Part shown: piece after piece, positions 1 to 64,000 of the stretch
Layout: each line of letters begins with the position of its first letter
How positions within the stretch are numbered: the stretch's first letter is position 1
Assembly (NCBI RefSeq): GCF_050920415.1
Contig: NZ_CP169309.1
Length of the DNA stretch: 64,000 bases
Reading direction: 5' to 3' (one strand)
Source of the DNA: Escherichia coli
GTDB lineage: Bacteria > Pseudomonadota > Gammaproteobacteria > Enterobacterales > Enterobacteriaceae
The notes under the pieces: model-generated
Seen by the model: the letters and a program-made list of their open reading frames with translations, nothing else
Told to the model about the DNA's origin: nothing
Databases searched by the model: none
Program-made: the position numbers and the translations under genes

Positions 1-212
1 TAACCTTCGTTGACCAGCCAGTTCAGGCGCTGCTGCTGGCTACTGAAGGTCACACTGTTCGGACGCACATGTGTCGCCATAAAGGCGTCAACGGCCTGGC
101 GATCTTTATCGAACTGAATGCGACCCGCGTTATCGTAAATATTAAGCATCGCATTCAGAGCGTGGTAATCCGTCGTTTCCTGCGTCAGGCGTTCTGCGGT
201 TGTCGTTGCCAA
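1..212 (-). CDS. nrdE: Class Ib ribonucleotide reductase alpha subunit NrdE, N-terminal part (continues beyond window start)
   Basis: Minus-strand translation from TTG at 212-210 reads (M)[38 protein letters not shown]..., matching NrdE; lies downstream of nrdH-nrdI in the same orientation. Start codon choice (TTG, overlapping the nrdI 3' end) is inferred. Confidence 0.8.
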
Positions 213-595
213 AATTCGGTTACTCCTTTACGAACGTTTTCGATATCGCTTTGCGTACCCATGAGTTCAAAGCGGTACAGCCACGGCACGCCGCATTTCC
301 GGGCAATCACATCTCCGGCGCGGCCATACGCCTCACCAAAGTTGCGATTACCCGAAGCAATAACGCCGCGAAGCAACGCCCGGTTGTGCGCGTCGTTTAA
401 AAAGCGAATTACCTGTCGTGGCACCGCGCCAGCTGTACCGCCGCCGCCGTAAGAGGGCACGATCAGGATGTAAGGCTCGTCTACCTGAATCCGTTCCCGC
501 TCATTGAGCGGGATGCGCACCGCGGGCAGTCCTAAACGTTCGATAAAACGCTGCGTATTTTCGGAGCTGCTGGAAAAGTAGACGAGTTGGCTCAT
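185..595 (-). CDS. nrdI: Flavodoxin-like NrdI (class Ib RNR maturation factor)
   Basis: 136-aa [32 protein letters not shown]... recognised as NrdI; operon context nrdH-nrdI-nrdE. Confidence 0.95.
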
Positions 596-837
596 GCACT
601 GGCCGCGTGTGGCGCTGGATGCAGACGATTGATCATGTCCGGGCGGAAACCAGACCAGCTAAGATCGCCTGCAATCACTACCGGCAACTGACGAAAGCCC
701 TGAGCACGTAACGCTTCCGCCGCTTCAGGAACGCGATCGACATTAATCATTTCAAAATCAAAGCCCCGGTTTTCCATCGCCCGTTTGGTGGCGTGGCACT
801 GAACGCAATCGTTACGAGTGTAAATAGTAATGCGCAT
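592..837 (-). CDS. nrdH: Glutaredoxin-like protein NrdH
   Basis: 81-aa [29 protein letters not shown]... with CVQC redox motif; 4-nt overlap with nrdI. Confidence 0.95.
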
Positions 838-1023
838 GATTCGTATTTCCGTTTAAAATGAAGATACGGCGCGATGATACGCGTCGGGTTGTCTCTCTGT
901 TGATACAGAGATACTAGATGTAGTTGAAAAAAGATTCAACCACACAATATATAGCAAATGGTGGTCGAAATTACCCTGGGTATGAGCGTGACGGGGTAGG
1001 GGGATTTTTGTGATTCACCAGGC

Positions 1024-1054
1024 AAAAAGAAACCCCGAAGCCAGGCTTCGGGGT
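1024..1054 (-). terminator. Rho-independent terminator downstream of ygaM
   Basis: Hairpin ccccgaagcc-aggc-ttcggggt followed on the minus strand by a T-rich run (tttcttttt). Confidence 0.5.
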
Positions 1055-1084
1055 CAAAGACGCGTATTTATTATCATTGTTGCA

Positions 1085-1414
1085 CTACGATTTGCGCATG
1101 CTTAACAGTGCGCCGATAAAAATACCAACCGCAGCTGCTGTACCCACGCTACACCAGGGTCTTTCACGAACAAAAGAATCCGCGCAGCCAACGGCATCGT
1201 GCGCGGCTTGCTGAACGCGAGTACGACCATGCATTCGCGCTCTGGTTTCTTTCAGTAGAGCCTGCGCTTTACTACGAGCGGCTTCGGCTTCCCCTTTGGC
1301 GTCGCTGCCCCAGGACTTCAATACAGATTCGAGGCTGTCAGCTAATTGATTGACATCATTCTGGATATCCTGCACGCCATCATCGACGTCGTTGCGGTTC
1401 GGTCGGTTAAACAT
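1085..1414 (-). CDS. ygaM: ElaB/YqjD family (DUF883) membrane-anchored protein YgaM
   Basis: ORF ...MFNRPNRNDVDDGVQDIQNDVNQLADSLESVLK... with C-terminal hydrophobic anchor; start placed at the second Met (109 aa) rather than the ORF-track Met at 1426. Confidence 0.85.
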   Translation of the reverse strand: MFNRPNRNDVDDGVQDIQNDVNQLADSLESVLKSWGSDAKGEAEAARSKAQALLKETRARMHGRTRVQQAAHDAVGCADSFVRERPWCSVGTAAAVGIFIGALLSMRKS

Positions 1415-1565
1415 ATGATCCCCCATTAGAATTCGATGTAATTTTCAGTGTAGACCATAATTTTCTTAACTGAGGTTCATCGCGGCTTTATGGACTTTTC
1501 TGAAAGCGTTGTGAATGCGCAATCAGGTAAGGTAGGCCCGCGGTTGATAATAACGAGGATCAAAT

Positions 1566-1910
1566 ATGTATTTACGACCAGACGAGGTGGCGCGCGTACT
1601 TGAAAAAGTCGGTTTTACTGTCGATGTGGTAACTCAGAAAGCGTATGGTTACCGCCGTGGGGAAAATTATGTCTATGTTAATCGCGAAGCACGCATGGGA
1701 CGTACCGCTCTGGTAATTCATCCAACATTAAAAGAACGCAGTTCAACACTGGCTGAACCCGCTTCCGATATTAAAACGTGCGATCATTACCAGCAATTTC
1801 CGCTCTATTTAGCGGGTGAATGTCATGAGCATTACGGTATCCCGCATGGCTTTAGTTCGCGTGTTGCGCTTGAACGTTATTTGAATGGTTTATTTGGCGA
1901 AGCCAGTTAA
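1566..1910 (+). CDS. ygaC: Uncharacterized protein YgaC
   Basis: 114-aa [41 protein letters not shown]... in conserved position between ygaM and alaE. Confidence 0.9.
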
Positions 1911-1913
1911 AGA

Positions 1914-1936
1914 CGCGACTGGCGATGCCAGTCGCG
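1914..1936. terminator. Hairpin between convergent ygaC and alaE (probable terminator)
   Basis: Inverted repeat cgcgactggc / gccagtcgcg between the two stop codons. Confidence 0.4.
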
Positions 1937-1946
1937 AAAAGAAGGG

Positions 1947-2396
1947 TCAGGCTTTTACCTGCTGGTAACGGCTGACTTTAAACAGTCGGCGGCAATAATC
2001 GAGGAAGTAGCCATAAACCGCCCCCATCAACATCGAAACAACGATGTTTGAACTGACCGCCGCCATAATCTGATGCCAGTCTGCGCCCACCACTAACAAG
2101 ATCGCCACATACACCGGTGACTGGAACGTCACATACGCCAGGATATCCGCCAGATTTTTTACCCAGCCCGACGGACTAACTTTGCGTGCCGCACGCATAA
2201 ACAGATCGCGGTACATACCGTATGGCCATGCAATTAAGATGTTCACCGGAATCGCTACCAATCTGGAATAAAGAGACTGTTCGAAGCTCATTCCGGAGAG
2301 GAAAACTTCAATACACATGTTCACGACAGAACAGTAAACAACCATCGCGAACGTATCTGCAACTGCATGACGCAAGCGTGACTGCGGTGAGAACAT
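1947..2396 (-). CDS. alaE: L-alanine exporter AlaE
   Basis: 149-aa hydrophobic [43 protein letters not shown]... recognised as AlaE (YgaW). Confidence 0.9.
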
Positions 2397-3062
2397 GCTA
2401 ATGCTCCTTAATAAAAGCGTAATGGGACGTTAATAGAGATGAAAGCAGTGGATCTCATTGCCATCTGCATTTTCGCATAGCGTATATCGCTGGCTATGAC
2501 TAATCAATTAGTGAAAAATTTTTATTTAATCTGTTTTTGTAGATAAAATATTCCGTAGCGGCGCGTTTTTTGTACATTGTGGATTTTTACATGCTGATAT
2601 GATTTATTTTTAATTAAATCAATTAGATATGCACGTATCTTTATTTTCACTAATGAAAGTTTGGGGGTGAGGTAACGCTATAAGCGTAGAGAGTTCGGTG
2701 TATGCAGTGACTGGGTCATTTTCAGCATTTTTTATGCCAGACAATGTACATTAACAGCAGAAAGCACCAGTGAGTGATGTTTATTTTTATTCGTATATAT
2801 TGCATTTTTATTCGATTTGGTTTTATCAGGCTTGCGGAATTAGCGAGCAGAGAGCGCCGCTCTGTTCACCAATAACCGAAATTACTCATCAAATTGGCTA
2901 ATATATAATCTTGAAATTATTCTGAGAGTTTCAGAAAATAACAGCTGAAATAATCTCGTGCAGGACTGTAAATAGATTAAATTTTGTGGAAATATAATAA
3001 GTGATCGCTTACACTACGCGACGAAATACTTTTTGTTTTGGCGTTAAAAGGTTTCCTTTATT

Positions 3063-3467
3063 ATGTCCGTAATGTTACAAAGTCTAAATAACATTCGCAC
3101 TCTCCGTGCGATGGCTCGCGAATTCTCCATTGACGTTCTTGAAGAAATGCTCGAAAAATTCAGGGTTGTCACTAAAGAAAGACGTGAAGAAGAAGAACAG
3201 CAGCAGCGTGAACTGGCAGAGCGCCAGGAAAAAATTAGTACCTGGCTGGAGCTGATGAAAGCTGACGGAATTAACCCGGAAGAGTTATTGGGTAATAGCT
3301 CTGCTGCTGCACCACGCGCTGGTAAAAAACGCCAGCCGCGTCCGGCAAAATATAAATTCACCGATGTTAACGGTGAAACTAAAACCTGGACCGGTCAGGG
3401 CCGTACACCGAAGCCAATCGCTCAGGCGCTGGCAGAAGGTAAATCTCTCGACGATTTCCTGATCTAA
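3063..3467 (+). CDS. stpA: H-NS paralogue, nucleoid-associated protein StpA
   Basis: 134-aa [39 protein letters not shown]... with C-terminal [12 protein letters not shown]-binding motif; preceded by a ~660-bp AT-rich regulatory region (2400-3060). Confidence 0.95.
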
Positions 3468-3513
3468 TTACTGAGGCCGGATGTCGCTGCTATGGCGCGT
3501 CCGGCGTCGCTTC

Positions 3514-4038
3514 TCAAGCTTGTTGGTTCCACGGCATCTTATCTAACAACCTTGCCATCCCACAAAAACCGCTAATTCCTGCAAACAGTAACCCGGCACC
3601 AACAAAGCCACTTAATAAGAAGAAACCACTATTTACGGTATAACCCAGTACAACGCCGATTAATATTAAACCACCCGCGGCGATCTGCACCTGGCGCATT
3701 AACGGCAAGGGTTGAGACTTATTTACCGCAACTGGCAATCCTGCTTTTTTCCAGCCATCAATCCCATCTTCGAGTAAAAAGATTTCTGCGGGTGCGGCAA
3801 TCGCTGCTAATTTATCGGCGTTATTACTGGTGCGTTTACCTGCCTGGCAGTGGAAGATAATTTGCTCACGACGTAATTTAGCCGGAAGACCTGACTGTTC
3901 GAGCACAGATAATGGAGCCAAATCTGCTTCAGGAATATGTTCACGAAGATATTCATCAGCATCACGAATATCGATTAACTTTGCGCCGCGTGCGATTAAT
4001 TCTTGTGCATCATGCGGCGAAATGGTTGTCAAAGCCAT
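3514..4038 (-). CDS. ygaP: Membrane-anchored rhodanese-domain thiosulfate sulfurtransferase YgaP
   Basis: 174-aa ORF with rhodanese active-site region ([12 protein letters not shown]) and C-terminal two-helix membrane anchor. Confidence 0.9.
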
Positions 4039-4047
4039 AGTGACTCC

Positions 4048-4347
4048 TTACGGACAATAGACATTTTTCAGGGTGGCGATAATGGCATTTACCGCCTCAT
4101 TTTTAATGGAATATAGAATGCGTTGGGCATCCCGTTGGCTGTCGATAAGCCCTTCGTCCCGCATACGAGCGAGATGCTGTGATGTTGCAGAGGCACTTAG
4201 TCCGGTAATGCGCGTCAGCTCTCCCGCACTGGTACCGGGGGAACCGCTAAGCATGCACAGAATCAGCAACCGTTTAGGGTGGCTCATTGCTTTCAATAAG
4301 GCCGCTGCCTGTTCGGCACTGGCCTGTAATTGCGCGAGTTCAGTCAT
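4048..4347 (-). CDS. ygaV: ArsR/SmtB-family transcriptional regulator YgaV
   Basis: 99-aa ORF with winged-HTH ArsR-like signature; forms an operon with ygaP (9-bp gap). Confidence 0.9.
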   Translation of the reverse strand: MTELAQLQASAEQAAALLKAMSHPKRLLILCMLSGSPGTSAGELTRITGLSASATSQHLARMRDEGLIDSQRDAQRILYSIKNEAVNAIIATLKNVYCP

Positions 4348-4529
4348 AGTTATTTAAGTGTTTTCTAAATTAAGTAAACTCTAAACTAAAAATACAATAT
4401 ATGCCAGCATCAGCAGCGTAAATGAGAGTAAAAGCGTAAGCTGAAACTGGCAGGCTCCGCTAAAATTACTACGCTTAAGAGATAAAATCTCTTTTTAAAC
4501 AATGAGTAATTTTCTTATAGGGAGTACAT

Positions 4530-4688
4530 ATGGGTTTCTGGAGAATCGTCATCACCATCATTCTGCCGCCGCTCGGCGTGCTGCTCGGTAAAGGGTTCGG
4601 TTGGGCGTTCATTATTAATATTCTGCTGACACTGCTTGGGTATATCCCCGGTTTGATTCACGCGTTCTGGGTGCAAACCCGCGATTAA
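4530..4688 (+). CDS. yqaE: Pmp3/UPF0057 family small membrane protein YqaE
   Basis: Plus-strand 52-aa ORF MGFWRIVITIILPPLGVLLGKGFGWAFIINILLTLLGYIPGLIHAFWVQTRD, absent from the ORF track because it is under 60 aa; the track instead lists an antisense ORF 4515..4700. Confidence 0.85.
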   Translation: MGFWRIVITIILPPLGVLLGKGFGWAFIINILLTLLGYIPGLIHAFWVQTRD

Positions 4689-4771
4689 ACCTGTCCTCAC
4701 CCCCGCGGCGTTAACGCGCCGCGTTCCTCTGCTACACTTTCTGAGTGTTTCCGTTAACGAATGAGGTAGCT

Positions 4772-5221
4772 ATGGGTCTGTTCAATTTTGTGAAAGATGC
4801 CGGAGAAAAACTCTGGGACGCGGTTACAGGTCAGCACGATAAAGACGATCAGGCGAAGAAGGTGCAGGAGCATTTGAACAAAACCGGTATACCTGATGCC
4901 GATAAAGTGAATATTCAAATTGCCGACGGCAAAGCGACGGTCACTGGTGACGGCTTAAGTCAGGAGGCGAAGGAGAAAATCCTTGTTGCGGTGGGGAATA
5001 TTTCCGGTATTGCCAGTGTCGATGATCAGGTGAAAACGGCGACACCAGCCACTGCCAGCCAGTTTTATACCGTTAAGTCTGGCGACACTCTGAGTGCCAT
5101 TTCCAAACAGGTCTACGGTAATGCCAATCTGTACAATAAAATCTTCGAAGCGAATAAACCGATGCTAAAAAGCCCGGATAAAATTTACCCGGGGCAGGTG
5201 TTGCGTATTCCTGAAGAGTAG
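4772..5221 (+). CDS. kbp: K+-binding protein Kbp (BON + LysM domains)
   Basis: ORF with internal start [21 protein letters not shown]... preceded by GAGG RBS; C-terminal LysM ([18 protein letters not shown]...); 149 aa. Confidence 0.9.
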
Positions 5222-5884
5222 TTAATTGCCAGCCATTGCCTGCTGGATAATGGGAATTGGCGTCAGTAAATGCTGGCGCATTAACTCACTGGCGCGCGCG
5301 GTATCTCGCGCCAGTACCGCCGCAGTCAGGGTCTGGTGCTGATCGCGTTTATCCTCCAGCATTTCCACCGAAAGCACTGTTCGCCGCAGCCAGATAAATC
5401 GATAGCGCGCCGCCAGATCAAACAACCGTTCACGCATTTGCAGCAAATAGTGAGAACCACAGCCCGCCACAATTGCAGTATGAAACGCCTGATGACGCAG
5501 ATCCCACTCATCAAGCATTTTCTCACTGGCGTCACAGGCCTCCAGCTTACTCAGCAGATGCGCTTTTGCGAGAACGTCTGCCTCCCATTCATCGCCACCG
5601 CGGGCAATCGCCAGACTGACCAGCATCGCTTCCATATTGGCGCGGGCGTCGAAAATATCGAGCAGCTCCTGCTCTGACATAGACGCCACCCGATACCCTT
5701 TTTGATTCACCACCGTGACCAGTCGTTCTGCTACCAGTTGCGAAAGCGCTTCCCGCAACGGCCCAACGCCAAGTGCATAACGCGATGTCAGCAAACTCAT
5801 CCGTAATTTTTCATCCGGTTGAAAATTACCGCGAATAATATCGTTCTTCAGCCAGCGATAGCCATCCAGAGACGTAATGGTCAT
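5222..5884 (-). CDS. csiR: GntR-family transcriptional repressor CsiR
   Basis: ORF MTITSLDGYRWLKNDIIRGNFQPDEKLRMSLL... (220 aa from the second Met); downstream of gabP. Confidence 0.9.
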   Translation of the reverse strand: MTITSLDGYRWLKNDIIRGNFQPDEKLRMSLLTSRYALGVGPLREALSQLVAERLVTVVNQKGYRVASMSEQELLDIFDARANMEAMLVSLAIARGGDEWEADVLAKAHLLSKLEACDASEKMLDEWDLRHQAFHTAIVAGCGSHYLLQMRERLFDLAARYRFIWLRRTVLSVEMLEDKRDQHQTLTAAVLARDTARASELMRQHLLTPIPIIQQAMAGN

Positions 5885-5904
5885 GGTGTGACTCCTGATC
5901 ATTA

Positions 5905-7305
5905 TTAGCGCGTATTATGAACGGGTGTTTTTTGCCACAATACCAGTTTTTTCCAGCGCGCCATAATCGGCACGGTACAGATTATCCCTATCGCTAATAA
6001 GCCGGTGGAGATGACCTCGAGTTGCTGTGCCGGGCGGAATAGCATCACTACCAACACAAAGGTAATAAAGCCGATTACCAGCCAGGTGAGCCACGGATAA
6101 AGCCACATTCGCAGGCGAATTTCGCTTCCTTCTGCTCGCAGGATTTTGCGCATCCGTAACTGTGAAACGGCGATGACTAAATAAACCAGCAGGGCGATAG
6201 CGCCGGAGCTGTCGATCAAAAATTTAAACACTTTCGCCGGTGCGTAATAGTTAACCACCACCGTTAAAAACGCCGCACCGGTCGAGAGTAATACCGCCAC
6301 ATACGGGGTTTTACTGCGGTTAATTTTGCCCATTACCGCGGGTGCATCACCGCGACGGCTTAAGGAGTAGAGCATCCTTGACGCGGTATACAGCGCCGAG
6401 TTCAGGCAACTGGTTACGGAAAGTAATATCACGCAGTCCATGATTAATTTCGCATGAGGAATATTGAGCAATTCCAGAACCGAGCGATAAGAACCCACGG
6501 CTTTCAGCCCCGGCATATTCCACGGAATTAATGCCACGACGACAAAAATAGAACACAAATAGAAAATAGAGATACGCCAGATAACCGAGTTGGTGGCGCG
6601 GACAATGTGTTTTTCCGGGGTGTCGGATTCCGCTGCGGCGATGGTGACAATTTCTGCGCCCATAAATGAGAACATGGTGATCAGCATCGCGCTTAATACT
6701 GCGCCGAAGCCGTTGGGCATAAAGCCGCCGCTATCCCATAATCTTGAAATACCGCTTACGTCGGCATACGGGTAAAAACCGCTAATCGCTACAGCGCCAA
6801 GGAATATAAACGCCAGAATGGCAATGACTTTGCACAGCGCCAGCCAGAATTCAAATTCGCCGTAGTTTTTAACGCTTAATAAATTACTGCCGGTTAAGGC
6901 GAGGGTAATGACGAGGGAAAATAACCAGATGGGAATGCCTGGAACCCACGAGTGCAGGATCATGGCGGCGATATTGGCTTCCAGCGGGATAACCAGTACC
7001 CAAAACCACCAGTACAGCCAGCCGATGGTATAGCCCGCCCAGCGACCAATGGCTTTGTCGGCATAGGTGGAAAAGGAGCCGGTATCGGGCGTGGCAACCG
7101 CCATTTCTGCCAGCATCCGCATAATCATAACTACCAGTAATCCGGCGAACAGATAGGCCAGTAATACCGCCGGGCCCGCTTCGGCGATGGCGACGCTGGA
7201 ACCGACAAACAAACTTGCGCCGATAACACCGGCAATAGACAACATGGTGACGTGGCGTGATTTCAGCCCGCCGCCTAACTCATGTGGTTGCGATGATTGC
7301 CCCAT
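5905..7305 (-). CDS. gabP: GABA permease (APC family)
   Basis: ORF with internal start MGQSSQPHELGGGLKSRHVTMLSIAGVIGASLF..., 12-TM amino-acid permease signature; 466 aa. Confidence 0.9.
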   Translation of the reverse strand: MGQSSQPHELGGGLKSRHVTMLSIAGVIGASLFVGSSVAIAEAGPAVLLAYLFAGLLVVMIMRMLAEMAVATPDTGSFSTYADKAIGRWAGYTIGWLYWWFWVLVIPLEANIAAMILHSWVPGIPIWLFSLVITLALTGSNLLSVKNYGEFEFWLALCKVIAILAFIFLGAVAISGFYPYADVSGISRLWDSGGFMPNGFGAVLSAMLITMFSFMGAEIVTIAAAESDTPEKHIVRATNSVIWRISIFYLCSIFVVVALIPWNMPGLKAVGSYRSVLELLNIPHAKLIMDCVILLSVTSCLNSALYTASRMLYSLSRRGDAPAVMGKINRSKTPYVAVLLSTGAAFLTVVVNYYAPAKVFKFLIDSSGAIALLVYLVIAVSQLRMRKILRAEGSEIRLRMWLYPWLTWLVIGFITFVLVVMLFRPAQQLEVISTGLLAIGIICTVPIMARWKKLVLWQKTPVHNTR

Positions 7306-7399
7306 CCTGAATCCTCTCGAAAGTGTGACACTTGGGAGAGCGGCCCGACATTTCCCGCGTCGGGTCACGCGTTTAATTGTTATTGGTTCTTTTTACCGG

Positions 7400-7530
7400 A
7401 GAGCGGCTCCGCCTTATCCGGCCGACATAGATTTATTCCTGTTCACGTACAGATTGTCGGATGCGGCGTAAACGCCTTATCCGACCTGGATTCTCGCAGG
7501 CCGGACAAGACGCAAAGCGTCGCCTCCGGC
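7400..7530. repeat. REP/BIME palindromic elements in gabT-gabP intergenic region
   Basis: Motifs gccttatccggcc, gtcggatgcggcgtaaacgccttatccgacc and aggccggacaagacgcaaagcgtcgcc resemble enterobacterial REP units. Confidence 0.6.
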
Positions 7531-7542
7531 ATGGGAGCGGTG

Positions 7543-8823
7543 CTACTGCTTCGCCTCATCAAAACACTGGCTGATAATTTCCAGACCCTGACGGATCTGA
7601 GCATCTTCAATAGTGAGCGGGACAAGGATGCGCAGCACGTTGTAATACGGGCCGCAGGAGAGAAGAATCAGGCCTTTATCGCGGGCGCGCGCCACGATGT
7701 CGGCGGTGAGTTTGGCGTCCGGTTTACTGTGTTCGCCTCCTTCAAACAGCTCGATAGCAATCATCGCCCCCAGCCCGCGAACGTCGCCGATCTCGGTATG
7801 TTTTTCGGCGATCGCCAATAATCCGTCTTTCAGCTTTTGCCCCAGGTCGTTGGCTTTTTGCAGCAGATTTTCCTGTTCAAACACCTTCAACACTTCCAGC
7901 GCCGCGACGCAGGCAATCGGGTTACCCGCATAGGTACCGCCCAGACCGCCTGGAGCGACGGCATCCATCACTTCGGCGCGCCCGGTGACGCCCGCCAGCG
8001 GGAAGCCGCCTGCGATCGATTTCGCAAAGGTGGTGAGATCCGGCGCGACGCCCATTTGCTCCATCGCAAACAGCGTGCCGGTACGTCCCGCGCCGCTTTG
8101 CACTTCATCGGCAATCAACATGATCCCGTGCTCGTCACACAGCGCGCGTAAACGCTGCATAAACGCAGGTGTCGCGGCGTAGAAACCGCCTTCACCCTGA
8201 ACCGGCTCAATCACGATGGCGGCAATATCTTCCGGCGCCGCGTCATTTTTAAAAATTCGGTGAATACTTGCGATAGCGTCATCTTCACTGATCCCGTGGA
8301 GCGGGCAAGGATAAAGCGCGCGATAAACATGCCCTGGCATCAGGCCCATACCCGCAGAGTACGGATTCACCTTGCCGGTCAGCGCCAGCGTGTAGTGCGT
8401 ACGCCCGTGATACGCGCCGCTAAAGGCGATGGTGCCGCTACGTTTGGTGGCGGCGCGGGCGATTTTCACCGCGTTTTCCACCGCTTCGGAACCAGTCGTC
8501 ACCAGCAGCGTTTTTTTGGCGAAATCGCCCGGTACCTTCTGATTCATTATTTCGCACAGCGCCAGATATGGCTCATAAGCCAGCACCTGGAAGCAAGTGT
8601 GCGACAGTTTTTTCAACTGCGCTTCCACTGCCGCCACCACTTTCGGATGCAGGTGCCCGGTATTGAGCACCGCAATCCCGCCCGCGAAATCAAGATACTC
8701 ACGGCCTTCAACGTCCCACACCCGGCAGTTTTCTGCGCGATCAGCGAAAATGGGGTGAATTTGCCCAACGCCACGGGGAATCGCCTGACTGCGGCGCTGC
8801 ATTAACTCTTTATTGCTGCTCAT
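7543..8823 (-). CDS. gabT: 4-aminobutyrate aminotransferase (PLP-dependent)
   Basis: 426-aa ORF MSSNKELMQRRSQAIPRGVGQIHPIFADRAENCRVWDVEGREYLDFAGGIAVLNTGH... recognised as GabT. Confidence 0.95.
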   Translation of the reverse strand: MSSNKELMQRRSQAIPRGVGQIHPIFADRAENCRVWDVEGREYLDFAGGIAVLNTGHLHPKVVAAVEAQLKKLSHTCFQVLAYEPYLALCEIMNQKVPGDFAKKTLLVTTGSEAVENAVKIARAATKRSGTIAFSGAYHGRTHYTLALTGKVNPYSAGMGLMPGHVYRALYPCPLHGISEDDAIASIHRIFKNDAAPEDIAAIVIEPVQGEGGFYAATPAFMQRLRALCDEHGIMLIADEVQSGAGRTGTLFAMEQMGVAPDLTTFAKSIAGGFPLAGVTGRAEVMDAVAPGGLGGTYAGNPIACVAALEVLKVFEQENLLQKANDLGQKLKDGLLAIAEKHTEIGDVRGLGAMIAIELFEGGEHSKPDAKLTADIVARARDKGLILLSCGPYYNVLRILVPLTIEDAQIRQGLEIISQCFDEAKQ

Positions 8824-8836
8824 TCGCGTTCTCCAG

Positions 8837-10285
8837 TTAAAGACCGATGCACATGTATTTGATTTCTAAATAATCTTCGATGCCATACTTCGAACCTTCA
8901 CGACCCAGACCCGAGGCTTTTATGCCGCCGAACGGGGCCACTTCATTGGAAATAATGCCGGTATTGATACCGACGATGCCGTATTCCAGCGCCTCGCCCA
9001 CGCGGAAGACGCGGCTTAAATCACGGGCGTAGAAATAGGCGGCAAGGCCAAACTCGGTGTCATTGGCCTGCGCAATCACATCGGCTTCATCTTTAAAACG
9101 GAACAGCGGGGCGAGGGGGCCGAACGTCTCTTCTTTCGACACTTTGGCGTTGGCCGGAACATCCACCAGAATGGTTGGCTGGAAGAAGTTGCCGCCGCGT
9201 TCATGCGCTTTACCGCCGCAAACCACGCGCGCGCCTTTCTCCAGCGCATCGGCGATATGCTCTTCCACTTTTGCTACCGCTTTTTCATCGATCAGTGGCC
9301 CAATGGTTACGCCTTTTTCCAGCCCATCACCGATGTGCAGTTTGCTCACCGCCTGCTGCAATTTTTCAGCAAAGCGGTCATACACGCCGTCCTGTACATA
9401 CAGGCGGTTGGCGCAGACGCAGGTTTGCCCGGCGTTACGGAATTTCGAGGCCAGCGCACCTTCCACGGCTTTATCGAGATCGGCATCGTCAAAGACGATA
9501 AACGGTGCGTTGCCGCCCAGCTCCAGCGACACTTTTTTGATGTCTTTCGCGCACTGTTCCATTAACTGACGGCCAATTTCGGTCGAGCCGGTAAACGACA
9601 GCTTGCGCACCAGCGGGTTGCTGGTCAGTTCGTTACCGACCGCGCCCGCCGAACCGGTCACCACGTTAAATACGCCAGCCGGAATGCCCGCGCGAATCGC
9701 CAGCTCTGCCAGCGCCAGCGCAGAGAACGGCGTCTGACTGGCGGGCTTCAGCACCATCGTGCAGCCTGCCGCCAACGCCGGACCGGCTTTGCGGGTAATC
9801 ATCGCCGCCGGGAAGTTCCACGGCGTGATAGCGGCGGTAACGCCAATCGGCTGCTTGATAACAATCAGGCGTTTATCGGCCTGATGACCGGGAATGGTGT
9901 CGCCATAAATACGCTTGCCTTCTTCGGCAAACCACTCAATAAATGAGGCGGCGTAGCTGATTTCGCCTTTCGCCTCCGCCAGCGGTTTTCCCTGTTCGAG
10001 GGTCATCAGGCGCGCTAAATCGTCCTGATGCTCCATCATCAAATTGAACCAGTTACGCAGAATGTTGGCGCGTTCTTTGGCGGTAAGGGCACGCCAGGCG
10101 GGCAGGGCGCGGTTGGCGGCGTCGATAGCGGCGCGGGTTTCATCTGCGCCCATTTTGGGTACGCTACCCAGCTTGTCGCCGTTTGCCGGATTAGTGACCT
10201 CGATGACTTCGCCATTGTTGGCGTCCAGCCATTCCCCGTTAATTAACGCCTGCTGGCGGAATAAGTTACTGTCGTTCAGTTTCAT
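8837..10285 (-). CDS. gabD: Succinate-semialdehyde dehydrogenase (NADP+)
   Basis: 482-aa aldehyde dehydrogenase ORF (ELGGNAP, catalytic Cys region GQTCVCANR). Confidence 0.95.
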   Translation of the reverse strand: MKLNDSNLFRQQALINGEWLDANNGEVIEVTNPANGDKLGSVPKMGADETRAAIDAANRALPAWRALTAKERANILRNWFNLMMEHQDDLARLMTLEQGKPLAEAKGEISYAASFIEWFAEEGKRIYGDTIPGHQADKRLIVIKQPIGVTAAITPWNFPAAMITRKAGPALAAGCTMVLKPASQTPFSALALAELAIRAGIPAGVFNVVTGSAGAVGNELTSNPLVRKLSFTGSTEIGRQLMEQCAKDIKKVSLELGGNAPFIVFDDADLDKAVEGALASKFRNAGQTCVCANRLYVQDGVYDRFAEKLQQAVSKLHIGDGLEKGVTIGPLIDEKAVAKVEEHIADALEKGARVVCGGKAHERGGNFFQPTILVDVPANAKVSKEETFGPLAPLFRFKDEADVIAQANDTEFGLAAYFYARDLSRVFRVGEALEYGIVGINTGIISNEVAPFGGIKASGLGREGSKYGIEDYLEIKYMCIGL

Positions 10286-10308
10286 CGCTACATCCTGTTT
10301 TTCAAAGG

Positions 10309-30414: not shown

Positions 30415-31268
30415 GCACCATCCTGAAATGGGCGGGAAATAAAACCGCCATTATGTCCGAACTGAAAAAACACCTTCCTGCTGGCCCGCGACTGGTTGAA
30501 CCTTTCGCGGGTTCCTGTGCTGTGATGATGGAGACGGATTACCCCAGCTATCTGGTTGCGGATATTAATCCTGATTTAATCAACCTCTATAAAAAGGTTG
30601 CCGCTGATTGTGAATCGTTTATATCTCGCGCCAGAGTTTTATTTGAGATCGCAAACAGGGAGGTGGCTTATTACAACATAAGGCAGGAGTTTAATTACTC
30701 CACTGAAATTACTGATTTCATGAAAGCGGTATATTTCCTGTATCTCAATCGTCACGGTTACCGTGGTTTATGTCGCTATAACAAGAGCGGGCATTTCAAC
30801 ATTCCCTACGGTAATTATAAAAATCCGTATTTCCCTGAAAAAGAAATTCGCGCATTTGCAGAAAAAGCCCAGCGGGCAACGTTTATCTGCGCCAGCTTTG
30901 ATGAAACGCTGGCGATGTTGAAGGCGGGGGATGTGGTGTATTGCGATCCGCCGTATGACGGCACGTTTTCCGGTTATCACACTGACGGCTTCACTGAAGA
31001 TGACCAGTATCACCTGGCATCCGTTCTTGAACATCGGTCATCAGAAGGACATCCGGTCATTGTTTCTAACAGTGACACATCCCTGATCCGTTCGCTGTAT
31101 CGCAATTTTACTCACCACTACATCAAGGCAAAACGCAACATCGGTGTGGCAGCTGGCGAGGGTAAATCAGCAACAGAAATCATTGCTGTTTCCGGGCCGC
31201 GCTGCTGGGTGGGATTTGATTATTCGCGTGGCGTGGACAGTTCTGCCGTGTACGGAGTACGTGCATGA
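30411..31268 (+). CDS. dam: DNA adenine methyltransferase (Dam-type, N6-adenine)
   Basis: ORF from [38 protein letters not shown]... with catalytic DPPY motif (VYCDPPYDG); ATGA overlap with the preceding gene. Confidence 0.85.
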
Positions 31269-33679
31269 GTCATGCCGATATGAACAACTGCTGCGGCTTT
31301 AACGAGGCTACCGCAGCATTCTCATGGAACAGCCCGAAAAAGGCCATTAACCCTTATCTGGACCCGGCGGAAGTTGCGCCGGTTTCTGCGCTTTCAAACC
31401 TGATCACTCTGTACGCTGCCGATAACGAGCAGGAACAACTGCGCCGTGAGGCACTGAGTGATCAGGTCTGGGAGCGTTATTTCTTTAATGAATCCCGTGA
31501 TCCTGTCCAGCGCGAAATGGAGCAGGATAAGCTAATTAGCCGGGCAAAGCTGGCGCATGAGCAGCAGCGTTTTAATCCAGACATGGTCATTCTGGCGGAT
31601 GTCAACGCCCAGCCTTCCCATATCAGCAAGCCGCTGATGCAACGTATTAAATACTTCAGCAACCTGGGCAGGCCAAAGGCTTATTCCCGCTATTTGCGTG
31701 AGACGATTAAGCCATGCTTGGAACGACTGGAGCATGTACGCGACAGCCAGCTATCTGCATCTTTTCGTTTTATGGCAAGCCATGAAGGGCTGGACGGTCT
31801 GCTGATCCTGCCTGAAATGAGTCAGGATCAGGTGAAACGCCTGTCCACCCTTGTCGCTGCGCATATGAGCATGTGTCTTGATGCCGCTTGTGGTGATTTG
31901 TACGCCTCCGATGATGTTAAGCCGGAAGAAATCCGCAAGACATGGGAAAAGGTGGCAGCAGAAACCCTGCGACTGGATGTCATACCGCCTGCGTTTGAGC
32001 AACTCCGCCGGAAAAGAAACCGCCGCAAACCTGTGCCCTATGAACTCATTCCGGGTTCGCTGGCGCGTATGCTGTGCGCCGACTGGTGGTATCGGAAATT
32101 ATGGAAGATGCGTTGCGAATGGCGGGAAGAGCAGTTGCGTGCTGTCTGTCTGGTCAGCAAAAAAGCATCTCCCTATGTCAGCTATGAAGCCGTGATGCAT
32201 AAACGTGAGCAGCGCCGTAAGTCGCTGGAGTTTTTCCGTTCTCATGAACTGGTGAACGAAGACGGCGACACGCTGGACATGGAGGATGTGGTAAACGCCA
32301 GCAGCAGCAACCCTGCGCATCGCCGCAATGAGATGATGGCCTGTGTTAAAGGCCTGGAGCTTATCGCGGAAATACGCGGTGACTGCGCCGTTTTCTACAC
32401 CATCACCTGTCCGTCACGTTTCCATTCCACGCTAAATAACGGCAGGCCCAACCCGACCTGGACAAATGCGACGGTAAGACAAAGCAGTGATTATCTGGTT
32501 GGCATGTTTGCTGCATTTCGTAAGGCGATGCACAAAGCCGGATTGCGCTGGTATGGCGTGCGGGTGGCTGAGCCGCATCATGACGGTACAGTTCACTGGC
32601 ACCTGTTGTGTTTTATGCGCAAAAAAGATCGCCGCGCCATTACTGCTTTGTTGCGTAAGTTTGCCATTCGTGAAGACCGCGAGGAGCTGGGGAATAACAC
32701 GGGACCACGCTTTAAGTCTGAGTTGATTAACCCGCGCAAAGGAACGCCGACAAGCTACATCGCGAAATATATCAGTAAGAACATTGACGGGCGTGGTCTG
32801 GCTGGCGAGATCAGCAAGGAAACGGGTAAATCCCTGCGTGATAACGCTGAATACGTGAATGCCTGGGCGTCTCTGCATCGTGTTCAGCAATTCCGCTTCT
32901 TTGGCATTCCGGGGCGTCAGGCTTACCGTGAACTGCGATTGCTGGCTGGTCAGGCGGCAAGGCAACAGGGTGACAAAAAAGCAGGTGCGCCGGTACTGGA
33001 TAACCCGCGCCTTGATGCAATCCTGGCTGCTGCTGATGCTGGTTGTTTTGCCACCTACATCATGAAGCAGGGCGGCGTACTGGTTCCCCGTAAATATCAC
33101 CTCATCAGAACCGCTTATGAAATCAACGAAGAGCCAACCGCCTATGGCGATCACGGTATTCGTATTTATGGCATCTGGTCACCCATTGCAGAGGGCAAGA
33201 TCTGCACTCATGCAGTGAAGTGGAAAATGGTTCGTAAGGCCGTTGACATTCAGGAGGCGGCAGCCGACCAGGGCGCTTGCGCCCCTTGGACTCGTGGCAA
33301 TAACTGTCCCCTTGCTGAAAATTTGAACCAACAGGAGAAAGATAAATCAGCTGATGGGGGCCCCAGAACGGACTTTACCCGCATGGATGACAAGGAGTTG
33401 CACGATTACCTGCACAGTATGAACAAAAAGGGGCGCCGGGAACTGGCTGCAAGGTTACGTCTGGTGAAACCGAAACGGCGTAGAGACTACAAACAGCGAA
33501 TTACAGACCATCAACGACAGCAGCTCGTCTATGAACTGAAATCCAGAGGATTTGATGGCAGCGAGAAAGAGGTCGATTTACTCCTTCGCGGCGGCAGTAT
33601 TCCGTCAGGAGCAGGCCTGCGTATCTTCTATCGGAACCAGCGTTTGCAGGAAGATGATAAGTGGCGGAACCTGTATTAA
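31265..33679 (+). CDS. A: Replication initiation protein (P2 gpA-like rolling-circle endonuclease)
   Basis: 804-aa ORF in the gpA position of the early operon; size and context match P2 A / 186 A. Confidence 0.8.
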
Positions 33680-33774
33680 TTACGCTGGTTAACAATTCGT
33701 GCTCTTAATAATACCAGGCATATCAGGCTGATAAGCGTAAAAAAAACGTTTTACATCAGTAAGATTATTATATA

Positions 33775-33790
33775 CTGTAAATATAAACAG
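33775..33790. promoter_or_regulatory. LexA (SOS) box CTGTAAATATAAACAG
   Basis: Perfect CTGT-N8-ACAG palindrome 44 bp upstream of the 33834 ORF. Confidence 0.65.
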
Positions 33791-33833
33791 TGGTTATACA
33801 TACAGCATTGCGTGTGGTGTCATAGGAGGAAAG

Positions 33834-34022
33834 ATGCAGGACTATTTTTTGGAGTCTTTGAAGCTCCAGCGCATTGATTTTTTTCTTAAGCTTGTAGCGG
33901 CTAGTGAGTGTAGTGATGAAGAGAAGGGGCTGGCTCTGCAGTGGGTTTCTGAATTGACTGATGAACTCATGGCAAAAATCAGAAGCCACGAATACAACCG
34001 CTCAATGGATGTCATCAGCTGA
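33834..34022 (+). CDS. Small protein in Tum-like antirepressor position (62 aa)
   Basis: First ORF downstream of the LexA box; stop overlaps the RBS of the DinI-like gene. Confidence 0.45.
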   Translation: MQDYFLESLKLQRIDFFLKLVAASECSDEEKGLALQWVSELTDELMAKIRSHEYNRSMDVIS

Positions 34023-34032
34023 GGTGACTTTT

Positions 34033-34266
34033 ATGCGCATTGAAATAATGATCGATAAAGAGCAGAAGATTAGCCAGTCTACCCTGGACGCCCTTGAATC
34101 CGAGCTTTACCGCAATCTGCGCCCCCTGTATCCCAAAACGGTAATCCGTATCCGTAAAGGTAGCTCTAACGGTGTGGAACTGACCGGACTGCAACTGGAC
34201 GAAGAAAGAAAACAAGTGATGAAAATTATGCAGAAGGTGTGGGAAGACGACAGCTGGCTGTATTGA
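34033..34266 (+). CDS. DinI-like protein (Tum C-terminal-domain-like)
   Basis: 77-aa ORF MRIEIMIDKEQKISQSTLDALESELYRNLRPLYPKTVIRIRKGSSNGVELTGL...VWEDDSWLY resembles DinI (MRIEV...WESADDWF); GAGGTG RBS. Confidence 0.7.
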   Translation: MRIEIMIDKEQKISQSTLDALESELYRNLRPLYPKTVIRIRKGSSNGVELTGLQLDEERKQVMKIMQKVWEDDSWLY

Positions 34267-34379
34267 TTTTGTCAATAGACGCTTGTTTTTACTAATCAAA
34301 AAGGGTTACATATGAGTGAGAGGCGATGTCAATCAGATATCGCCTTGTTTTTTGTCAAGAAAAGAATAATAGGCTAAAA

Positions 34380-35057
34380 ATGAAAATTAATAATGTAGCG
34401 TTACCAATATCTCTTGCTGTAATCCTAACTGGTTGCGTGCCACATGCTTCTAACCGAAATATCACTGCTATTGAAGTGGTGAAGCCTGCTATTGGGCAAA
34501 GTGCTACCGCCTACATGGGCGATCCCATTATCACATCTGCTACTGGATTTAAAACGGACGTACTAGAACTTGGTGCGGCTAATGGTGCATTGTCTTCTAT
34601 CGCTGCTGGTACATATTGCAGTGAGGGGAATGGAATTTACCGCAATTATCATAACCCTCAAGCTGTTGCGTTAAAAAATCTCTATGGGCAAATCGGTAAC
34701 TATGTTGATTATGTTAGTTACGATGCTGCAAAAAATGAGATATCACCGCCAAATGGTACTTCTTATACTGCATCAGAAATTTCTATCAAACGTGTTCCTG
34801 ATGGGCTGTGTCGAGTTAGTAACTCATTGGTTAAGACTATCGAATACAATGGAAATGCAGGCGGTGTAATGAAGTTCACCTATCGTGAATTTGCAAACGA
34901 TATGGCTCGTGCAGCATTTACAACAGATTTTTCTGTAGATTCTAAGGGAAGTGACGTTATCGCTTACAAAGGTGCCAAGTTCAAAGTGAACAAGGCTGAT
35001 AACTCGTCTATTTCTTATACAATTATTTCTGGCTTTGACAAGGCTGTCACGTTCTAG
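34380..35057 (+). CDS. Predicted lipoprotein (cargo gene between replication module and cos)
   Basis: Start at MKINNVALPISLAVILTGC... with lipobox LTGC; 225 aa; followed by a terminator. Confidence 0.65.
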   Translation: MKINNVALPISLAVILTGCVPHASNRNITAIEVVKPAIGQSATAYMGDPIITSATGFKTDVLELGAANGALSSIAAGTYCSEGNGIYRNYHNPQAVALKNLYGQIGNYVDYVSYDAAKNEISPPNGTSYTASEISIKRVPDGLCRVSNSLVKTIEYNGNAGGVMKFTYREFANDMARAAFTTDFSVDSKGSDVIAYKGAKFKVNKADNSSISYTIISGFDKAVTF

Positions 35058-35160
35058 GTTTCACGCTTACTGAGTATGTTACGATTTTGCACATTCTGCA
35101 TAAGCGCGCATGTCTATGCTGCATGAGATCGCATGATCGTTTGAGGATCTTTTGTGTTAA

Positions 35161-35186
35161 GGCCCGCCAGTTCTGGCGGGCTTTTG
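35161..35186 (+). terminator. Rho-independent terminator after lipoprotein gene
   Basis: ggcccgccagttctggcgggcttttg: stem gcccgccag/ctggcgggc plus T-run. Confidence 0.55.
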
Positions 35187-35230
35187 CGTAGATCATGCAG
35201 GTGCATGAAAACCACTACATAAAGCGGGCA

Positions 35231-35249
35231 GGCGTGGCGGGGATACGAG
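35231..35249. other. Candidate phage cos site
   Basis: GGCGTGGCGGGGATACGAG resembles my recollection of the P2/186 19-nt cohesive end (GGCG[A/T]GGCGGGGAAAGCA-); memory-based, not verified. Confidence 0.3.
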
Positions 35250-35374
35250 CGCGCGCTCATGGTTGAATTAATGAAATTATGGTGTTAAATAGGCTAGCTT
35301 TTTAAGTCGTGAATATTTGTCAACGCCAAGATTATTGGCCGTTTTTCGCCATTTTTAATGTCCGCTATTGGTCA

Positions 35375-36171
<797 letters not shown>

Positions 36172-36174
36172 AAC

Positions 36175-37338
36175 AGCTCCTCATAGGCACTCAACGGCCT
36201 GTGTTCCACCTGACTGACCTGCTGCCAGAGTGGGGCGTGATGCTCCGGCACGGTCTGCCAGCCGTATACAGCCGAACAGAGACGGTGCGATGCTACCTGT
36301 TGCTCATTACTGTAGATCCGCAGTTCATCATCCAGCGAGATCCGTATTGATACCGGCTGGCCACACAGGCTTTCCGGCACGCTGTAACGGTTCCCGCCAA
36401 CCTCGATATAGCCATCCCAGGAGACATGACGGATATCGAAGTAGCTGGTATCGAAGTCCGTACCTGGCAGCGCCTGCAGATGCACCTGTTCCTGCGTGAA
36501 GCGCTGTTCCGGTGTCTGCCTGAACTGGCGAAGTCCCGCCTGTCGGCAACGTCAGCCATCCACTGCTCCAGTAGCTGATTAACATGGGCGAAGCTGTCGA
36601 ACCGGCGGTACCGGACGAAGAAGTTTTCCTTGAGGTATTTCACCATCCGTTCCACCTTACCTTTGGTTCTGGCCCTTCGTGGACGGCAGGCCCGTGGCAG
36701 GAAGCCATAGTGATGGCCAGCAGCAGGAACCCGGAGTTGAACACCACCTTCCCGTTGTTATTTTTCAGCACTGCGGCTTTCTGGTTATCGACCAGCACGG
36801 TTTTCACGCTGCCGCCGAAGTAGCGAAAGGCGCGGACCAGTGACTCATAGGTATGTTCAGCATCCTGCTTTGGTGCCGCGAAGACATGGAAGCGACGTGA
36901 GAACCCCAGCGTATTAACCGCGAAGTTAACCCTGCATCGTTGCCCGGCAACCTCAGCCTCAACTTCTCCCCAGTCATGCTGTAGCTGGTAACCGGGCTGA
37001 GTTTCGAAGCGAACCGTTTTCTTCGATGGCCGCATCTTACGTTTGGGCTGGATGTAGTAACGCAACATGGAACGGCCACCGGTATAACCCATCGCTTTGA
37101 TTTCCGCCAGGATGACCTCGCCGTTCCAGACATTCTCAGCCAGACGCATGTCGATATAGTCCATGAACGGCTTGAGTTTGGCCATTTTGTGGCGTGTTTT
37201 TCTGGCCGGAGGTTCCGGGTATTTCAGGTACCGTCTGACAGTCCGCTCAGAGCAACCAACCTGAGTGGCAATATCAACAATATACGCACCTTGCTGGCGC
37301 ATTTGCTTTATCATGTAAAAGTCCTCTCTGCTCAGCAT
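36175..37338 (-). pseudogene. istA: IS21-family transposase IstA, frameshifted
   Basis: N-terminal 232-aa fragment (36640..37338, HTH region MIKQMRQQGAYIVDIATQVGCSERTVRRYL) followed by C-terminal pieces in other frames (36168..36655). Confidence 0.7.
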
Positions 37339-37485
37339 GAGTGTTCCCTTTGTGGTGTAGGAACCTTAAGGAAACAACATGTTGGGTGGAGCGGACAATC
37401 CAAATGGTGAATTACTGTCTTATATCATTGGCGCTGACATATTCAATTTTTCAACTCATTTTTTTCATAGGGAGGAGTAATTGAC

Positions 37486-38184
37486 ATGGTTATGTTAGTG
37501 GATGACTGTCCACGATGTGGATCACAAAAAATAGCGTTTGATGTTAATGGGCTGAATTGCACTAGGGTTTACAATGCATTGGGCGGGGGTAAAACATACG
37601 AGTACGAGGTCTATTGTGTTTGCCGAGAGTGTCATAAAACGACAATGTTTCTTTGCAGACCTTTAACGAAAAATAAAACTTTAGATGGCTATAATTGGGA
37701 AAGTGGAATATTCGGCTTAAAGGAAGTTGCAGAGGTTGTTAGGCCTATATCACCGGCAGACTTAGCAGTAGAGGAGCCACCAGAGTTCTTACCTGAGCAT
37801 ATCAATAGTGCATATGAGGAAGGGGCGAAATGTTTGGCTATAGGTTGTTATAATGCAGCAGCAACCATGTTTAGGCTTTGCCTTGATTATGCCACAAAAG
37901 GACTTCTTCCTGATGGGGAGCAAGGGCCTGCGCAAAAAATAAGGAGAAGCCTAGGGTTAAGAATGGAGTGGTTATTTGATAATCATCTACTGCCTGAAGC
38001 TTTAAGGGAACTAGCTGAATGCGTTAAAGATGACGGAAATGATGGAGCGCATGAAGGTATTTTGGATAAAGCTGCTGCTGAGGATCTTGAAGATTTTACC
38101 TATCTTTTTTTAGAACGGCTTTACACTGAACCTCAACGCCTTATCGAAGCCAAGACAAGGCGTGAACAAAGAAGAAACAAATAA
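37486..38184 (+). CDS. Hypothetical protein with N-terminal zinc-ribbon (CPRCG...CRECH) and C-terminal DUF4145-like helical domain
   Basis: 232-aa ORF with GGGAGGAG RBS; Cys4 cluster in first 50 aa; C-terminal region resembles DUF4145 (domain assignment from memory, unverified). Confidence 0.6.
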   Translation: MVMLVDDCPRCGSQKIAFDVNGLNCTRVYNALGGGKTYEYEVYCVCRECHKTTMFLCRPLTKNKTLDGYNWESGIFGLKEVAEVVRPISPADLAVEEPPEFLPEHINSAYEEGAKCLAIGCYNAAATMFRLCLDYATKGLLPDGEQGPAQKIRRSLGLRMEWLFDNHLLPEALRELAECVKDDGNDGAHEGILDKAAAEDLEDFTYLFLERLYTEPQRLIEAKTRREQRRNK

Positions 38185-38192
38185 GTTCGGAA

Positions 38193-39230
38193 TTATTCTT
38201 CTGAAAGAATATAGGGCGTAAATTTAATCACTTCTTCGCCCAGCCAGTCGTTCAGCTCTTGTAGCCTTTTTTGCAAGGGAGTTAATTCATTACGTACAAA
38301 TACGCGACTGGCCTTCTCCACATCCCCAAACCCTCCAACATTATTAGGCATAATCCCCATCATTTGCGGCGGCACGCGGTGCGCAGCCATCATGTCGTCG
38401 CGGCTGACATTTTTGATATTCAAAAACTCATCCTTCGCCGCGACTTCTGACAATGGGATGATCTGAAGCCCGTCTTTTTTGCCGTTAGGCGAGTACATAA
38501 ACAGGTTGCGGAAGTTGCCTGGACCTTTGGCGCTTTTCATCGCATTGCGGAGGTTGTTCACATCCTCCTGGTTTTGCGCGGCATCGGTCATGTACATGAT
38601 AAAGCCCGCATGACTGCCGTTAATGTAATACTTGCGACGGAACAGCGTGGCGGACTCGTTGAGCAGGGCTGACGGAATGGCAGAAAGATAACCGGGCAGG
38701 CCGTAGATCTCCTGATTAATATCCGGTTCCATCAGATGAAAAATGCTGCCTTTCGTGAACTGATACGGCTGGGTTGTCATACCGTATTGCACAAACCAGT
38801 AGGTATCCAGGTCTAACCCGCGTCGGGTGTATTTTGCCAGTGCAGGCTCAAGGGCGATAACTTCACCGAAGCGGTTCGTGCGTTTCTCCAGGTAGGCGTT
38901 ACCAAAAACCAGATAGTCCTGCACAAAACGCGAAAAAGCCTGCTGGCTGAGCAGCGGGTGAGGGATGTAGGTGCTGGTCAGAATGTTGCACTTTACTGCA
39001 ATCGGGGAACTATGATGCACGGCAGCGCGGAAGGTGCGCGCCAGTCCGTCAAAGCTGACGGGCGGCTCATACCAGCGGTCCATCTGTACGCATTCCACAT
39101 AATCCAGCAGTTCTCGGCGGTCCAGAACAGGAACGGGATCGCCGAAGCTGAATGCTTCGGCTGTAGTTTGACTTTTAAGCTGGATCTGTTTCGTCGCCGC
39201 AGCGCGGTTCTTCTTACTCTTTCCCATCAA
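38193..39230 (-). CDS. Q: Portal protein (P2 gpQ-like)
   Basis: 345-aa ORF; size and position (leftward, upstream of terminase P, divergent from scaffold O) match P2 Q. Confidence 0.85.
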   Translation of the reverse strand: MMGKSKKNRAAATKQIQLKSQTTAEAFSFGDPVPVLDRRELLDYVECVQMDRWYEPPVSFDGLARTFRAAVHHSSPIAVKCNILTSTYIPHPLLSQQAFSRFVQDYLVFGNAYLEKRTNRFGEVIALEPALAKYTRRGLDLDTYWFVQYGMTTQPYQFTKGSIFHLMEPDINQEIYGLPGYLSAIPSALLNESATLFRRKYYINGSHAGFIMYMTDAAQNQEDVNNLRNAMKSAKGPGNFRNLFMYSPNGKKDGLQIIPLSEVAAKDEFLNIKNVSRDDMMAAHRVPPQMMGIMPNNVGGFGDVEKASRVFVRNELTPLQKRLQELNDWLGEEVIKFTPYILSEE

Positions 39231-40993
39231 AAAATCTCCACAATATTGCTGGTATTGGCGGATTCGCCCTGCAGCGGTTCGTTAAACAGTGCGTGCATCG
39301 TTGCCCAGGCCAGATCGGCGTGGCTGGCTTCTTCGCTGCGGCTGGCTTCATAGGTCGGGCGGTTGCCACTGGCGGTGGTGGCGCGACGGATTGCCATAAA
39401 GGACTGCGCTATGTCGGTGTGTCCGGCGTCAAACTCCAGACGGCGGTGGCTGATAATGTCGTAGGCCTTGAGTACCAGGGCGTTTTTAACGTTGGGGTTG
39501 TAGACAAACTCCCGGACGGCAGGAAAAAACGCTTTCACGTTCTCGTAAACCCCGTGACCAACGCCGGTTGAGTCGATACCGATATAGGTCACGTTGTACT
39601 GTTCGGTCAGTTTTTTGATGGCGTCAGCCTGGGCGCGGAAGTCCATTCCGCGCCACTGGTGACGCTCAAGAATGCGGAACTTACCGCCCGGCACGGCTGG
39701 CGGCGCCACCACCACGCATCCGGCGCTGTCGCCGTTCTGCGTACCTTTCGCCGGGTCATATCCGATCCACACTTCGCGCCAGCCAAACGGGCGCAGGGCC
39801 AGTGCATGAAAGTCGGTCCAGACTTCCCAACTGTCCACCATGCACGCCTGCAGCTCGCTGAGCGGGAACACGGACGCGAGATCGTCCACGAACTCGCACA
39901 TCAGCAGGTTCTGGTATTCGTCCGGGCTGTACTCCATGCGCAACTGGTCAAGGTCGAACAGGTTACAGCCGCCGCGCACCGCATCTTCCACGGTGACTAT
40001 CTGGCGGTACTGCCCGTCTGCGCACAGCAGGCCGGGGGCCAGATTGCTGTGGGACAGGTCGATGTCCACCTTATCGGCTTTGTTGCGCCCTCGGTTGAAC
40101 AGCGCACCGGACCAGAACGGATAAGCACTGTGTGTCAGGCTGGATGGCGTGGAAAAATAGGTTTGTCGCCATTTTTTGTGAATAGCCATACCGGAAGCCA
40201 CTTTGCGCAGCTCCTGGAATTTCGGTATCCAGAAATATTCATCCAGATACAGGTTGCCGTGGTAACTCTGGGCCGTGCGGGCATTGGTGCCGAGGAAGTA
40301 AAGCGTGGCCCCGTTAGGAAGCACCATCGGATCGCCTTTCAGCTCCACCTCGACTTCTTTGGCGAAGTCGATGATGTACTGCTTAAAGACGTGGGCCTGT
40401 GCCTTACTGGCGGAAAGGAAAATCTGGTTACGTCCGGTCAGCAGGGCGTCAATCAGGGCTTCACGGGCAAAGTAAAAGGTCGCGCCGATCTGGCGAGACT
40501 TCAGCAGGTTGCGGATGCGATTGGTTTTTCCGGCTTCCCACCAGTGGCGCTGGTAGTTGAACATGGAGGAATGGAAGATTTCTTCCAGCTTCTCAATCTG
40601 TTCATCGGTGAAAACATTCTTTTCCGGCTGACGGCGCGGCCCTTTGTTGCGGTTGGCGACGTTAGGGTTTAAGTCGGCTTCGTTGCCGCCATTGTTAAAC
40701 TTGCCGATCCGCGCGTGGCGCTCCGACTGGCGCGCCAGCAGGTCAATTTCTTTGAAATCTTTCCCTTCTTTGTGCTCCTTCATAATGAGCTGGCAGTAGC
40801 GGGCGGCGGTGGTGAGCTGCATCTGATCCAGCGGCCCATAGTCACCCCACTTGTCGCGTTTTTTCCAGCTGTGAACGGTTGCAACTTTCTCGCCCAGCAT
40901 TTCAGCAATGCGGGCTACGCGGTATCCCTGAAAGTACAGCAGCATGGCCTGCCGACGGGGATCGAGATCTGCGGGTGTCAGTGTGGTGTTCAT
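39227..40993 (-). CDS. P: Terminase large (ATPase) subunit (P2 gpP-like)
   Basis: 588-aa ORF overlapping Q by 4 nt; terminase-like architecture. Confidence 0.85.
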   Translation of the reverse strand: MNTTLTPADLDPRRQAMLLYFQGYRVARIAEMLGEKVATVHSWKKRDKWGDYGPLDQMQLTTAARYCQLIMKEHKEGKDFKEIDLLARQSERHARIGKFNNGGNEADLNPNVANRNKGPRRQPEKNVFTDEQIEKLEEIFHSSMFNYQRHWWEAGKTNRIRNLLKSRQIGATFYFAREALIDALLTGRNQIFLSASKAQAHVFKQYIIDFAKEVEVELKGDPMVLPNGATLYFLGTNARTAQSYHGNLYLDEYFWIPKFQELRKVASGMAIHKKWRQTYFSTPSSLTHSAYPFWSGALFNRGRNKADKVDIDLSHSNLAPGLLCADGQYRQIVTVEDAVRGGCNLFDLDQLRMEYSPDEYQNLLMCEFVDDLASVFPLSELQACMVDSWEVWTDFHALALRPFGWREVWIGYDPAKGTQNGDSAGCVVVAPPAVPGGKFRILERHQWRGMDFRAQADAIKKLTEQYNVTYIGIDSTGVGHGVYENVKAFFPAVREFVYNPNVKNALVLKAYDIISHRRLEFDAGHTDIAQSFMAIRRATTASGNRPTYEASRSEEASHADLAWATMHALFNEPLQGESANTSNIVEIF

Positions 40994-41135
40994 GGCACAA
41001 ACCTACAGCCTTGAATGAAGGCTTTCCCCGCCTGCGGTTTGTGTGGTTGTCGGTACAAATACCGCGCATTGTTTCACTGCCCCCATCACCGCAACCATAA
41101 GGCTCCAGTAAGTTTTTTCTAACGGAGCACGGCTC

Positions 41136-41969
41136 ATGACAGTGAAAGCAAAGCGTTTTCGCATCGGGGTGGAAGGTGCCACTACCGACGGACGCGAAAT
41201 CCAGCGTGAATGGCTGGAACAGATGGCAGCCAGCTACAACCCGGCGGTGTATACCGCGCTGATTAACCTTGAGCACATTAAGTCTTATCTGCCGGACAGC
41301 ACGTTTAACCGCTACGGCAAGGTGACGGCGCTGTTTGCTGAAGAAATCGCGGAAGGTCCGCTGGCAGGCAAGATGGCACTGTATGCCGACGTTGAGCCAA
41401 CGGAGTCCCTGGTGGAACTGGTGAAAAAAGGCCAGAAATTATTCACCTCTATGGAAGTCAGCCCGAAGTTTGCTGATACGGGCAAAGCCTACCTGGTCGG
41501 CCTGGCTGCCACTGATGATCCCGCCAGTCTGGGTACGGAAATGCTGACATTCAGCGCCAGTGCAGCCCATAACCCGCTGGCAAACCGCAAGCAGAATCCT
41601 GCCAATCTTTTTACCGCTGCAGAGGAAACGGTGATCGAACTGGAAGAAATCCAGGAGGACAAGCCGTCCCTGTTTGCCCGCGTCACGGCGCTGTTTACCA
41701 AAAAAGAGCAGTCCGATGACGTCCGGTTCTCTGATGTGCATAAGGCCGTGGAACTGGTCGCCACTGAGCAGCAGAACCTGAGCACGCGCACCGAAAAATC
41801 CCTGTCTGAGCAGGAAGAACGCCTGTCTGAGCTGGAGACTGCTCTGCAGGAGCAGCAAACCGCCTTTAACGAACTGGTGGATAAGCTGAGTCATGAAGAC
41901 AGCCGCCAGGACTACCGCCAGCGTGCAACAGGCGGCAACGCCCCCGCTGACACTCTGACCAATTGCTGA
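41136..41969 (+). CDS. O: Capsid scaffolding protein (P2 gpO-like)
   Basis: 277-aa ORF MTVKAKRFRIGVEGATTDGREIQREWLEQMAASYNP... with acidic coiled-coil C-terminus; first gene of the O-N-M-L operon. Confidence 0.85.
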   Translation: MTVKAKRFRIGVEGATTDGREIQREWLEQMAASYNPAVYTALINLEHIKSYLPDSTFNRYGKVTALFAEEIAEGPLAGKMALYADVEPTESLVELVKKGQKLFTSMEVSPKFADTGKAYLVGLAATDDPASLGTEMLTFSASAAHNPLANRKQNPANLFTAAEETVIELEEIQEDKPSLFARVTALFTKKEQSDDVRFSDVHKAVELVATEQQNLSTRTEKSLSEQEERLSELETALQEQQTAFNELVDKLSHEDSRQDYRQRATGGNAPADTLTNC

Positions 41970-41985
41970 TGGAGCATAAAACCCA

Positions 41986-43044
41986 ATGAAGAAGAATACC
42001 CGTTTTGCTTTTAACGCTTACCTGCAGCAACTGGCGCGTCTGAACGGTGTGGCAGTTGAGGAACTGTCCAGCAAGTTCACCGTAGAGCCGTCTGTGCAGC
42101 AGACGCTGGAAGACCAGATCCAGCAGTCCGCCGCTTTCCTGACGCTGATTAACGTCACGCCAGTGACTGAGCAGTCCGGTCAGCTGCTTGGATTGGGTGT
42201 TGGCAGCACCATTGCCGGAACCACTGACACCACCGCGAAAGAGCGTGAACCTGTCGATCCGACGCTGATGATCGATGTGGAATACAAATGCGAACAGACC
42301 AACTTTGACACGGTGCTGACCTACGCGAAGCTGGACCTGTGGGCGAAGTTTCAGGATTTCCAGGTGCGTATCCGTGACGCCATCGTGAAACGCCAGGCAC
42401 TGGACCGCATCATGATCGGCTTTAACGGCGTGAAGCGTGCGAAAACCTCCAACCGTAGCGAAAACCCGCTGCTGCAGGATGTGAACAAAGGCTGGCTGCA
42501 GAAAATCCGTGAGGATGCACCGGATCACGTCATGGGCAGCACCACCACGGGCGGTGAAACCACACCGGGTGCGGTGAAAGTCGGGAAAGGTGGCGAATAT
42601 GCCAACCTGGACGCCGTGGTGATGGATGCGGTCAATGAGCTTATCGACGTGGTCTACCAGGACGATGACGATCTGGTGGTGATTTGCGGTCGTGAGCTGC
42701 TGTCTGACAAGTATTTCCCGCTGGTCAACAAAGAGCAGGAAAACAGTGAAAAACTGGCTGCCGATATGATCATCAGTCAGAAACGCATGGGTGGCCTGCA
42801 GGCCGTGCGTGCGCCGTTCTTCCCGCCGAATGCGCTGCTGATCACCCGTCTGGATAACCTGTCCATTTACTGGCAGGAAGACACCCGCCGCCGTTCGGTT
42901 ATCGACAACCCGAAACGTGACCGGATTGAAAATTTTGAATCCGTTAACGAAGCCTATGTGGTTGAGGACTACCGCTGCGCCGCACTGGTGGAAAACATCC
43001 AGATTGGCGACTTCAGCGCCGCCGCAGCAGAAACCGGAGCGTAA
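41986..43044 (+). CDS. N: Major capsid protein (P2 gpN-like)
   Basis: 352-aa ORF following scaffold gene. Confidence 0.9.
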   Translation: MKKNTRFAFNAYLQQLARLNGVAVEELSSKFTVEPSVQQTLEDQIQQSAAFLTLINVTPVTEQSGQLLGLGVGSTIAGTTDTTAKEREPVDPTLMIDVEYKCEQTNFDTVLTYAKLDLWAKFQDFQVRIRDAIVKRQALDRIMIGFNGVKRAKTSNRSENPLLQDVNKGWLQKIREDAPDHVMGSTTTGGETTPGAVKVGKGGEYANLDAVVMDAVNELIDVVYQDDDDLVVICGRELLSDKYFPLVNKEQENSEKLAADMIISQKRMGGLQAVRAPFFPPNALLITRLDNLSIYWQEDTRRRSVIDNPKRDRIENFESVNEAYVVEDYRCAALVENIQIGDFSAAAAETGA

Positions 43045-43047
43045 ACC

Positions 43048-43698
43048 ATGAGCCTGAGTCCCGCACGGCAGCATCGCCTGCGCGTTCAGGCTGAACAGGC
43101 CGCCCGCGAGGGCGGCAGCGTTCGCCACGCGTCGGGCTATGACCTGATGCTGCTGCAACTGGCAGAAGACCGCCGCCGTCTCAAGGGCGTTCAGTCCACG
43201 GTCAAAAAAGCGGAAATCAAGGTGGAGCTGCTGCCGAAATACGCCGCCTGGGCGGAGGGTGTCCTGGCTGCCGGAGGCGCTCAACAGGATGACGTGCTGA
43301 TGTACGTGATGCTGTGGCGCATTGATGCCGAAGATTATGTCGGAGCGCTGGAGATCGGGCGTCATGCCCTGCGTCATGGCTGGGTGATGCCGCTGGGTAA
43401 CCGCAACGTGCAGACCGTGCTGGCAGAGGAAATGGCAGACGCAGCGCAGAGCGCAATGCTTGCCACTACCGGCTTTGATGTCGATCTGCTGCTGCAGACG
43501 CTGGAGCTGACAGACGGTCTGGATATGCCGGACCAGTCACGGGCGCGTCTGCATAAAGCGATTGGCGCTGTCCTGAGTGAAAGTAATCCGGCTTCCGCCC
43601 TTAATCATCTCAACCATGCGTTACAGCTCGATCCCCGCTGTGGCGTGAAAAAAGACAAACAGCAGCTGGAGCGCAGACTGCGCAATGACAGCCGCTGA
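43048..43698 (+). CDS. M: Terminase small/endonuclease subunit (P2 gpM-like)
   Basis: 216-aa ORF after major capsid gene. Confidence 0.8.
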   Translation: MSLSPARQHRLRVQAEQAAREGGSVRHASGYDLMLLQLAEDRRRLKGVQSTVKKAEIKVELLPKYAAWAEGVLAAGGAQQDDVLMYVMLWRIDAEDYVGALEIGRHALRHGWVMPLGNRNVQTVLAEEMADAAQSAMLATTGFDVDLLLQTLELTDGLDMPDQSRARLHKAIGAVLSESNPASALNHLNHALQLDPRCGVKKDKQQLERRLRNDSR

Positions 43699-43793
43699 CA
43701 GAACGTGCCCCCGCGCACGGGCGGCACGGGGTGGCGAAAGGCACTGCCACATCAAAACCCCGTCCACCGCCCTTTATTTCAGGAGAAAGCAGC

Positions 43794-44258
43794 ATGAAGT
43801 TTGTTGCGCCAGAACAGGCACCGGAACAGGCGGAAATCATCAGAAATACGCCGTTCTGGCCTGATGTGGACCTGTCGGAGTTTCGCAGTGTCATGCGCAC
43901 TGACGGCACGGTGACGCAGCCGCGTTTAAAGCAGGTTGCGCTGTCGGCAATTTCGGAGGTCAACGCAGAGCTGTATGAGTTTCGCAGACGCCAGCAGATG
44001 CTGGGGTATGCCTCGCTGGCAGAAGTCCCGGCGGAACAACTGGACGGCAAAAGCGAGCGCATTCAGCACTATTTCAACGCGGTTTACTGCTGGGCACGCG
44101 CCATGCTCAACGAACGTTACCAGGACTATGACGCCACGGCATCCGGTGCGAAGCGAGGCGAGGAACTGGCGGAAGCAAGCGGTGATTTATGGCGTGACGC
44201 CCGCTGGGCCATCAGCCGGGTGCAGGATGCGCCGCACTGCACAGTGGAGCTTATCTGA
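43794..44258 (+). CDS. L: Head completion/stabilisation protein (P2 gpL-like)
   Basis: Start at MKFVAPEQAPEQAEIIRNTPFWPDVDL... with AGGAGA RBS (ORF-track Met at 43731 rejected). Confidence 0.8.
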   Translation: MKFVAPEQAPEQAEIIRNTPFWPDVDLSEFRSVMRTDGTVTQPRLKQVALSAISEVNAELYEFRRRQQMLGYASLAEVPAEQLDGKSERIQHYFNAVYCWARAMLNERYQDYDATASGAKRGEELAEASGDLWRDARWAISRVQDAPHCTVELI

Positions 44259-44461
44259 TGAAAGTGCGTGCGCATCAGTATGACACGGTGGACGCACTTT
44301 GCTGGCGTCATTACGGGCGCACGCAGGGTGTCACGGAGCAGGTACTGAAGGCAAATCCGGGGCTTGCCGAATACGGCCCCTTTTTACCTCACGGGCTGCA
44401 GGTGGAGCTGCCGGACATTCCGACAACCACCACCGTGCAGACCGTCCAGCTATGGGACTGA
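44258..44461 (+). CDS. X: Tail protein X (P2 gpX-like, LysM-like)
   Basis: 67-aa ORF MKVRAHQYDTVDALCWRHYGRTQGVTEQVLKANPGLAEYGPFLPHGLQVELPDI... Confidence 0.8.
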   Translation: MKVRAHQYDTVDALCWRHYGRTQGVTEQVLKANPGLAEYGPFLPHGLQVELPDIPTTTTVQTVQLWD

Positions 44462-44464
44462 ATT

Positions 44465-44680
44465 ATGACGCTTGAGCGAATCAGCGCCTTTATCACGTAT
44501 TGCATCGCCGTCGTGCTGGCCTGGCTGGGCGATTTGTCCATCAAGGATGCCTCAACGCTGGGCGGCCTGATGATTGGTGTGCTGATGCTGGCTATCAACT
44601 GGTACTACAAACACAAAGCCTACCAGCTTCTGCGCGACGGGCAGATTTCGCGGGAGGACTATGAATCCATCAATCGTTAA
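44465..44680 (+). CDS. Class II holin / pinholin-like protein (2 TMD)
   Basis: 71-aa ORF with two hydrophobic segments and charged C-terminus, immediately upstream of lysozyme. Confidence 0.6.
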   Translation: MTLERISAFITYCIAVVLAWLGDLSIKDASTLGGLMIGVLMLAINWYYKHKAYQLLRDGQISREDYESINR

Positions 44681-45176
44681 ACGCTGCCTTGTCGGAGCCG
44701 TGCTGGCTATTGCTGCCACGCTGCCGGGGTTTCAGCAGCTTCACACCTCCGTGGAGGGGCTGAAACTGATTGCCGATTACGAAGGTTGTCGTCTGCAGCC
44801 GTATCAGTGCAGCGCGGGTGTCTGGACCGACGGCATTGGAAATACGTCGGGCGTCATTCCCGGCAAAACAATCACGGAACGACAGGCAGCAGAAGGGCTT
44901 ATTTCCAACGTGCTGCGTGTGGAGCGGGCGCTGGAAAGGTGTGTGAAGCAACAGCCGCCGCAGAAGGTATATGACGCTACGGTGTCGTTTGCCTTCAACG
45001 TGGGAACGGGCAATGCCTGCAGTTCTACGCTGGTGAAATTGCTCAATCAGCGGCGCTGGGCAGAAGCGTGCCGACAGTTGCCGCGCTGGGTTTATGTGAA
45101 AGGTGTGTTTAATCAGGGGCTGGATAACCGCCGTGCGCGGGAGATGGCCTGGTGCCTTAAAGGAGCTGGATTATGA
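44661..45176 (+). CDS. Endolysin (lysozyme) with N-terminal SAR/signal-anchor-like segment
   Basis: 171-aa ORF MNPSIVKRCLVGAVLAIAATLP... followed by catalytic EGxxLxxYxD-like motif (VEGLKLIADYEGCRLQPYQ), T4 lysozyme-type. Confidence 0.8.
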   Translation: MNPSIVKRCLVGAVLAIAATLPGFQQLHTSVEGLKLIADYEGCRLQPYQCSAGVWTDGIGNTSGVIPGKTITERQAAEGLISNVLRVERALERCVKQQPPQKVYDATVSFAFNVGTGNACSSTLVKLLNQRRWAEACRQLPRWVYVKGVFNQGLDNRRAREMAWCLKGAGL

Positions 45177-45601
45177 CGCGTGCGCTGGCGGTAGTGGCGG
45201 CGCTGGCACTCGTTGCGCTGGGCTGGCAGTCGTGGCGGCTTAACAGCGCCAGCCACACCATCGAAACGCAGCGCGCGGCGCTGAAAAGTAAAGCGCACGA
45301 ACTAACGAAGAAAAATAGCCAGCTGATCAGTCTGTCCATTCTGGCTGAAACCAATAACAGGGAGCAGGCGCGGCTCTATGCCGAAGCAGAACAGACCAGC
45401 GCGCTGCTGAGACAACGACAACACCGGATCGAGGAACTGAAACGTGAGAACGAGGATTTACGCCGCTGGGCTGATACTCCTTTGCCTGCTGACATTATCC
45501 GGCTGCGGGAACGTCCGGCACTCACCGGAGGTGCAGCTTACCGTCAGTGGTTGTCCGCGAGTGACGCCGTGTCGGCTGGAGCAGGCAGCGCCGCGCACTA
45601 A
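45173..45601 (+). CDS. lysB: Spanin inner-membrane subunit (LysB/Rz-like)
   Basis: 142-aa ORF with N-terminal TMD and coiled-coil. Confidence 0.7.
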   Translation: MTRALAVVAALALVALGWQSWRLNSASHTIETQRAALKSKAHELTKKNSQLISLSILAETNNREQARLYAEAEQTSALLRQRQHRIEELKRENEDLRRWADTPLPADIIRLRERPALTGGAAYRQWLSASDAVSAGAGSAAH

Positions 45602-45734
45602 CGGTGATCTGAACGCATTGCTGGATGAAACGGAGGCCGCCTGGGCGGTCTGTGCAGACAAAGTGGACATGATTATTGCGTGTCAGGAGCGAAACAGTGA
45701 ACAAACCACAATCCCTGCGCCACGCCCTCAATAA
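45444..45734 (+). CDS. lysC: Spanin outer-membrane lipoprotein subunit (LysC/Rz1-like), overlapping lysB in another frame
   Basis: 96-aa ORF MRTRIYAAGLILLCLLTLSGCG... with lipobox LSGC and Pro-rich body. Confidence 0.6.
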   Translation: MRTRIYAAGLILLCLLTLSGCGNVRHSPEVQLTVSGCPRVTPCRLEQAAPRTNGDLNALLDETEAAWAVCADKVDMIIACQERNSEQTTIPAPRPQ

Positions 45735-46128
45735 AGCAGTGCCTTATGTCCGCAATAACCCGGATAAGCTGCATCTGTTTGTGGATAACGGTTCGCTGGT
45801 TGCCACGGGGGCCAGCTCCATGTCATGGGAGTACCGTTATACCCTCAACGTGGTGATTGAGGATTTCAGCGGCGACCAGAATCTGCTGATGGCCCCGGTT
45901 TTGCTGTGGCTGCGTGATAACCAGCCCGATGCCATCAATAATCCGGCGTTACGGGAAAAGTTATTCACCTTTGAGGTGGATATTCTGCGCAACGATGTCT
46001 GTGATATCAGCCTCAACCTGCAACTGACGGAACGTGTGCTGGTCAGCACTGACGGAAGTGTGTCGAGCGTTGAAGCAGTAGCGGAACCCGATGAACCTGA
46101 AGAAATGTGGACGGTGAAACGTGGCTGA
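45697..46128 (+). CDS. R: Tail completion protein (P2 gpR-like)
   Basis: GTG start at 45697 preceded by AGGAG; (M)NKPQSLRHALNKAVPYVRNNPDKLHLFVDNG... fits gpR. Confidence 0.7.
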   Translation: MNKPQSLRHALNKAVPYVRNNPDKLHLFVDNGSLVATGASSMSWEYRYTLNVVIEDFSGDQNLLMAPVLLWLRDNQPDAINNPALREKLFTFEVDILRNDVCDISLNLQLTERVLVSTDGSVSSVEAVAEPDEPEEMWTVKRG

Positions 46129-46573
46129 ACTGCAGAAGGTGGACGACTGGCTGAGTGCTTTGCTGGCGAATCTGGAACCAGCCGCAAGAAGCCGAATGAT
46201 GCGCCAGCTGGCGCAGGAACTGCGCCGGACACAGCAGCAGAATATCAGGATGCAGCGCAATCCAGATGGCAGCAGTTATGAGCCGCGCAGGGTAACAGCA
46301 CGCAGCAAGAAGGGGCGCATCAAACGTCAGATGTTTGCAAAGCTGCGCACCACAAAATACCTGAGAACTGCCGCCAGCGCGGATTCTGCCAGCGTACAGT
46401 TTGAAGGTAAGGTACAGCGTATTGCCCGTGTTCATCACTACGGTCTGCGCGATCGCGTCAGTCCAAAGGGGGGAGTCATTAAGTATCCATCCCGAAAATT
46501 GCTGGGTTTAAATGAACATACTGAAAATGAAGTAAGAGATTTACTTTTAAAGTATTTATTGATGAAAAATTAG
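46121..46573 (+). CDS. S: Tail completion protein (P2 gpS-like)
   Basis: 150-aa ORF overlapping R by 8 nt. Confidence 0.8.
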   Translation: MAELQKVDDWLSALLANLEPAARSRMMRQLAQELRRTQQQNIRMQRNPDGSSYEPRRVTARSKKGRIKRQMFAKLRTTKYLRTAASADSASVQFEGKVQRIARVHHYGLRDRVSPKGGVIKYPSRKLLGLNEHTENEVRDLLLKYLLMKN

Positions 46574-46578
46574 AATGT

Positions 46579-47109
46579 TTACGCTCTTAATAAACTTAAA
46601 TAACTTTTTATGCTTTGGCAAAAAGGGAAAAGGTCTATTTTAATTTTCCAGTTTTTTTTGTTTTGAACCCCAGAAGCAATAATAGAACCGTCCCAATATT
46701 TTATTCCATTTTTGCCGGTCTTTTTTGTTAACTCAAAACTTAATGCGTGAATAATTTTATTGCAGCATTCGCGTATAGAATCTTTAACATGACCATCTAT
46801 AACAAAAAGTATATTTTCATGTTCTTCAAATGCTTCTTTCTCAGGTGAGTAATCTGGGTTCCACTCATGTTCACTAGTGTCTTGGAGAATTCGTAGTTTT
46901 GTACAAAGGCTAATAAGATTGTTGCTAATGGTATATTCCAACCATCCGTTGTACGATAACTCCTCCATTTCAAATTCAGTTACTATAGAACCATCATATA
47001 CTTTCTGTGTGGAATATATACGCTGTAAATAAAATTCAGATGAACAGCATAATTGCTCAATTATTCTTGCGTGTTCTTCTATAGCGTAATAATCAATTGG
47101 ATGGCTCAT
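46579..47109 (-). CDS. Hypothetical protein, AT-rich cargo gene in the P2 orf30 position (between S and V, opposite strand)
   Basis: 176 aa from Met preceded by AAAGGT RBS (ORF-track start at 47148 would overlap gene V); strongly AT-biased. Confidence 0.55.
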   Translation of the reverse strand: MSHPIDYYAIEEHARIIEQLCCSSEFYLQRIYSTQKVYDGSIVTEFEMEELSYNGWLEYTISNNLISLCTKLRILQDTSEHEWNPDYSPEKEAFEEHENILFVIDGHVKDSIRECCNKIIHALSFELTKKTGKNGIKYWDGSIIASGVQNKKNWKIKIDLFPFCQSIKSYLSLLRA

Positions 47110-47204
47110 TCTTTTACCTTTCTTTGATTGGAATTGTATTTGTGTCATTTACCACACAAGGACGTATTGATGCCATAGATTCAAGGTCCGTGCAACCTAA
47201 CCCT

Positions 47205-47783
47205 ATGAACGCACAACTAACCGAAATCATGCGCCTTATCACCAACCTGATCCGCACTGGTGTAGTCACCGAAGTGGACCGGGAAAACTGGCTTTGCCGG
47301 GTTAAAACGGGCGAGCTTGAAACCAACTGGATCAGCTGGCTGACGCTGCGTGCCGGGAATGCCCGCACATGGTGGCGACCATCGGAAGGTGAGCAGGTGG
47401 TGCTGCTGAGTCTGGGCGGCAATCTGGAAACTGCCTTTGCGCTGCCCGCTGTCTATTCGAATCAGTTCGCACCACCGTCGACGTCGGCAGACGCCTGCGT
47501 GACAGAACATCCTGACGGCGGCTGGTTTGAATACGAACCCACTACCGGGCGCTGGTATGTCAGGGGCATCAAATCAATGGTCATTGAGGCCGCTGACAAC
47601 ATCACCATGAAAACCAGTGAGTTTGTACTGGAGGCTGACCGCACGCGCATTAACAGCGAAGTGGTGATCAATGGTGGCGTTACCCAGGGCGGCGGAGCGA
47701 TGAGTTCTAACGGGATCGTGGTTGATGCGCATCAGCATACTGACGTCCTGAAAGGCGGCGACACAACCGGAGGCCCGGTATGA
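47205..47783 (+). CDS. V: Baseplate spike protein (P2 gpV-like)
   Basis: Start at MNAQLTEIMRLITNLIRTGVVTEVDRENWLCRVKTGELETNWISWLTLRAGNARTWW... matches the gpV N-terminal pattern. Confidence 0.85.
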   Translation: MNAQLTEIMRLITNLIRTGVVTEVDRENWLCRVKTGELETNWISWLTLRAGNARTWWRPSEGEQVVLLSLGGNLETAFALPAVYSNQFAPPSTSADACVTEHPDGGWFEYEPTTGRWYVRGIKSMVIEAADNITMKTSEFVLEADRTRINSEVVINGGVTQGGGAMSSNGIVVDAHQHTDVLKGGDTTGGPV

Positions 47784-48139
47784 CGCTTTATAGCGGGATG
47801 AACAATACCAGCGGTAAAGCCATTACTGATATTGATCATCTGCGCCAGTCGGTGCGGGACATTTTGCTGACGCCGCAGGGTAGCCGCATTGCCCGTCGGG
47901 AATATGGTTCCCTGCTGTCGGCACTGATAGACCAGCCACAAAATCCGGCATTACGCCTGCAGGTCATGTCGGCAGTGTATGTGGCGCTGAGTCGCTGGGA
48001 GCCACGGCTGACGCTGGATTCCATCACCATTAACAGCAATTTTGACGGTTCAATGGTGGTGGAGCTGACCGGGCGGCGTAATAACGGTGTGCCTGTTTCC
48101 CTTTCCGTATCAACAGGAGCAGAGAATGGCAGTGATTGA
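47780..48139 (+). CDS. W: Baseplate protein (P2 gpW-like)
   Basis: 119-aa ORF overlapping V by 4 nt. Confidence 0.85.
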   Translation: MTLYSGMNNTSGKAITDIDHLRQSVRDILLTPQGSRIARREYGSLLSALIDQPQNPALRLQVMSAVYVALSRWEPRLTLDSITINSNFDGSMVVELTGRRNNGVPVSLSVSTGAENGSD

Positions 48140-49034
48140 CCTTTCGCAGTTGCCTGCGCCGCAGATTGTGGATGTGCCGGACTTTGAGACGCTGCTTGCC
48201 GAACGCAAGGCAGAATTTGTGGCGCTTCATCCGAAAGATGAGCAGGAAGCAGTGATCCGCACGCTGGAACTGGAATCTGAACCCGTCACCAAATTGTTGC
48301 AGGAGAATGCTTACCGTGAGTTGCTTCTGCGCCAGCGCATTAACGAAGCCGCGCAGGCGGTGATGGTGGCTTATGCCATAGGGGGCGATCTGGACCAGCT
48401 CGCCGCCAACTACAACGTGAAACGCCTGACGGTGACGCCTGCTGATAATGACGCTGTGCCGCCCGTTGCAGCTGTGATGGAAAGCGATGAAGCGTTACGC
48501 CTGCGTGTGCCTGCAGCCTTTGAAGGGCTTTCAGTTGCGGGGCCAACTGCAGCTTATGAATTTCATGCCCGAAGCGCCGACGGTCGGGTGGCGGATGCCA
48601 GTGCAACCAGCCCAGCACCTGCAGAGGTGGTGCTGACTGTCCTTAGCCGCGAAGGCGATGGAACTGCAGAAAAAGACCTGCTGGACGTGGTGAAAAAAGC
48701 TCTGAACAGTGAGAACGTCCGCCCGGTGGCTGACCGTCTTACGGTTCGCAGCGCAGAAATCATCCCGTATCGCGTGGAAGCCACCATTTTTCTCTATCCG
48801 GGACCGGAAGCAGAGCCGGTAATGGCAGCGGCAAAAGCCAGTCTGCAGAAGTACATTGCCAGCCAGACGAGGCTTGGTCGGGATATTCGCCGTAGCGCCA
48901 TCTTTGCTGCTCTGCATGTTGAGGGTGTTCAACGTGTGGAACTGGCTTCTCCGCTGGCGGATGTGGTCCTGAACAAAACACAGGCGGCATCATGTACGCA
49001 GTGGAGCGTAACCAACGGAGGAACGGATGAATAG
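48126..49034 (+). CDS. J: Baseplate protein (P2 gpJ-like)
   Basis: Start at MAVIDLSQLPAPQIVDVPDFETLLAERKAEFVALHPKDEQ... (302 aa). Confidence 0.9.
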   Translation: MAVIDLSQLPAPQIVDVPDFETLLAERKAEFVALHPKDEQEAVIRTLELESEPVTKLLQENAYRELLLRQRINEAAQAVMVAYAIGGDLDQLAANYNVKRLTVTPADNDAVPPVAAVMESDEALRLRVPAAFEGLSVAGPTAAYEFHARSADGRVADASATSPAPAEVVLTVLSREGDGTAEKDLLDVVKKALNSENVRPVADRLTVRSAEIIPYRVEATIFLYPGPEAEPVMAAAKASLQKYIASQTRLGRDIRRSAIFAALHVEGVQRVELASPLADVVLNKTQAASCTQWSVTNGGTDE

Positions 49035-49632
49035 TCTGCTGCCACCGGGTTCAACTTCACTGGAGCGCCGACTGGCGCAAACCTGTAGCGGGATTTCTGA
49101 TCTGCAGGTGCCGCTGCGTGACTTGTGGAATCCGGCTACCTGTCCGGTCAGCTTCCTGCCTTATCTCGCCTGGGCGTTCTCTGTGGATCGCTGGGACGAG
49201 GGCTGGACAGAAAGCGTCAAACGCCAGGTAGTGAAGGATGCTTTTTATATTCATCAGCATAAAGGAACTACCAGTGCCGTGCGGCGGGTGGTGGAACCGT
49301 TCGGATTCCTGATCCGCATTATTGAGTGGTGGCAGACCGGAGAAACACCGGGCACGTTTCGCCTGGATATCGGCGTGCAGGACCAGGGCATCACTGAAGA
49401 TACCTATCTGGAACTTGAGCGGCTGATAAGCGATGCCAAACCATGTAGCCGTCACATGATCGGCATGTCCATCAATCTGCAGACCAGCGGTCCGCATTGG
49501 GTGGGGGCCGCCAGCTATCTTGGCGAAGAAATCACGATCTATCCGTATATCAACGAAACAATTATTTCCGGCGGCACCGCGCATGAAGGCGGGGCGGTCC
49601 ATGTTATTGACACAATGAGAGTGAATCCATGA
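49027..49632 (+). CDS. I: Tail/baseplate protein (P2 gpI-like)
   Basis: 201-aa ORF ...LWNPATCPVSFLPYLAWAFSVDRWDEGW... matches the gpI signature. Confidence 0.85.
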   Translation: MNSLLPPGSTSLERRLAQTCSGISDLQVPLRDLWNPATCPVSFLPYLAWAFSVDRWDEGWTESVKRQVVKDAFYIHQHKGTTSAVRRVVEPFGFLIRIIEWWQTGETPGTFRLDIGVQDQGITEDTYLELERLISDAKPCSRHMIGMSINLQTSGPHWVGAASYLGEEITIYPYINETIISGGTAHEGGAVHVIDTMRVNP

Positions 49633-51026
49633 GCACAAAATTTTATACCCTGCTGACGGATATTGGCGCGGCGAAACTTGCCAGCGCCGCCGCGCTCGGT
49701 GTGCCGCTAAAAATTACCCATATGGCGGTGGGCGATGGCGGCGGAACATTGCCAACGCCGGACGCCAAGCAGACAGCATTGGTAAATGAGAAACGCCGGG
49801 CTGCGCTGAATATGCTCTATATCGACCCGCAGAACAGCAGCCAGATTATTGCTGAACAGGTGATCCCTGAAAACGAGGGCGGTTGGTGGATACGTGAAGT
49901 GGGCCTGTTTGATGAGTCCGGGGCATTGATTGCCGTGGGCAACTGCCCGGAAAGCTATAAGCCGCAACTGGCTGAAGGCAGCGGGCGTACCCAGACCGTG
50001 CGCATGGTGCTGATTACCAGCAGCACGGACAATATCACCCTGAAAATCGACCCTGCCGTAGTGCTGGCAACCCGCAAGTATGTGGATGACAAGGTACTGG
50101 AGCTGAAGGTGTACGTGGATGATCAGATGGCAAAACATCTTGCCGCACCGGACCCGCATTCACAGTATGCACCCAAAGAAAGTCCGACGTTTACCGGGAC
50201 ACCAAAAGCGCCAACTCCAGCGGCAGGGAATAACACCACGCAGGTTGCGACCACCGCGTTTGTTCAGGCGGCACTGACGGCTCTTATTAATGGTGCGCCA
50301 GCCACGCTGGACACGCTGAAAGAAATAGCCGCAGCCATTAACAATGATCCGAATTTCAGTACCACCATTAACAATGCGCTGGCACTGAAAGCGCCGTTGT
50401 CGAGTCCGGCACTCACCGGAACGCCAACAGCCCCCACTGCTGCACAGTCGGTCAACAATACACAGATTGCCACCACGGCTTTTGTGAAATCGGCGATTGC
50501 AGCAATGGTAGGTTCTGCACCTGCGGCACTGGATACACTGAACGAACTGGCGTCGGCGTTGGGGAATGATCCGAACTTTGCCACGACAATGCTTAATGCG
50601 CTGGCAGGTAAACAACCGCTGGACAATACGCTGACTAATTTGAGTGGAAAGGATGTCGCTGGTCTTCTCGCATACCTTGGTTTGGGGGAATTGGCTCTGG
50701 CTGGCGCAACAACCGGCGCTATGTTGGTGAATGGGTATGTAGCAATTCCATTAATTATTTCTGGCGTTCGGAGACCACTTATTATCCAGTGGGGAGTGGG
50801 GCAGTTTGGGGGAAGTCTGGGGGATGATGCGGGATATTTAAACAATTTCCCTTTCGCTTTTCCGTCGGCGTGCTACGTGATGGTTGCCAGCCACGTGGGG
50901 CATACACCTTCGGGTGCCGGAATACTATCTGCTTCCGCAATCACAAAAAGCGGCTTTCGTGGTTTTTCCAGCGTAGTGACTGCCGCAAATCCTGTATCGG
51001 GCTGTTATGTTGCTATAGGAGGGTGA
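49629..51026 (+). CDS. H: Tail fibre protein (gpH-like), C-terminal part encoded within invertible segment
   Basis: 465-aa ORF; conserved N-terminal tail-fibre region, crossover site at 50665-50690 inside the gene. Confidence 0.85.
   Translation: MSTKFYTLLTDIGAAKLASAAALGVPLKITHMAVGDGGGTLPTPDAKQTALVNEKRRAALNMLYIDPQNSSQIIAEQVIPENEGGWWIREVGLFDESGALIAVGNCPESYKPQLAEGSGRTQTVRMVLITSSTDNITLKIDPAVVLATRKYVDDKVLELKVYVDDQMAKHLAAPDPHSQYAPKESPTFTGTPKAPTPAAGNNTTQVATTAFVQAALTALINGAPATLDTLKEIAAAINNDPNFSTTINNALALKAPLSSPALTGTPTAPTAAQSVNNTQIATTAFVKSAIAAMVGSAPAALDTLNELASALGNDPNFATTMLNALAGKQPLDNTLTNLSGKDVAGLLAYLGLGELALAGATTGAMLVNGYVAIPLIISGVRRPLIIQWGVGQFGGSLGDDAGYLNNFPFAFPSACYVMVASHVGHTPSGAGILSASAITKSGFRGFSSVVTAANPVSGCYVAIGG
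50665..50690. promoter_or_regulatory. Left recombination site of invertible segment (gix/pix-like)
   Basis: TTCTCGCATACCTTGGTTTGGGGGAA matches the reverse complement of the right site in about 20 of 26 positions. Confidence 0.55.
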
Positions 51027-51027
51027 T

Positions 51028-51462
51028 GTGTTTTTTAGTCCATCTTTAAATATTTTTGTGAATCCTGCGCTTAAGGATGACTACATCAATGTAAATTCAT
51101 GGCCAGATGATGCTGTTGAAGTTGATGAGCAGGTGTATATTGAGTTTTCCGGATTACCGCCGAAAGGAAAAATCCGTATCGCTGGGGAAAATGGTTTTCC
51201 TGCATGGTCTGAAATTCCACCACCAACGCATGAGGAACAGATTGCCGCAGCCGAATTGAAAAAACAGCAATTGATTAATCAGTCCAACGAATATATGAAT
51301 ACCAAGCAATGGCCTGGTAAAGCGGCTATTGGTCGTCTGAAAGGTGAGGAACTGGCGCAATATAATTTGTGGCTGGATTATCTGGACGCACTGGAACTGG
51401 TTGATACCTCCAGTGCTCCAGATATTGAATGGCCTACGCCTCCGGCAGTTCAGGCCAGATGA
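51028..51462 (+). CDS. G: Tail fibre assembly chaperone (gpG/U-like), current orientation
   Basis: 144-aa ORF directly after H. Confidence 0.7.
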   Translation: MFFSPSLNIFVNPALKDDYINVNSWPDDAVEVDEQVYIEFSGLPPKGKIRIAGENGFPAWSEIPPPTHEEQIAAAELKKQQLINQSNEYMNTKQWPGKAAIGRLKGEELAQYNLWLDYLDALELVDTSSAPDIEWPTPPAVQAR

Positions 51463-52027
51463 CATCCGGCGCGGTGCTCGTATCTGTTGCCGTCACCGCG
51501 TCAATGTAATCAAGCACGGCGTTAAGCCGGGTGGTTTCTGCCTGCGTCAGCTTCCGCCCGGCCTGTAATTTCAGCTGAATCAGACTGATGGAAGCCATTG
51601 CAGCATCAATCAGTGACTGGCGCTGTGCTTCTGCCGCTTCTACTGCGGCACCGTGTTGTGCCTCAGTATCTGTCACCCATTTCTCACCATCCCATTTATC
51701 GTATGGCGTTAACGGTGAAAGCGTGACATAACCGTCTTTGATGGCACCGATATAATCCACTGTAACAGCAGCACCATTTTCGATTGAGTAAACAGTCTCA
51801 TTGCGATGGTCTTCTTCATGGCTCCATCCCTTACCTGTAAATACTGCCACTCTTCCCGGAATGTTTTCGCCAGGGTCAATACCAGTTGAACAGGCGGGCA
51901 TACTTACGCCAGTATTAATATATTCATCAGACCAGCCCGTATACTCAGATGTTTCAGCATCATAATAAAAACAACGCATATCACCCGGCACTGTAGCCAG
52001 CCCATTTTCATCAAAAACAGGTTTCAT
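51434..52027 (-). CDS. Alternative tail fibre assembly chaperone (inverted-orientation copy)
   Basis: 197-aa minus-strand ORF inside the invertible segment, downstream of the alternative fibre tip. Confidence 0.65.
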   Translation of the reverse strand: MKPVFDENGLATVPGDMRCFYYDAETSEYTGWSDEYINTGVSMPACSTGIDPGENIPGRVAVFTGKGWSHEEDHRNETVYSIENGAAVTVDYIGAIKDGYVTLSPLTPYDKWDGEKWVTDTEAQHGAAVEAAEAQRQSLIDAAMASISLIQLKLQAGRKLTQAETTRLNAVLDYIDAVTATDTSTAPDVIWPELPEA

Positions 52028-52533
52028 TATGCAGCCCTCACAATATAATTAAAGGCGATGTTACGTGGACGGTTTTCATTAGCTGTTGGCACGACACGAG
52101 AGGCGTCGAATCCAAGGTCATCGGTTTTGTCTATAGTAGTTGTGTTATTCGGCATTCTCGCTGATCGTGTTCCTGCATCGTAAAAAGCCCCTCTGATTGC
52201 ATCAAAAGACATACCGATCCCGCCATCTGCGAATCCCTCAATATTTCTTATTGCATCCCCCTGTGAAGATAATAATTGTCGCCCGGCATCCACTCCACGT
52301 CCGTCATCCCAGCCACGAATAAATTCACCGCGTAAATCAGGCAATTTATTTTTCGGATAAACCTTTGCCAGTTCCGGGTATTCTTCAGCAGAAAAAGCCG
52401 CACCGTTGCATTTCAGCCAGCCAGTAGGCGGTGTGGCTGAAGGCCACGGAACAGGCACACCAACGGGTAATGCTGAACCTTCTCCCAAACCAACGTTTAT
52501 GAAAATGCAGAGATAACGGCTAACTGGCATCAT
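52027..52533 (-). CDS. Alternative tail fibre C-terminal segment (expressed only after inversion)
   Basis: 168-aa minus-strand ORF that reads through the right crossover site; would fuse to the constant part of H after inversion. Confidence 0.6.
   Translation of the reverse strand: MMPVSRYLCIFINVGLGEGSALPVGVPVPWPSATPPTGWLKCNGAAFSAEEYPELAKVYPKNKLPDLRGEFIRGWDDGRGVDAGRQLLSSQGDAIRNIEGFADGGIGMSFDAIRGAFYDAGTRSARMPNNTTTIDKTDDLGFDASRVVPTANENRPRNIAFNYIVRAA
52480..52505. promoter_or_regulatory. Right recombination site of invertible segment (gix/pix-like)
   Basis: TTCTCCCAAACCAACGTTTATGAAAA, inverted relative to the left site. Confidence 0.55.
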
Positions 52534-52560
52534 CTCCGGTTTTTATTCAGGGGGATGATC

Positions 52561-53127
52561 ATGCTTATTGGCTATGTACGCGTGTCAACAAATGACCAGA
52601 ACACCGATTTGCAACGTAATGCACTGAACTGCGCGGGATGTGAGCGGATTTTTGAGGATAAAATCAGTGGCACTAAGTCCGACAGACCGGGGCTGAAAAA
52701 GCTGCTCAGGACACTATCGGCAGGAGACACGCTGGTTGTCTGGAAGCTGGACAGGTTGGGGCGCAGTATGCGGCATCTTGTTACGCTGATAGAGGAGTTG
52801 CGCCAGCGTGGTGTGAATTTCCGAAGCCTGACTGACAGTATTGATACCAGTACCCCAATGGGCCGTTTCTTTTTTCATGTCATGGGTGCCCTGGCTGAAA
52901 TGGAACGCGAACTGATAGTTGAACGTACCAGGGCAGGGCTGGCTGCAGCTCGTGCCAAAGGCAGAGTAGGTGGACGCCGTCCTAAGTTGACCACCGAACA
53001 GTGGGCACAGATTGGGCGTTTACTCGAGGCCGGAGAATCAAGACAGCGTATTGCACTGATTTTTGATGTGGGTGTTTCCACAATTTATAGAAAATTTCCG
53101 GCAAATAAGAGTAATGAATCCCCCTGA
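52561..53127 (+). CDS. pin: Site-specific DNA invertase (serine recombinase, Pin/Gin/Hin family)
   Basis: MLIGYVRVSTNDQNTDLQRNAL... with catalytic Ser (VRVSTNDQ) and C-terminal HTH; adjacent to invertible segment. Confidence 0.9.
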   Translation: MLIGYVRVSTNDQNTDLQRNALNCAGCERIFEDKISGTKSDRPGLKKLLRTLSAGDTLVVWKLDRLGRSMRHLVTLIEELRQRGVNFRSLTDSIDTSTPMGRFFFHVMGALAEMERELIVERTRAGLAAARAKGRVGGRRPKLTTEQWAQIGRLLEAGESRQRIALIFDVGVSTIYRKFPANKSNESP

Positions 53128-53269
53128 ATCAGCATTATTTTGATTATCCCTGCAAGTAGACAAATACCGTCATTTTGTGTGAATAACGGTACAACTGCGC
53201 TTAGCTGTTTGTCAGGCACAATCACTTCAACATAGGGCGAAGCCTAATCCAATCAGGAGGTTCGCCACT

Positions 53270-54442
53270 ATGGCTCAGGATTACCACCACGGGGTGCGCG
53301 TTGTTGAAGTCAACGAAGGCACCCGATCCATTACCACGGTGAGCACCGCCATCGTGGGCATGGTCTGCACGGGCGATGATGCCGATGCAAAAATGTTTCC
53401 TCTTAACAAACCTGTGCTGATCACTGATGTGCTGACTGCCAGCGGTAAAGCGGGTGAGTCCGGCACGCTGGCCCGTTCGCTGGATGCCATCGCTGACCAG
53501 GCAAAACCCGTGACCGTTGTTGTGCGTGTGCCGCAGGGTGAAACGGAAGAAGAAACCACGACCAATATCATCGGCGCAGTGACTGCTGAAGGTAAAAAAA
53601 CAGGCATGAAAGCTCTGTTATCTGCCCAGTCACAGCTCGGCGTTAAACCGCGCATTCTCGGCGTGCCAGGTCACGATAACAAAGCCGTTGCGACTGAGTT
53701 GCTGAGCGTGGCGCAAAGCCTGCGTGGGTTTGCTTACCTGTCAGCGTATGGCTGCAAGACGGTACAGGAGGCGATCACTTACCGTGAAAACTTCAGCCAG
53801 CGCGAAGGAATGCTGATCTGGCCCGACTTTACTGGCTGGGACACGGTGCTGAATGCCGAAGCAACGGCATATGCCACCGCCCGTGCACTTGGTCTGCGTG
53901 CCAAAATTGATGAGCAGACCGGGTGGCACAAAAGCCTGTCCAACGTGGGCGTGAACGGTGTCACCGGAATTTCTGCAGATGTGTTCTGGGATCTGCAGGA
54001 CCCGGCAACCGATGCAGGTCTGCTGAACCAGAACGACGTCACCACGCTTGTGCGTAAAGACGGTTTCCGCTTCTGGGGTTCCCGCTGTCTGAGCGATGAT
54101 CCGCTTTTTGCCTTCGAAAACTACACCCGCACGGCGCAGGTGCTGACGGACACAATGGCAGAAGCACACATGTGGGCGGTGGATAAACCGCTTAACCCGT
54201 CGCTGGCCCGCGACATTATCGAAGGTATCCGCGCCAAAATACGCAGCCTGGTCAGTCAGGGCTATCTCATTGGTGGTGATTGCTGGCTGGATGAGTCGGT
54301 GAACGACAAAGACACGCTGAAAGCCGGAAAACTCACCATCGACTATGACTACACGCCAGTGCCGCCACTTGAAAATCTGATGCTGCGCCAGCGCATCACC
54401 GATCAGTACCTGGTGAATTTCGCCAGCCAGGTCAGCGCGTAA
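53270..54442 (+). CDS. FI: Contractile tail sheath protein (P2 gpFI-like)
   Basis: 390-aa [38 protein letters not shown]... Confidence 0.9.
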
Positions 54443-54451
54443 GGGGACAAC

Positions 54452-54967
54452 ATGGCTTTACCACGCAAATTAAAACATCTGAACCTGTTTAACGACGGGA
54501 ACAACTGGCAGGGGATCGTTGAGTCGCTGACGCTGCCGAAATTCACCCGCAAATATGAGAAGTATCGCGGCGGCGGAATGCCGGGTGCAGTGGATGTGGA
54601 TCTGGGGCTTGATGACAGTGCGCTGGACACAGAATTTTCCATTGGTGGTACTGAACTGCTGCTGTTTAAGCAGATGGGCAAAGCCACGGTAGATGGCATT
54701 CAGCTGCGCTTTACCGGCTCTATCCAGCGTGACGATACCGGGGAAGTGCAGGCCGTGGAGCTTGTGGTGCGTGGACGTCACAAAGAAGTGGATTCCGGCG
54801 AGTGGAAGACGGGCGAAAGCAACACCACCAAAGTGACCAGTACCAACAGCTACGCGAAGCTGACCATCAATGGTGAGGTGCTCTATGAAGTGGACCTTAT
54901 CAACATGGTGGAAATTGTGGACGGTGTGGACCTGATGGAAGCGCACCGCAACGCCCTCGGCCTCTGA
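54452..54967 (+). CDS. FII: Tail tube protein (P2 gpFII-like)
   Basis: 171-aa ORF after sheath gene. Confidence 0.9.
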   Translation: MALPRKLKHLNLFNDGNNWQGIVESLTLPKFTRKYEKYRGGGMPGAVDVDLGLDDSALDTEFSIGGTELLLFKQMGKATVDGIQLRFTGSIQRDDTGEVQAVELVVRGRHKEVDSGEWKTGESNTTKVTSTNSYAKLTINGEVLYEVDLINMVEIVDGVDLMEAHRNALGL

Positions 54968-55021
54968 TGTATCTGAACGGCGCGGGATACCGCGCCAGAA
55001 CCCAATTTACAGGACAGCAAA

Positions 55022-55324
55022 ATGAGCGATAAGCAGACTGAAAAGACTATTCAACTGGATACCCCCATCAAGCGCGGTAAAACAGAAATCACCGAAATTG
55101 TGCTGCGTAAACCGCAGTCCGGTGCGCTGCGCGGTACACGCCTGCAGGCCATTATGGATATGGATGTGAACGCGATGATGACCGTGATCCCCCGTATCTC
55201 CAGTCCGGCACTGACTGCACAGGAAATTGCAGAGATGGACCCGGCAGATCTCACTGCCATGTCGGTTGAGGTTGTCACTTTTTTGTTGAAGAAGTCGGTG
55301 CTTGCCGGTTTACCGACAGCCTGA
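55022..55324 (+). CDS. E: Tail assembly chaperone gpE (zero-frame product)
   Basis: 100-aa ORF upstream of tape measure; contains slippery site near 3' end. Confidence 0.8.
   Translation: MSDKQTEKTIQLDTPIKRGKTEITEIVLRKPQSGALRGTRLQAIMDMDVNAMMTVIPRISSPALTAQEIAEMDPADLTAMSVEVVTFLLKKSVLAGLPTA
55279..55285 (+). promoter_or_regulatory. Programmed -1 ribosomal frameshift slippery heptamer T_TTT_TTG (gpE to gpE+E')
   Basis: TTTTTTG in phase with the E frame; the -1 frame stays open to a TGA at 55456-55458, giving an E+E' product spanning 55022..55458. Confidence 0.6.
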
Positions 55325-55450
55325 CGGTTGACGATCTGGTGGCTGATATCGCCACCATCTTTCACTGGCCGCCATCCGTTACTGACGTTATGCCGCTGAC
55401 CGAAGTGCTGGAATGGCGGTATAAAGCGATTCAGAGAAGCGGGGCCAACG

Positions 55451-58400
55451 ATGAGTGATAACAACCTGCGGCTGCAGGTCATTCTTAATGCGGTTGACAA
55501 ACTCACCCGCCCATTCCGTGTTGCACAGGCCAGTTCGAAAGAGCTGGCTGGCGCAATTCAGAATACCCGAAACAGCCTCAAAGAACTGAATAAGCAGGCT
55601 GGCAGAATTGATGAATTTCGCAAGACGCGCTCGCAACTAGCCATAACAGCCAACAACCTGAACGCAGCCCGCGAAGAGGCGGCAAAACTCGCCACACAAT
55701 TTGCTGCCACTAACAGGCCAACCGCCGCGCAGGCAAAGTTATTCAGTCAGGCCAAAACACGAGTACAGGAACTTCAGCAGACCTATAACGGCTTGTTGGG
55801 GGCGGTCCAGAGACAACGTCAGGCACTTAAAGAATCAGGGATTGATACCAGACAACTCAGTAGTGCCCAGCGAGAACTTAAGAAAAATGCTGAAGAAACA
55901 AGGCAGGCACTGGAGGGCCAGCAAAAAGCACTTAAACGTCTGGGTGAACAACAGTCACGGATGAACGCTGCCAGAGAACAATACTCAAGACGGCTTGAAG
56001 TGCGCGATCGCATCGCAGGAGCCGGAGCCACTACCACGGCTGCAGGGCTGGCAATGGGTGCGCCAGTGATGGCAGCAGTAAAAAGCTATACCAGCATGGA
56101 AGATGCCATGAAAGGTGTGGCAAAGCAGGTCAATGGTCTGCGTGATGATAATGGCAACCGCACTGCGCGTTTTTACGAAATGCAGGATGCCATCAAGGCT
56201 GCCAGCGAACAGTTGCCGATGGAAAACGGTGCTGTGGACTTTGCCGCACTGGTTGAAGGTGGTGCGCGCATGAACGTCGCAAATCCTGACGACAGCTGGG
56301 AAGACCAGAAACGTGACCTGCTGGCCTTCGCCAGCACGGCAGCAAAGGCGGCAACAGCCTTTGAGCTGCCAGCGGATGAACTGTCAGAAAGTCTGGGGAA
56401 AATCGCCCAGCTCTACAAAATCCCTACCCGCAATATTGAACAGCTCGGTGATGCGCTGAACTATCTGGATGATAACGCCATGTCGAAAGGGTCAGACATC
56501 ATTGATGTCATGCAACGCCTGGGCGGTGTGGCAGATCGTCTGGATTATCGTAAAGCGGCGGCGCTGGGTTCCACCTTCCTGACACTGGGCGCTGCGCCGG
56601 AGGTTGCTGCCAGTGCAGCAAACGCGATGGTGCGTGAATTGTCCATTGCCACCATGCAAAGTAAGAGTTTCTTTGAAGGGATGAATCTGCTGAAACTCAA
56701 TCCTGAAGTGATTGAAAAGCAGATGACGAAGGATGCGATGGGAACTATCCAGCGTGTGCTGGAGAAGGTGAACGCACTGCCGCAGGACAAGCGTCTGTCT
56801 GCCATGACCATGTTGTTTGGTAAAGAGTTTGGTGATGATGCAGCGAAACTGGCAAACAACCTTCCGGAACTGCAGCGCCAGCTAAAACTGACAGCGGGCA
56901 ATGATGCGCTCGGTTCCATGCAGAAAGAATCCGACATCAACAAAGACTCACTTTCCGCTCAGTGGTTGCTGGTCAAAACCGGAGCGCAGAACACCTTCAG
57001 CAGCCTGGGCGAAACGCTGCGCCAGCCGCTGATGGATATTCTGTACACGGTGAAAAGCATCACGGGGGCGTTGCGCCGCTGGGTGGAAGCTAACCCGGAA
57101 CTGACAGGCACACTGATGAAAGTAGCGGCTGTTGTGGCTGCGGTTACCGTAGGCCTCGGCACCTTAGCGGTGGCGCTGGCTGCAGTGCTGGGGCCGCTGG
57201 CAGTCATCCGTCTGGGATTCTCTGTGCTGGGTATCAAAACGTTACCTTCCGTTACGGCAGCAGTAACACGAACCAGCAGCGCGTTGTCCTGGTTAGCTGG
57301 CGCTCCACTGGCACTGCTGCGACGCGGGCTTGCTTCATCGGGCAACGCAGCGGGTTTACTTACTGCGCCGTTGTCGTCTTTGCGCCGCACCGCATCACTG
57401 ACGGGGAATGTCCTGAAAACTGTAGCAGGTGTGCCGGTTGCACTGTTGCGGTCTGGATTATCCGGTTTACGTGCGGTTGCTGTGATGTTTATGAATCCAC
57501 TGGCAGCACTACGCGGTGGACTGGCTGCCGCAGGCGCGGTGCTGCGTGTGCTGGCATCCGATCCGCTGGCGATGCTGCGCGTTGCCCTGTATGCCGTATC
57601 TGGTCTGTTAGGTGCTCTGCTCAGTCCGATAGGTCTTGTGGTTACTGCACTGGCGGGCGTGGCGCTGGTTGTCTGGAAATACTGGCAACCCATCACCGCA
57701 TTTCTCGGTGGCGTGGTGGAAGGATTCAAAGCGGCGGCAGGTCCCATCAGTGCTGCATTCGAACCGCTTAAGCCCGTGTTCCAGTGGATTGGCGACAAAG
57801 TACAGGCGTTGTGGGGCTGGTTTACTGATCTGCTGACGCCTGTTAAGTCGACCTCTGCCGAACTGCAGAGCGCAGCGGCAATGGGGCGACGATTCGGGGA
57901 GGCACTGGCGGAAGGGCTGAATATGGTCATGCATCCGTTGGACTCCCTGAAATCCGGCGTTTCCTGGTTGCTGGAGAAACTCGGTATTGTCAGTAAAGAG
58001 GCTGCAAAGGCGAAACTGCCGGAAAGCGTGACGCGTCAGCAACCTGCGACGGTGAATGCAGACGGTAAAGTGATGATGCCATCGGGTGGTTTTCCGTCAT
58101 GGGGATATGGCTTTGCGGGGATGTATGACAGCGGCGGCTATATCCCGCGCGGGCAGTTCGGCATTGTCGGTGAAAACGGGCCTGAAATTGTCAACGGTCC
58201 GGCAAACGTGACCAGTCGGAGAAATACAGCTGCACTGGCTGCCGTTGTTGCCGGAATGATGGGCGTTGCTGCCGCGCCTGCAGAGCTTCCGCCGTTACAT
58301 CCTTTGGCACTTCCCGCGAAAGGCGGCGAAGCGATGGTGAGTCGTGCAGCCACTGTGCCGCCCGCTCAACGGATTGAGGCACCGACGCAGATCATCATCC

Positions 58401-58528
58401 AGACGCAGCCAGGACAAAGTGCGCAGGATATTGCGCGGGAGGTGGCACGCCAGCTTGATGAACGTGAACGCAGGCTGAAGGCAAAAGCCAGGAGTAACTA
58501 CAGCGATCAGGGGGGATACGACGCATGA
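55451..58528 (+). CDS. T: Tail tape measure protein (P2 gpT-like)
   Basis: 1025-aa ORF with long coiled-coil N-terminal region and hydrophobic central segment. Confidence 0.9.
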   Translation: MSDNNLRLQVILNAVDKLTRPFRVAQASSKELAGAIQNTRNSLKELNKQAGRIDEFRKTRSQLAITANNLNAAREEAAKLATQFAATNRPTAAQAKLFSQAKTRVQELQQTYNGLLGAVQRQRQALKESGIDTRQLSSAQRELKKNAEETRQALEGQQKALKRLGEQQSRMNAAREQYSRRLEVRDRIAGAGATTTAAGLAMGAPVMAAVKSYTSMEDAMKGVAKQVNGLRDDNGNRTARFYEMQDAIKAASEQLPMENGAVDFAALVEGGARMNVANPDDSWEDQKRDLLAFASTAAKAATAFELPADELSESLGKIAQLYKIPTRNIEQLGDALNYLDDNAMSKGSDIIDVMQRLGGVADRLDYRKAAALGSTFLTLGAAPEVAASAANAMVRELSIATMQSKSFFEGMNLLKLNPEVIEKQMTKDAMGTIQRVLEKVNALPQDKRLSAMTMLFGKEFGDDAAKLANNLPELQRQLKLTAGNDALGSMQKESDINKDSLSAQWLLVKTGAQNTFSSLGETLRQPLMDILYTVKSITGALRRWVEANPELTGTLMKVAAVVAAVTVGLGTLAVALAAVLGPLAVIRLGFSVLGIKTLPSVTAAVTRTSSALSWLAGAPLALLRRGLASSGNAAGLLTAPLSSLRRTASLTGNVLKTVAGVPVALLRSGLSGLRAVAVMFMNPLAALRGGLAAAGAVLRVLASDPLAMLRVALYAVSGLLGALLSPIGLVVTALAGVALVVWKYWQPITAFLGGVVEGFKAAAGPISAAFEPLKPVFQWIGDKVQALWGWFTDLLTPVKSTSAELQSAAAMGRRFGEALAEGLNMVMHPLDSLKSGVSWLLEKLGIVSKEAAKAKLPESVTRQQPATVNADGKVMMPSGGFPSWGYGFAGMYDSGGYIPRGQFGIVGENGPEIVNGPANVTSRRNTAALAAVVAGMMGVAAAPAELPPLHPLALPAKGGEAMVSRAATVPPAQRIEAPTQIIIQTQPGQSAQDIAREVARQLDERERRLKAKARSNYSDQGGYDA

Positions 58529-59010
58529 TGATGGTGCTGGGATTGTACGTGTTTATGCTGCGCACTGTGCCGTATCAGGAACTGCAGTATCAACGCAGCT
58601 GGCGACATGCGGCAAACAGCCGGGTCAACCGACGTCCGTCCACGCAGTTTCTGGGACCGGACAACGACATGCTGACGCTTTCTGGTGTTCTTATGCCGGA
58701 GATAACAGGCGGCAGGCTGTCGTTGCTGGTACTGGAGCAGATGGCAGAACAGGGGAAAGCATGGCCCCTGATTGAAGGCAGCGGCACGATTTACGGCATG
58801 TATGTGATTGAGGGACTGAATCAGACTAAAACGGAGTTTTTCCGCGACGGTATGCCGCGCCGGATTGAGTTCACCCTGTCGCTCAAACGGGTGGATGAAT
58901 CCCTGTCCGATATGTTCGGTGATCTCAGTGCGCAACTGAATAATCTGCAGGACACGGCAACGTCTGCCTTAAGCGATATCAGTAAAACGGTGGGAGGGCT
59001 GCTGTCGTGA
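58525..59010 (+). CDS. U: Tail protein (P2 gpU-like)
   Basis: 161-aa ORF overlapping T by 4 nt. Confidence 0.85.
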   Translation: MMMVLGLYVFMLRTVPYQELQYQRSWRHAANSRVNRRPSTQFLGPDNDMLTLSGVLMPEITGGRLSLLVLEQMAEQGKAWPLIEGSGTIYGMYVIEGLNQTKTEFFRDGMPRRIEFTLSLKRVDESLSDMFGDLSAQLNNLQDTATSALSDISKTVGGLLS

Positions 59011-60107
59011 ATTTCAGCTCTGAACTGCTTAACAAAGGCAACAAAACTCCCGCATTCAGCATCAGTATTGAGGGCAGGGATATCACCACTGTGCTGGATA
59101 ACCGCCTGATGAGTTTGACGCTGACGGACAATCGGGGCTTTGAAGCAGACCAGCTTGATCTGGAGCTGGACGACGCCGACGGAAAAATCGTGCTGCCGCG
59201 CCGTGGTGCGGTTATTACGCTGGCGCTGGGCTGGAAGGGGCAGCCGCTTTTCCCGAAAGGGGCATTCACGGTGGACGAGATTGAACACACTGGCGCACCG
59301 GACCGCCTGACTATCCGGGCGCGAAGTGCTGATTTTCGTGAAACGCTGAATACCCGCCGTGAAAAGTCGTGGCACAAGACCACCGTTGGGGAAGTGGTGA
59401 AGGAAATAGCTGCACGGCACAAACTGAAGATGGCATTGGGTAAAGACCTGTCAGATAAACCCGTGGAACATATAGACCAGACCAATGAGAGTGACGGCAG
59501 TTTTCTGATGCGACTGGCGCGCCAGTACGGTGCTATTGCGTCGGTGAAAAATGGCAATCTGTTATTCATCCGGCAGGGACAGGGCAAAAGCGCCAGCGGT
59601 AAACCACTGCCGGTGATCACTATCACGCGTAAGGACGGCGACAGTCACCGCTTTACCCTGGCAGATCGCGGAGCCTATACGGGCGTCATTGCCAGCTGGT
59701 TGCATACCCGCGAACCCGCGAAGAAAGAAAGCACCACGGTGAAGCGTAAGCGCAGAACTAAGAAGCAGAAGAAAGAGCCGGAAGCGAAGCAGGGCGATTA
59801 TCTGGTGGGGACGGATGAAAACGTGCTGGTACTTAATCGCACTTATGCCAACCGGAGCAACGCCGAACGAGCGGCGAAAATGCAGTGGGAACGCCTGCAA
59901 CGCGGTGTTGCGTCATTCTCGCTACAACTGGCGGAAGGTCGGGCAGATCTCTACACGGAAATGCCTGTGAAGGTCAGTGGCTTTAAACAGCCAATAGATG
60001 ATGCGGAATGGACCATTACGACTCTGACACATACCGTCAGCCCGGATAACGGTTTTACGACCAGTATTGAACTTGAAGTGAAAATTGGTGATCTTGAAAT
60101 GGAATAA
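59007..60107 (+). CDS. D: Tail protein / late control protein (P2 gpD-like)
   Basis: 366-aa ORF overlapping U by 4 nt. Confidence 0.9.
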   Translation: MNFSSELLNKGNKTPAFSISIEGRDITTVLDNRLMSLTLTDNRGFEADQLDLELDDADGKIVLPRRGAVITLALGWKGQPLFPKGAFTVDEIEHTGAPDRLTIRARSADFRETLNTRREKSWHKTTVGEVVKEIAARHKLKMALGKDLSDKPVEHIDQTNESDGSFLMRLARQYGAIASVKNGNLLFIRQGQGKSASGKPLPVITITRKDGDSHRFTLADRGAYTGVIASWLHTREPAKKESTTVKRKRRTKKQKKEPEAKQGDYLVGTDENVLVLNRTYANRSNAERAAKMQWERLQRGVASFSLQLAEGRADLYTEMPVKVSGFKQPIDDAEWTITTLTHTVSPDNGFTTSIELEVKIGDLEME

Positions 60108-60175
60108 ATGGTTCTCAATATTGGTATTTTGTGTATCATTGCAATGATTCTGATAGCAAAGGTAGGGATCTGGAT

Positions 60176-64000: not shown

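Follow-up and report, generated by a model that had tools for sequence, protein, structure and literature searches.

The 666-bp spacer between the divergent genes alaE and stpA of Escherichia coli is very probably a compound regulatory region that serves both genes, with three constrained modules set in AT-rich filler and no unannotated gene among them. We examined this spacer as part of a window of 64 kb (the whole stretch of DNA that was analyzed), which is E. coli chromosome in reverse-complemented orientation relative to K-12 MG1655 (2.796 to 2.802 Mb). Binding of Lrp, H-NS, RNA polymerase, and ArgR at the alaE/stpA spacer is already known; what is mildly new here is a base-level map of constraint together with the indel behavior of the ArgR module. 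The features on which the argument draws are collected in Table 1.

Table 1. Features of the alaE/stpA locus (window coordinates; predicted features are marked as such)
Feature	Position	Strand	Description or basis
alaE (ygaW), L-alanine exporter	1947-2396	-	149-aa ORF, 98.7 to 99.3% identical to annotated AlaE (K-12, other E. coli)
Divergent alaE/stpA spacer	2397-3062	none	666 bp, noncoding, 34% GC
alaE Shine-Dalgarno sequence AAGGAG	2404-2409	-	CTCCTT invariant in 44/44 aligned spacers
alaE-proximal regulatory module	2477-2636	-	Alignment of 44 spacers; strongest at 2477-2556
Lrp-consensus-like 15-mer TAGCGTATATCGCTG	2478-2492	none	YAG...CTR ends
Left AT-rich filler, fast-evolving	2557-2715	none	Unalignable across genera, polymorphic in E. 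coli
Central semiconserved module	2716-2816	none	Realignment of 23 long-type spacers; found only in spacers of at least 619 bp
Tandem ARG boxes, candidate ArgR operator	2778-2795 and 2799-2816	none	3 bp apart
Right fast-evolving filler	2817-2876	none	Contains GC-richer palindrome AGAGCGCCGCTCT
stpA upstream region	2877-2992	+	7 E. coli alleles vary at 0 to 2 sites in every 40 bp
Predicted stpA -10 hexamer TATAAT	2993-2998	+	Conserved in Escherichia, Salmonella, and Citrobacter
Predicted stpA 5' UTR, ~58 nt	3004-3062	+	Conserved AAAAGGTTTT block
stpA	3063-3467	+	134-aa ORF, 100% identical to annotated StpA WP_000115383.1
ygaP, carrying the distal Lrp peak bridged to the spacer	3514-4038	-	Literature (PMC10127797)

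The original prediction had described a noncoding, AT-rich gap of about 660 bp between alaE and stpA, and this description was borne out. The spacer has a K-12 counterpart of 668 bp, at 2,798,496 to 2,799,163 of U00096.3, and the GC content of the spacer in the window is 34.2%, compared with 49.7% over the whole 64-kb window; just 4.6% of the 666-bp stretches in the window are equally AT-rich. Of the 34 spacers annotated across 50 kb of K-12, it ranks second in length and is the longest once a prophage/tRNA island is set aside. The A/T tracts of the spacer, which had been called curved-DNA-like, were indeed enriched, with 20 runs of at least four A's or four T's compared to 14.2 ± 2.5 in dinucleotide shuffles (P of ~0.016). 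AA/TT phasing at periods of 9.5 to 12 bp, in contrast, had a power no different from the shuffle level (P of ~0.2). Because the 10- to 11-bp phasing of AA/TT expected of intrinsically curved DNA did not rise above that of the shuffles, the curvature is not demonstrated. Three other AT-rich islands of the window (12603 to 18331, 24971 to 27030, and 46316 to 47309) have 666-bp GC minima (0.287, 0.294, and 0.311, respectively) below the value for the alaE/stpA spacer and are likely to be further H-NS-type or acquired regions.

Species-representative genomes were scanned with a degenerate stpA pattern, which returned 63 loci, 43 of them with alaE as the divergent neighbor. The alaE-spacer-stpA layout was present in Escherichia, Salmonella, Citrobacter, Enterobacter, and Lelliottia and also in Leclercia, Pseudocitrobacter, Mangrovibacter, and Huaxiibacter, and throughout the 43 species (~10 enterobacterial genera) the spacer was 487 to 767 bp long, with a GC content of 31 to 40%. 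The cross-genus alignment comprised 44 spacers, 23 of a long type (at least 619 bp) and 21 of a short type (487 to 557 bp). The conserved sequence falls into three modules, namely, an alaE-proximal module, a central module (which emerged when the long-type spacers were realigned), and the stpA promoter and leader. The distribution of variation within E. coli was uneven as well: 7 alleles had 74 variable sites in the spacer, 58 of which fell within 2557 to 2876, and the segments at 2437 to 2556 and 2877 to 3062 were almost without variation. The left filler overlaps the weakly conserved tail (2557 to 2636) of the alaE-proximal module. The palindrome in the right filler, at approximately 2851 to 2863, is GC-rich amid AT-rich DNA; it is the same in K-12 and is not conserved in E. 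albertii or more distant species.

The spacer is present as a single copy in 5,419 of 5,426 complete E. coli genomes, and none of the copies is on a plasmid. The particular allele of the window is rare: 96 of the 5,419 genomes carry a spacer at least 95% identical to it, and 5,321 carry one that is 90 to 95% identical. Strain 2020CK-00188 is one of three genomes with a 100% identical spacer, and its flanks are just 99.1% identical to those of the window. The closest E. coli genomes (L002, L067, L069, and L071) cease to be collinear with the window at ~1026, between nrdH and ygaM. In 2020CK-00188, O157 Al Ain, ST80, and 2013C-4282, a gene for a pyridoxal phosphate (PLP)-dependent aminotransferase adjoins ygaM, and in 2020CK-00188 a carboxymuconolactone decarboxylase gene lies past the aminotransferase gene. 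In the window and in K-12, ygaM leads directly to nrdH, with no aminotransferase gene between them.

The alaE-proximal module is the first of the three constrained parts. Its strongest block (2477 to 2556) holds TAGnnTATnTnnCTG, CAAnTAG, an invariant TTTTTATTT, and TTTTGTnnAnAAAAT; beyond 2556, conservation fades, reaching AAATCA at 2617 to 2623 within a tail that extends to 2636. Just 5 sites between 2437 and 2556 varied among the 7 E. coli alleles. In each of the 44 sequences, the 15-mer at 2478 to 2492 agreed with the Lrp SELEX consensus YAGHAWATTWTDCTR at 11 to 13 positions, and its YAG and CTR ends were invariant. In E. coli, more TAG triplets are found at 2509 and 2540, that is, 31 and 62 bp from the 15-mer, and a spacing of ~31 bp is typical for Lrp arrays. 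Cross-genus conservation reflected a 31-bp periodicity weakly (autocorrelation of 0.18), and the total number of matches to the Lrp consensus in the whole spacer was not above that of dinucleotide shuffles. Since the match counts for both Lrp and H-NS did not exceed those of shuffles, consensus counting is uninformative in such AT-rich DNA; with motif counts and tract phasing at shuffle level, Lrp and H-NS binding here rests on the literature. A sigma-54 promoter for alaE was also considered and was rejected, as its spacing was unsuitable.

Ihara et al. reportedly observed, in 2017, an Lrp footprint from -161 to -83 and found that induction needed 240, not 180, upstream nucleotides. If these positions are numbered from the ATG, the footprint corresponds to 2479 to 2557 and the 240- and 180-nt limits correspond to 2636 and 2576, respectively. 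On that numbering, both the footprint and the 240-nt fragment presumably coincide closely with the conserved alaE-proximal block. Induction of alaE by L-alanine or L-leucine requires Lrp, as confirmed in PMC6801825, which cites Ihara et al. 2017. A separate study described two Lrp ChIP(-seq) peaks at the alaE/stpA locus and a dependence of PalaE-lacZ activity on Lrp and leucine; it also visualized DNA bridging by Lrp at the locus using AFM, with the spacer joined to a site in ygaP, and removal of the Lrp peak inside ygaP lowered Lrp-mediated activation of stpA more than 5-fold (PMC10127797).

On the stpA side, the sequence from 2877 to 2992 is alignable within Escherichia only, the last few bases excepted. 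This stpA upstream region includes a second Lrp-like 15-mer at 2910 to 2924 (12 of 15 matches) and a weak promoter-like match at 2911 to 2939. The predicted -10 hexamer of stpA sits within a conserved TGGAAATATAAT (2987 to 2998). The hexamer is perfect. The -35 element is poor, which fits a promoter that depends on an activator, and for this reason our promoter scan missed the conserved TATAAT. As judged from the sequence, transcription of stpA would start at about 3003 to 3007, equivalent to K-12 2,798,551 to 2,798,555, and that of alaE would start no more than ~100 nt from its ATG. The Shine-Dalgarno sequence of stpA, AAAAGG, is at 3046 to 3051, and both AATAC and GCGTTAAAAGGTTTT (which includes the Shine-Dalgarno sequence) are also conserved near stpA. 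Two promoters predicted by Shimada et al. in 2014, one far upstream of stpA (TTTACA-17-TTTAAT, 2586 to 2614) and one for alaE (approximately 2625 to 2653), were not adopted as the main promoters because they are located in poorly conserved sequence. Term-seq data (Adams et al. 2021) place the stpA terminator at K-12 2,798,048; the same data contain a minus-strand 3' end inside the stpA ORF, at K-12 2,798,243 (window position ~3315).

The region had also been likened to the regulatory DNA that is bound by H-NS and StpA. This is supported by the literature (PMC3946193, PMC4668568, PMC10127797), though not by motif counts. Genomic SELEX identified an H-NS site in the stpA/alaE spacer, as well as a site for the RpoD holoenzyme (Shimada et al. 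2014, PMC3946193). As summarized in PMC4668568, H-NS silences transcription of stpA, which depends on Lrp for its activation. In our analysis, the number of H-NS motif matches in the spacer was below the shuffle mean, and the top match to the high-affinity motif TCGATAAATT, at 2540 to 2549, reached 8 of 10 positions. Salmonella and Citrobacter have a 9-of-10 match, TCGATAAAAT, at the equivalent position. H-NS binding at the spacer is supported, then, by composition and by the literature, without a specific site.

The central module has at its right end two palindromic ARG boxes, TGTTTATTTTTATTCGTA-tat-ATTGCATTTTTATTCGAT. A canonical ArgR operator consists of two 18-bp ARG boxes with 2 to 3 bp between them. 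When scored against two copies of WNTGAATWWWWATTCANW, the segment from 2778 to 2816, equivalent to about K-12 2,798,742 to 2,798,780, reached 27 of 32 (13 and 14 for the two boxes, of 16 each). This was the top tandem ARG-box score in the 64-kb window, the next best being 24 despite the presence of several other AT-rich islands, and none of 200 dinucleotide shuffles of the spacer scored 27. The register of the boxes was identical in all 23 long-type spacers, which had a median score of 24 of 32 compared with 17 to 18 at random positions, and it was kept in Escherichia, Salmonella, Citrobacter, Enterobacter, Lelliottia, Leclercia, Pseudocitrobacter, and Mangrovibacter. ChIP-exo has been applied to ArgR before: Cho et al. 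(2015, PMC4381063) list ygaW as one of four new ArgR loci that were confirmed by EMSA. The published peak upstream of ygaW probably corresponds to the tandem boxes at 2778 to 2816. No report of a regulatory effect of ArgR or arginine on alaE or stpA was found in the literature.

The 21 short-type spacers all lacked the central module, with its ARG boxes. In Leclercia, a clean indel of 125 bp that takes out the ARG-box module separates two spacers that are nearly identical (L063 and L037), and two E. asburiae genomes (L014 and L056) also differ by this module, through a larger deletion; over the two pairs, the indel spans 125 to 140 bp. Since the module is lacking from the short spacers and from one member of each indel pair, the length class of a spacer corresponds to whether the module is present or absent; since about half of the species are without it, the module is dispensable. 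In the Leclercia pair, divergence is far higher over the 70 bp left of the indel than in other spacer sequence, which suggests a recombination tract. Two motifs to the left of the ARG boxes in the central module, CAGCAT-N5/6-ATGC (2722 to 2738) and AGCAKAAAG (2756 to 2764), are semiconserved in Escherichia, Salmonella, Citrobacter, and Pseudocitrobacter; these motifs (2720 to 2764) could represent a region of residual ArgR contact, a site for another factor, or a weak promoter.

Formally, these patterns could also arise if only the promoter-proximal parts of the spacer were functional and the middle, including the ARG-like boxes, drifted neutrally, with its AT-richness due to mutation bias and its transcription factor-like matches inconsequential. 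From its K-12 counterpart, the spacer has diverged by 5.3%, close to the synonymous rate in the genes on either side, and in every E. coli pair compared the spacer was 2 to 2.5 times more divergent than its flanks. Moreover, roughly half of the species do without 130 to 200 bp of the middle, close relatives are separated by clean indels, and transcription factor sites detected by ChIP are often transcriptionally inert. However, neutral drift of the middle is difficult to reconcile with ARG boxes that hold their register and an above-background score over eight genera while their surroundings are unalignable, or with the binding of ArgR upstream of ygaW both in vivo and in vitro (PMC4381063). 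In addition, the spacer was never shorter than 487 bp among the species compared. We consider it improbable that function is restricted to the promoter-proximal parts.

The spacer had further been thought capable of hiding small RNAs or small proteins, and this idea gained no support. A search of Rfam at an E value of ≤10 gave no match inside the spacer and a single, chance-level match elsewhere. No intrinsic terminator was predicted in the spacer, and a consensus scan found 3 promoter-like sites where 2.8 were expected; such promoter-like sequences are common in AT-rich, H-NS-bound DNA, a circumstance that would favor a hidden transcript. Folding of 100-nt windows on both strands yielded no z-score below -2.3, and RNAalifold found zero consensus pairs in both putative leaders across 43 to 44 species. 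None of the 18 ORFs of at least 10 codons in the spacer was intact across all six Escherichia-clade sequences, and the spacer ORFs had no matches in Pfam or NCBIfam. There is no annotated feature in the spacer in K-12 or in 40 sampled RefSeq (PGAP) E. coli genomes, the 3' ends that Adams et al. 2021 list from Term-seq include none within the spacer (K-12 2,798,5xx to 2,799,0xx), and a search of the open-access literature did not find an sRNA candidate flanked by ygaW/alaE and stpA.

The most specific candidate for a hidden gene was a 20-codon minus-strand ORF, from 2470 to 2408, which both E. coli and E. albertii keep intact. It begins where the alaE leader may start, and its stop codon overlaps the ribosome-binding site of alaE. 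As an upstream ORF encoding a leader peptide it was rejected, being without a Shine-Dalgarno sequence, without an attenuator, and confined to these two species (it is absent in E. whittamii, in E1V33, and in all other genera). Taken with the results presented above, this makes an unannotated sRNA or small-protein gene in the spacer very unlikely. The spacer is a known, ordinary multiregulator region and needs no new gene annotation.

An origin of the AT-rich spacer by horizontal acquisition, or from a decayed gene or mobile element, is scarcely credible: acquired DNA typically has a low GC content and the central module does act as an indel, but the spacer is single copy and never plasmid borne in E. 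coli, the order alaE-spacer-stpA is identical in all genera sampled, the spacer ORFs have no protein-family similarity, and the ends of the indel, inspected by eye, show neither terminal inverted repeats nor a target-site duplication and resemble those of a deletion between short direct repeats.

We favor a compound regulatory region common to alaE and stpA and suggest that it could operate as follows. Beside alaE, an array of Lrp sites would allow Lrp to activate alaE when L-alanine or L-leucine is available. The sigma-70 promoter of stpA would depend on an activator and give rise to a short, unstructured leader; this promoter would be activated by Lrp bound on the spacer and bridged to a second Lrp site within ygaP, and it would be silenced by H-NS (and StpA) polymerizing over the AT-rich DNA. 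Hexameric ArgR would occupy the central pair of ARG boxes, ~190 to 230 bp upstream of the predicted stpA start site. ArgR bends DNA by 70 to 90 degrees, and we infer that a bend of this kind might pass arginine status from afar into the Lrp/H-NS nucleoprotein architecture. The role of ArgR would then be architectural, via the bend, rather than one of occlusion, and would resemble that at gltBDF. H-NS/StpA filaments may use the filler as a substrate, or the filler may reflect mere drift.

The upstream region of E. coli gltBDF is said, after Paul et al. in BMC Microbiol in 2007, to combine an Lrp array with IHF and with ArgR bound far upstream. The alaE/stpA region resembles it in having an Lrp-activated promoter, ArgR on ARG boxes 200 to 350 bp upstream of the start, and an amino-acid-responsive target. 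Because an ArgR site at this gltBDF-like distance is too far away for promoter occlusion, an architectural role is implied. Unlike gltBDF, the alaE/stpA region serves two divergent genes, adds silencing by H-NS, and is bridged by Lrp to an intragenic site in ygaP. Likenesses also exist to the H-NS-controlled regions of proU, bgl, and hns, which are likewise AT-rich with A/T tracts: the spacer has an H-NS SELEX site, H-NS represses the downstream gene (here, stpA), and the sequence evolves fast while its composition is retained. The alaE/stpA spacer differs from these regions in that its H-NS motif matches do not exceed 8 of 10 and its A-tract phasing is not significant, and it differs from H-NS-silenced promoters in that the locus belongs to the core genome and is not horizontally acquired. 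With ilvIH, dadAX, and pap, the region shares several Lrp-like sites ~30 to 31 bp apart upstream of a weak promoter, switching that depends on leucine or alanine as coregulator, double ChIP peaks, and bridging. It departs from those three in that one site (2478 to 2492) is clearly consensus-like and invariant and in that the cross-genus 31-bp signal is weak.

The alaE/stpA spacer is thus a well-documented, shared, divergent control region where Lrp, H-NS/StpA, and ArgR converge. A possible though doubtful extension is that the ARG-box module of ~100 to 125 bp is a discrete, evolutionarily labile unit through which StpA and/or AlaE, under the control of Lrp and H-NS, would also respond to arginine status, by way of an ArgR-induced bend ~200 bp upstream of the stpA start. 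The module occurs in E. coli, in Salmonella, and in part of Citrobacter, Enterobacter, Lelliottia, and Leclercia, and close relatives cleanly lack it. If this extension is true, the length polymorphism of the spacer would represent one regulatory input gained or lost. The constraint map itself is little beyond bookkeeping, and it may guide a test of the effect of arginine on StpA/AlaE expression.

What the first reader, a model, noticed from the sequence alone, without database searches (positions are those of the whole stretch)
33775..34266. SOS-controlled two-gene Tum/DinI-like module: the prophage is predicted to be LexA-regulated and UV-inducible
A perfect LexA box (CTGTAAATATAAACAG) precedes a 62-aa ORF that is translationally coupled to a DinI-like 77-aa ORF. 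In phage 186 the LexA-controlled tum gene encodes an antirepressor with a DinI-like domain. Here the function appears split across two ORFs, which may be a different organisation of the induction switch or a frameshifted tum.
Basis: partly seen in the sequence, partly recalled or inferred. Interest (0 to 1): 0.5.

Follow-up and report, generated by a model that had tools for sequence, protein, structure and literature searches.

The report
Known SOS-controlled tumA-tumB prophage induction operon
This is the ordinary, already described DNA-damage switch of a Fels-2-like (P2/186 family) prophage in E. coli: a LexA-repressed promoter drives a small antirepressor gene (tumA) and a DinI-like gene (tumB), an arrangement found in about a fifth of complete E. 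coli genomes.

Summary
A LexA box (TACTGTAAATATAAACAGTG, 33773-33792) sits on the -10 of a promoter laid out like phage 186 p95. A 62-aa ORF (33834-34022) follows, then 10 nt later a 77-aa DinI-family ORF (34033-34266) and a terminator-like hairpin. The module lies just downstream of the P2-type replication gene A, in a prophage with 186-type cI/apl/cII.

The 62-aa protein is a profile-level homologue of the N-terminal half of 186 Tum. The 77-aa protein is 41% identical to its C-terminal, DinI-like half.

The split is not a frameshift. It is kept under strong purifying selection (dN/dS 0.05-0.11) in lineages with three different junctions. The DNA is 96.8% identical to Salmonella phage Fels-2 and occurs in 1124 of 5426 complete E. 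coli genomes.

The organisation is published. PSP3 carries annotated tumA/tumB genes, and Lemire et al. 2011 state that Fels-2 and PSP3 have tum split in two, with the upstream gene encoding the antirepressor.

The one mildly open point is that near-identical TumA proteins accompany CI repressors only 40-59% identical overall.

The parts
33750..33755 (+). -35 hexamer TTTACA of the SOS promoter (counterpart of 186 p95)
   Evidence: Read from the sequence. There is a 17-nt spacer to TACTGT. This is the same layout as the annotated 186 p95, TTCACA-18-TACTGT. The generic promoter scan did not call it because TACTGT matches TATAAT at only 3 of 6 positions.
33773..33778 (+). -10 hexamer TACTGT, which is also the left half of the LexA box
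   Evidence: It corresponds by position to the annotated -10 of 186 p95, which is also TACTGT inside the LexA site.
33773..33792 (+). LexA operator (SOS box) TACTGTAAATATAAACAGTG; core CTGT-N8-ACAG at 33775-33790
   Evidence: Unique in the window, and 0 of 100 shuffles reach 3 or fewer mismatches to the consensus. TACTGT-N8-ACAGT is invariant upstream of tumA homologues in 7 diverged phages whose flanks differ.
33834..34022 (+). tumA: 62-aa antirepressor homologue (N-terminal half of 186 Tum; PSP3 TumA; Fels-2 STM2728)
   Evidence: phrog_698 E = 6e-38, phrog_8554 E = 1e-8, phrog_1993 E = 0.002. The 186 Tum N-half hits the same three families, in register. It is 97% identical to Fels-2 STM2728. 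dN/dS is 0.06-0.11. The AlphaFold2 model is a two-helix hairpin, pLDDT 87.7.
34033..34266 (+). tumB: 77-aa DinI-family protein (C-terminal half of 186 Tum; PSP3 TumB; Fels-2 STM2726.1)
   Evidence: Pfam DinI E = 8e-23. 41% identical to 186 Tum residues 71-145, E = 3e-24. Matches E. coli DinI structure 1GHH at E = 2e-6. phrog_189 positions 71-148 of 151. dN/dS is 0.05-0.08.
34320..34356 (+). Terminator-like hairpin with a T run, closing the tumAB unit (same position as 186 t95a)
   Evidence: 11-bp stem GAGGCGATGTCAATCAGATATCGCCTT followed by GTTTTTTGTC. 186 has the partial terminator t95a at the same position after tum.
27831..28463 (-). cI immunity repressor (210 aa, 186-type), the inferred target of TumA
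   Evidence: phrog_4 transcriptional repressor E = 5e-39. Homologous to 186 CI, Fels-2 CI and SopEPhi CI. PGAP names the counterpart in E. coli KE58 'phage repressor protein CI'.
28583..28831 (+). apl-like excisionase/repressor, first gene of the lytic operon that CI keeps off
   Evidence: 70-74% identical to the Fels-2 and SopEPhi Apl homologues and 30% to 186 Apl. It faces cI divergently, as in 186.

Best explanation
This is the SOS (tum) operon of a Fels-2-like, P2/186-family prophage of E. coli. In an undamaged lysogen, host LexA sits on the box that overlaps the -10 of the promoter TTTACA-17-TACTGT and keeps tumA-tumB silent. DNA damage activates RecA, LexA cleaves itself, and the operon is transcribed. 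TumA is a 62-aa acidic two-helix protein homologous to the N-terminal half of 186 Tum. It binds the prophage CI repressor non-covalently and stops it binding its operators. The lytic promoter then fires, Apl is made, and the prophage excises and replicates. TumB, translated from its own Shine-Dalgarno 10 nt after tumA, is a DinI-like protein that probably binds RecA filaments and tunes the strength or duration of the SOS signal; it is not needed for antirepression itself. Shown here: the sequence features, the homologies, the synteny, the conservation of the LexA box and the conservation of the split. Inferred from 186, PSP3 and Fels-2: LexA binding, TumA-CI binding, inducibility, and the role of TumB.
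For: LexA box: unique and non-random, and invariant in 7 diverged relatives whose flanks diverge. It has the same promoter and operator layout as the annotated 186 p95. TumA: it shares profile families, in register, with the 186 Tum N-half and PSP3 TumA. TumB: 41% identical to the Tum C-half, with a Pfam DinI match. Synteny: the module directly follows gene A in a prophage carrying int, cI, apl and cII of 186 type. Relatives: the DNA is 96.8% identical to Fels-2. PSP3 tumA is annotated 'UV induction of prophage'. Literature: Fels-2 and PSP3 have tum split in two, and in PSP3 the upstream gene carries antirepressor activity (PMC3121763). That paper also cites Bunny et al. [quoted passage not shown] Self-sufficiency of TumA: its homologues stand alone behind a LexA box, with no DinI gene nearby, in ESSI-2, ESSI2_ev015 and a Yersinia phage. 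Selection: both genes are under purifying selection and the split is preserved.
Against: No experiment exists on this prophage. Pairwise BLASTP finds no TumA versus 186 Tum alignment, so that homology rests on profiles and synteny. The window's CI is only 59% identical to Fels-2 CI, so the TumA-CI pairing here is extrapolated. The PSP3 antirepressor assignment is a personal communication reported second-hand. The role of DinI-like proteins in induction is unclear: non-polar deletions of the dinI homologues in Gifsy prophages had no significant effect. A degraded IS21-family element lies 1.1 kb downstream of the module, and the integrity of the rest of the prophage was not examined.
Confidence: 0.9

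Rival explanations
1. The two ORFs are a recently frameshifted, inactive tum gene, so the prophage has lost SOS inducibility.
For: 186 Tum is a single 146-aa protein. The two window ORFs are in different frames.
Against: The split is present in 1056 or more E. coli genomes and in Fels-2, RE2010, SopEPhi, PSP3 and many Klebsiella phages. Three different junctions keep both ORFs intact: 10 nt with a +1 frame shift, 11 nt with +2, and 3 nt in frame. Each ORF has its own Shine-Dalgarno, and dN/dS is 0.05-0.11 at dS up to 1.4. None of the best 120 homologues is fused. Fused Tum is confined to about 28 phage records at least 90% identical to 186.
Confidence: 0.02
2. The module is SOS-regulated, but TumA is not cognate to this prophage's CI. 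The operon then only modulates the host SOS response or acts on other resident prophages, and this prophage is not inducible.
For: TumA is 97-100% identical in prophages whose CI is only 40-59% identical to the window's CI. This shows that the tum region and the immunity region recombine independently.
Against: The CI N-terminal domain stays 61-80% identical across these phages, whereas the central part is 24-38% identical. A shared target surface is therefore available. The same CI (100%) occurs together with TumA at 98.4% identity in the Kp4845-2 type Klebsiella phage records, so this combination is not a one-off. Strong purifying selection on tumA fits a function used by its own phage.
Confidence: 0.07
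3. The LexA-box-like palindrome is fortuitous or bound by another factor, and the ORFs are expressed constitutively or from the upstream gene A transcript.
For: The bare core CTGT-N8-ACAG is expected 0.74 times per window by chance. The -10 is weak and was missed by the generic scan.
Against: The 20-mer match is not reached in any of 100 shuffles. The box is the only invariant block in an alignment of 7 otherwise diverged upstream regions. It coincides with the site annotated as a putative LexA binding site at the SOS-dependent promoter p95 of 186.
Confidence: 0.01

Closest known systems
Salmonella phage Fels-2 STM2728 / STM2726.1 (Felsduovirus), and the same genes in RE2010, SopEPhi and Klebsiella 4LV2017-like phages
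   Same: The 681-bp module is 96.8% identical in DNA. TumA is 97% and TumB 99% identical. The LexA box, the 10-nt junction, the position after gene A and the downstream 225-aa lipoprotein gene are all the same.
   Different: The immunity repressor CI is only 59% identical. The cargo slot before the portal gene holds a degraded IS21-family element here, where Fels-2 has a 565-aa hypothetical gene.
Phage PSP3 tumA / tumB (NC_005340)
   Same: A two-cistron organisation after gene A, behind a LexA box. tumA is 60 aa ('UV induction of prophage') and tumB is a 77-aa DinI-like protein. TumB is 77% identical to the window's.
   Different: PSP3 TumA is only about 14% identical to the window TumA and belongs to phrog_1993 rather than phrog_698. 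The junction is a 3-nt in-frame gap. PSP3 CI has a duplicated N-terminal domain.
Coliphage 186 SOS operon: p95, LexA box, tum, t95a, orf97
   Same: The promoter and LexA-box layout, the position after gene A, the N-half/TumA and C-half/TumB homology, and a terminator after the DinI-like part all match. 186 also makes the DinI-like half on its own, from an internal GTG start with its own Shine-Dalgarno.
   Different: In 186 the two modules are fused in one 146-aa reading frame. 186 orf97 and the window's downstream gene are not homologous, although the longest ORFs are both 243 codons.
Gifsy-1/2/3 LexA-controlled dinI-antirepressor operons (gfoA, gftA), and the N15 antirepressor AntC
   Same: The logic is the same: LexA represses a small antirepressor that inactivates an uncleavable repressor by binding it, and in the Gifsy prophages a DinI homologue is encoded in the same operon (PMC3121763).
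   Different: In the Gifsy prophages the gene order is reversed, with dinI first. The phage family is different (lambdoid). No sequence relation of TumA to GfoA or GftA was seen or tested here.

Membership tests
186-type LexA-controlled tum (tumA/tumB) antirepressor operon of P2-family phages | A LexA box overlapping the -10 of a promoter directly upstream of the first cistron | tested here: met
   The box is at 33773-33792 and the -10 TACTGT is inside it. It aligns with the 186 p95 -10 and LexA site and is invariant in 7 relatives.
186-type LexA-controlled tum (tumA/tumB) antirepressor operon of P2-family phages | The first module is homologous to the N-terminal (antirepressor) half of 186 Tum / PSP3 TumA | tested here: met
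   Pairwise BLASTP is negative. By profiles, the window TumA hits phrog_698, phrog_8554 and phrog_1993 at 6e-38, 1e-8 and 2e-3. The 186 N-half hits the same families at 6e-6, 3e-12 and 1.5e-23, in register. PSP3 TumA hits phrog_1993 at 3e-32.
186-type LexA-controlled tum (tumA/tumB) antirepressor operon of P2-family phages | The second module is homologous to the DinI-like C-terminal half of Tum / PSP3 TumB | tested here: met
   41% identity over 75 aa, E = 3e-24. 77% identical to PSP3 TumB.
186-type LexA-controlled tum (tumA/tumB) antirepressor operon of P2-family phages | Location immediately downstream of replication gene A, in a prophage with 186-type int-cI / apl-cII | tested here: met
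   gpA is at 31265-33679 (phrog_91, E = 1.6e-289). CI, CII and Int were identified. The gene order is the same as in Fels-2, 186 and PSP3.
186-type LexA-controlled tum (tumA/tumB) antirepressor operon of P2-family phages | The product binds CI and prevents operator binding, and the prophage is induced by the SOS response | not testable with these tools
   Known for 186 Tum (Shearwin 1998, as cited in PMC3121763) and reported for PSP3 and Fels-2. No experiment exists for this prophage.
DinI family (Pfam PF06183) | A significant match to the family profile over the full domain | tested here: met
   PF06183 E = 8.2e-23, model positions 1-63 of 63. Matches E. coli DinI 1GHH at E = 2.4e-6.
Host DinI orthologue (NCBIfam NF007893 equivalog) | A score above the curated equivalog cut-off | tested here: not met
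   42.6 bits against a cut-off of 111. It is a phage DinI-like paralogue, not dinI itself.
Pseudogene (frameshifted tum) | A disruption absent from close relatives, with relaxed selection | tested here: not met
   The split is conserved across genera with three junction types, and dN/dS is 0.05-0.11.

The most novel reading that the evidence does not exclude
Near-identical TumA proteins (97-100%) are paired with CI repressors that are only 40-59% identical overall. These include one CI with a duplicated N-terminal domain. Across the set, the CI N-terminal DNA-binding domain stays 61-80% identical. The most novel reading not excluded is that this TumA type is a broad-specificity antirepressor that targets the conserved CI N-terminal domain. 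One SOS-induced TumA could then cross-induce heteroimmune Fels-2-like prophages in the same cell, as shown for Gifsy phages but, to my knowledge, not for the P2 family.
Probability: 0.3. Interest if true: 0.4.

Novelty: already known. Interest (0 to 1): 0.12.

Why it matters
It matters little as a discovery. The module is the textbook 186-type SOS switch in its split (tumA/tumB) form, which was already annotated in PSP3 and discussed for Fels-2. It is useful mainly for annotation. PGAP still calls TumA 'hypothetical protein', some records call it 'levan regulatory protein', and neither Pfam nor NCBIfam has a family for it. About a fifth of complete E. coli genomes carry the module, which marks P2-family prophages that are likely SOS-inducible, unlike P2 itself. 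Such prophages are relevant to cargo-gene mobilisation under DNA-damaging antibiotics.

Tried and rejected
- **BLASTP, TumA versus 186 Tum:** no alignment. Homology had to be established through PHROG profiles.
- **TumA against other libraries:** Pfam, NCBIfam and PDB sequence searches found nothing significant.
- **Foldseek of the AlphaFold2 TumA model against PDB:** only generic helical hairpins, all with E > 1. This gave no information on mechanism.
- **RNA hairpin over the tumA stop and tumB Shine-Dalgarno, as evidence for structural translational coupling:** not more stable than shuffled sequence (z = -0.79). Rejected as evidence.
- **Rfam scan of 33600-34450:** only a sub-threshold chance hit on the terminator.
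- **Homology of the downstream 243-codon ORF to 186 orf97, which has the same ORF length:** rejected.
- **Bunny et al. 2002 (PMC151935):** could not be read. Its content is cited only through Lemire 2011.
- **Literature search for tumA/tumB/PSP3:** only irrelevant papers.
- **Source of the Klebsiella Kp48xx phage records:** an in-silico prophage survey (PMC8617712). It offers no induction evidence.

Full report
**What is in the sequence**

Directly after the stop of an 804-aa P2-type replication protein (gpA, 31265-33679; phrog_91, E = 1.6e-289) the following features lie on the + strand:
- TTTACA at 33750-55, a 17-nt spacer, then TACTGT at 33773-78.
- The palindrome TACTGTAAATATAAACAGTG at 33773-92.
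- AGGAGG at 33824-29.
- A 62-codon ORF at 33834-34022.
- GAGGTG overlapping that ORF's TGA stop.
- After a 10-nt gap, a 77-codon ORF at 34033-34266.
- An 11-bp GC-containing hairpin with a T run at 34320-34356.

The core CTGT-N8-ACAG is unique in the window, but it would occur 0.74 times by chance. The full 20-mer matches the LexA consensus at 17 of 20 positions. That level is reached nowhere else in the window and in none of 100 shuffles.

**What the two proteins are**

ORF2 is a DinI-family protein:
- Pfam PF06183, E = 8e-23.
- E. coli DinI structure 1GHH, E = 2e-6.
- 41% identical over 75 residues to residues 71-145 of 186 Tum, E = 3e-24.
- It scores well below NCBI's equivalog cut-off for host DinI (42.6 against 111 bits). 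It is therefore a phage paralogue, not dinI itself.

ORF1 gives no BLASTP alignment with 186 Tum, so I tested homology through profiles:
- ORF1 matches phrog_698 (E = 6e-38), phrog_8554 (E = 1e-8) and phrog_1993 (E = 2e-3).
- The N-terminal 70 residues of 186 Tum match the same three families at 6e-6, 3e-12 and 1.5e-23, with the same residue-to-profile register.
- PSP3 TumA matches phrog_1993 at 3e-32, and a Yersinia phage 'tum protein' matches phrog_8554 at 3e-28.
- An alignment of seven of these proteins shows a shared pattern, roughly LQRI..F..L.A...C...EK.LAL.W..EL.

ORF1 is therefore a diverged homologue of the antirepressor half of Tum. AlphaFold2 predicts a two-helix hairpin (pLDDT 87.7). 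The protein is acidic, with 12 D+E against 7 K+R. Fold search gave only generic hairpins.

**The regulatory site**

In 186 the SOS-dependent promoter p95 is annotated with -35 TTCACA, an 18-nt spacer and -10 TACTGT. The LexA site covers the -10. The window has the same layout.

I aligned the 120 nt upstream of the tumA homologue from seven sources: the window, Fels-2, PSP3, 186, ESSI2_ev015, ESSI-2 and a Yersinia phage. The only invariant block is TACTGT...ACAGT, while everything around it diverges. Each locus contains exactly one CTGT-N8-ACAG, at that place. This phylogenetic footprint is strong evidence that the site is functional.

**Split or frameshift**

The module is 96.8% identical to Fels-2 and 96-98% identical to RE2010 and many Klebsiella P2-family prophages. 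It is present in 1124 of 5426 complete E. coli genomes, where it is annotated 'hypothetical protein | DinI-like family protein'.

The two-cistron form is kept with three different junctions:
- 10 nt with a +1 frame shift (window, Fels-2, RE2010).
- 11 nt with a +2 frame shift (SopEPhi, ST258-KPC3phi16.1).
- 3 nt in frame (PSP3).

Against relatives with saturated synonymous divergence (dS 0.8-1.4), dN/dS is 0.06-0.08 for both genes. Of 483 database homologues of TumA, the best 120 are 55-109 aa long and none is a fusion. Fused 146-aa Tum occurs only in a narrow clade at least 90% identical to 186, about 28 phage records.

In ESSI-2, ESSI2_ev015 and a Yersinia phage the TumA homologue stands alone behind its LexA box. 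No DinI-like gene was found in the roughly 1.2 kb of flank fetched on each side. The split is thus the common and stable state. The 186 fusion looks like the exception, as Lemire et al. suggested.

**What is already known**

- GenBank NC_005340 annotates PSP3 tumA ('similar to 5' end 186 tum; UV induction of prophage') and tumB ('similar to dinI and 3' end of 186 tum').
- The Fels-2 record refers to PSP3 TumB.
[quoted passage not shown] 2002. [quoted passage not shown]
- The title of Bunny et al. [quoted passage not shown] I could not read that paper.

The finding is therefore a correct re-identification of a described system.

**Mechanism**

Shown here: the sequence features, the homologies, the synteny and the conservation.

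Inferred from 186, PSP3 and Fels-2:
1. LexA occupies the box and blocks the promoter.
2. RecA-stimulated LexA self-cleavage releases tumAB transcription.
3. TumA binds the 210-aa 186-type CI (27831-28463, minus strand) and prevents operator binding.
4. The apl-cII lytic operon (apl at 28583-28831) is derepressed.
5. TumB modulates RecA filaments.

The importance of TumB is uncertain, because non-polar dinI-homologue deletions in Gifsy prophages had no significant effect on induction. Translational coupling of tumB to tumA is plausible from the 10-nt spacing but unsupported by structure.

**Side observations**

- TumA is 97-100% identical in prophages whose CI is only 40-59% identical to the window's CI. 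The CI N-terminal domain remains 61-80% identical while the middle of the protein is 24-38% identical. This raises the possibility of a broad-specificity antirepressor.
- The ORF after the terminator probably starts at 34380, giving a lipoprotein signal ending in LTGC, and PGAP calls a 225-aa gene in strain KE58. It is not homologous to 186 orf97.
- A degraded IS21-family element with frameshifted istA and istB occupies 35375-37338. In relatives this cargo slot holds an AIPR-family gene.

**Verdict**

The frameshift alternative is rejected. Novelty is 'already known', and interest is low.

Noticed in passing
window 27831-28463 (-) versus 33834-34022 (+); loci L007-L013: TumA is 97-100% identical in prophages whose CI repressor is only 40-59% identical to the window's CI. 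One of these, Kp4872-2, has a CI with a duplicated N-terminal domain. The CI N-terminal domain (residues 10-78) stays 61-80% identical, while residues 79-150 are 24-38% identical. This suggests either mosaic exchange of immunity cassettes or a broad-specificity antirepressor.
   Followed up: partly
window 34326-35057 (+): The longest ORF is 243 aa, but the real start is probably ATG 34380 (MKINNVALPISLAVILTGC, a lipoprotein signal with a lipobox). PGAP calls a 225-aa gene in E. coli KE58. The family is phrog_1353, function unknown. It occupies the position of 186 orf97 and has the same longest-ORF length, yet it is not homologous to orf97 (BLASTP E = 3.8).
   Followed up: partly
window 35375-37338 (-): A degraded IS21-family element: istB is split into two ORFs (35375-35788 and 35812-36171) and istA is fragmented (36168-37338). 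It sits in the cargo slot between the tum region and the portal gene. E. coli KE58 and phage RE2010 carry an AIPR-family (abortive infection) gene in that slot, and Fels-2 carries a different 565-aa gene.
   Followed up: partly
window 37486-38184 (+): A 232-aa ORF between the IS remnant and the portal gene, with no NCBIfam match. Probably further prophage cargo.
   Followed up: no
L003 1160-1413, L004 1163-1425, L005 1131-1359: In ESSI2_ev015, Cronobacter phage ESSI-2 and Yersinia phage vB_YenM_06.16-2, a TumA homologue follows a LexA box with no DinI-like gene detectable in the roughly 1.2-kb flanks fetched. The antirepressor module therefore occurs on its own. In ESSI-2 the gene is not annotated at all.
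   Followed up: partly
phage collection: The fused 146-aa form of Tum is confined to about 28 phage records at least 90% identical to 186 (for example BIS20, EtG and Yersinia pestis MHG phages). Split forms span several deeply diverged clades. The 186 fusion therefore looks derived.
   Followed up: partly
window 33793-33823; alignment A2: Between the LexA box and the Shine-Dalgarno, the window and Fels-2 carry about 20 extra nucleotides (GGTTATACATACAGCATTGCGTGTGGTGTCAT). PSP3, 186, ESSI and Yersinia relatives lack them. The stretch contains an isolated ACAG half-site. Its significance is unknown.
   Followed up: no
window 33834-34022 (annotation issue): TumA has no Pfam or NCBIfam family. PGAP names it 'hypothetical protein', and some UniRef and GenBank records call it 'levan regulatory protein'. 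PHROG lists its three related families (698, 8554, 1993) as 'unknown function', although PSP3 tumA has been annotated since the genome was deposited.
   Followed up: yes

Follow-up and report, generated by a model that had tools for sequence, protein, structure and literature searches.

A lipoprotein gene carried as cargo between a DinI/Tum-like gene and cos of an Escherichia coli prophage: a possible SOS-coupled envelope exclusion factor

Llp of phage T5 and Cor of phages phi80, N15, HK022 and T1 are reportedly lipoproteins that cause superinfection exclusion by inactivating FhuA, and the mature forms of Cor and Llp have a size of about 60 aa. TraT, encoded by F-like plasmids, and Bor, encoded by lambda, are mobile-element lipoproteins involved in surface exclusion and/or serum resistance; we take them to be the Pfam families PF05818 and PF06291, respectively. 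Phages of the P2 and 186 type adsorb to LPS, not to FhuA. Llp is made shortly after infection by T5, as stated in a passage of 10.64898/2026.03.26.714494. The cos-proximal region of P2-like phages, from gene A to the portal gene, has been validated experimentally as the P2 old/tin defence hotspot (Rousset et al. 2022, Vassallo et al. 2022); its cargo is not confined to defence, partition systems and cytolethal distending toxin being examples of other content. In the record of phage 186 (NC_001317) the order p95 (LexA) - tum - t95a - orf97 - t95b is annotated, with cos at the start of the record and with t95a described as 'partial termination of p95 transcript'. For orf97 this record states that expression from a plasmid blocks infection by 186; the SOS operon of 186 was described by Brumby et al. 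1996, as cited in PMC5322425.

The window, i.e. the whole stretch of E. coli DNA that was analysed (64,000 nt), contains a prophage which, judged by its gene content (CI, CII, Fil and Tum/DinI under a LexA box), is of the 186/Fels-2-like type. The following features of the window are relevant to this work:

33775-33790, + strand: LexA box, CTGTAAATATAAACAG, the sole perfect CTGT-N8-ACAG within the 64-kb window
33834-34022, + strand: small ORF of 62 aa that opens the SOS operon, phrog_698 (function not known)
34033-34266, + strand: DinI-like gene, phrog_189 (RecA filament binding protein DinI)
34265-35107, + strand: cargo cassette of 843 bp, the stretch differing between prophages with and without the lipoprotein gene
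34320-34353, + strand: hairpin (11 bp, 34320-34346) and T-run, detected by terminator scan and folding, 27 nt before the ATG
34370-34373, + strand: Shine-Dalgarno-like TAGG, 6 nt 5' of the ATG; TAGG(G) is kept in the Buttiauxella locus and in locus L026
34380-35057, + strand: lipoprotein gene, 225 aa, N-terminus MKINNVALPISLAVILTGC, full-length phrog_1353 match
Within this gene, + strand: predicted signal peptide, aa 1-18, and the codon of the lipidated Cys19 at 34434-34436
35159-35187, + strand: backbone terminator, 11-bp GC stem then UUUUG (folding -26.3 kcal/mol, z = -4.05)
35231-35249, no strand assigned: cos, 19-nt cohesive-end region, GGCGTGGCGGGGATACGAG
35318-37439, - strand: ISEc62 (IS21 family), 98-99.8% identical to annotated ISEc62 copies
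37486-38184, + strand: gene of a DUF4145 protein, annotated DUF4145 in E. coli RM10740, phrog_1305

The preliminary description of this DNA had located the gene between a Tum-type module and cos, and this position was confirmed by the DinI/Tum-like gene upstream (34033-34266) and the cos match at 35231 downstream. It had also equated the position with the P2 old/tin slot. That assignment holds in so far as the gene is accessory cargo of the A-to-portal, cos-proximal hotspot, lying like old and tin between gene A and the portal gene Q and adjoining cos, but the gene that corresponds to it exactly in position is orf97 of the 186 SOS operon, and Old and Tin, unlike the window protein, are cytoplasmic and transcribed leftward from their own promoter. 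The closest precedent for the window gene is phage 186 orf97 rather than P2 old/tin. The two share the slot between a LexA-controlled tum and cos, a hairpin terminator approximately 27 nt before the ATG, a second terminator ahead of cos and a similar product size (243 aa for Orf97, 225 aa for the window protein), and both products appear to be envelope proteins. In contrast, the proteins have no sequence similarity (BLASTP E = 3.8) and belong to different PHROG families (3403 for Orf97, 1353 for the window protein); the N-terminal hydrophobic helices of Orf97, read from its sequence, suggest an inner-membrane anchor, whereas the window protein is a lipobox lipoprotein with a predicted outer-membrane location.

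The classic lipobox described earlier was borne out. A PROSITE-type lipoprotein rule, which asks for a basic n-region, an uncharged h-region, a lipobox [LVI][ASTVI][GAS]C and a Cys at position 15-35, recognized K2, the uncharged stretch PISLAV and the lipobox ILTG followed by Cys19. The same rule was satisfied by 102 of 130 diverse homologues, and the lipobox Cys itself was conserved in 121 of the 130. The +2 residue is Val in the window protein and A, V, S, T or another residue in the 121 homologues, D occurring in none. By a rule established in E. coli, lipoproteins that Lol sorts to the outer membrane have no Asp at +2; since the window lipoprotein lacks this residue, sorting to the outer membrane by Lol is expected in Enterobacteriaceae, and we infer that the protein is located there. 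The mature protein (207 aa, 22 kDa) is predicted to be all-beta, with Cys80 and Cys144 (AlphaFold2 model, pLDDT 91.3). Both cysteines were present in 34 of the 130 homologues, neither in 85, the first only in 11 and the second only in 0, a mostly joint occurrence that is compatible with a periplasmic disulfide. In comparisons with homologues of 79-96% identity, dN/dS of the gene was 0.04-0.07 with synonymous sites near saturation, which shows that the ORF is a genuine gene under strong purifying selection. The Fels-2 record has a longer reading of 243 aa (ATG 34326 in the window): its start falls inside the upstream hairpin, and in Buttiauxella the N-terminal extension is closed by a stop codon.

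The gene lies in a cassette with a GC content of 39.7% (prophage, 52.3%) and a GC3 of 0.31 (gene A, 0.57). The flanks of the cassette, 34033-34264 and 35108-35257, could be aligned to E. coli prophages in which the slot was empty (83 bp) or otherwise filled: E. coli GF66.2 shows the empty state, and E. coli B and an APEC strain have other small ORFs there. The lipoprotein gene was present in 49 of 5,426 E. coli genomes, the flanks being matched in 1,279. The cassette is a horizontally acquired, AT-rich, single-gene cargo. With respect to the moron definition of Hendrix and Juhala, the gene is present or absent among collinear phages and deviates in base composition, whereas a promoter and a terminator of its own are less evident, the terminator being part of the backbone and the upstream hexamers weak. 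The strong hairpin that the preliminary description had called the gene's own terminator is indeed present at about 35159-35187, but it belongs to the conserved block 35108-35257, which was also found in prophages without the lipoprotein gene. This terminator probably ends the transcript before cos and would be the functional counterpart of 186 t95b.

Gene layout from gene A to the portal gene was constant in 40+ P2-like loci, with the lipoprotein slot next to cos. In the 186/Fels-2-like lineage the highly variable segment begins only past cos and extends towards the portal gene, whereas the lipoprotein slot, which belongs to the SOS operon, is a variable site of its own and a smaller one. The tum-to-cos slot is a second variable cargo site, distinct from the known cos-to-portal hotspot, and one that would tie the expression of its cargo to DNA damage.

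The LexA box overlaps the promoter-like hexamers TTTACA (33750-55) and TATACT (33771-76), which makes it the counterpart of the SOS promoter p95 of 186, annotated with a LexA site at the same position. The 62-aa ORF which follows preceded DinI in all P2-like loci examined, and BLAST found no similarity between it and the N-terminal half of 186 Tum. The product of the DinI-like gene is 41% identical to residues 71-145 of 186 Tum (E = 3e-24), which marks it, at the sequence level, as a homologue of the C-terminal half of this antirepressor. The hairpin at 34320-34353 is proposed to be a leaky terminator equivalent to 186 t95a. Buttiauxella retains it despite two changes, of which one is compensatory (G-C to T-A) and the other turns G-C into G-T. 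Between hairpin and ATG the terminator/promoter scan revealed no convincing sigma-70 promoter; 5' of the hairpin the weak promoter-like hexamers TTGTCA ... TACTAA were read by eye. Given this hairpin, the gene should be expressed from the SOS promoter by read-through and not as a self-contained constitutive unit, and read-through of a leaky hairpin is probably the likeliest mode of expression. In Fels-2, STM2727, which adjoins STM2726 and is located downstream of a nearly identical region, was induced 5.5-14.8-fold by the SOS-inducing mutagen MX in a microarray study; the published induction covers STM2727 only, STM2726 being merely listed as a member of the predicted operon. No LexA box was detected within 400 bp 5' of the homologues residing in other elements, the exception being an Edwardsiella plasmid with a single match at -235. 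As these homologues mostly lack a LexA box, SOS coupling belongs to the slot and not to the family.

STM2726 of Fels-2 and WP_000700647 of E. coli HS represent the same gene as that of the window. The exact protein, WP_000700647, is included, as 'hypothetical', in the hotspot gene-arrangement table of Rousset et al. 2022 (supplementary file 6), in arrangements whose other members include partners such as AIPR. The protein matched PHROG 1353 (function not known) with E = 3.1e-105, residues 1-223 aligning to profile positions 1-230 of 230; the only other PHROG matches within the limit of E <= 1 were two marginal families of no known function (E = 0.038 and 0.67). The family comprises 1,456 clusters at 50% identity, spread over Proteobacteria, Nitrospirales, Bacteroidota, Planctomycetes and spirochaetes, and these clusters share a conserved lipobox and conserved C-terminal motifs. 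Prophages of Klebsiella, Salmonella and E. coli encode lipoproteins that are 100% identical, whereas the identity of their A and portal proteins is no more than 88-94%; the carriers include Peduoviridae prophages of ST258, ST11 and ST512 Klebsiella strains.

Homologues with 27-57% identity are single genes in or beside unrelated elements. An OLD-family nuclease gene is near the homologue in a Citrobacter prophage, and the homologues of SSU5/pHCM2-like phage-plasmids are near toxin-antitoxin pairs. In an Acinetobacter siphophage the homologue is within the tail module, adjoining a toxin-antitoxin pair. The Shewanella homologue is in a region with phage-type genes, that of Marinomonas in an integrase/MobC element and that of Pseudoalteromonas in a VapE/AlpA island. 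The sole operon-like pairing was seen on a Vibrio plasmid, where the homologue overlaps the stop codon of a gene for a small porin-family outer-membrane protein. No conserved gene neighbours were found across 15 genome loci and several contigs. Domain fusions were not apparent either: homologues of 341-381 aa owe their extra length to the middle region alone and have gained no recognisable domain. Several distant homologues are on contigs that end too close to the gene to reveal its surroundings. Wherever the context was readable, the family members are single-gene cargo on or beside mobile elements.

Searches with the window protein yielded no Pfam family even at E <= 10, and none of 130 family members had a Pfam match. 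NCBIfam gave noise only (a polysaccharide lyase model at E = 0.02), PADLOC-DB v2 gave 0 families at E <= 1, and a profile compared with all PDB chain sequences at E <= 1 gave matches at the signal-peptide level only. For the AlphaFold2 model there was no PDB relative and no significant fold match, and nothing was found in BFVD at E <= 0.001. In AFDB50 the matches were entries named 'Lipoprotein' or 'Uncharacterized', plus one GfcB/YjbF label, which is probably wrong because no family member matches any Pfam family, YjbF-type included. In the literature, STM2726, EcHS_A0921 and WP_000700647 were encountered only in a microarray operon list and a supplementary table; no functional study was found.

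From the precedent of Orf97 and from the features described above, we consider it possible, though somewhat short of probable, that the lipoprotein is an SOS-coupled envelope exclusion factor. The product would be a Sec- and signal-peptidase-II-type lipoprotein (approximately 22 kDa when mature), sorted by Lol to the outer membrane. Read-through of the leaky hairpin would keep expression at a basal level in lysogens and raise it in a burst upon induction. At the envelope the protein may exclude incoming phages or other mobile elements, perhaps by binding to a component of the outer membrane or periplasm on which adsorption or DNA entry depends, and would thus act like Llp, Cor or Orf97 while being unrelated to any of them. 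Both the exclusion activity and its target are what we would infer; as phage 186 has an unrelated infection-blocking gene in this slot, a role in phage exclusion is plausible. A more far-reaching reading is that a mobile-element lipoprotein family with a non-PDB fold serves as an SOS-wired envelope exclusion factor and that Orf97 independently follows the same strategy, the cell shutting its envelope to competitors when the prophage commits to lytic growth; taken as a whole, we hold this to be unlikely.

Several observations speak against exclusion. Neither experiment nor homology ties lipoproteins of the PHROG 1353 type to phage exclusion. It is not obvious how a periplasm-facing lipoprotein would block LPS, the receptor of P2/186-type phages themselves. 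Efficient termination at the upstream hairpin may leave the gene poorly expressed, and the P2 hotspot holds non-defence cargo too. Every system validated in the screen of Vassallo et al. was confirmed to leave adsorption unaffected; the silence of that screen is therefore uninformative about an adsorption blocker. More generally, an exclusion factor of this kind would be missed by screens that set aside adsorption blockers or are limited to cytoplasmic systems.

If the lipoprotein is an exclusion factor, a new, widespread family with its own fold, carried by Peduoviridae prophages of Klebsiella, Salmonella and E. coli, would join the very short list of envelope exclusion lipoproteins (Cor, Llp and a few others), and the host range of therapeutic phages could be affected. 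It would also provide the first handle on a large mobile-element-borne lipoprotein family. If there is no phage phenotype, the gene would be an ordinary conserved hypothetical lysogenic-conversion gene.

Alternatively, the lipoprotein could benefit the host by an envelope function unrelated to phages, for example by protecting the lysogen against complement or serum, in the manner of Bor and TraT, or against colicins, lysozyme-like enzymes and toxins of the type VI or contact-dependent kind. We regard this as doubtful. A family of 1,456 clusters in many phyla is wider than any single phage-receptor pairing, its stand-alone members without a conserved partner are reminiscent of orphan immunity or inhibitor genes, virulence cargo is also present in the P2 hotspot, and the Vibrio plasmid homologue overlaps a porin-family outer-membrane gene. 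The window protein resembles TraT and Bor in being a stand-alone predicted outer-membrane lipoprotein carried as mobile-element cargo, and TraT is similar to it in size. However, neither the window protein nor any of the 130 members matched TraT, Bor or any other Pfam family, and the predicted all-beta fold is without a PDB relative. Moreover, one would not expect a protective factor that acts constitutively to be placed behind an SOS promoter, and nearly all readable contexts are on or beside mobile elements, several of them adjoining toxin-antitoxin or defence genes.

The position of the gene directly behind an antirepressor homologue in the SOS operon, by which peak expression would coincide with induction, could also indicate a role in the lytic cycle: remodelling or masking of the envelope against loss of progeny on debris or vesicles, or tuning of lysis or release, in which case the protein would not be a defence of the lysogen. 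Llp, an early product of T5, protects T5 progeny from receptor on debris. The complete identity of the protein in three genera, with A and portal proteins diverged to 88-94%, would also fit a lytic role. On the other hand, the gene is absent from most related prophages, whose slot is empty or has other content, so that the lytic cycle evidently does not require it; in other elements the homologues have no SOS link, and the lysis genes of P2-like phages are located elsewhere in the genome. These points make a lytic-cycle function quite unlikely.

The preliminary description had named Cor and Llp as models. With an exclusion factor of that kind the window protein would share the category of a phage-encoded lipoprotein without Asp at +2, presumably in the inner leaflet of the outer membrane, and the timing could match, Llp being made early after infection and the window gene belonging to an SOS-induced operon. 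That the protein is itself a divergent Cor/Llp member, blocking FhuA or another TonB-dependent receptor from the periplasmic side, is very improbable. The PHROG, PDB-sequence and fold searches uncovered no Cor/Llp-like homologue, phrog_1353 and the two marginal PHROGs being the only PHROG matches and the PDB matches being at the signal-peptide level; the mature protein, with 207 aa, is about threefold larger than Cor or Llp; and the carrier is a P2-group myovirus. Membership in the Cor/Llp group is contradicted at both the sequence and the fold level. The idea of a chance or decaying ORF without function, to which the annotation as 'hypothetical' only and the lack of a known domain might lead, is practically negligible, being refuted by dN/dS values of 0.04-0.07 with saturated synonymous sites, by the lipobox and C-terminal motifs kept over 1,456 clusters and, in addition, by a confident structural model (pLDDT 91.3).

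Downstream of the cassette, the cos match GGCGTGGCGGGGA at 35231 reproduces exactly the first 13 of the 19 nt annotated as cos in 186, GGCGTGGCGGGGAAAGCAT (P2 cosR, for comparison, is GGCGAGGCGGGGAAAGCAC), and the context CATAAAG(C/T)GGGCA 5' of cos is common to the window and 186. The cos motif was at a constant +177 nt past the lipoprotein gene in all 40+ P2-like loci. The DUF4145 protein, encoded in the variable cos-to-portal hotspot, has a weak match to PADLOC PD-T7-4 (E = 1.2e-6). Its segment varies among loci whose lipoprotein is identical; the protein is a neighbour and not a partner of the lipoprotein. A 232-aa gene that follows the Citrobacter prophage homologue was compared with the DUF4145 ORF of the window, also 232 aa, and the two are unrelated. 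The flanks of ISEc62 match IMG/VR locus L049, which is uninterrupted, with 100% identity, and TATT is duplicated, showing that the element is an insertion just beyond cos, outside the lipoprotein cassette.

The window carries a 186/Fels-2-type prophage, whose genes are named here after their counterparts in the collinear prophages annotated in E. coli HS and Fels-2.

Features of the prophage region (window coordinates)
about 26.8-28.5 kb, minus strand: integrase and CI (transferred annotation)
ahead of the LexA box: CII, Fil and Dam, and gene A at 31265-33679
33775-33790: LexA box CTGTAAATATAAACAG downstream of A, the sole perfect one in the window
after the LexA box: 62-aa ORF (phrog_698)
after the 62-aa ORF: DinI-like gene, 41% identity to the C-terminal half of 186 Tum
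34265-35107: variable segment (the cassette), 843 bp
34320-34353: hairpin (11 bp and T-run) between the DinI-like and lipoprotein genes
34380-35057, plus strand: lipoprotein gene, 225 aa, N-terminus MKINNVALPISLAVILTGC
about 35159-35187: strong terminator 3' of the lipoprotein gene
35231-35249: cos GGCGTGGCGGGGATACGAG, its first 13 nt and upstream context matching the annotated 186 cos
35318-37439, minus strand: ISEc62 (IS21-family) copy, inserted 68 bp beyond cos
37486-38184, plus strand: DUF4145 protein, 232 aa (phrog_1305), in the variable cos-to-portal hotspot
from 38193, minus strand: portal and terminase genes (transferred annotation)

The location of the lipoprotein gene between replication/Tum-like genes and cos, as reported in the preliminary description, was confirmed by the DinI/Tum homologue upstream and the 186-matching cos downstream. 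Segment 33750-34266 (plus strand) is an SOS operon of the 186 type, with the LexA box overlapping promoter-like hexamers. The 225-aa lipobox gene itself also proved genuine: its product has a classical lipoprotein signal, with Lys2, an uncharged stretch and ILTG directly before the Cys at position 19. The Fels-2 record and UniProt A0A5T4R8C1 use a 243-aa frame starting at ATG 34326. This ATG falls within the upstream hairpin, and in a Buttiauxella relative a TAG closes the corresponding N-terminal extension; both the Shine-Dalgarno-like TAGG and the MK... start are kept there. These features indicate that the 225-aa start, which is in use in RefSeq E. coli records, is the correct one. The start of the public 243-aa product (4947-5678 in the Fels-2 locus L001, NC_010463, and A0A5T4R8C1) is probably wrong.

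In 40+ P2-like loci the order A, orf62, DinI, lipoprotein, 177 nt, cos was invariant. The cos-to-portal distance differed by >2 kb among these loci, thus the familiar hypervariable hotspot of this lineage lies beyond cos, seen from the lipoprotein gene, and contains the DUF4145 gene and the IS in the window. When 5,426 complete E. coli genomes were searched, the flanks were matched in 1,279 and the lipoprotein gene in only 49. The DinI-to-cos interval of E. coli GF66.2 is 83 bp long and geneless, and in E. coli B and APEC 16-1068 it is filled by small, unrelated ORFs in the opposite orientation, phrog_17127 (110 aa) and phrog_7437 (140 aa). The GC content of the cassette is 39.7%, compared with 52.3% for the prophage. 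The DinI-to-cos interval is a second variable cargo site, distinct from the cos-to-portal hotspot. The states seen in this slot are empty, phrog_17127, phrog_7437, the lipoprotein, or orf97 in phage 186. The terminator previously described as the gene's own must be reassigned to the backbone, because it lies, together with cos, inside the conserved block 35108-35257. The upstream hairpin belongs to the cassette, and a compensatory G-C to T-A change preserves it in Buttiauxella.

In the GenBank record of phage 186, a LexA site accompanies the promoter p95 ("SOS-dependent transcription of SOS operon"), and the annotated order continues with tum, then t95a ("partial termination of p95 transcript"), orf97 ("expression from plasmid blocks 186 infection"), t95b and finally cos (record start). 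The window reproduces this layout element for element, including the hairpin-to-ATG spacing of ~27 nt. The two slot occupants are not homologous: Orf97 (243 aa, phrog_3403) has hydrophobic N-terminal helices and matches the lipoprotein at a BLASTP E of 3.8. Fels-2 encodes DinI and lipoprotein products that share 99% identity with those of the window. In a study with the mutagen MX the DinI/tum-like STM2727 of Fels-2 heads the LexA-regulon table, reported as the most significant, with 5.5- to 14.8-fold induction; the lipoprotein gene STM2726 is present there only as a predicted-operon member. From the matching 186 architecture and the induction of STM2727 we infer that the lipoprotein would be expressed by SOS-driven read-through past the hairpin, as in 186. 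A weak candidate promoter 5' of the hairpin (TTGTCA ... TACTAA) is a possible alternative.

Proteins with 99-100% identity were found in Fels-2 (STM2726), E. coli HS (EcHS_A0921/WP_000700647), 24 Klebsiella P2-like phage records and most of the 47 loci recovered from IMG/VR; every record found is annotated as hypothetical. PHROG 1353 (unknown function) was matched over the full length (E = 3e-105), and a HMMER search of 1.84 billion representatives gave 1,456 clusters at E <= 0.001, most with members of 210-240 aa. The lipobox Cys is kept in 121 of 130 aligned family sequences, and Asp was never found at +2 among these; by the +2 rule the protein is probably located in the outer membrane. Best conserved are the ~80 C-terminal residues (IEYNGxxGxxLxFTYREF...MAR.AFTTDF..D.....YKGA...V..A.N..I.Y.V..F). 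Cys80 and Cys144 mostly co-occur in the alignment (both 34, neither 85, first only 11, second only 0), a pattern consistent with a periplasmic disulfide in one subfamily. In prophages of Klebsiella, Salmonella and E. coli (loci L029-L075) the lipoprotein shows 100% amino-acid identity, and the gene A and portal products of the same prophages are just 88-94% identical. This suggests either that phages have recently exchanged the right-end block or that constraint is unusually strong.

Homologues of 27-57% identity occur singly, on or next to mobile elements unrelated to one another, in the following contexts.

Contexts of homologues
Citrobacter prophage: serine recombinase, OLD-family nuclease gene nearby; an extended -10-like TGGTATGAT was read upstream
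SSU5/pHCM2-like phage-plasmids of E. coli, Shigella, Citrobacter and Klebsiella: Phd/Doc and GNAT toxin-antitoxin pairs nearby
Acinetobacter siphophage: within the tail module, beside a toxin-antitoxin pair
Shewanella: region with phage-type genes
Marinomonas: integrase/MobC element
Pseudoalteromonas: VapE/AlpA island
Methylotuvimicrobium: IS-flanked position

The lipoprotein belongs to a large uncharacterised family whose members lay on or next to mobile elements in almost all of the contexts that could be read. No conserved partner gene emerged from the loci compared, with one exception: on the Vibrio parahaemolyticus plasmid NZ_CP010886 (locus L081, 3447-4678) the stop codon of a small "porin family protein" gene shares its final base with the start of a 28%-identical homologue, an overlap suggestive of a two-gene operon. 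This porin-family gene is the only hint of an outer-membrane partner protein seen in the family. Apart from one at -235 (Edwardsiella plasmid), no LexA box was detected within 400 bp upstream of these homologues, which argues that SOS coupling is a property of the 186-type slot and not of the lipoprotein family.

The suggestion of the preliminary description that the protein is a superinfection-exclusion factor is reasonable, if unproven. The role that we favour, tentatively, is exclusion at the envelope of incoming phages or other mobile elements, on account of the mobile-element context, the defence and toxin-antitoxin genes found nearby, the validated role of the region in defence, and the ability of the non-homologous 186 occupant of the slot, orf97, to block infection. 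A host-protective envelope factor is a less probable interpretation. Still less likely is a function in induction and lytic growth of the phage itself.

Membership in the Cor, Llp, TraT, Bor or Ltp-type families was excluded by homology and fold searches. The proposed comparison with Cor/Llp-like proteins disclosed no relationship by sequence or fold, and a Cor/Llp protein is a very improbable identity. AlphaFold2 with the 130-sequence alignment yielded a confident all-beta model (pLDDT 91.3, pTM 0.77). A BFVD fold search found no relative at E <= 0.001, AFDB50 returned uncharacterised lipoproteins only, a PDB sequence profile search gave signal-peptide-level matches only, and Pfam, NCBIfam and PADLOC contained no match. 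No function can thus be assigned by homology or fold. The gene is prophage cargo encoding a lipoprotein unrelated to those characterised so far.

That the ORF is non-functional is the least credible alternative: against homologues of 79-96% identity pN was 0.016-0.125, pS 0.21-0.81 and dN/dS, wherever dS was computable, 0.04-0.07, and the gene is real and under selection.

The lipoprotein was already known as a database hypothetical and appears without characterisation in a published hotspot table. New here are precise limits for the cassette, a corrected start codon, the reassigned terminator, the parallel with the 186 orf97/SOS operon, the negative membership tests, and the size and mobile-element context of the family.

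The ISEc62 copy has terminal repeats TGTCAACGCC and GGCGCTGACA and a 4-bp TATT duplication, and the sequence on either side shows 100% identity to an IMG/VR prophage that lacks the interruption (L049). Its identity to intact copies is 98-99.8%, yet istA (232 + 120 + 105 aa) and istB (119 + 137 aa) are broken, which could be due to decay or sequencing error. The element enlarges the phage by 2.1 kb, and the phage packaging limit is tight. The DUF4145 gene is a candidate defence gene because of a weak, partial match of its product to the PADLOC model PD-T7-4 (E = 1.2e-6); ISEc62, just upstream, may affect its expression. For the prophage itself, IMG/VR contains matches of 100% identity. The chromosomal flank 12000-26000 (ypjA/autotransporter region) reached 94-96% identity at best among the 5,426 E. 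coli genomes, and the host may represent a divergent Escherichia lineage.

What the first reader, a model, noticed from the sequence alone, without database searches (positions are those of the whole stretch)
35231..35249. Candidate cos site lies between lipoprotein gene and IS21, not adjacent to the portal gene
GGCGTGGCGGGGATACGAG resembles my recollection of the 19-nt cohesive ends of P2/186. If this is cos, then the IS21 element and the zinc-ribbon/DUF4145 gene sit between cos and Q, an atypical arrangement; there are only 8 bp of non-coding DNA directly next to Q.
Basis: inference. Interest (0 to 1): 0.35.

Follow-up and report, generated by a model that had tools for sequence, protein, structure and literature searches.

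The report
Known P2-type phage cos site
The 19-base sequence is the genuine DNA-packaging cut site (cos) of a Fels-2/Cartapus-type P2-family prophage; cargo genes between cos and the portal gene are the normal, already described layout for this lineage, and only the decayed IS21-family insertion next to it is peculiar to this genome.

Summary
GGCGTGGCGGGGATACGAG is at 35231-35249. It is the homologue of the annotated cohesive ends of P2 (14/19 identical) and 186/PsP3 (15/19). It is identical to the cos annotated at base 1 of Salmonella phage SEN8. The whole 55-bp P2/P4 cos core is present at 35202-35256. In 112 distinct viral contigs carrying this cos, conservation forms a sharp block from -126 to +26 (window 35105-35256), with unrelated DNA on both sides.

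"Atypical arrangement" is not supported for the cargo gene. Fels-2, RE-2010, SEN8, Cartapus (E. coli LF82) and E. coli RM10740 all carry cargo between cos and Q. In 83 of 89 viral contigs with this cos, Q lies more than 300 bp away (median 1541 bp). The cos-Q interval has been described as a cargo hotspot since 1996-1999.

With the IS removed, the window is 875/876 identical to the start of phage Cartapus (cos, DUF4145, portal). The IS is an ISEc62-like IS21-family copy (35318-37439) with a 4-bp TATT duplication and three frameshifting 1-nt deletions. It sits 61 bp outside the conserved cos block and 46 bp upstream of the DUF4145 gene. The junction was found in no complete E. coli genome. Whether the 35.9-kb prophage still packages is untested.

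Verdict: real, ordinary, already known.

The parts
35231..35249 (+). 19-nt cohesive-end sequence (cosN equivalent), GGCGTGGCGGGGATACGAG. The predicted nicks are 5' of 35231 on the top strand and after 35249 on the bottom strand, by homology with P2/186.
   Evidence: It aligns with the annotated cos of P2, 186, PsP3 and EtG. It is identical to the SEN8 cos at record base 1.
35202..35256 (+). 55-bp P2/P4-type cos core: TGCATGAAAACC...AAGCGGGCA, then the 19-mer, then CGCGCGC.
   Evidence: Ungapped alignment with P2, P4, 186, SEN8, Fels-2, RE-2010 and RM10740. The 55-bp core is described in PMC3931495 and PMC5694545, both citing Ziermann and Calendar 1990.
35105..35256 (+). Full conserved cos module (about 152 bp, -126 to +26). 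It has (T)GCAT boxes at 35108-35112, 35120-35124, 35130-35134 and 35202-35206. This is the presumed terminase recognition region.
   Evidence: Per-column conservation over 112 distinct IMG/VR loci is 0.86-1.0 inside the block and about 0.35-0.4 outside it. The boxes sit at the same offsets in P2, 186, P4, pro483 and Yersinia 201.16.
35159..35186 (+). GC-rich hairpin followed by a T run, inside the cos module. It is a likely rho-independent terminator of the upstream accessory gene.
   Evidence: fold. The position is conserved in Fels-2, SEN8 and the IMG/VR consensus.
35314..35317 (.). Left copy of the 4-bp target-site duplication, TATT.
   Evidence: Cartapus has a single TATT at the empty site.
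35318..37439 (-). ISEc62-like IS21-family element, 2122 bp, with TG...CA ends. istA and istB are on the minus strand. Three 1-nt deletions (near 35829, 36533 and 36714) frameshift both genes.
37440..37443 (.). Right copy of the target-site duplication, TATT.
37486..38184 (+). Cargo gene encoding a 232-aa Zn-ribbon + DUF4145 (HEPN-like) protein. It is a candidate anti-phage gene.
   Evidence: Pfam DUF4145, E 4.5e-7. PADLOC PD-T7-4, E 1.2e-6. The same gene is in Cartapus, LF82 and RM10740. DUF4145 is listed in the P2 hotspot tables of PMC9122126.
38193..39230 (-). Portal gene (P2 gpQ homologue).
   Evidence: phrog_68 portal, E 3e-177. Synteny with Cartapus and Fels-2.
39227..40993 (-). Terminase large/ATPase subunit gene (P2 gpP homologue), intact.
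   Evidence: RefSeq homologues.
43048..43698 (+). Terminase small/endonuclease subunit gene (P2 gpM homologue), intact.
   Evidence: phrog_74, E 1.9e-87. LF82 annotation 'terminase endonuclease subunit'.
34326..35057 (+). Accessory gene upstream of cos, a putative lipoprotein with lipobox LTGC. It is the homologue of Fels-2 STM2726.
   Evidence: (sequence), and phrog_1353 of unknown function.
25105..25150 (.). attL copy of the 46-bp att repeat (the 3' end of ssrA).
61026..61071 (.). attR copy of the 46-bp att repeat, inside the tmRNA gene (61027-61389, minus strand). The excised genome would be 35,921 bp.

Best explanation
35231-35249 is the cohesive-end site (cos) of a complete Fels-2/Cartapus-type P2-family prophage integrated at ssrA (25105-61071).

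By homology with P2 and 186, the phage terminase (gpM homologue at 43048-43698, gpP homologue at 39227-40993) recognises a conserved module of about 150 bp (35105-35256). It then makes two nicks 19 nt apart, giving 5'-protruding GGCGTGGCGGGGATACGAG ends. The conserved elements outside the 19-mer lie almost entirely on the replication-gene (A) side: (T)GCAT boxes at -124, -111, -101 and -29. Only a GCGCGC box (+20 to +26) lies on the portal side.

DNA to the right of +26 is a free cargo slot in this lineage. Here it holds a Zn-ribbon/DUF4145 gene, as in phage Cartapus. An ISEc62-like IS21-family copy later inserted at a TATT, 61 bp outside the module and 46 bp upstream of the cargo gene.

Shown: homology, module borders, empty site, IS anatomy. 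Inferred: the exact nick positions, which terminase subunit binds the boxes, and that the IS leaves cos usable.
For: - **Homology of the 19-mer and flanks.** They align without gaps to the annotated cos of P2, 186 and P4. Identity within the 19-mer is 15/19 to 186 and 14/19 to P2.
- **Same 19-mer in relatives.** Fels-2, RE-2010 and RM10740 carry it, and SEN8's record starts at it with the annotation 'cos site' (PMC5427200). A near-identical variant, GGCGTGGCGGGGAGACGAG, is taken as the cos of Smp131.
- **Uniqueness.** There is one match in the window against 0.04 expected.
- **Module borders.** 120 IMG/VR loci share the 26-mer. Conservation is 0.86-1.0 from -126 to +26 and at a background level of about 0.35-0.4 outside. 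98 distinct 30-mers follow the GCGCGC box.
- **Conserved boxes.** TGCAT boxes sit at the same offsets in P2, 186, P4, pro483 and Yersinia 201.16.
- **Cargo between cos and Q is the norm.** In 83 of 89 loci the distance exceeds 300 bp (median 1541, maximum 3370).
- **Empty site.** The window without the IS is 875/876 identical to Cartapus 1-876. The late region is 99.9% identical to the LF82 prophage.
- **This layout is packaged.** Cartapus yields capsid-protected genomes (3.3e5 genomes/mL by qPCR of virion preparations; PMC9928086). SEN8 is an isolated temperate phage whose DNA was sequenced (PMC5427200).
- **Terminase and portal genes are intact**.
Against: - No phage with this exact 19-mer has had its ends mapped experimentally, as far as I could find. 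SEN8 and Cartapus were annotated by homology.
- Positions 14, 16, 17 and 19 of the 19-mer differ from 186, and positions 5, 14, 16, 17 and 19 from P2.
- The IS raises the genome to 35,921 bp. That is 107% of P2 (33,593 bp) and 2% above SEN8 (35,203 bp). This may approach head capacity.
- Cosmid work suggests that flanks longer than the 55-bp core improve P2 packaging (PMC9594776), so an effect of the IS 68 bp from the 19-mer cannot be excluded.
- I could not read Ziermann and Calendar 1990 to check the minimal functional fragment.
Confidence: 0.9

Rival explanations
1. The site is a genuine cos, but the prophage can no longer be packaged. Either the IS insertion adds 2.1 kb and pushes the cos-to-cos length beyond head capacity, or it removes right-flank DNA that efficient terminase action needs. 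On this reading cos is a relic in a grounded prophage.
For: The excised genome would be 35,921 bp against 33,795 bp without the IS. P2 is 33,593 bp and Cartapus 33,368 bp. Increased genome size is cited as contributing to loss of P2 progeny in an engineered lysogen (PMC9942202). Longer cos flanks improve cosmid transduction. The IS copy has accumulated three frameshifts, so it cannot supply its own transposase and is unlikely to excise.
Against: The IS lies 61 bp outside the sharply bounded conserved block. DNA right of +26 is unrelated among P2, P4, Fels-2, RE-2010, SEN8 and Cartapus, yet P4 is packaged by the P2 terminase. Natural cos-Q intervals reach 3370 bp, against 2943 bp here. SEN8 (35,203 bp) is a viable relative only 2% shorter. 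All packaging and structural genes look intact, and the late region is 99.9% identical to Cartapus.
Confidence: 0.2
2. The resemblance to the P2/186 cohesive ends is chance similarity in a GC-rich stretch, and the real packaging site is elsewhere, for example next to Q.
For: None, beyond the fact that only 14-15 of 19 bases match P2/186.
Against: The flanks are conserved as well as the 19-mer. The match is unique in the window. Only 8 bp separate the DUF4145 gene from Q, which leaves no room for a cos there. The block is conserved at the same genomic position in more than 100 related viral contigs.
Confidence: 0.01
3. The cos belongs to a separate P4-like satellite or a prophage remnant abutting the P2-like prophage, not to the prophage that carries Q and P.
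For: P4-like satellites share the cos core with their helpers and also carry a hotspot next to cos.
Against: The window is collinear with the LF82 Cartapus prophage from att to att, apart from the divergent blocks reported (int-proximal end, accessory region upstream of cos, tail-fibre region). The A-dinI-accessory genes sit on one side of cos and DUF4145-Q-P on the other. There is a single pair of 46-bp att repeats. No P4-type genes are adjacent.
Confidence: 0.01

Closest known systems
cos of Salmonella phage SEN8 and the Fels-2 / RE-2010 group (Felsduovirus)
   Same: The 19-mer is identical, and so are the flanks over the core. The position is the same: after the dinI/accessory genes and before the cargo and Q. 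SEN8 has this 19-mer annotated as cos at base 1 (PMC5427200).
   Different: The cargo to the right of cos differs: a 1.7-kb gene in Fels-2, an Abi gene in RE-2010, and a hypothetical gene plus an HNH gene in SEN8. None of them has an IS.
Escherichia phage Cartapus (Elveevirus; prophage 4 of E. coli LF82) and the RM10740 prophage
   Same: The layout is the same: cos, DUF4145, portal. The window without the IS is 875/876 identical over the first 876 bp of Cartapus. The late region is 99.9% identical. The integration site, ssrA, is the same.
   Different: The window carries the 2122-bp ISEc62-like insertion plus a TATT duplication. The early region and int are more divergent (87-94% identity). 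The accessory genes upstream of cos differ from LF82.
P2 and 186/PsP3 cos (19-nt 5' cohesive ends; 55-bp core shared with P4)
   Same: The first 13 nt are as in 186. The AAGCGGGC(N) left flank and GCGCGC right flank are shared. TGCAT boxes sit at -124, -111, -101 and -29. Homologous gpM and gpP terminase genes are present.
   Different: The last third of the 19-mer is ATACGAG instead of AAAGCA(C/T). In P2/186/PsP3, Q starts 168-179 bp from cos with only a terminator between them. Here there are 817 bp of cargo, or 2943 bp with the IS.
cos-Q cargo slot / cos-proximal hotspot of P2-like phages (retrons Ec67/Ec86 in 186-like prophages, phiCTX ctx, phiRSY1 ORF1-4; Rousset et al. 2022 defence hotspot)
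   Same: Foreign genes are inserted directly beside cos, between cos and the portal gene. The cargo is a candidate defence gene.
   Different: None in principle. This is one more instance, with an IS added.
ISEc62 (IS21 family)
   Same: 98-99.8% nucleotide identity over the full length. It has the istA-istB organisation, TG/CA termini and a 4-bp duplication.
   Different: It is 2122 bp instead of 2124-2125 bp. Three 1-nt deletions frameshift istA (twice) and istB (once).

Membership tests
P2-family cos site | GC-rich 19-nt cohesive-end sequence of the form GGCG(A/T)GGCGGGG... | tested here: met
   35231-35249 is 15/19 identical to 186/PsP3 and 14/19 to P2. It is identical to the annotated SEN8 cos.
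P2-family cos site | The 55-bp core shared by P2 and P4: about 29 nt to the left and about 7 nt to the right of the 19-mer. | tested here: met
   The ungapped alignment shows TGCAT.AAAACC...AAG.GGGC. and .GCGCGC conserved in P2, P4, 186 and the window. The 55-bp core is cited.
P2-family cos site | Location between the A-side accessory region and the Q-P packaging genes of a P2-like genome. | tested here: met
   The order is A (31265-33679), accessory genes, cos, cargo, Q, P. It is collinear with Fels-2 and Cartapus.
P2-family cos site | Cognate terminase genes (gpM and gpP homologues) present. | tested here: met
   phrog_74 (E 1.9e-87) and the terminase large subunit phrogs (E 6e-161). Both ORFs are full length.
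P2-family cos site | Staggered cleavage giving 19-nt 5' overhangs in virion DNA. | not testable with these tools
   This needs sequencing of virion DNA ends. Published annotations for this 19-mer (SEN8, Cartapus) rest on homology.
IS21 family insertion sequence | istA (HTH + rve transposase) followed by istB (IstB_IS21 ATPase), TG...CA termini with repeated terminal motifs, and a short target duplication. | tested here: met
   Pfam rve, Mu-transpos_C_2 and IstB_IS21. RefSeq calls the closest copies ISEc62. The ends and the TATT duplication are confirmed against the empty site.
IS21 family insertion sequence | Intact, translatable istA and istB (an autonomous element). | tested here: not met
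   Three 1-nt deletions relative to an intact 2125-bp copy split istA into three frames and istB into two.
PD-T7-4-like single-gene defence (Zn finger + HEPN) | Sequence match to the PD-T7-4 profile and a Zn-finger + HEPN architecture. | tested here: inconclusive
   The PADLOC PD-T7-4 hit is weak (E 1.2e-6, 26 bits, residues 36-200). A CxxC...CxxC motif and DUF4145 are present. PD-T7-4 is described as HEPN + Zn finger. No functional test was done.

The most novel reading that the evidence does not exclude
The packaging signal of the whole P2/186/P4/Fels-2 group may be a roughly 150-bp module. Its recognition elements would be phased (T)GCAT boxes at -124, -111, -101 and -29, all on the side away from the head genes. 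Its right edge (+26) would act as a precise joint for cargo exchange. This layout and its sharp borders may not have been spelled out before. In this genome, an IS landing just beyond that edge would also cut the Zn-ribbon/HEPN cargo gene off from its upstream DNA (possible promoter at 35263-35291) without harming cos.
Probability: 0.15. Interest if true: 0.3.

Novelty: already known. Interest (0 to 1): 0.08.

Why it matters
It matters little beyond correct annotation. It fixes the genome ends of this prophage at 35231/35249. It shows that cargo between cos and Q should be expected in Fels-2/Cartapus-type phages and should not be read as a sign of a misplaced cos. It flags one IS insertion that may silence a candidate defence gene and push the genome towards the packaging limit. 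The sharply bounded cos module (35105-35256) is a practical anchor for finding cargo on both sides of cos in P2-like prophages.

Tried and rejected
- **Junction searches.** I searched for the cos-IS junction in 5,426 complete E. coli genomes. No place covered the junction, and the best hit stops exactly at the IS border. An exact 30-mer search of the GTDB species representatives gave 0 hits. The insertion therefore looks strain-specific, but the source genome was not identified.
- **Promoter and terminator scan.** It gave nothing usable for the DUF4145 gene.
- **Rfam.** Only the tmRNA and one tRNA were found in the window, and nothing at cos.
- **Literature.** I tried to read Ziermann and Calendar 1990 and Christie and Calendar 2016 for the minimal functional cos and the packaging direction. 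Neither is held. Secondary papers give only the '55-bp core'. My recollection of a 125-bp minimal fragment is unverified.
- **Rejected readings.** I rejected a chance match, a second cos next to Q, and a satellite origin (see the rival explanations).
- **Sequencing error in the IS.** I considered whether the IS frameshifts are sequencing errors. This is unlikely, because the adjacent 13.3 kb aligns to LF82 at 99.9% with essentially no indels and the deletions are not in long homopolymers.

Full report
**Observation**

The 19-mer GGCGTGGCGGGGATACGAG is at 35231-35249. A degenerate P2/186-type pattern matches once in the window, against 0.04 expected from shuffles.
- a 243-aa ORF with a lipobox ends at 35057;
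- an IS21-family element follows cos;
- a Zn-ribbon/DUF4145 gene lies at 37486-38184;
- the portal gene Q lies at 38193-39230 on the minus strand, 8 bp from the DUF4145 stop.

**Is it cos?**

The GenBank records of P2, 186, PsP3 and EtG start at their annotated cohesive ends. These are GGCGAGGCGGGGAAAGCAC for P2 and GGCGTGGCGGGGAAAGCAT for 186/PsP3. The window 19-mer shares 15/19 bases with 186 and 14/19 with P2.

The flanks carry more weight than the 19-mer. I rejoined the record ends of P2, 186, P4 and SEN8 and anchored them on the 19-mer. The window aligns without gaps through TGCAT.AAAACC...AAG.GGGC(N), then the 19-mer, then (C/T)GCGCGC. That is 29 + 19 + 7 = 55 bp, window 35202-35256. It matches the '55-bp core' attributed to Ziermann and Calendar 1990 in PMC3931495 and PMC5694545.

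The same 19-mer and flanks occur in Fels-2, RE-2010, many Klebsiella P2-like phages and E. coli RM10740. Phage SEN8's record begins at this exact 19-mer, annotated 'putative cos site', and its genome paper quotes the sequence. Smp131 has a one-base variant that its authors take as cos. I found no experimental end-mapping for this variant, so all these annotations rest on homology.

**Extent of the signal**

Over 112 distinct sequences anchored on cos, column conservation is 0.86-1.0 from -126 to +26. It falls abruptly to about 0.35-0.4, a background level, on both sides. Positions 0-25 are fixed by the search; the rest of the block is not. 98 different 30-mers follow the GCGCGC box.

The block (window 35105-35256) contains (T)GCAT boxes at -124, -111, -101 and -29. 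The same boxes lie at the same offsets in P2, 186, P4, pro483 and Yersinia phage 201.16, whose intervening DNA is otherwise unalignable. A GC-rich hairpin with a T run sits at 35159-35186.

I infer that terminase recognition lies almost entirely on the A-gene side of the nicks. Only GCGCGC would be required on the portal side.

**Is the arrangement atypical?**

No, as far as the cargo gene is concerned.
- P2, 186, PsP3 and EtG have Q 168-179 bp from cos.
- Fels-2 has a 1.7-kb gene there. RE-2010 has an 'abortive infection protein'. SEN8 has two genes.
- Phage Cartapus (prophage 4 of E. coli LF82) and E. coli RM10740 have exactly cos, DUF4145, portal.
- Among 89 IMG/VR loci with this cos and a detectable Q, the cos-Q distance ranges from 171 to 3370 bp (median 1541). 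Only 6 are 300 bp or less. Six loci carry a DUF4145 homologue starting about 97-129 bp after the start of the 19-mer, and none has an IS21-family element.

The literature already describes this slot. PMC5694545 cites Dodd and Egan 1996 and Nakayama 1999 for the cos-Q position as a hotspot. Rousset et al. 2022 describe the cos-proximal gpA-gpQ region as a defence hotspot, and DUF4145 appears in their arrangement tables.

Cartapus yields capsid-protected genomes at low level (PMC9928086), and SEN8 is an isolated temperate phage whose DNA was sequenced (PMC5427200). The cos-cargo-Q layout is therefore compatible with packaging.

**The IS**

The element spans 35318-37439 (2122 bp). It has TG...CA ends and is flanked by TATT on both sides. 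Removing it and one TATT gives a sequence 875/876 identical to the first 876 bp of Cartapus, which has a single TATT.

RefSeq annotates the closest copies (98-99.8% identity, 2124-2125 bp) as ISEc62, IS21 family. Relative to an intact copy, the window copy has three 1-nt deletions near 35829, 36533 and 36714. These frameshift istB once and istA twice. The neighbouring 13.3 kb aligns to LF82 at 99.9%, so these look like real lesions.

The IS lies 68 bp right of the 19-mer, 61 bp beyond the conserved block and 46 bp upstream of the DUF4145 start codon. It therefore more probably affects expression of the cargo gene than cos itself. This is inference, and the promoter scan was uninformative. No complete E. 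coli genome and no GTDB representative carries the junction.

**Prophage context**

The window is collinear with the LF82 Cartapus region. A 46-bp direct repeat at 25105-25150 and 61026-61071, the second copy inside ssrA, marks att. The excised genome would be 35,921 bp, or 33,795 bp without the IS. For comparison, P2 is 33,593 bp, Cartapus 33,368 bp and SEN8 35,203 bp. The portal gene and both terminase genes are full length. Whether 35.9 kb is still packageable is the main open point, and I treat it as the main rival explanation.

**Cargo gene**

The 232-aa protein has a CxxC...CxxC motif and a DUF4145 domain. It has a weak PADLOC match to PD-T7-4 (E 1.2e-6), which is a defence protein described as HEPN plus Zn finger. 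It is a candidate defence gene, untested.

**Verdict**

The claimed oddity dissolves, because cargo between cos and Q is the lineage norm and is documented. The only local peculiarity is a decayed IS21-family copy just outside the packaging signal. This is already known biology and of low interest.

Noticed in passing
window 35107-35206; also L003-L005, L013-L015, L020, L021: (T)GCAT boxes sit at fixed offsets (-124, -111, -101, -29) from the top-strand nick. This holds in P2, 186, P4, pro483, Yersinia 201.16, Fels-2, SEN8 and the window, although the DNA between the boxes is otherwise unalignable. All the boxes are on the A-gene side of cos.
   Followed up: partly
window 35105-35256 versus IMG/VR loci L022-L141: The conserved cos block has razor-sharp borders (-126 and +26), with unrelated DNA on both sides in 112 distinct contigs. 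Both edges of cos behave as cargo-exchange joints.
   Followed up: yes
window 35829, 36533, 36714: The ISEc62-like copy has three single-base deletions relative to an intact 2125-bp copy. They frameshift istB once and istA twice, so the element is probably immobile on its own.
   Followed up: yes
window 35263-35291 and 37440-37485: A possible sigma-70 promoter (TTGAAT-17-TAAATA) for the DUF4145 gene lies left of the IS. The insertion separates it from the gene by 2.1 kb and leaves only 46 bp upstream of the ATG. The scanning tool did not call it.
   Followed up: partly
window 39227-40993 (residues 13-56 of the gpP homologue): The N-terminus of the large terminase matches 'DNA binding protein' and 'terminase small subunit' PHROG families (E 6e-5 to 3e-4). 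This hints that an HTH in gpP may read the cos boxes.
   Followed up: no
window 35159-35186; same offset in 186, P4, pro483, ENT90 and Yersinia 201.16: A GC-rich hairpin lies at about -72 to -45 inside the cos module of most relatives, but not of P2. It could be a terminator shielding cos from early-side transcription or a structural part of the signal.
   Followed up: no
window 34326-35057: The 'lipoprotein' ORF has a classical lipobox (ILTGC) only after an internal Met (MKINNVALPISLAVILTGC). RefSeq starts the RM10740 homologue 54 nt later (678 nt). The family is phrog_1353, of unknown function, with no Pfam hit.
   Followed up: partly
window 11110-26900: The chromosomal flank left of the prophage (glaH/lhgO, ypjA, gapS1 region) is only about 94% identical to the best E. 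coli complete genomes. The ssrA-smpB side is 99% identical. The host may be a divergent Escherichia lineage, or this flank may be recombinant.
   Followed up: partly
window 50690-52479 and 25151-28568: Two blocks are not shared with Cartapus/LF82. One is the tail-fibre/invertase region. The other is the int-proximal end, which includes a 506-aa ORF (25283-26803) next to int, where LF82 has a different 401-aa gene.
   Followed up: no
window 38185-38192: The DUF4145 gene and Q converge with only 8 bp between their stop codons, and no terminator was predicted. P2 and 186 have a tQ/tW terminator downstream of the portal gene.
   Followed up: no

Follow-up and report, generated by a model that had tools for sequence, protein, structure and literature searches.

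The 'Zn finger-HEPN' protein PD-T7-4 was found by functional selection in 2022 (PMC9519451), and has since been renamed RAZR, for ring-activated zinc-finger RNase, with the mechanism described by Zhang et al. (Nature 2026, PMC13017515). In the protein of E. coli UMB1727 (RRL46918.1; PDB 9Y9C and 9Y6U; PMC13017515, PMC9519451) a Cys4 zinc ribbon forms the N-terminal domain and the C-terminal DUF4145 domain is a HEPN RNase with R146 and H154 as essential residues; the linker between them is conserved, packs on the HEPN domain and is needed for function (PMC13017515). Over-produced alone RAZR is non-toxic, and its triggers are ring-forming phage proteins that are bound directly, namely the portals of phages T7, T3 and SECphi18, and Gp77 of SECphi27 (PMC13017515). 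RAZR builds a 24-mer around the phage ring and then cleaves single-stranded RNA non-specifically; the zinc-finger domain is the most variable part of the protein and sets the specificity, and activation on a ring scaffold has been shown for two close RAZR homologues only (PMC13017515).

DUF4145-type HEPN domains are also the presumed effectors of the single-protein systems DS-38 (WP_001313577, PMC13092281), BxaP (PMC10799925) and Ishtar (bioRxiv 10.64898/2026.07.06.735840). DS-38 has 366 residues, and according to its authors the HEPN part alone aligns with PD-T7-4 and the zinc finger works differently (PMC13092281). BxaP carries the DUF4145 domain at the N-terminus, with a weak HEAT-like match in the C-terminal part, and Ishtar has an N-terminal HEPN domain (DUF4145 or DUF3644) followed by an uncharacterised C-terminal alpha/beta domain.

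P2-like phages have a defence hotspot next to cos, between gpA and gpQ, that holds old and tin (PMC9122126, PMC9519451), and a DUF4238 protein and DprA-PRTase are among the systems of this locus that were validated in PMC9122126. The protein described below, WP_000245245, is catalogued among the arrangements of this hotspot in Table S5 of PMC9122126, but is absent from the systems that were cloned in that study, and in the accessible part of its supplement no DUF4145 entry occurs outside Table S5.

The gene and its position in the prophage

The window, i.e. the whole stretch of DNA analysed here, comprises 64,000 nucleotides of Escherichia coli contig NZ_CP169309.1. It contains an ORF of 232 residues, beginning with ATG. 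E. coli LF82 has a P2-like prophage, Escherichia phage Cartapus, whose CARTA_1 protein matches the product of the ORF at 100% identity and is encoded by the first gene after cos. The order in the window is cos, 232-aa gene, portal gene (Table 1), which is the hotspot position. A first-pass annotation, made from the sequence alone, had described the gene as preceded by a strong ribosomal binding site, as convergent to the portal gene with 8 bp between the gene and the portal stop, and as located in a cos-proximal hotspot known for old and tin. All three statements were confirmed, the first two on the sequence (the 8 nt between the stops are 38185–38192) and the third by the papers cited above. 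The portal gene is followed by that of the terminase ATPase (39227..40993). Homologues of the 232-aa protein number 603 in 90% clusters, and a full HMMER scan of 1.84 billion representatives gave 223 clusters at 50% identity with E ≤ 1e-30, indicating that the ORF is more than a chance reading frame.

Table 1. Features of the region between cos and the portal gene, in window coordinates.
Feature	Position	Strand	Remarks
cos site	35199..35257	.	Cartapus positions 1–59 as annotated in OV696611
Promoter-like block TTGAAT ... TGGTGTTAAAT	35263..35291	+	just right of cos; consensus TTGAAT ... TGGT[AG]T[CT]AAA
ISEc62-family IS21-like element	35318..37439	-	full length, both inverted repeats TGTCAACGCC and GGCGCTGACA; istA and istB frameshifted
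TATT target-site duplication, right copy	37440..37443	.	4 bp; left copy 35314–35317
Shine-Dalgarno GGGAGGAG	37470..37477	+	8–10 nt upstream of the ATG of the 232-aa gene; read directly from the sequence
Zinc-ribbon and DUF4145/HEPN gene	37486..38184	+	232 aa; 100% identical to CARTA_1 / WP_000245245, phage Cartapus (E. coli LF82)
N-terminal Cys4 zinc ribbon	37486..37665	+	aa 1–60; C8, C11, C46, C49; predicted sensor; with the linker the fastest-evolving part
Linker	37666..37770	+	aa 61–95; extra beta strand 82–88; least conserved segment; about 25 residues longer than the RAZR linker
DUF4145 / HEPN-fold domain	37771..38100	+	aa 96–205
Catalytic-type motif K181-DDG-N185-DGA-H189	38026..38052	+	aligns with R146, N150, H154 of RAZR
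Long C-terminal helix end and basic tail	38101..38181	+	aa 206–232; E210, R211, E215 align with RAZR D179, D180, R184
P2-type portal gene (gpQ homologue)	38193..39230	-	345 codons; convergent with the 232-aa gene

Like the other cargo of the hotspot the gene is short, lies in the gpA-gpQ locus next to cos and can be exchanged for other genes in P2-like prophages that are alike elsewhere; in strain 23CRST047 the slot between cos and portal is occupied by a DUF262 gene, in a prophage whose left side is 98.7% identical. The cargo proteins are, however, unrelated to the window protein, and the gene differs from them in lying on the portal side of cos and in being unusually persistent across divergent P2-like phages. 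In IMG/VR relatives are found in 78 viral loci, and a P2-type portal gene is convergent and immediately downstream in 49 of these, the linked portals being 62–100% identical; where the relative has at least 49% identity, the portal adjoins in all but two of the loci. Distant relatives are found in Gordonia phage Meyran, as the first gene and ahead of those for terminase and portal, beside an integrase gene in a Pseudomonas element with a large Toprim-domain (primase-like) gene and an Ogr/Delta gene, alone in a Nitrospira genome, and before HNH endonuclease genes, where the identity of the neighbour was read from its translation.

Three IMG/VR contigs (L079, L081 and L085) contain relatives of about 39% identity directly 3' of a 153-aa ORF, with a small secreted or lipoprotein-like ORF after the relative. 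From its translation the 153-aa ORF probably encodes a Mor-family activator, and the arrangement suggests a recurrent cargo position in Mu-like phages. A P2-like prophage of Pantoea agglomerans (L010 1..220) has the cos-portal homologue and also a second DUF4145 protein, of 244 aa, encoded beside the CI repressor gene. In Burkholderia phage phiBt-TXDOH a zinc-ribbon/DUF4145 homologue with 32% identity (L004 3001..3603, + strand) is unannotated in the record, which has a 301-aa 'hypothetical protein' on the other strand of this DNA, probably a mis-annotation.

The prophage carries other accessory genes. Between the ypjA autotransporter gene and the prophage integrase gene (26816..27829, - strand) is a CDS (25283..26803, - strand) for a 506-aa GapS1 family antiphage protein (NCBIfam NF047931, 428 bits with a cut-off of 320), and a second defence cargo is thus present at the integrase end. 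The last gene left of cos (34380..35057, + strand) encodes a 225-aa lipoprotein-like product with a signal peptide ending in LTGC, which matches phrog_1353 (unknown function) with E 3e-105 and has no PADLOC match. At this position LF82 has a different gene of 203 aa, LF82_789, classed as a moron by the LF82 study, indicating that the left side of cos also holds variable cargo. The ypjA/EhaD autotransporter gene (20330..24945, + strand) appears split in the window into a 1299-aa ORF and then a 236-aa ORF; in other strains it is annotated as one CDS of about 4.6 kb, and a frameshift or a pseudogene is possible.

Domains and conserved residues

The first-pass annotation had recognized an N-terminal Cys4 cluster and a DUF4145-like C-terminal domain, and both are upheld by the profile searches and the structure prediction that it had proposed. 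Pfam places DUF4145 (PF13643) at residues 114–203 with E 7e-7, and the alpha-helical core of the HEPN superfamily (Pfam clan CL0291, DUF4145 family) was found in the C-terminal domain. C8, C11, C46 and C49 are invariant among 25 homologues with 48–88% identity and in three distant phage homologues. The AF2 model of the protein has an N-terminal beta ribbon, and the N-terminal domain gives weak profile matches to the zinc ribbons of RPB9/RPA12, which parallels a comparison drawn in the RAZR paper. In PHROGs the protein matches phrog_1305 with E 9.5e-53, residues 1–231 covering profile positions 12–224 of 226. NCBIfam has no model for the protein, and a non-significant Pfam match to Lar_restr_allev (E 1.7) was dropped.

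In the alignment of the 25 homologues the C-terminal half is strongly conserved and the motif from K181 to H189 is invariant. The typical motif of the superfamily is R-x(4-6)-H, and the window protein has instead the x7-spaced variant of DUF4145 and RAZR, with K in place of R. Two HEPN-like motifs had been put forward in the first annotation, and only one of them stands: KDDGNDGAH aligns with R146-x7-H154 of RAZR, but in the stretch RMEWLFDNH R159 is invariant and H167 variable.

The lysine at position 181 is shared by 118 of the 119 close relatives (about 49% identity or more), the remaining one having Q, while the RAZR family has R at the catalytic position in 120 of 120 proteins. Among the listed HMMER matches that do not belong to the 119 close relatives the residue is R in 73 and K in 46, and the motif is otherwise unchanged, [RK]-x-D-G-N-D-[GA]-x-H. 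In the window family H189 and N185 are invariant, and position 181 is R or K with few exceptions. The alternation of R and K indicates selection for charge at this position, and K181 probably is a conservative change that leaves the site active. An oddity that defines the clade, or a lost activity, was considered for the K-for-R exchange and was rejected on the alternation seen in the wider search.

The N-terminal part is much more variable. The mean majority-residue fraction is 0.53 for residues 1–60 and 0.37 for residues 61–95, against 0.76 for the HEPN core, and homologues that are 60–94% identical over residues 96–232 are 24–79% identical over residues 1–95; a second comparison gave 25–79% for the N-terminal part against 66–94% for the HEPN part. 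A variable N-terminal domain on a conserved enzyme domain is the pattern published for RAZR. The overall identities of gene and portal correlate (Spearman 0.88), but strict co-divergence of the two is contradicted by P2-like phages with portals of 87–89% identity in which the N-terminal part is 36–43% and the HEPN part 70–82% identical, which makes an exchange of alleles, or very fast evolution, just as probable as vertical descent.

Relation to RAZR

With the PADLOC model for PD-T7-4, also among the searches proposed at first pass, the window protein scores a weak 26.1 bits (E 1.2e-6, profile positions 39–165 of 211) compared to 322 bits over positions 4–209 for a true RAZR-family protein, which places it outside PD-T7-4 as modelled. 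Neither the single sequence nor the family profile found anything relevant among the PDB sequences. RAZR was reached only when the profile had been extended by three distant homologues, from Shigella phage POCJ13, Burkholderia phage phiBt-TXDOH and Gordonia phage Meyran, and the match was then chain OA of 9Y9C, a 219-aa 'DUF4145 domain-containing protein', with E 6e-5. This chain is RAZR-Ec, as the alignment reproduces the published residues Q140, R146, H154, D179, D180 and R184. K181, N185 and H189 fall on R146, N150 and H154, and both CxxC pairs are aligned. The RAZR family was then collected with the RAZR fragment and aligned, and hhalign of the two families gave a probability of 88.7% with E 2.6e-6 over 156 columns with 22% identity, where residues 6–207 of the window family are matched to 15–173 of the RAZR family. 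A RAZR-family protein also matches phrog_1305 over the full length (E 5.4e-27), and the AF2 models of the window protein and of the RAZR family show the same order of strands and helices, both with a low-confidence catalytic loop.

Judged from profiles and predicted folds, the window protein and RAZR are distant homologues over their full length, with common ancestry and the same two-domain plan; the window protein belongs to a separate sister subfamily and not to PD-T7-4 as currently modelled. Both are single proteins of about 210–230 residues made up of zinc ribbon, linker and C-terminal DUF4145/HEPN domain, in both a basic residue and a His are spaced by x7 around a central Asn and the variation is greatest in the zinc-ribbon domain, and both are carried on mobile elements and fall in PHROG 1305. 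The differences are considerable; the identity of about 22% is visible by profiles only, RAZR has an arginine (R146) where the window protein has K181, and the longer linker with its extra strand is poorly conserved, in contrast to the conserved linker of RAZR (mean majority-residue fraction 0.37 versus 0.70). The C-terminal end is one long basic helix in the window protein and a helix-loop-helix in RAZR. At the three inter-dimer contacts that serve RAZR for higher-order oligomers the window protein also has charged residues, with the sign reversed at two of the three, and in its family R211 and E215 are invariant and E210 nearly so. The RAZR gene overlaps an integrase gene, whereas the window gene is in the P2 cos-portal slot.

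The layout with a zinc ribbon first, in about 230 residues, is absent from DS-38, BxaP and Ishtar. An identity with DS-38 of the DefensePredictor study was considered and rejected, as DS-38 is WP_001313577 with about 366 residues; WP_000245245 was not found in the accessible part of the tables of that study. The literature search found no experiment on the subfamily of the window protein. The first-pass annotation had called the candidate undescribed, which does not hold, since single proteins with a zinc finger and DUF4145/HEPN are known as PD-T7-4 since 2022 (PMC9519451) and as RAZR since 2026 (PMC13017515), and the exact protein is both listed in Table S5 (PMC9122126) and annotated as CARTA_1 of Cartapus. 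What is new here is a divergent RAZR-like subfamily beyond the reach of the PD-T7-4 model, not a new kind of system.

The IS21-family insertion

The ATG of the gene is preceded, at a distance of 46 nt, by the end of an IS21-family element, in agreement with the 47 bp given in the first-pass annotation. The limits of the insertion were set by inspecting the ends of the element after comparison with the intact Cartapus, to which window positions 35199–35317 correspond as Cartapus 1–119, and the match to Cartapus resumes just right of the insertion. The element had been called decayed, which is true of istA and istB but not of the ends, as both inverted repeats are kept. Compared to an intact ISEc62 copy there are 10 substitutions and three 1-bp deletions (near 35829, 36533 and 36714) that lead to the frameshifts in istB and istA. 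None of the deletions is in a long homopolymer, and the adjoining phage genes are intact, so the deletions look like real decay and not an assembly error. The junction was absent from all 5,426 complete E. coli genomes searched, and from 10 of 10 identical IMG/VR loci. Through the insertion a phage genome of 33.4 kb is 2.1 kb longer between cos and the portal side, a gain that may influence packaging of the P2-like prophage.

Transcription

In LF82 the gene (CARTA_1/LF82_788) has log2(fpkm+5) values of 4.65 and 4.71 in stationary LB (S1 Table, PMC9928086), 7.0–7.6 in the B1/B6 samples (bacteria without macrophages, where DMEM is inferred as the medium) and 9.2–9.6 in the macrophage samples MB1/MB6, and the adjoining portal gene stays at 2.5–3.0 over all conditions (PMC9928086). 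Set against the silent portal, these readings indicate that CARTA_1 is transcribed from the LF82 prophage without lytic induction, as expected of a cargo that serves the lysogen.

A scan for the σ70 consensus found no promoter upstream of the gene, neither in the window nor in the intact Cartapus. Beyond the conserved cos core, the block at 35263–35291 is common to the P2-like phages with this gene, the leader downstream of it being variable, and the prophage with the DUF262 gene diverges from the block onward; from this conservation it is likely that the block is the promoter of the cargo gene. The IS separates it from the gene in the window, which fits the suggestion made at first pass that the promoter may have been replaced or disrupted. 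The remaining 46 nt and the end of the IS hold no σ70 consensus, and a hybrid promoter with CTGACA at the IS end was rejected when inspection by hand gave weak -10 candidates only. With the IS in between, the gene would be reached only by 2.1 kb of read-through or from an unrecognised promoter at the IS end, and the window copy may be silent.

Proposed function

On balance we favour an anti-phage role, in which the prophage carries the gene for an immune RNase of the RAZR (PD-T7-4) type that works as a single protein, and the single-gene defence candidate of the first-pass annotation is reasonable. In favour are the DUF4145 domain, the homology to RAZR, the variable N-terminal part on a conserved HEPN part, the basic residue kept at position 181, the hotspot position with a DUF262 gene in the slot of a near-identical prophage, the GapS1 gene elsewhere in the window prophage, and the transcription of the LF82 copy. 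The N-terminal Cys4 zinc ribbon would be a hypervariable sensor that binds a protein of an incoming phage, by analogy to RAZR a large ring assembly such as the portal. Binding would re-arrange pre-formed oligomers in such a way that the C-terminal DUF4145/HEPN domains form composite active sites with K181, N185 and H189, and the active enzyme would cleave RNA non-specifically, leading to a stop in translation and an aborted infection. The gene is a cargo of the cos-proximal defence hotspot that is normally transcribed in the lysogen. Several points weigh against this reading, namely the 22% identity to RAZR and the 26 versus 322 bits on the PD-T7-4 model, the catalytic Arg that is Lys, the longer and poorly conserved linker and the different C-terminal end, a ring activation that is known for two close RAZR homologues only, the zinc finger of DS-38, which its authors judge to be used differently, and, for the window copy, the IS between the gene and the conserved upstream block and the lack of a σ70 consensus in the 46 nt that remain.

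The gene could instead be a prophage moron for a HEPN toxin that serves host physiology or prophage retention, as an RNase of the stress response or as an addiction module, without sensing incoming phages. HEPN domains do occur in toxin-antitoxin systems (PMC3710099), and in LF82 transcription rises about 30-fold from LB to macrophages with the structural genes silent (PMC9928086), but we regard this as unlikely, since the gene stands alone between cos and portal with no antitoxin-like neighbour, LF82 and the window have different genes left of cos, RAZR does no harm to the cell when over-produced alone, and an N-terminal part that is hypervariable next to a conserved enzyme domain marks a sensor in an arms race. 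The description of phrog_1305 as 'DNA binding protein', the zinc ribbon itself and the repeated location at the borders of packaging modules (beside the P2 portal, before an HNH gene, first gene of Meyran) would agree with a DNA-binding or regulatory phage protein that acts, for example, at cos or in packaging. No experiment behind the phrog_1305 label was found, however, and the experimentally characterised member of PHROG 1305 is an RNase; together with the conserved residues, which are those of a HEPN nuclease site, and the dispensability of the gene, whose slot related prophages fill with unrelated genes, this makes such a role quite improbable.

The change of the catalytic Arg to K in this clade and the tight linkage to the portal in 49 of 78 viral loci could also be taken as signs of a HEPN protein with altered catalysis, one that binds portal-like rings but cleaves no RNA and is either a decoy to counter host immunity of the RAZR type or an assembly factor. 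H189 and N185 are nevertheless invariant, the R/K alternation indicates selection for an active site, and transcripts of the gene are present in the lysogen, where the portal is not produced, so we consider this very improbable. A different meaning of the same linkage follows from the portals of 62–100% identity that adjoin in the 49 loci and from RAZR-type proteins being triggered by portals. The zinc ribbon might recognise the portal rings of competing phages, other P2-like phages included, and spare the resident portal, so that gene and portal would be a co-inherited pair for self/non-self exclusion; the linkage would then be functional and not a matter of position, which we hold to be decidedly unlikely.

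Significance

If the RAZR-type RNase is active, the subfamily would extend the principle of RAZR, immune activation by assembly on a phage ring, to a second and very divergent branch, one that is phage-borne and widespread, and that is missed by the current defence finders. It would also provide natural experiments on how a prophage that builds its own portal avoids triggering a portal-sensing RNase, on whether Lys can replace the Arg of HEPN, and on what sets the specificity in a longer and different sensor domain. The practical weight for this strain is smaller, as its copy behind the IS may be silent. The most interesting question is how a protein of a portal-sensing type co-exists with, and is linked to, the portal gene of the phage that carries it.

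What the first reader, a model, noticed from the sequence alone, without database searches (positions are those of the whole stretch)
44465..45734. Lysis cassette looks like a pinholin / SAR-endolysin / overlapping-spanin system rather than the canonical P2 Y-K arrangement
The lysozyme has a hydrophobic N-terminal segment (MNPSIVKRCLVGAVLAIAATLPGF) consistent with a signal-anchor-release domain. The preceding 71-aa 2-TMD protein fits a pinholin, and lysB/lysC overlap in Rz/Rz1 fashion. This is mosaicism within a P2-like late region.
Basis: inference. Interest (0 to 1): 0.4.

Follow-up and report, generated by a model that had tools for sequence, protein, structure and literature searches.

The report
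Fels-2-type lysis cassette in P2-like prophage
This P2-like prophage bursts its host with a small two-helix holin and a membrane-tethered lysozyme like that of phage P1, not with the holin and enzyme of phage P2; the arrangement is real but common and already described, so it is ordinary.

Summary
Window 44465-45734 encodes four genes:
- a 71-aa protein with two hydrophobic segments (Pfam HP1-holin family);
- a 171-aa GH24 lysozyme with an N-terminal signal-anchor-like segment;
- P2-type LysB and LysC spanins, in the overlapped arrangement.

The flanking genes (L, X, LysB, LysC, R, S) are 28-61% identical to P2 and 186. The holin and lysozyme show no similarity to P2 Y and K.

The lysozyme is specifically of the P1 Lyz type:
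- It has the E41-x8-C50-x5-T56 triad.
- It has seven cysteines, as do P1 Lyz and HP1 Lys, including one (C9) in the N-terminal segment. C9 is invariant in 15 selected homologues.
- Its AlphaFold model best matches active P1 Lyz (1XJT, TM 0.85).

"Pinholin" is plausible but untested. HP1 Hol, the family's namesake, behaves as one. However, TMD1 here is strongly hydrophobic, unlike phage 21 S, and there is no dual start.

None of this is new:
- The region is 99.8% identical to phage Cartapus and 80-94% identical at protein level to Fels-2.
- The holin-lysozyme pair occurs in 1028 of 5426 complete E. coli genomes.
- The Fels-2 annotation, the Klebsiella phage KP12 paper and the HP1 paper already say the same for relatives.

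The spanins are canonical P2. The replacement is shared by the whole clade and leaves no compositional trace.

The parts
44465..44680 (+). Class II (two-TMD) holin, 71 aa, HP1-holin family. TMD1 is residues 6-22 (nt 44480-44530). TMD2 is residues about 29-48 (nt 44549-44608). The C-terminal tail is charged. It is a probable pinholin, but hole size has not been tested.
   Evidence: ORF. Pfam PF16080 scores 36.7 bits (cut-off 28.8); PF04971 scores 23.2 bits (cut-off 26). PHROG 20 holin at 1.9e-26. Two hydrophobic segments only. RefSeq names it 'HP1 family phage holin'.
44661..45176 (+). SAR endolysin of the P1 Lyz type (GH24 muramidase), 171 aa. The start overlaps the holin stop by 20 nt, and GGGAGG lies 4 nt upstream of the ATG.
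   Evidence: PF00959 at 3e-40. Best PDB sequence match is P1 Lyz 1XJT at 3e-26. The AF2 model has pLDDT 94.4. Its best fold match is 1XJT, the active form, at TM 0.85, against 0.58 for the inactive form 1XJU.
44661..44732 (+). N-terminal signal-anchor-release (SAR) segment, residues 1-24. Basic residues K7 and R8 are followed by the uncharged stretch CLVGAVLAIAATLPGF. C9 (nt 44685-44687) is the predicted isomerising thiol.
   Evidence: Sequence. C9 is invariant in an alignment of 15 homologues at 35-57% identity. Of 19 distinct SAR-bearing homologues, 16 carry exactly one Cys in this segment. The segment is modelled with pLDDT 95-97, packed on the globular domain.
44781..44828 (+). Catalytic and regulatory motif E41-G-C43-x6-C50-x5-T56. 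Codons: E41 at 44781-44783, C43 at 44787-44789, C50 at 44808-44810, T56 at 44826-44828. Cys takes the place of the usual Asp, as in P1 Lyz (E42, C44, C51, T57).
   Evidence: Alignments, where E41, C43, C50 and T56 are invariant. Cys positions 9, 43, 50, 94, 120, 137, 165 compare with P1 13, 44, 51, 91, 118, 150, 178 and HP1 11, 49, 56, 96, 123, 155, 183.
45173..45601 (+). LysB, the inner-membrane spanin subunit (i-spanin), 142 aa. It has an N-terminal TMD (about residues 4-21) and a helical periplasmic domain.
   Evidence: TIGR03495 phage_LysB equivalog at 2.2e-52. PHROG 89 at 1.5e-46. 28% identical to P2 LysB, E 9e-14. Hydrophobic N-terminus.
45444..45734 (+). LysC, the outer-membrane lipoprotein spanin subunit (o-spanin), 96 aa from GTG 45444. 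The signal is MRTRIYAAGLILLCLLTLSGC, with lipobox LSGC and the lipidated Cys21 at nt 45504-45506. It lies in the +1 frame of lysB in the overlapped architecture.
   Evidence: NF038368 P2_Rz1 equivalog at 1.2e-36. Pfam LysC at 1.5e-15. 42% identical to P2 LysC from residue 1. Lipobox. The RefSeq start at 45486 leaves only 'LLTLSGC'.
44258..44461 (+). Left boundary: tail protein X. It is homologous to P2 X and is not a lysis gene.
   Evidence: PF05489 at 2e-34. 61% identical to P2 X.
45697..46128 (+). Right boundary: tail completion protein R (GTG start). It overlaps the lysC end by 38 nt.
   Evidence: PF06891 at 4e-47. 51% identical to P2 R.

Best explanation
This is the late-operon lysis cassette of a Fels-2/Cartapus-type P2-like prophage. 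It is built from four genes that attack the three envelope layers.

1. **Export and tethering (inferred from homology).** The 171-aa lysozyme is exported by Sec and stays tethered to the inner membrane by its uncleaved N-terminal SAR segment. In that state it is inactive. By analogy with P1 Lyz, the catalytic Cys50 is locked in a disulfide with Cys43, while Cys9 sits in the bilayer out of reach.
2. **Triggering (inferred).** The 71-aa two-TMD holin accumulates in the inner membrane. At a set time it triggers and collapses the membrane potential. It probably does so through small holes, as a pinholin, although hole size is untested.
3. **Activation (inferred).** Depolarisation lets the SAR segment leave the membrane. 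Cys9 attacks the Cys43-Cys50 disulfide, Cys50 is freed, the enzyme refolds with the SAR segment packed on the globular domain, and murein is degraded.
4. **Outer membrane (inferred from family).** LysB (inner membrane) and LysC (outer-membrane lipoprotein) form the spanin complex that removes the outer membrane, as in P2.

Shown here: gene anatomy, family assignments, motif and cysteine conservation, the predicted fold, and the distribution of the cassette.
For: - **Anatomy and families:**
- **Lysozyme closest to P1 Lyz.** Sequence match 3e-26. Fold match to 1XJT, the active form, at TM 0.85 over 173 columns, ahead of the full-length SAR endolysins RrrD and R21.
- **Motif and cysteines.** The E-x8-C-x5-T triad is present, and seven Cys mirror P1 Lyz and HP1 Lys.
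- **Conservation of the N-terminal Cys.** C9, E41, C43, C50 and T56 are invariant across 15 selected SAR-type homologues at 35-57% identity. Of 19 independent N-termini, 16 carry exactly one Cys. The binomial probability is about 1e-4 against an assumed, unmeasured 40% chance of a Cys occurring there.
- **N-terminal features.** Two basic residues are followed by a 16-residue uncharged stretch that is half Ala/Gly/Thr. This fits the published description of SAR domains (PMC9239132).
- **Holin.** Two TMDs. PF16080 above its cut-off. The gene overlaps the lysozyme gene by 20 nt.
- **Experimental precedent.** In the P2-like phage HP1, a member of the same Pfam holin family is paired with a P1-Lyz-like SAR endolysin. 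HP1 Hol killed cells without lysis or beta-galactosidase leakage, and virion release from induced H. influenzae was restrained by the SecA inhibitor sodium azide (PMC7312051).
- **Spanins.** Equivalog-level matches to P2 LysB and LysC, with a lipobox.
- **The cassette is in use.** Cartapus, 99.8% identical here, produces virions spontaneously from LF82 (PMC9928086).
Against: - No experiment exists for this protein set.
- Several positions in the N-terminal segment satisfy the -3/-1 rule for signal peptidase I, for example AIA|A after residue 18. SignalP-type tools also call HP1 Lys a signal peptide. Cleavage is therefore not excluded by sequence alone.
- The homologue alignment was hand-picked from full-length sequences. 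Three N-terminally short sequences that lack the Cys were left out as probable mis-called starts.
- Holin TMD1 is strongly hydrophobic. Its summed Hessa score is -0.56, against +6.49 for S21/EssD TMD1. The scale values were recalled from memory.
- Profile-profile links of the holin to the S21 and HP1 families are weak, at 46% and 27% probability.
- Many soluble GH24 homologues also carry the Cys-for-Asp triad. That motif alone is therefore not diagnostic of disulfide caging.
Confidence: 0.8

Rival explanations
1. The cassette is the same, but the 71-aa protein is a canonical large-hole class II holin rather than a pinholin. A SAR endolysin needs only depolarisation, so either kind of holin would serve it.
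For: - TMD1 is as hydrophobic as TMD1 of P2 Y or P1 LydA. It lacks the Gly/Ala/Ser-rich, SAR-like character of S21 TMD1.
- There is no dual-start antiholin.
- The protein scores below the Pfam cut-off for the phage 21 S family.
- P1 Lyz itself works with canonical holins LydA and LydC as well as with the pinholin LydD (PMC9025707).
Against: - In published cassettes, genes next to SAR-endolysin genes in the same operon are typically pinholins (PMC9025707; PMC9239132).
- HP1 Hol, the namesake of the Pfam family this protein passes, behaved as a pinholin (PMC7312051).
- TMD2 resembles S21 TMD2 locally, at 45% identity over 20 residues including the Gly and Asn positions.
Confidence: 0.3
2. The N-terminal segment of the lysozyme is an ordinary Sec signal peptide that is cleaved. 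The enzyme is then a free periplasmic lysozyme, held in check by some means other than membrane tethering.
For: Candidate -3/-1 cleavage sites lie in or after the hydrophobic core, for example AIA|A and LPG|F. Signal-peptide predictors score the HP1 homologue as a signal peptide.
Against: - A single Cys in this segment is invariant or nearly so across homologues that share only 35-57% identity. A discarded peptide would not conserve it.
- The total of seven Cys (three pairs plus one) matches P1 Lyz.
- AlphaFold places residues 11-26 with pLDDT 95-97 as part of the globular fold. The full-length model matches active P1 Lyz, which retains its SAR segment.
- There is no polar c-region before the candidate sites.
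Confidence: 0.07
3. The cassette is a decaying remnant in a defective prophage and no longer functions.
For: Cartapus virions are rare and no indicator host was found (PMC9928086).
Against: - All four ORFs are intact with conserved motifs.
- The pair is conserved at 95-99% identity in about 1000 E. coli genomes.
- Encapsidated Cartapus DNA was measured at 3.3e5 genomes/mL.
Confidence: 0.03

Closest known systems
Salmonella phage Fels-2 (Felsduovirus) and Escherichia phage Cartapus (Elveevirus) lysis cassettes
   Same: The gene order X-holin-lysozyme-lysB-lysC-R-S is the same. Cartapus is 99.8% identical in DNA. Fels-2 is 80-94% identical in all eight proteins. The Fels-2 record already notes '2 transmembrane domains; putative holin' and 'similarity to Lyz of P1'.
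   Different: Fels-2 has two small membrane-protein ORFs between the lysozyme and lysB, which the window lacks. The Fels-2 lysozyme is annotated from an internal start and so loses the first 12 residues, including the Cys.
Haemophilus phage HP1 hol-lys (pinholin plus SAR endolysin; PMC7312051)
   Same: HP1 is also a P2-like phage. Its holin is in the same Pfam family (PF16080). It has no dual start and its holin and lysozyme genes overlap. HP1 Lys has the same E-x8-C-x5-T triad and seven Cys, including one in the SAR segment.
   Different: - Direct similarity is low: holin BLASTP E 0.023 and hhalign 27%; lysozyme 33% identity.
- The HP1 cassette sits after the tail tube gene, not between X and R.
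- HP1 TMD1 is less hydrophobic.
Phage P1 Lyz (SAR endolysin activated by disulfide isomerisation; PDB 1XJT/1XJU)
   Same: Lyz is the best sequence and fold match. The residues correspond almost one for one: E41/C43/C50/T56 here against E42/C44/C51/T57 in P1. Both have a Cys in the SAR segment and seven Cys in total.
   Different: - Identity is 37%.
- The SAR Cys is at position 9, at the cytoplasmic end of the hydrophobic stretch, rather than mid-helix at position 13.
- The SAR core is shorter, at 16 residues.
- The lysozyme lacks the 11-residue insertion of P1 and HP1.
- In P1 the adjacent pinholin gene lydD follows lyz and is unrelated in sequence.
Phage 21 S21/R21 (prototype pinholin / SAR endolysin) and DLP12 EssD/RrrD
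   Same: Both have a 71-aa two-TMD holin followed by a GH24 SAR endolysin and then spanins. TMD2 resembles S21 TMD2. R21 and RrrD are the second and third best fold matches.
   Different: - The holin is below the PF04971 cut-off.
- TMD1 is not SAR-like.
- There is no dual start.
- R21 uses an E-D-T triad without a SAR Cys and is regulated by conformation, not by a disulfide.
Phage P2 / 186 lysis cassette (Y, K, lysA, lysB, lysC)
   Same: Position in the late operon, flanking genes, and the LysB/LysC overlapped spanins.
   Different: - Y is a 93-98 aa holin with three hydrophobic segments.
- K is a soluble lambda-R-like enzyme without an N-terminal hydrophobic segment.
- Neither shows significant similarity to the window proteins.
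- lysA is absent from the window.
Klebsiella phage KP12 lysis cassette (PMC9902359)
   Same: KP12 is about 95% identical in DNA. The paper already describes the lysozyme as structurally similar to P1 Lyz with a conserved SAR domain, together with P2-type overlapped spanins, and it looked for a pinholin partner.
   Different: KP12 carries the extra lysA-like gene. The paper favoured a different ORF from another cassette as the heptamer-forming pinholin candidate.

Membership tests
SAR endolysin (GH24 / T4-lysozyme-like) | GH24 muramidase domain with the catalytic triad E-x8-D/C-x5-T | tested here: met
   PF00959 at 3e-40. E41-x8-C50-x5-T56 is invariant in homologues. The triad definition is taken from PMC4640515.
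SAR endolysin (GH24 / T4-lysozyme-like) | N-terminal uncharged, weakly hydrophobic stretch rich in Gly/Ala/Ser/Thr, preceded by 1-3 basic residues | tested here: met
   K7 and R8 are followed by CLVGAVLAIAATLPGF, in which 8 of 16 residues are Gly/Ala/Thr. The criteria are as described in PMC9239132.
SAR endolysin (GH24 / T4-lysozyme-like) | The segment is not cleaved: the enzyme is membrane-tethered and then released on depolarisation or by a pinholin | not testable with these tools
   This needs immunoblots, fractionation and co-expression. Indirect support comes from the conserved Cys in the segment and from the segment being modelled as part of the fold.
P1 Lyz subclass (disulfide-regulated SAR endolysin) | Catalytic Cys in place of Asp, plus a partner Cys two residues after the catalytic Glu | tested here: met
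   C50 and C43 align with P1 C51 and C44.
P1 Lyz subclass (disulfide-regulated SAR endolysin) | A single Cys within the SAR segment that can isomerise the caging disulfide | tested here: met
   C9 is invariant in 15 selected homologues. Of 19 distinct N-termini, 16 carry exactly one Cys. That this Cys is the defining feature rests on recalled knowledge of Xu et al. 2005 and Kuty et al. 2010, which could not be re-read here.
P1 Lyz subclass (disulfide-regulated SAR endolysin) | Fold of the active form, with the SAR segment packed on the catalytic domain | tested here: met
   The AF2 model (pLDDT 94.4) best matches 1XJT at TM 0.85, against 0.58 for 1XJU.
P1 Lyz subclass (disulfide-regulated SAR endolysin) | Actual thiol-disulfide exchange upon release | not testable with these tools
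   This needs Cys mutants and redox trapping.
Phage 21 S-type pinholin (Pfam PF04971) | Sequence membership at the Pfam gathering score | tested here: not met
   23.2 bits against a cut-off of 26. hhalign to an S21/EssD alignment gives 45.6% probability.
Phage 21 S-type pinholin (Pfam PF04971) | Two TMDs | tested here: met
   There are two hydrophobic segments only, 6-22 and 29-48. Orientation is inferred from the charged C-tail and was not tested.
Phage 21 S-type pinholin (Pfam PF04971) | TMD1 is itself a weakly hydrophobic SAR domain that leaves the membrane | tested here: not met
   TMD1 has a summed Hessa score of -0.56 and a Gly/Ala/Ser/Thr fraction of 0.35. EssD/S21 TMD1 has +6.49 and 0.65. 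This tests composition only.
Phage 21 S-type pinholin (Pfam PF04971) | Dual-start motif giving an antiholin | tested here: not met
   There is a single ATG with no in-frame upstream start. The next Met is residue 36.
Pinholin (functional class) | Lethal holes too small to release a soluble endolysin | not testable with these tools
   This needs co-expression with lambda R or a leakage assay. The precedent is HP1 Hol (PMC7312051).
HP1 holin family (Pfam PF16080 / TCDB 1.E.7) | Sequence membership at the Pfam gathering score | tested here: met
   36.7 bits against a cut-off of 28.8. PGAP names it 'HP1 family phage holin'.
HP1 holin family (Pfam PF16080 / TCDB 1.E.7) | Direct relationship to HP1 Hol itself | tested here: inconclusive
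   BLASTP E 0.023. hhalign of shallow family alignments gives 26.9% probability.
P2 LysB/LysC overlapped two-component spanin | i-spanin: LysB equivalog with an N-terminal TMD | tested here: met
   TIGR03495 scores 176.9 bits against a cut-off of 92.75. Hydrophobic N-terminus.
P2 LysB/LysC overlapped two-component spanin | o-spanin: LysC equivalog with a lipoprotein signal and lipobox Cys | tested here: met
   NF038368 scores 124.7 bits against a cut-off of 27. The LSGC lipobox has its Cys at residue 21 when the GTG 45444 start is used.
P2 LysB/LysC overlapped two-component spanin | The o-spanin gene starts inside the i-spanin gene, out of frame, and ends beyond it | tested here: met
   +1 frame, 158-nt overlap, 133 nt beyond the lysB stop. 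The definition is from PMC6139136.
Canonical P2 Y holin / K endolysin | Sequence similarity to P2/186 Y and K | tested here: not met
   The best BLASTP alignments are short, with E 0.001-0.02 and 19-20 bits. K has no hydrophobic N-terminus.

The most novel reading that the evidence does not exclude
The 71-aa holin could be a pinholin that works differently from the phage 21 prototype.

- Its TMD1 looks like a stable membrane helix rather than a releasable SAR domain.
- It has no dual-start antiholin.
- In this lineage the lysA-like membrane protein carried by about three quarters of E. coli copies is missing.

Lysis timing would then rest on the holin alone. If so, this very common prophage cassette would be a minimal, antiholin-free pinholin/SAR system with a distinct triggering mechanism. 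The comparison of variants with and without lysA would be a natural experiment on what LysA does.
Probability: 0.25. Interest if true: 0.3.

Novelty: already known. Interest (0 to 1): 0.1.

Why it matters
It matters little as a discovery. The finding correctly recognises one of the two standard lysis modules of P2-like prophages in enterobacteria. This module is present in about 19% of complete E. coli genomes, against about 28% for the P2 Y-K module.

The practical value lies in annotation:
- The lysozyme should be labelled a P1-Lyz-type SAR endolysin.
- Its start must include the Cys-bearing N-terminus.
- lysC should start at the GTG that gives a full lipoprotein signal.

The variants with and without lysA offer a ready comparison for anyone studying lysis timing.

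Tried and rejected
- **Profile-profile comparison of the holin family.** I compared it with the S21/EssD and HP1 holin families. The alignments were shallow (Neff about 1.7) and the probabilities were 46% and 27%. This neither confirms nor excludes common ancestry. I rely on the Pfam scores instead.
- **PDB sequence search with the holin**. It returned only chance hits to photosystem helices.
- **Recent acquisition of the holin-lysozyme pair.** Rejected, because GC content is flat and identity to Fels-2 is uniform across the region.
- **Lipoprotein reading of the lysozyme N-terminus.** Rejected, because there is no lipobox before C9.
- **Primary papers on P1 Lyz and R21.** PMC2953681, PMC3075974 and PMC3848059 are not held. 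The Cys13/Cys44/Cys51 mechanism is therefore cited from memory of Xu et al. 2005 and Kuty et al. 2010.
- **Internal promoters or terminators in the cassette.** None beyond chance.
- **The AT-rich ORF downstream.** Pfam and PADLOC gave nothing.
- **Hessa hydrophobicity values.** These were entered from memory, so only the relative ranking should be used.
Full report
**What is there**

Window 44258-46573 is a stretch of the late operon of a P2-like prophage, all on the + strand. The genes in order are:

| Gene | Coordinates | Length | Main evidence |
|---|---|---|---|
| Tail gene X | 44258-44461 | 67 aa | PF05489 |
| Holin | 44465-44680 | 71 aa | PF16080; PHROG 20 |
| Lysozyme | 44661-45176 | 171 aa | PF00959 at 3e-40 |
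| lysB | 45173-45601 | 142 aa | TIGR03495 at 2e-52 |
| lysC | 45444-45734 | 96 aa from GTG | NF038368 at 1e-36 |
| Tail completion R | 45697-46128 | 143 aa | PF06891 |
| Tail completion S | 46121-46573 | 150 aa | PF05069, TIGR01635 |

The quoted N-terminus, MNPSIVKRCLVGAVLAIAATLPGF, is exact. Successive genes overlap by 20, 4, 158 and 38 nt. No promoter-like or terminator-like site beyond chance lies inside the cassette.

**Where it comes from and how common it is**

- The 1477-nt region is 99.8% identical to Escherichia phage Cartapus. Cartapus is the P2-like prophage of E. coli LF82 and is described as closely similar to Fels-2 (PMC9928086).
- It is about 95% identical to a large set of Klebsiella and Escherichia P2-like prophages.
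- The holin-lysozyme pair alone is found in 1028 of 5426 complete E. coli genomes. The P2 Y-K pair is found in 1498.
- tblastn finds the holin only in P2-like phages of Klebsiella, Salmonella (Fels-2, SopEPhi, RE-2010, SEN8), Yersinia, Erwinia and Escherichia. Some of these are already annotated 'holin class II | SAR endolysin'.

**Is it different from P2?**

Yes, but only in two genes.

- Against P2 and 186, the proteins L, X, LysB, LysC, R and S are 28-61% identical, with E-values from 1e-12 to 1e-47.
- Holin versus Y and lysozyme versus K give only short alignments, with E 0.001-0.02.
- P2 Y has three hydrophobic segments. P2 K has no N-terminal hydrophobic segment.
- Against Fels-2, all eight proteins are 80-94% identical, with no break in similarity.
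- GC content is flat at 57-60% across the cassette.

The replacement is therefore a property of a whole clade of Peduoviridae. It is not a recent mosaic event in this prophage.

The lysB/lysC pair is not a departure from P2 at all. lysC lies in the +1 frame, starts inside lysB and ends 133 nt beyond it. This is the 'overlapped' architecture, for which P2 is the textbook example; lambda Rz/Rz1 are 'embedded' (PMC6139136).

**The lysozyme**

- *Closest relatives.* The best match among solved structures is P1 Lyz (1XJT, 3e-26). R21 and RrrD follow at about 2e-17.
- *Catalytic motif.* The motif is E41-G-C43-x6-C50-x5-T56. This is the E-x8-C-x5-T variant, in which Cys replaces the usual Asp, as in P1 Lyz (E42/C44/C51/T57) and HP1 Lys (triad definition from PMC4640515).
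- *Cysteine pattern.* All three proteins have seven cysteines in corresponding places, one of them in the N-terminal hydrophobic segment: C9 here, C13 in P1 and C11 in HP1.
- *Wider conservation.* I searched 1.84 billion representative proteins and took the best 150. Nineteen had distinct N-termini combining a hydrophobic segment with the EGC...C motif. Sixteen of the 19 carry exactly one Cys in that segment. The three exceptions have shortened N-termini and look like mis-called starts.
- *Alignment.* In an alignment of 15 full-length members sharing 35-57% identity, C9 is invariant together with E41, C43, C50 and T56. This set was hand-picked from full-length sequences, which should be kept in mind.
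- *Predicted structure.* An AlphaFold model built on that alignment has mean pLDDT 94.4. Residues 11-26 score 95-97 and form two short helices packed on the globular domain.
- *Fold match.* The best PDB fold match is the active form of P1 Lyz (1XJT, TM 0.85 over the full length). The secreted inactive form (1XJU) reaches only 0.58. The full-length SAR endolysins RrrD and R21 come next.

A peptide destined to be cut off would not keep an invariant Cys or be modelled as part of the fold. I therefore read the segment as a SAR domain. I read the enzyme as regulated like P1 Lyz: the catalytic Cys is caged in a disulfide until the SAR Cys, freed from the membrane, isomerises it. That mechanism is recalled from Xu et al. 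2005 and Kuty et al. 2010, which I could not re-read.

The segment also fits the published description of SAR domains, namely 1-3 basic residues followed by a weakly hydrophobic stretch (PMC9239132).

Cleavage is not formally excluded. Several -3/-1 sites exist, and predictors call the HP1 homologue a signal peptide.

**The holin**

- It has exactly two hydrophobic segments, residues 6-22 and 29-48, and a charged C-terminal tail.
- It passes the Pfam cut-off for the HP1 holin family (36.7 bits against 28.8). It falls short for the phage 21 S family (23.2 bits against 26). PGAP names it 'HP1 family phage holin'.
- HP1 is itself a P2-like phage. Its Hol was shown to kill E. coli without lysis or beta-galactosidase leakage, and to be needed for phage release. 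Its Lys behaves as a SAR endolysin: it lyses E. coli on its own, and release of HP1 particles from induced H. influenzae was restrained by sodium azide, a SecA inhibitor (PMC7312051). That is the best support for the 'pinholin' reading.

Against an S21-like mechanism:
- TMD1 here is as hydrophobic as an ordinary TMD. Its summed Hessa score is -0.56 and its Gly/Ala/Ser/Thr fraction is 0.35. S21/EssD TMD1 has +6.49 and 0.65.
- There is no dual start.
- Profile-profile links to the S21 and HP1 families are weak, at 46% and 27%.
- TMD2 does resemble S21 TMD2, at 45% identity over 20 residues.

SAR endolysins can also be served by canonical holins, as P1 shows (PMC9025707). Hole size therefore remains an open experimental question.

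**Prior description**

- The Fels-2 record already says 'two transmembrane domains, putative holin' and 'similar to P1 Lyz'.
- The paper on Klebsiella phage KP12, whose cassette is about 95% identical in DNA, reports a P1-Lyz-like fold with a conserved SAR domain and P2-type overlapped spanins (PMC9902359).
- The HP1 paper demonstrates the pinholin/SAR pair in a P2-like phage.

**Mechanism, with status of each step**

1. *Inferred from homology.* Sec export of the lysozyme, with tethering by the SAR segment.
2. *Inferred.* The holin triggers and depolarises the membrane. Small holes are probable.
3. *Inferred; supported by conserved cysteines and the fold model.* The SAR segment is released, C9 attacks the C43-C50 disulfide, and the enzyme refolds to the active form.
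4. *Inferred from equivalog-level family membership.* The LysB-LysC spanin disrupts the outer membrane.

**Verdict**

The feature is real, correctly located and correctly read in outline. It is already known and very common. Interest is low.

Noticed in passing
window 45176/45173 junction; L002 2418-2795: The window lacks the lysA-like gene. This gene encodes a 125-aa multi-TMD protein in the same PHROG 162 as P2 LysA, and it sits between the lysozyme and lysB in relatives such as phage 500465-1 and KP12. In complete E. coli genomes the gene is present in 780. The direct lysozyme-lysB junction seen in the window is present in 233. Fels-2 has two small membrane ORFs at that position.
   Followed up: partly
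window 45444-45734; L003 2729-2977; L001; L002 3237-3353: lysC is poorly annotated in public records. RefSeq starts it at CTG 45486, which leaves 'LLTLSGC' and no usable lipoprotein signal. The Cartapus record has no lysC CDS at all. Phage 500465-1 annotates only a 117-nt fragment. The GTG at 45444 gives MRTRIYAAGLILLCLLTLSGC, which is collinear with P2 LysC.
   Followed up: yes
L006 2694-3206 (Fels-2): The Fels-2 endolysin is annotated from an internal start, giving 158 aa. The in-frame upstream sequence encodes MNPSIVKRCLVV..., so the deposited protein lacks the N-terminal part of the SAR segment and its conserved Cys.
   Followed up: yes
window 46579-47148, minus strand: An AT-rich island (32-35% GC against 55-60% in the flanks) carries a 189-aa ORF on the opposite strand between tail genes S and V. 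This is the position of the nonessential orf30 in P2. It has no Pfam or PADLOC match and matches only PHROG 18838 of unknown function. It looks like a moron of unknown role.
   Followed up: partly
PHROG 162 (P2 LysA family): PHROGs describes the LysA family as 'endolysin' although its members are multi-TMD membrane proteins. This produces records with two 'endolysin' genes side by side, for example in phage 500465-1 and in the P2 RefSeq record.
   Followed up: partly
homologues (P0046-P0150): Many GH24 lysozymes without any N-terminal hydrophobic segment also have Cys in place of the catalytic Asp (42 of 62). Often they also have the Cys two residues after the catalytic Glu (21 of 62 have both). 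The Cys-for-Asp triad is therefore not restricted to SAR endolysins.
   Followed up: no

Follow-up and report, generated by a model that had tools for sequence, protein, structure and literature searches.

Gene content of the gpS–gpV slot

The window analysed in this work is a stretch of 64,000 nucleotides from Escherichia coli (NCBI RefSeq assembly GCF_050920415.1, contig NZ_CP169309.1). It carries the late region of a P2-family prophage, and in the tail gene operon, between homologues of gpS and gpV, a single gene is found on the opposite strand. We refer to it as the cargo gene. The features of the locus, by position in the window, are the following:

46121..46573, plus strand: gpS homologue (virion morphogenesis / tail completion; Phage_tail_S family), the left border of the slot
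46471..46573, plus strand: AT-rich 3' end of gpS, its last ~34 codons (...GGVIKYPSRKLLGLNEHTENEVRDLLLKYLLMKN), delimited by alignment
46471..47191: low-GC replaced segment, that is, the exchanged module (GC 0.32), delimited by alignment with an empty-slot relative
46579..47109, minus strand: cargo coding sequence (CDS), 176 aa (ORF listing; RefSeq WP_000019234.1; CARTA_14 / LF82_787 in LF82; family PHROG 18838)
47110..47125, minus strand: translation initiation region AAAGAAAGGTAAAAGA, read from the sequence
47133..47138, minus strand: candidate −10 hexamer TACAAT of the cargo promoter, picked by eye only
47141..47158, plus strand: TGT-N12-ACA dyad TGTGTCATTTACCACACA, ~55 nt upstream of the V start, read from the sequence
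47205..47783, plus strand: gpV homologue (baseplate assembly protein V; Phage_base_V family), the right border of the slot

The gpS and cargo genes are convergent and their stop codons lie 5 nt apart. A sequence-only reading of this DNA had described an antisense ORF of 176 aa with low GC content in the tail operon, placed where P2 carries orf30. The ORF listing and the RefSeq form of the protein agree with this description, and so does the composition, GC being 0.32 as compared to about 0.57 in the flanks. Specifically, GC content is 0.28–0.35 over ~46500–47200 and 0.53–0.62 on either side, while the cargo CDS has a GC content of 0.32 as compared to 0.56–0.58 for the neighbouring late genes. 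The position is also that of orf30, with gpS and gpV as flanks and the same relative strand.

The extent of the inserted unit has to be corrected. The ORF is indeed inserted, as had been proposed, but it is not the whole of what was exchanged. We aligned the window with Escherichia phage 500465-1, a relative with an empty slot and an S–V spacer of 68 bp. Homology ends at ~46470 and restarts at ~47192, which gives an exchanged module of ~720 bp (~46471–47191) where the empty-slot relative has ~150 bp. Besides the cargo gene, the module covers the 3'-terminal ~34 codons of gpS and the stretch that precedes V. The variant gpS tail (IKYPSRKLLG...) also accompanies homologous cargo in Enterobacter and Salmonella prophages. 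Since the S tail travels together with the cargo, the data point to recombination inside S and shortly before V as the means of exchange.

The TGT-N12-ACA dyad is retained in every allele examined, empty or occupied. It is presumably the Ogr/B-type late-activator site of the V promoter, judging from the P2/186 late-promoter consensus. In the P2 annotation an activator site is found at the equivalent place.

Comparison of the S–V region across P2-like phages gave these alleles of the slot:

Empty: 538 E. coli genomes, and many Klebsiella, Salmonella and Yersinia phages (judged by span)
Cartapus-type, 21 E. coli genomes: cargo gene, 176 aa, minus strand, GC 0.32
P2: orf30, 261 aa, minus strand, GC 0.34
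SEN8: FRG-domain gene, 311 aa, minus strand, GC 0.38
RE-2010: unrelated gene, 283 aa, minus strand, GC 0.35

All occupants are thus single genes of low GC content on the minus strand, and the one in SEN8 matches the PADLOC candidate defence family PDC-S15 (E 3e-31). The gpS–gpV slot is a dispensable, variable accessory slot and serves as a one-gene exchange site. Because closely related phages carry the slot empty, the cargo gene is not a conserved structural gene.

As for the prophage itself, its late region (37435–50690) is 99.9% identical to that of Cartapus, a Fels-2-like Peduoviridae prophage integrated next to ssrA in the Crohn's-disease isolate LF82. The window differs from LF82 at 34260–37435 (replication genes to the portal gene), in the tail-fibre region (50690–52479) and in the early and integrase regions. 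Around the ORF, 901 bp are shared at 100% identity with LF82 and ten further complete E. coli genomes. Of 5426 E. coli genomes, 21 carry the cargo gene and about 1000 the flanks.

Start codon, selection and transcription of the cargo gene

The longest frame at the locus is 46579..47148 on the minus strand (189 aa), and an in-frame ATG at 47109 gives the form of 176 aa. RefSeq calls this shorter form, the hypothetical protein WP_000019234.1, in the identical DNA of LF82 (L001 20180..20710), where the gene carries the name CARTA_14 of phage Cartapus. We favour the 176-aa start for three reasons: its N-terminus MSHPI (MxHxI) is kept in family members of many taxa, a Shine-Dalgarno core AAGG (47120–47117) precedes the ATG at 47109 by 7 nt, and use of the ATG at 47148 would put the start codon within the TGT-N12-ACA dyad of the late promoter region of V. 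The gene thus has the ribosome-binding site of its own that had been noticed in the raw sequence.

A promoter is harder to assign. The consensus scan of the cargo (minus) strand found no sigma-70 promoter and no terminator, and the candidate −10 hexamer TACAAT is not kept at the locus of the Salmonella homologue. The hexamer abuts the late-activator dyad, so the promoters of the cargo gene and of V probably overlap back-to-back.

The cargo gene is under purifying selection. dN/dS is 0.11 and 0.09 as compared to homologues at 84% and 74% identity, respectively, with an overall range of 0.08–0.11. When 1.84 billion cluster representatives were searched exhaustively with phmmer, 93 clusters were obtained at E<=1e-3, nearly all of them with proteins of 170–210 aa. 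Together these data indicate a real gene and not a chance ORF.

Transcription could be followed in published strand-specific RNA-seq of LF82 (Misson et al. 2023, PMC9928086, S1 Table), where expression is given as log2(5+fpkm) for two replicates with a floor of 2.32. According to the table legend, B1 and B6 stand for DMEM and MB1 for macrophages at the early time point. The CARTA_14 values of the two replicates are:

LB, stationary phase (BLB): 3.51 / 2.71
B1: 5.06 / 5.16
B6: 5.89 / 5.97
Macrophages, early (MB1): 5.11 / 5.28
Macrophages, 6 h (MB6): 4.57 / 4.38

The flanking S and V genes are at 2.3–3.3, except V in MB6 (4.05–4.34), which is about equal to CARTA_14 there; in LB stationary phase CARTA_14 itself is at background (PMC9928086). 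A signal from the cargo gene with silent flanking late genes indicates transcription of its own in the lysogen. The cargo gene is transcribed autonomously in the LF82 lysogen, at a low and condition-dependent level, and the concern that the ORF might not be expressed is thereby removed. It is important to note that the authors of that study screened the LB data only, and CARTA_14 is absent from their list of morons (PMC9928086). One moron on that list, LF82_789, was at first suspected to be the cargo gene; this was rejected, the cargo gene being LF82_787 / CARTA_14.

The slot position, opposite strand, variability of the slot, deviant GC content and transcription in the lysogen are all those of a P2-type moron. 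We conclude that the cargo gene is a horizontally acquired single-gene accessory module (moron) in the gpS–gpV slot of a P2-family prophage.

Protein family, predicted fold and genomic neighbourhoods

The cargo gene encodes a soluble protein of 176 aa whose family is unannotated in all libraries queried. Its sole match in PHROGs is family 18838, of unknown function, and no match was obtained in Pfam, NCBIfam, PADLOC or the sequences of the PDB. The same holds for its relatives. Pfam finds no domain in any of 79 family members, NCBIfam has no match for ten distant members, and PADLOC-DB v2.0.0 gives 0 families both for the query (E<=1) and for the ten distant members (E<=10). Searches of PDB chains with the single sequence and with a 79-sequence profile gave chance matches only at E<=10. 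A profile search of a 5.8-billion-protein set returned unannotated family members only, with no annotated distant relatives, and Foldseek against AFDB50 returned solely 'uncharacterized' members of the family from many genera. A literature search by protein accession found nothing on the cargo protein, and the papers on P2 hotspots that were consulted do not treat the gene.

By eye, no recognisable motif had been seen in the protein. This does not hold once the family is aligned. In an alignment of 79 diverse members R113, N117, K118 and H121 are invariant, and R73, G141, G147 and W154 are near-invariant. The core motif of the family is [ST]-[IL]-R-E-x-C-N-K-I-I-H-A, which in the query reads R113-E-C-C-N117-K118-I-I-H121, so that R-x3-N-K-x2-H is its invariant part. 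Such a constellation of R, N, K and H suggests catalysis and not mere binding. The AlphaFold model of the protein is compact and confident (pLDDT 90.3, pTM 0.86). It has predicted helices at 7–21, 24–34, 45–78 and 89–95, a strand at 101–105 followed by a short motif helix at 112–120, and a predicted three-stranded antiparallel sheet at 124–159 followed by the final helix at 160–175. R113, N117 and H121, being at positions i, i+4 and i+8, would point to the same side of the motif helix.

We also considered whether the protein belongs to the HEPN superfamily, which we took as Pfam clan CL0291 plus the families of Anantharaman et al. 2013. There, HEPN is defined by Rx4-6H at the beginning of a core helix, the R being followed at once by a polar residue (Anantharaman et al. 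2013). The spacing in the cargo family is R-x7-H and falls outside this definition. R-x3-N-K-x2-H is one helical turn longer than the HEPN motif. The cargo family and DUF4145 share the spacings [RK]-x3-N-x3-H and R-x3-D, and a protein of the latter family, which we used for comparison, is encoded elsewhere in the same prophage. Membership in a DUF4145-like HEPN family was dropped: hhalign was never significant when run with the single DUF4145 protein and with an alignment of 41 sequences (probability below 1%), in local, greedy and global modes, DUF4145 being the only HEPN family compared this way. Because of the R-x7-H spacing and the non-significant DUF4145 profile comparison we do not file the protein as a HEPN member. 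Its modelled shape is nevertheless suggestively HEPN-like and its invariant residues are RNase-like, recurrence of a fold being no proof. As compared to the HEPN families AbiU2, Cthe_2314, pEK499_p136, DUF4145 and the integron-cassette HEPN (PDB 3jrt), the cargo family differs in having no Pfam match among 79 members and in having a beta-meander insertion after the motif helix.

The family is found well beyond E. coli. Homologues with 58–84% identity occupy the same S–V slot in Salmonella, Enterobacter and other enterobacterial P2-like prophages. A member with 29% identity lies directly after a gpD-like tail gene on a metagenomic P2-like contig, which is a different slot. In 100,044 species genomes, 68 loci were located by a pattern scan, and these are distributed over Gamma-, Alpha- and Betaproteobacteria, Bacteroidota, Cyanobacteria, Chloroflexota, Nitrospirae, Planctomycetota, Desulfobacterota, one Firmicute and one Methanosarcinales archaeon. 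All-against-all clustering of the genes within 5 kb at 63 loci revealed no partner gene, no neighbour being common to more than three loci. The cargo gene is a self-contained unit. We also looked for signs of a toxin-antitoxin arrangement in the module of the window, but it has no tandem repeats, no inverted repeats of note and no Rfam match.

In Aliivibrio and Vibrio the family members are single-ORF integron cassettes, with attC-type repeats on both sides in three loci (L012, L014, L031). At L012, for example, the gene (7920–8456) lies between repeats at 7772–7903 and 8466–8597; at L015 solely an upstream copy of the attC repeat abuts the gene. The copy in the window is not in an integron, and its module has no attC-like repeats. 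The Vibrionaceae cassette members stand beside cassettes matching Lit and PD-T4-7. Among 30 same-strand genes immediately upstream of family members, Pfam recognised NERD, Mrr_cat, CAP12/Pycsar TIR, YLATT, HEPN_Toprim_N, YaaC, Peptidase_U49 (Lit) and NA-iREase1, and several of the 30 are housekeeping enzymes. PADLOC, applied to ten of these upstream genes picked by eye, reported Lit, dGTPase, type IV restriction, PD-T4-7 and, weakly, a PglW-like NERD protein; it also assigned a TIR/PDC-S35 gene located 14 nt upstream of another family member. The defence-type neighbours are to be read as an association and not as a statistic. As judged from these loci, the family moves among P2-like prophage slots, integron cassettes and defence islands.

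Proposed function and comparison with known systems

The explanation that we find best as a whole, and to which we give about an even chance, is that the cargo gene is a moron that acts on its own in phage exclusion, possibly as a HEPN-like RNase. Taken by itself, a defence role of the protein seems to us slightly favoured, the support for it being one of association with defence-type genes. The RNase mechanism specifically, which is drawn from the predicted fold and the motif, is a tentative proposal about which we have some doubt. The cargo protein would be a self-sufficient phage-exclusion or abortive-infection effector that shields the lysogen from other phages. Its catalytic centre would be the R113-x3-N117-K118-x2-H121 face of the short helix, probably together with R73 of the long helix, on a HEPN-like bundle. 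The activity would most likely be that of a metal-independent endoribonuclease, inactive at rest until a component of a phage activates it. The C-terminal part (124–175), comprising the three-stranded sheet and the last helix with G141, G147 and W154, may then serve as a sensing or oligomerisation element. Such a solo, latent and trigger-activated design follows the same logic as HepS of prophage Gifsy-1.

Other explanations have to be weighed as well. The gene could be a host-adaptation moron without a role in phage defence, for example an RNA- or protein-binding regulator that aids the lysogen in particular environments. The condition-dependent LF82 transcript, at background in LB and exceeding the flanking genes ~6–12-fold in the columns for DMEM and macrophages, would suit such a function, as would the lack of a defence-database match and the housekeeping genes among the neighbours of the family. 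We consider this unlikely, because the patchy occurrence of the family in many phyla and an archaeon, in integrons and prophage slots and beside defence genes, is the pattern of conflict genes and not of adaptation to a niche, and invariant residues that suggest catalysis are less expected of a binding protein. Both integron arrays and prophages are known carriers of toxin-antitoxin cassettes (PMC3710099; bioRxiv 10.1101/2024.07.02.601686) and the predicted fold may resemble that of HEPN toxins, so one may think of an addiction or stabilisation toxin that keeps the prophage or cassette from being lost, its antidote being a host factor or a small RNA that has escaped recognition. No conserved adjacent gene is seen in the 63 loci, the module has no ToxI-kind tandem or inverted repeats and no Rfam match, and attC sites bound the single-gene cassettes so tightly that no room is left for a partner; all of this makes an addiction toxin improbable.

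We would give an equally small chance to an accessory gene that benefits the phage itself through counter-defence, modulation of the host for its own lytic growth or competition with P4-like satellites. The location inside the late region, directly abutting the activator site of the V late promoter, would be in line with such a role, and a few P2-like phages do carry anti-defence genes (bioRxiv 10.64898/2026.02.27.708500). However, the cargo gene runs counter to the late operons and its transcript is seen in the lysogen without induction, and most family members are found in non-phage chromosomal contexts and integron cassettes, where anti-defence makes little sense. Anti-defence systems were reported in just 28 of 1511 P2-like prophages (bioRxiv 10.64898/2026.02.27.708500). 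The possibility of a decaying or functionless remnant, carried along by recombination, draws on the low expression and on the absence of annotation anywhere. It is contradicted by the low dN/dS values, by the conservation of full length and invariant residues across phyla and by the confident compact fold, and in our opinion it is very improbable indeed.

Returning to the phage-exclusion explanation, its most general form concerns the whole family. It is conceivable, and we state it with reservation, that PHROG 18838 is an unrecognised family of stand-alone anti-phage nucleases with a non-canonical helix motif R-x3-N-K-x2-H and a small beta-meander sensor, which shuttles as one gene among the third (gpS–gpV) slot of P2-like prophages, the post-gpD slot, Vibrionaceae integron cassettes and the defence islands of many bacterial phyla and an archaeon. 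Should the protein be a trigger-activated RNase whose motif is non-canonical, the sequence definition used for detecting HEPN-type effectors would be widened. If the protein has no role in defence, it adds one more uncharacterised prophage moron. It was already known that P2-like phages carry AT-rich and often defensive morons, and the slot itself was known as well. New are the unannotated family and a candidate single-gene defence protein of prophages. A compact family of 176-aa type, present across many phyla and having four catalytic-looking invariant residues, is a candidate minimal defence protein. The old/tin and Z/fun hotspots have yielded many validated defence systems and the gpS–gpV (orf30) slot has been little studied; the family found here gives a reason for mining it systematically.

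The P2 prophage expresses the genes old, tin and fun, by which other phages are excluded. They sit in two other, well-studied hotspots of P2, as compared to the gpS–gpV slot of the cargo gene. P2 morons in general are foreign, AT-rich and dispensable for phage growth, and the cargo gene resembles them in this. The closest parallel by position is orf30 of P2, a nonessential gene that shares with the cargo gene the gpS–gpV slot, the relative strand and the low GC content (0.34). Kinship between the two proteins was rejected, the best BLASTP hit having E 0.22 over 27 residues, as had been expected from the sequence. Orf30 has no PADLOC match. In the literature consulted, the main defence hotspots of P2 are the A-portal (old/tin) and Z/fun loci, and a 2026 preprint describes further defence loci of P2-like phages 'downstream of GpL' and within the late genes (bioRxiv 10.64898/2026.02.27.708500).

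Outside P2-like phages, two systems are relevant. Esos is an anti-phage integron cassette of V. cholerae with a HEPN-like domain only (bioRxiv 10.1101/2024.07.02.601686). The Aliivibrio and Vibrio members of the cargo family are likewise single-gene and attC-bounded, as are anti-phage integron cassettes of Vibrio such as Esos, to which they are likened by description only. The second system, and the closest precedent in function, is HepS (Sargen et al., Nature 2026, PMC13043305), a solo HEPN abortive-infection protein encoded in an accessory slot of prophage Gifsy-1. It is constitutively expressed, stays inactive until a tail-tip protein is bound and then cleaves tRNA anticodon loops (PMC13043305). 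Homology to HepS was not found, the cargo family having no detectable sequence relation to any PDB chain at E<=10 save chance matches. The motifs differ, since HepS has the canonical R100-x4-H105 and in the cargo family a three-stranded sheet comes after R-x3-N-K-x2-H (R-x7-H); the host phages differ too, Gifsy-1 being lambdoid and the phage of the cargo gene P2-like. What the two have in common is that each is a single protein with no partner, encoded in an accessory slot of a prophage and expressed in the lysogen.

Relationship of the prophage to Cartapus

Comparison of window 24955-64000 with the Cartapus locus of E. coli LF82 (L001) shows two related prophages with a mosaic pattern of similarity. 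They are 99.9% identical across 37435-50690, 99.0% across 52479-64000, 94% in the early genes (28569-34260) and 87% around the repressor/integrase region. Two segments, 34260-37435 and the tail-fibre/invertase segment at 50690-52479, have no match in this comparison.

Other accessory genes of the prophage

The following features of the window lie outside the S-V slot:

37486-38184 (+): gene for a DUF4145 (HEPN-clan) protein, with the replication genes on one side and the portal gene on the other
~35375-37338 (-): IS21-family element fragments in the old/tin hotspot
36640-37338 (-): IstA-like ORF
35375-36171 (-): IstB-like pieces with a GPPGVGKTH Walker motif
~60421-60903 (-; equivalent to L001 33738-34220, -): CARTA_32, 160 aa, 'putative exonuclease', between ogr and ssrA

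The site of the DUF4145 gene is the classical old/tin hotspot. The gene product has an N-terminal zinc ribbon and a conserved K-x3-N-x3-H motif, and PADLOC matches it weakly to PD-T7-4 (E 1e-6). The identical LF82 gene, CARTA_1, rises on the log2 scale from ~4.7 in LB to ~9.6 in macrophages according to the LF82 RNA-seq data (PMC9928086). Assignment to the IS21 family was made by eye, from translations only. In LF82 this part of the hotspot holds other genes, CARTA_46/47, of which CARTA_47 (LF82_789) is labelled 'moron'. CARTA_32 has the highest expression among the Cartapus morons in LF82, 15 times background, and is matched weakly in PADLOC by PDC-S48 (E 2e-7) and by the C-terminus of SspE.

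Occupants of the S-V slot and the end of gene S

In related phages the gap between tail genes S and V holds other genes:

SEN8 (L081) 784-1719 (-): FRG-domain protein, matching PADLOC candidate PDC-S15
P2 (L005) 1940-2725 (-): orf30
RE-2010 (L082) 768-1619 (-): slot occupant

PADLOC gave no match for P2 Orf30 or for the RE-2010 occupant. S is an essential tail gene, and its final ~34 codons (window 46471-46573, +) belong to the AT-rich exchanged module. This S tail is unlike that of empty-slot relatives, so every cargo carries its own S C-terminus.

Family members beside defence-type genes

At L009 257-1923, a distant homologue of the cargo gene lies 14 nt downstream of the gene for a 365-aa CAP12/Pycsar-type TIR protein, which matches PDC-S35 in PADLOC (E 9e-83). 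The same layout is found on a second contig (L010), and in this lineage the pair may form a two-gene system. Two integron arrays carry other proteins directly upstream of the family cassette:

Aliivibrio (L012) 6655-7785: Lit-like Peptidase_U49 protein cassette
Vibrio (L015) 7008-7886: PD-T4-7-like protein cassette

Both arrangements agree with the reported storage of anti-phage genes in chromosomal integrons.
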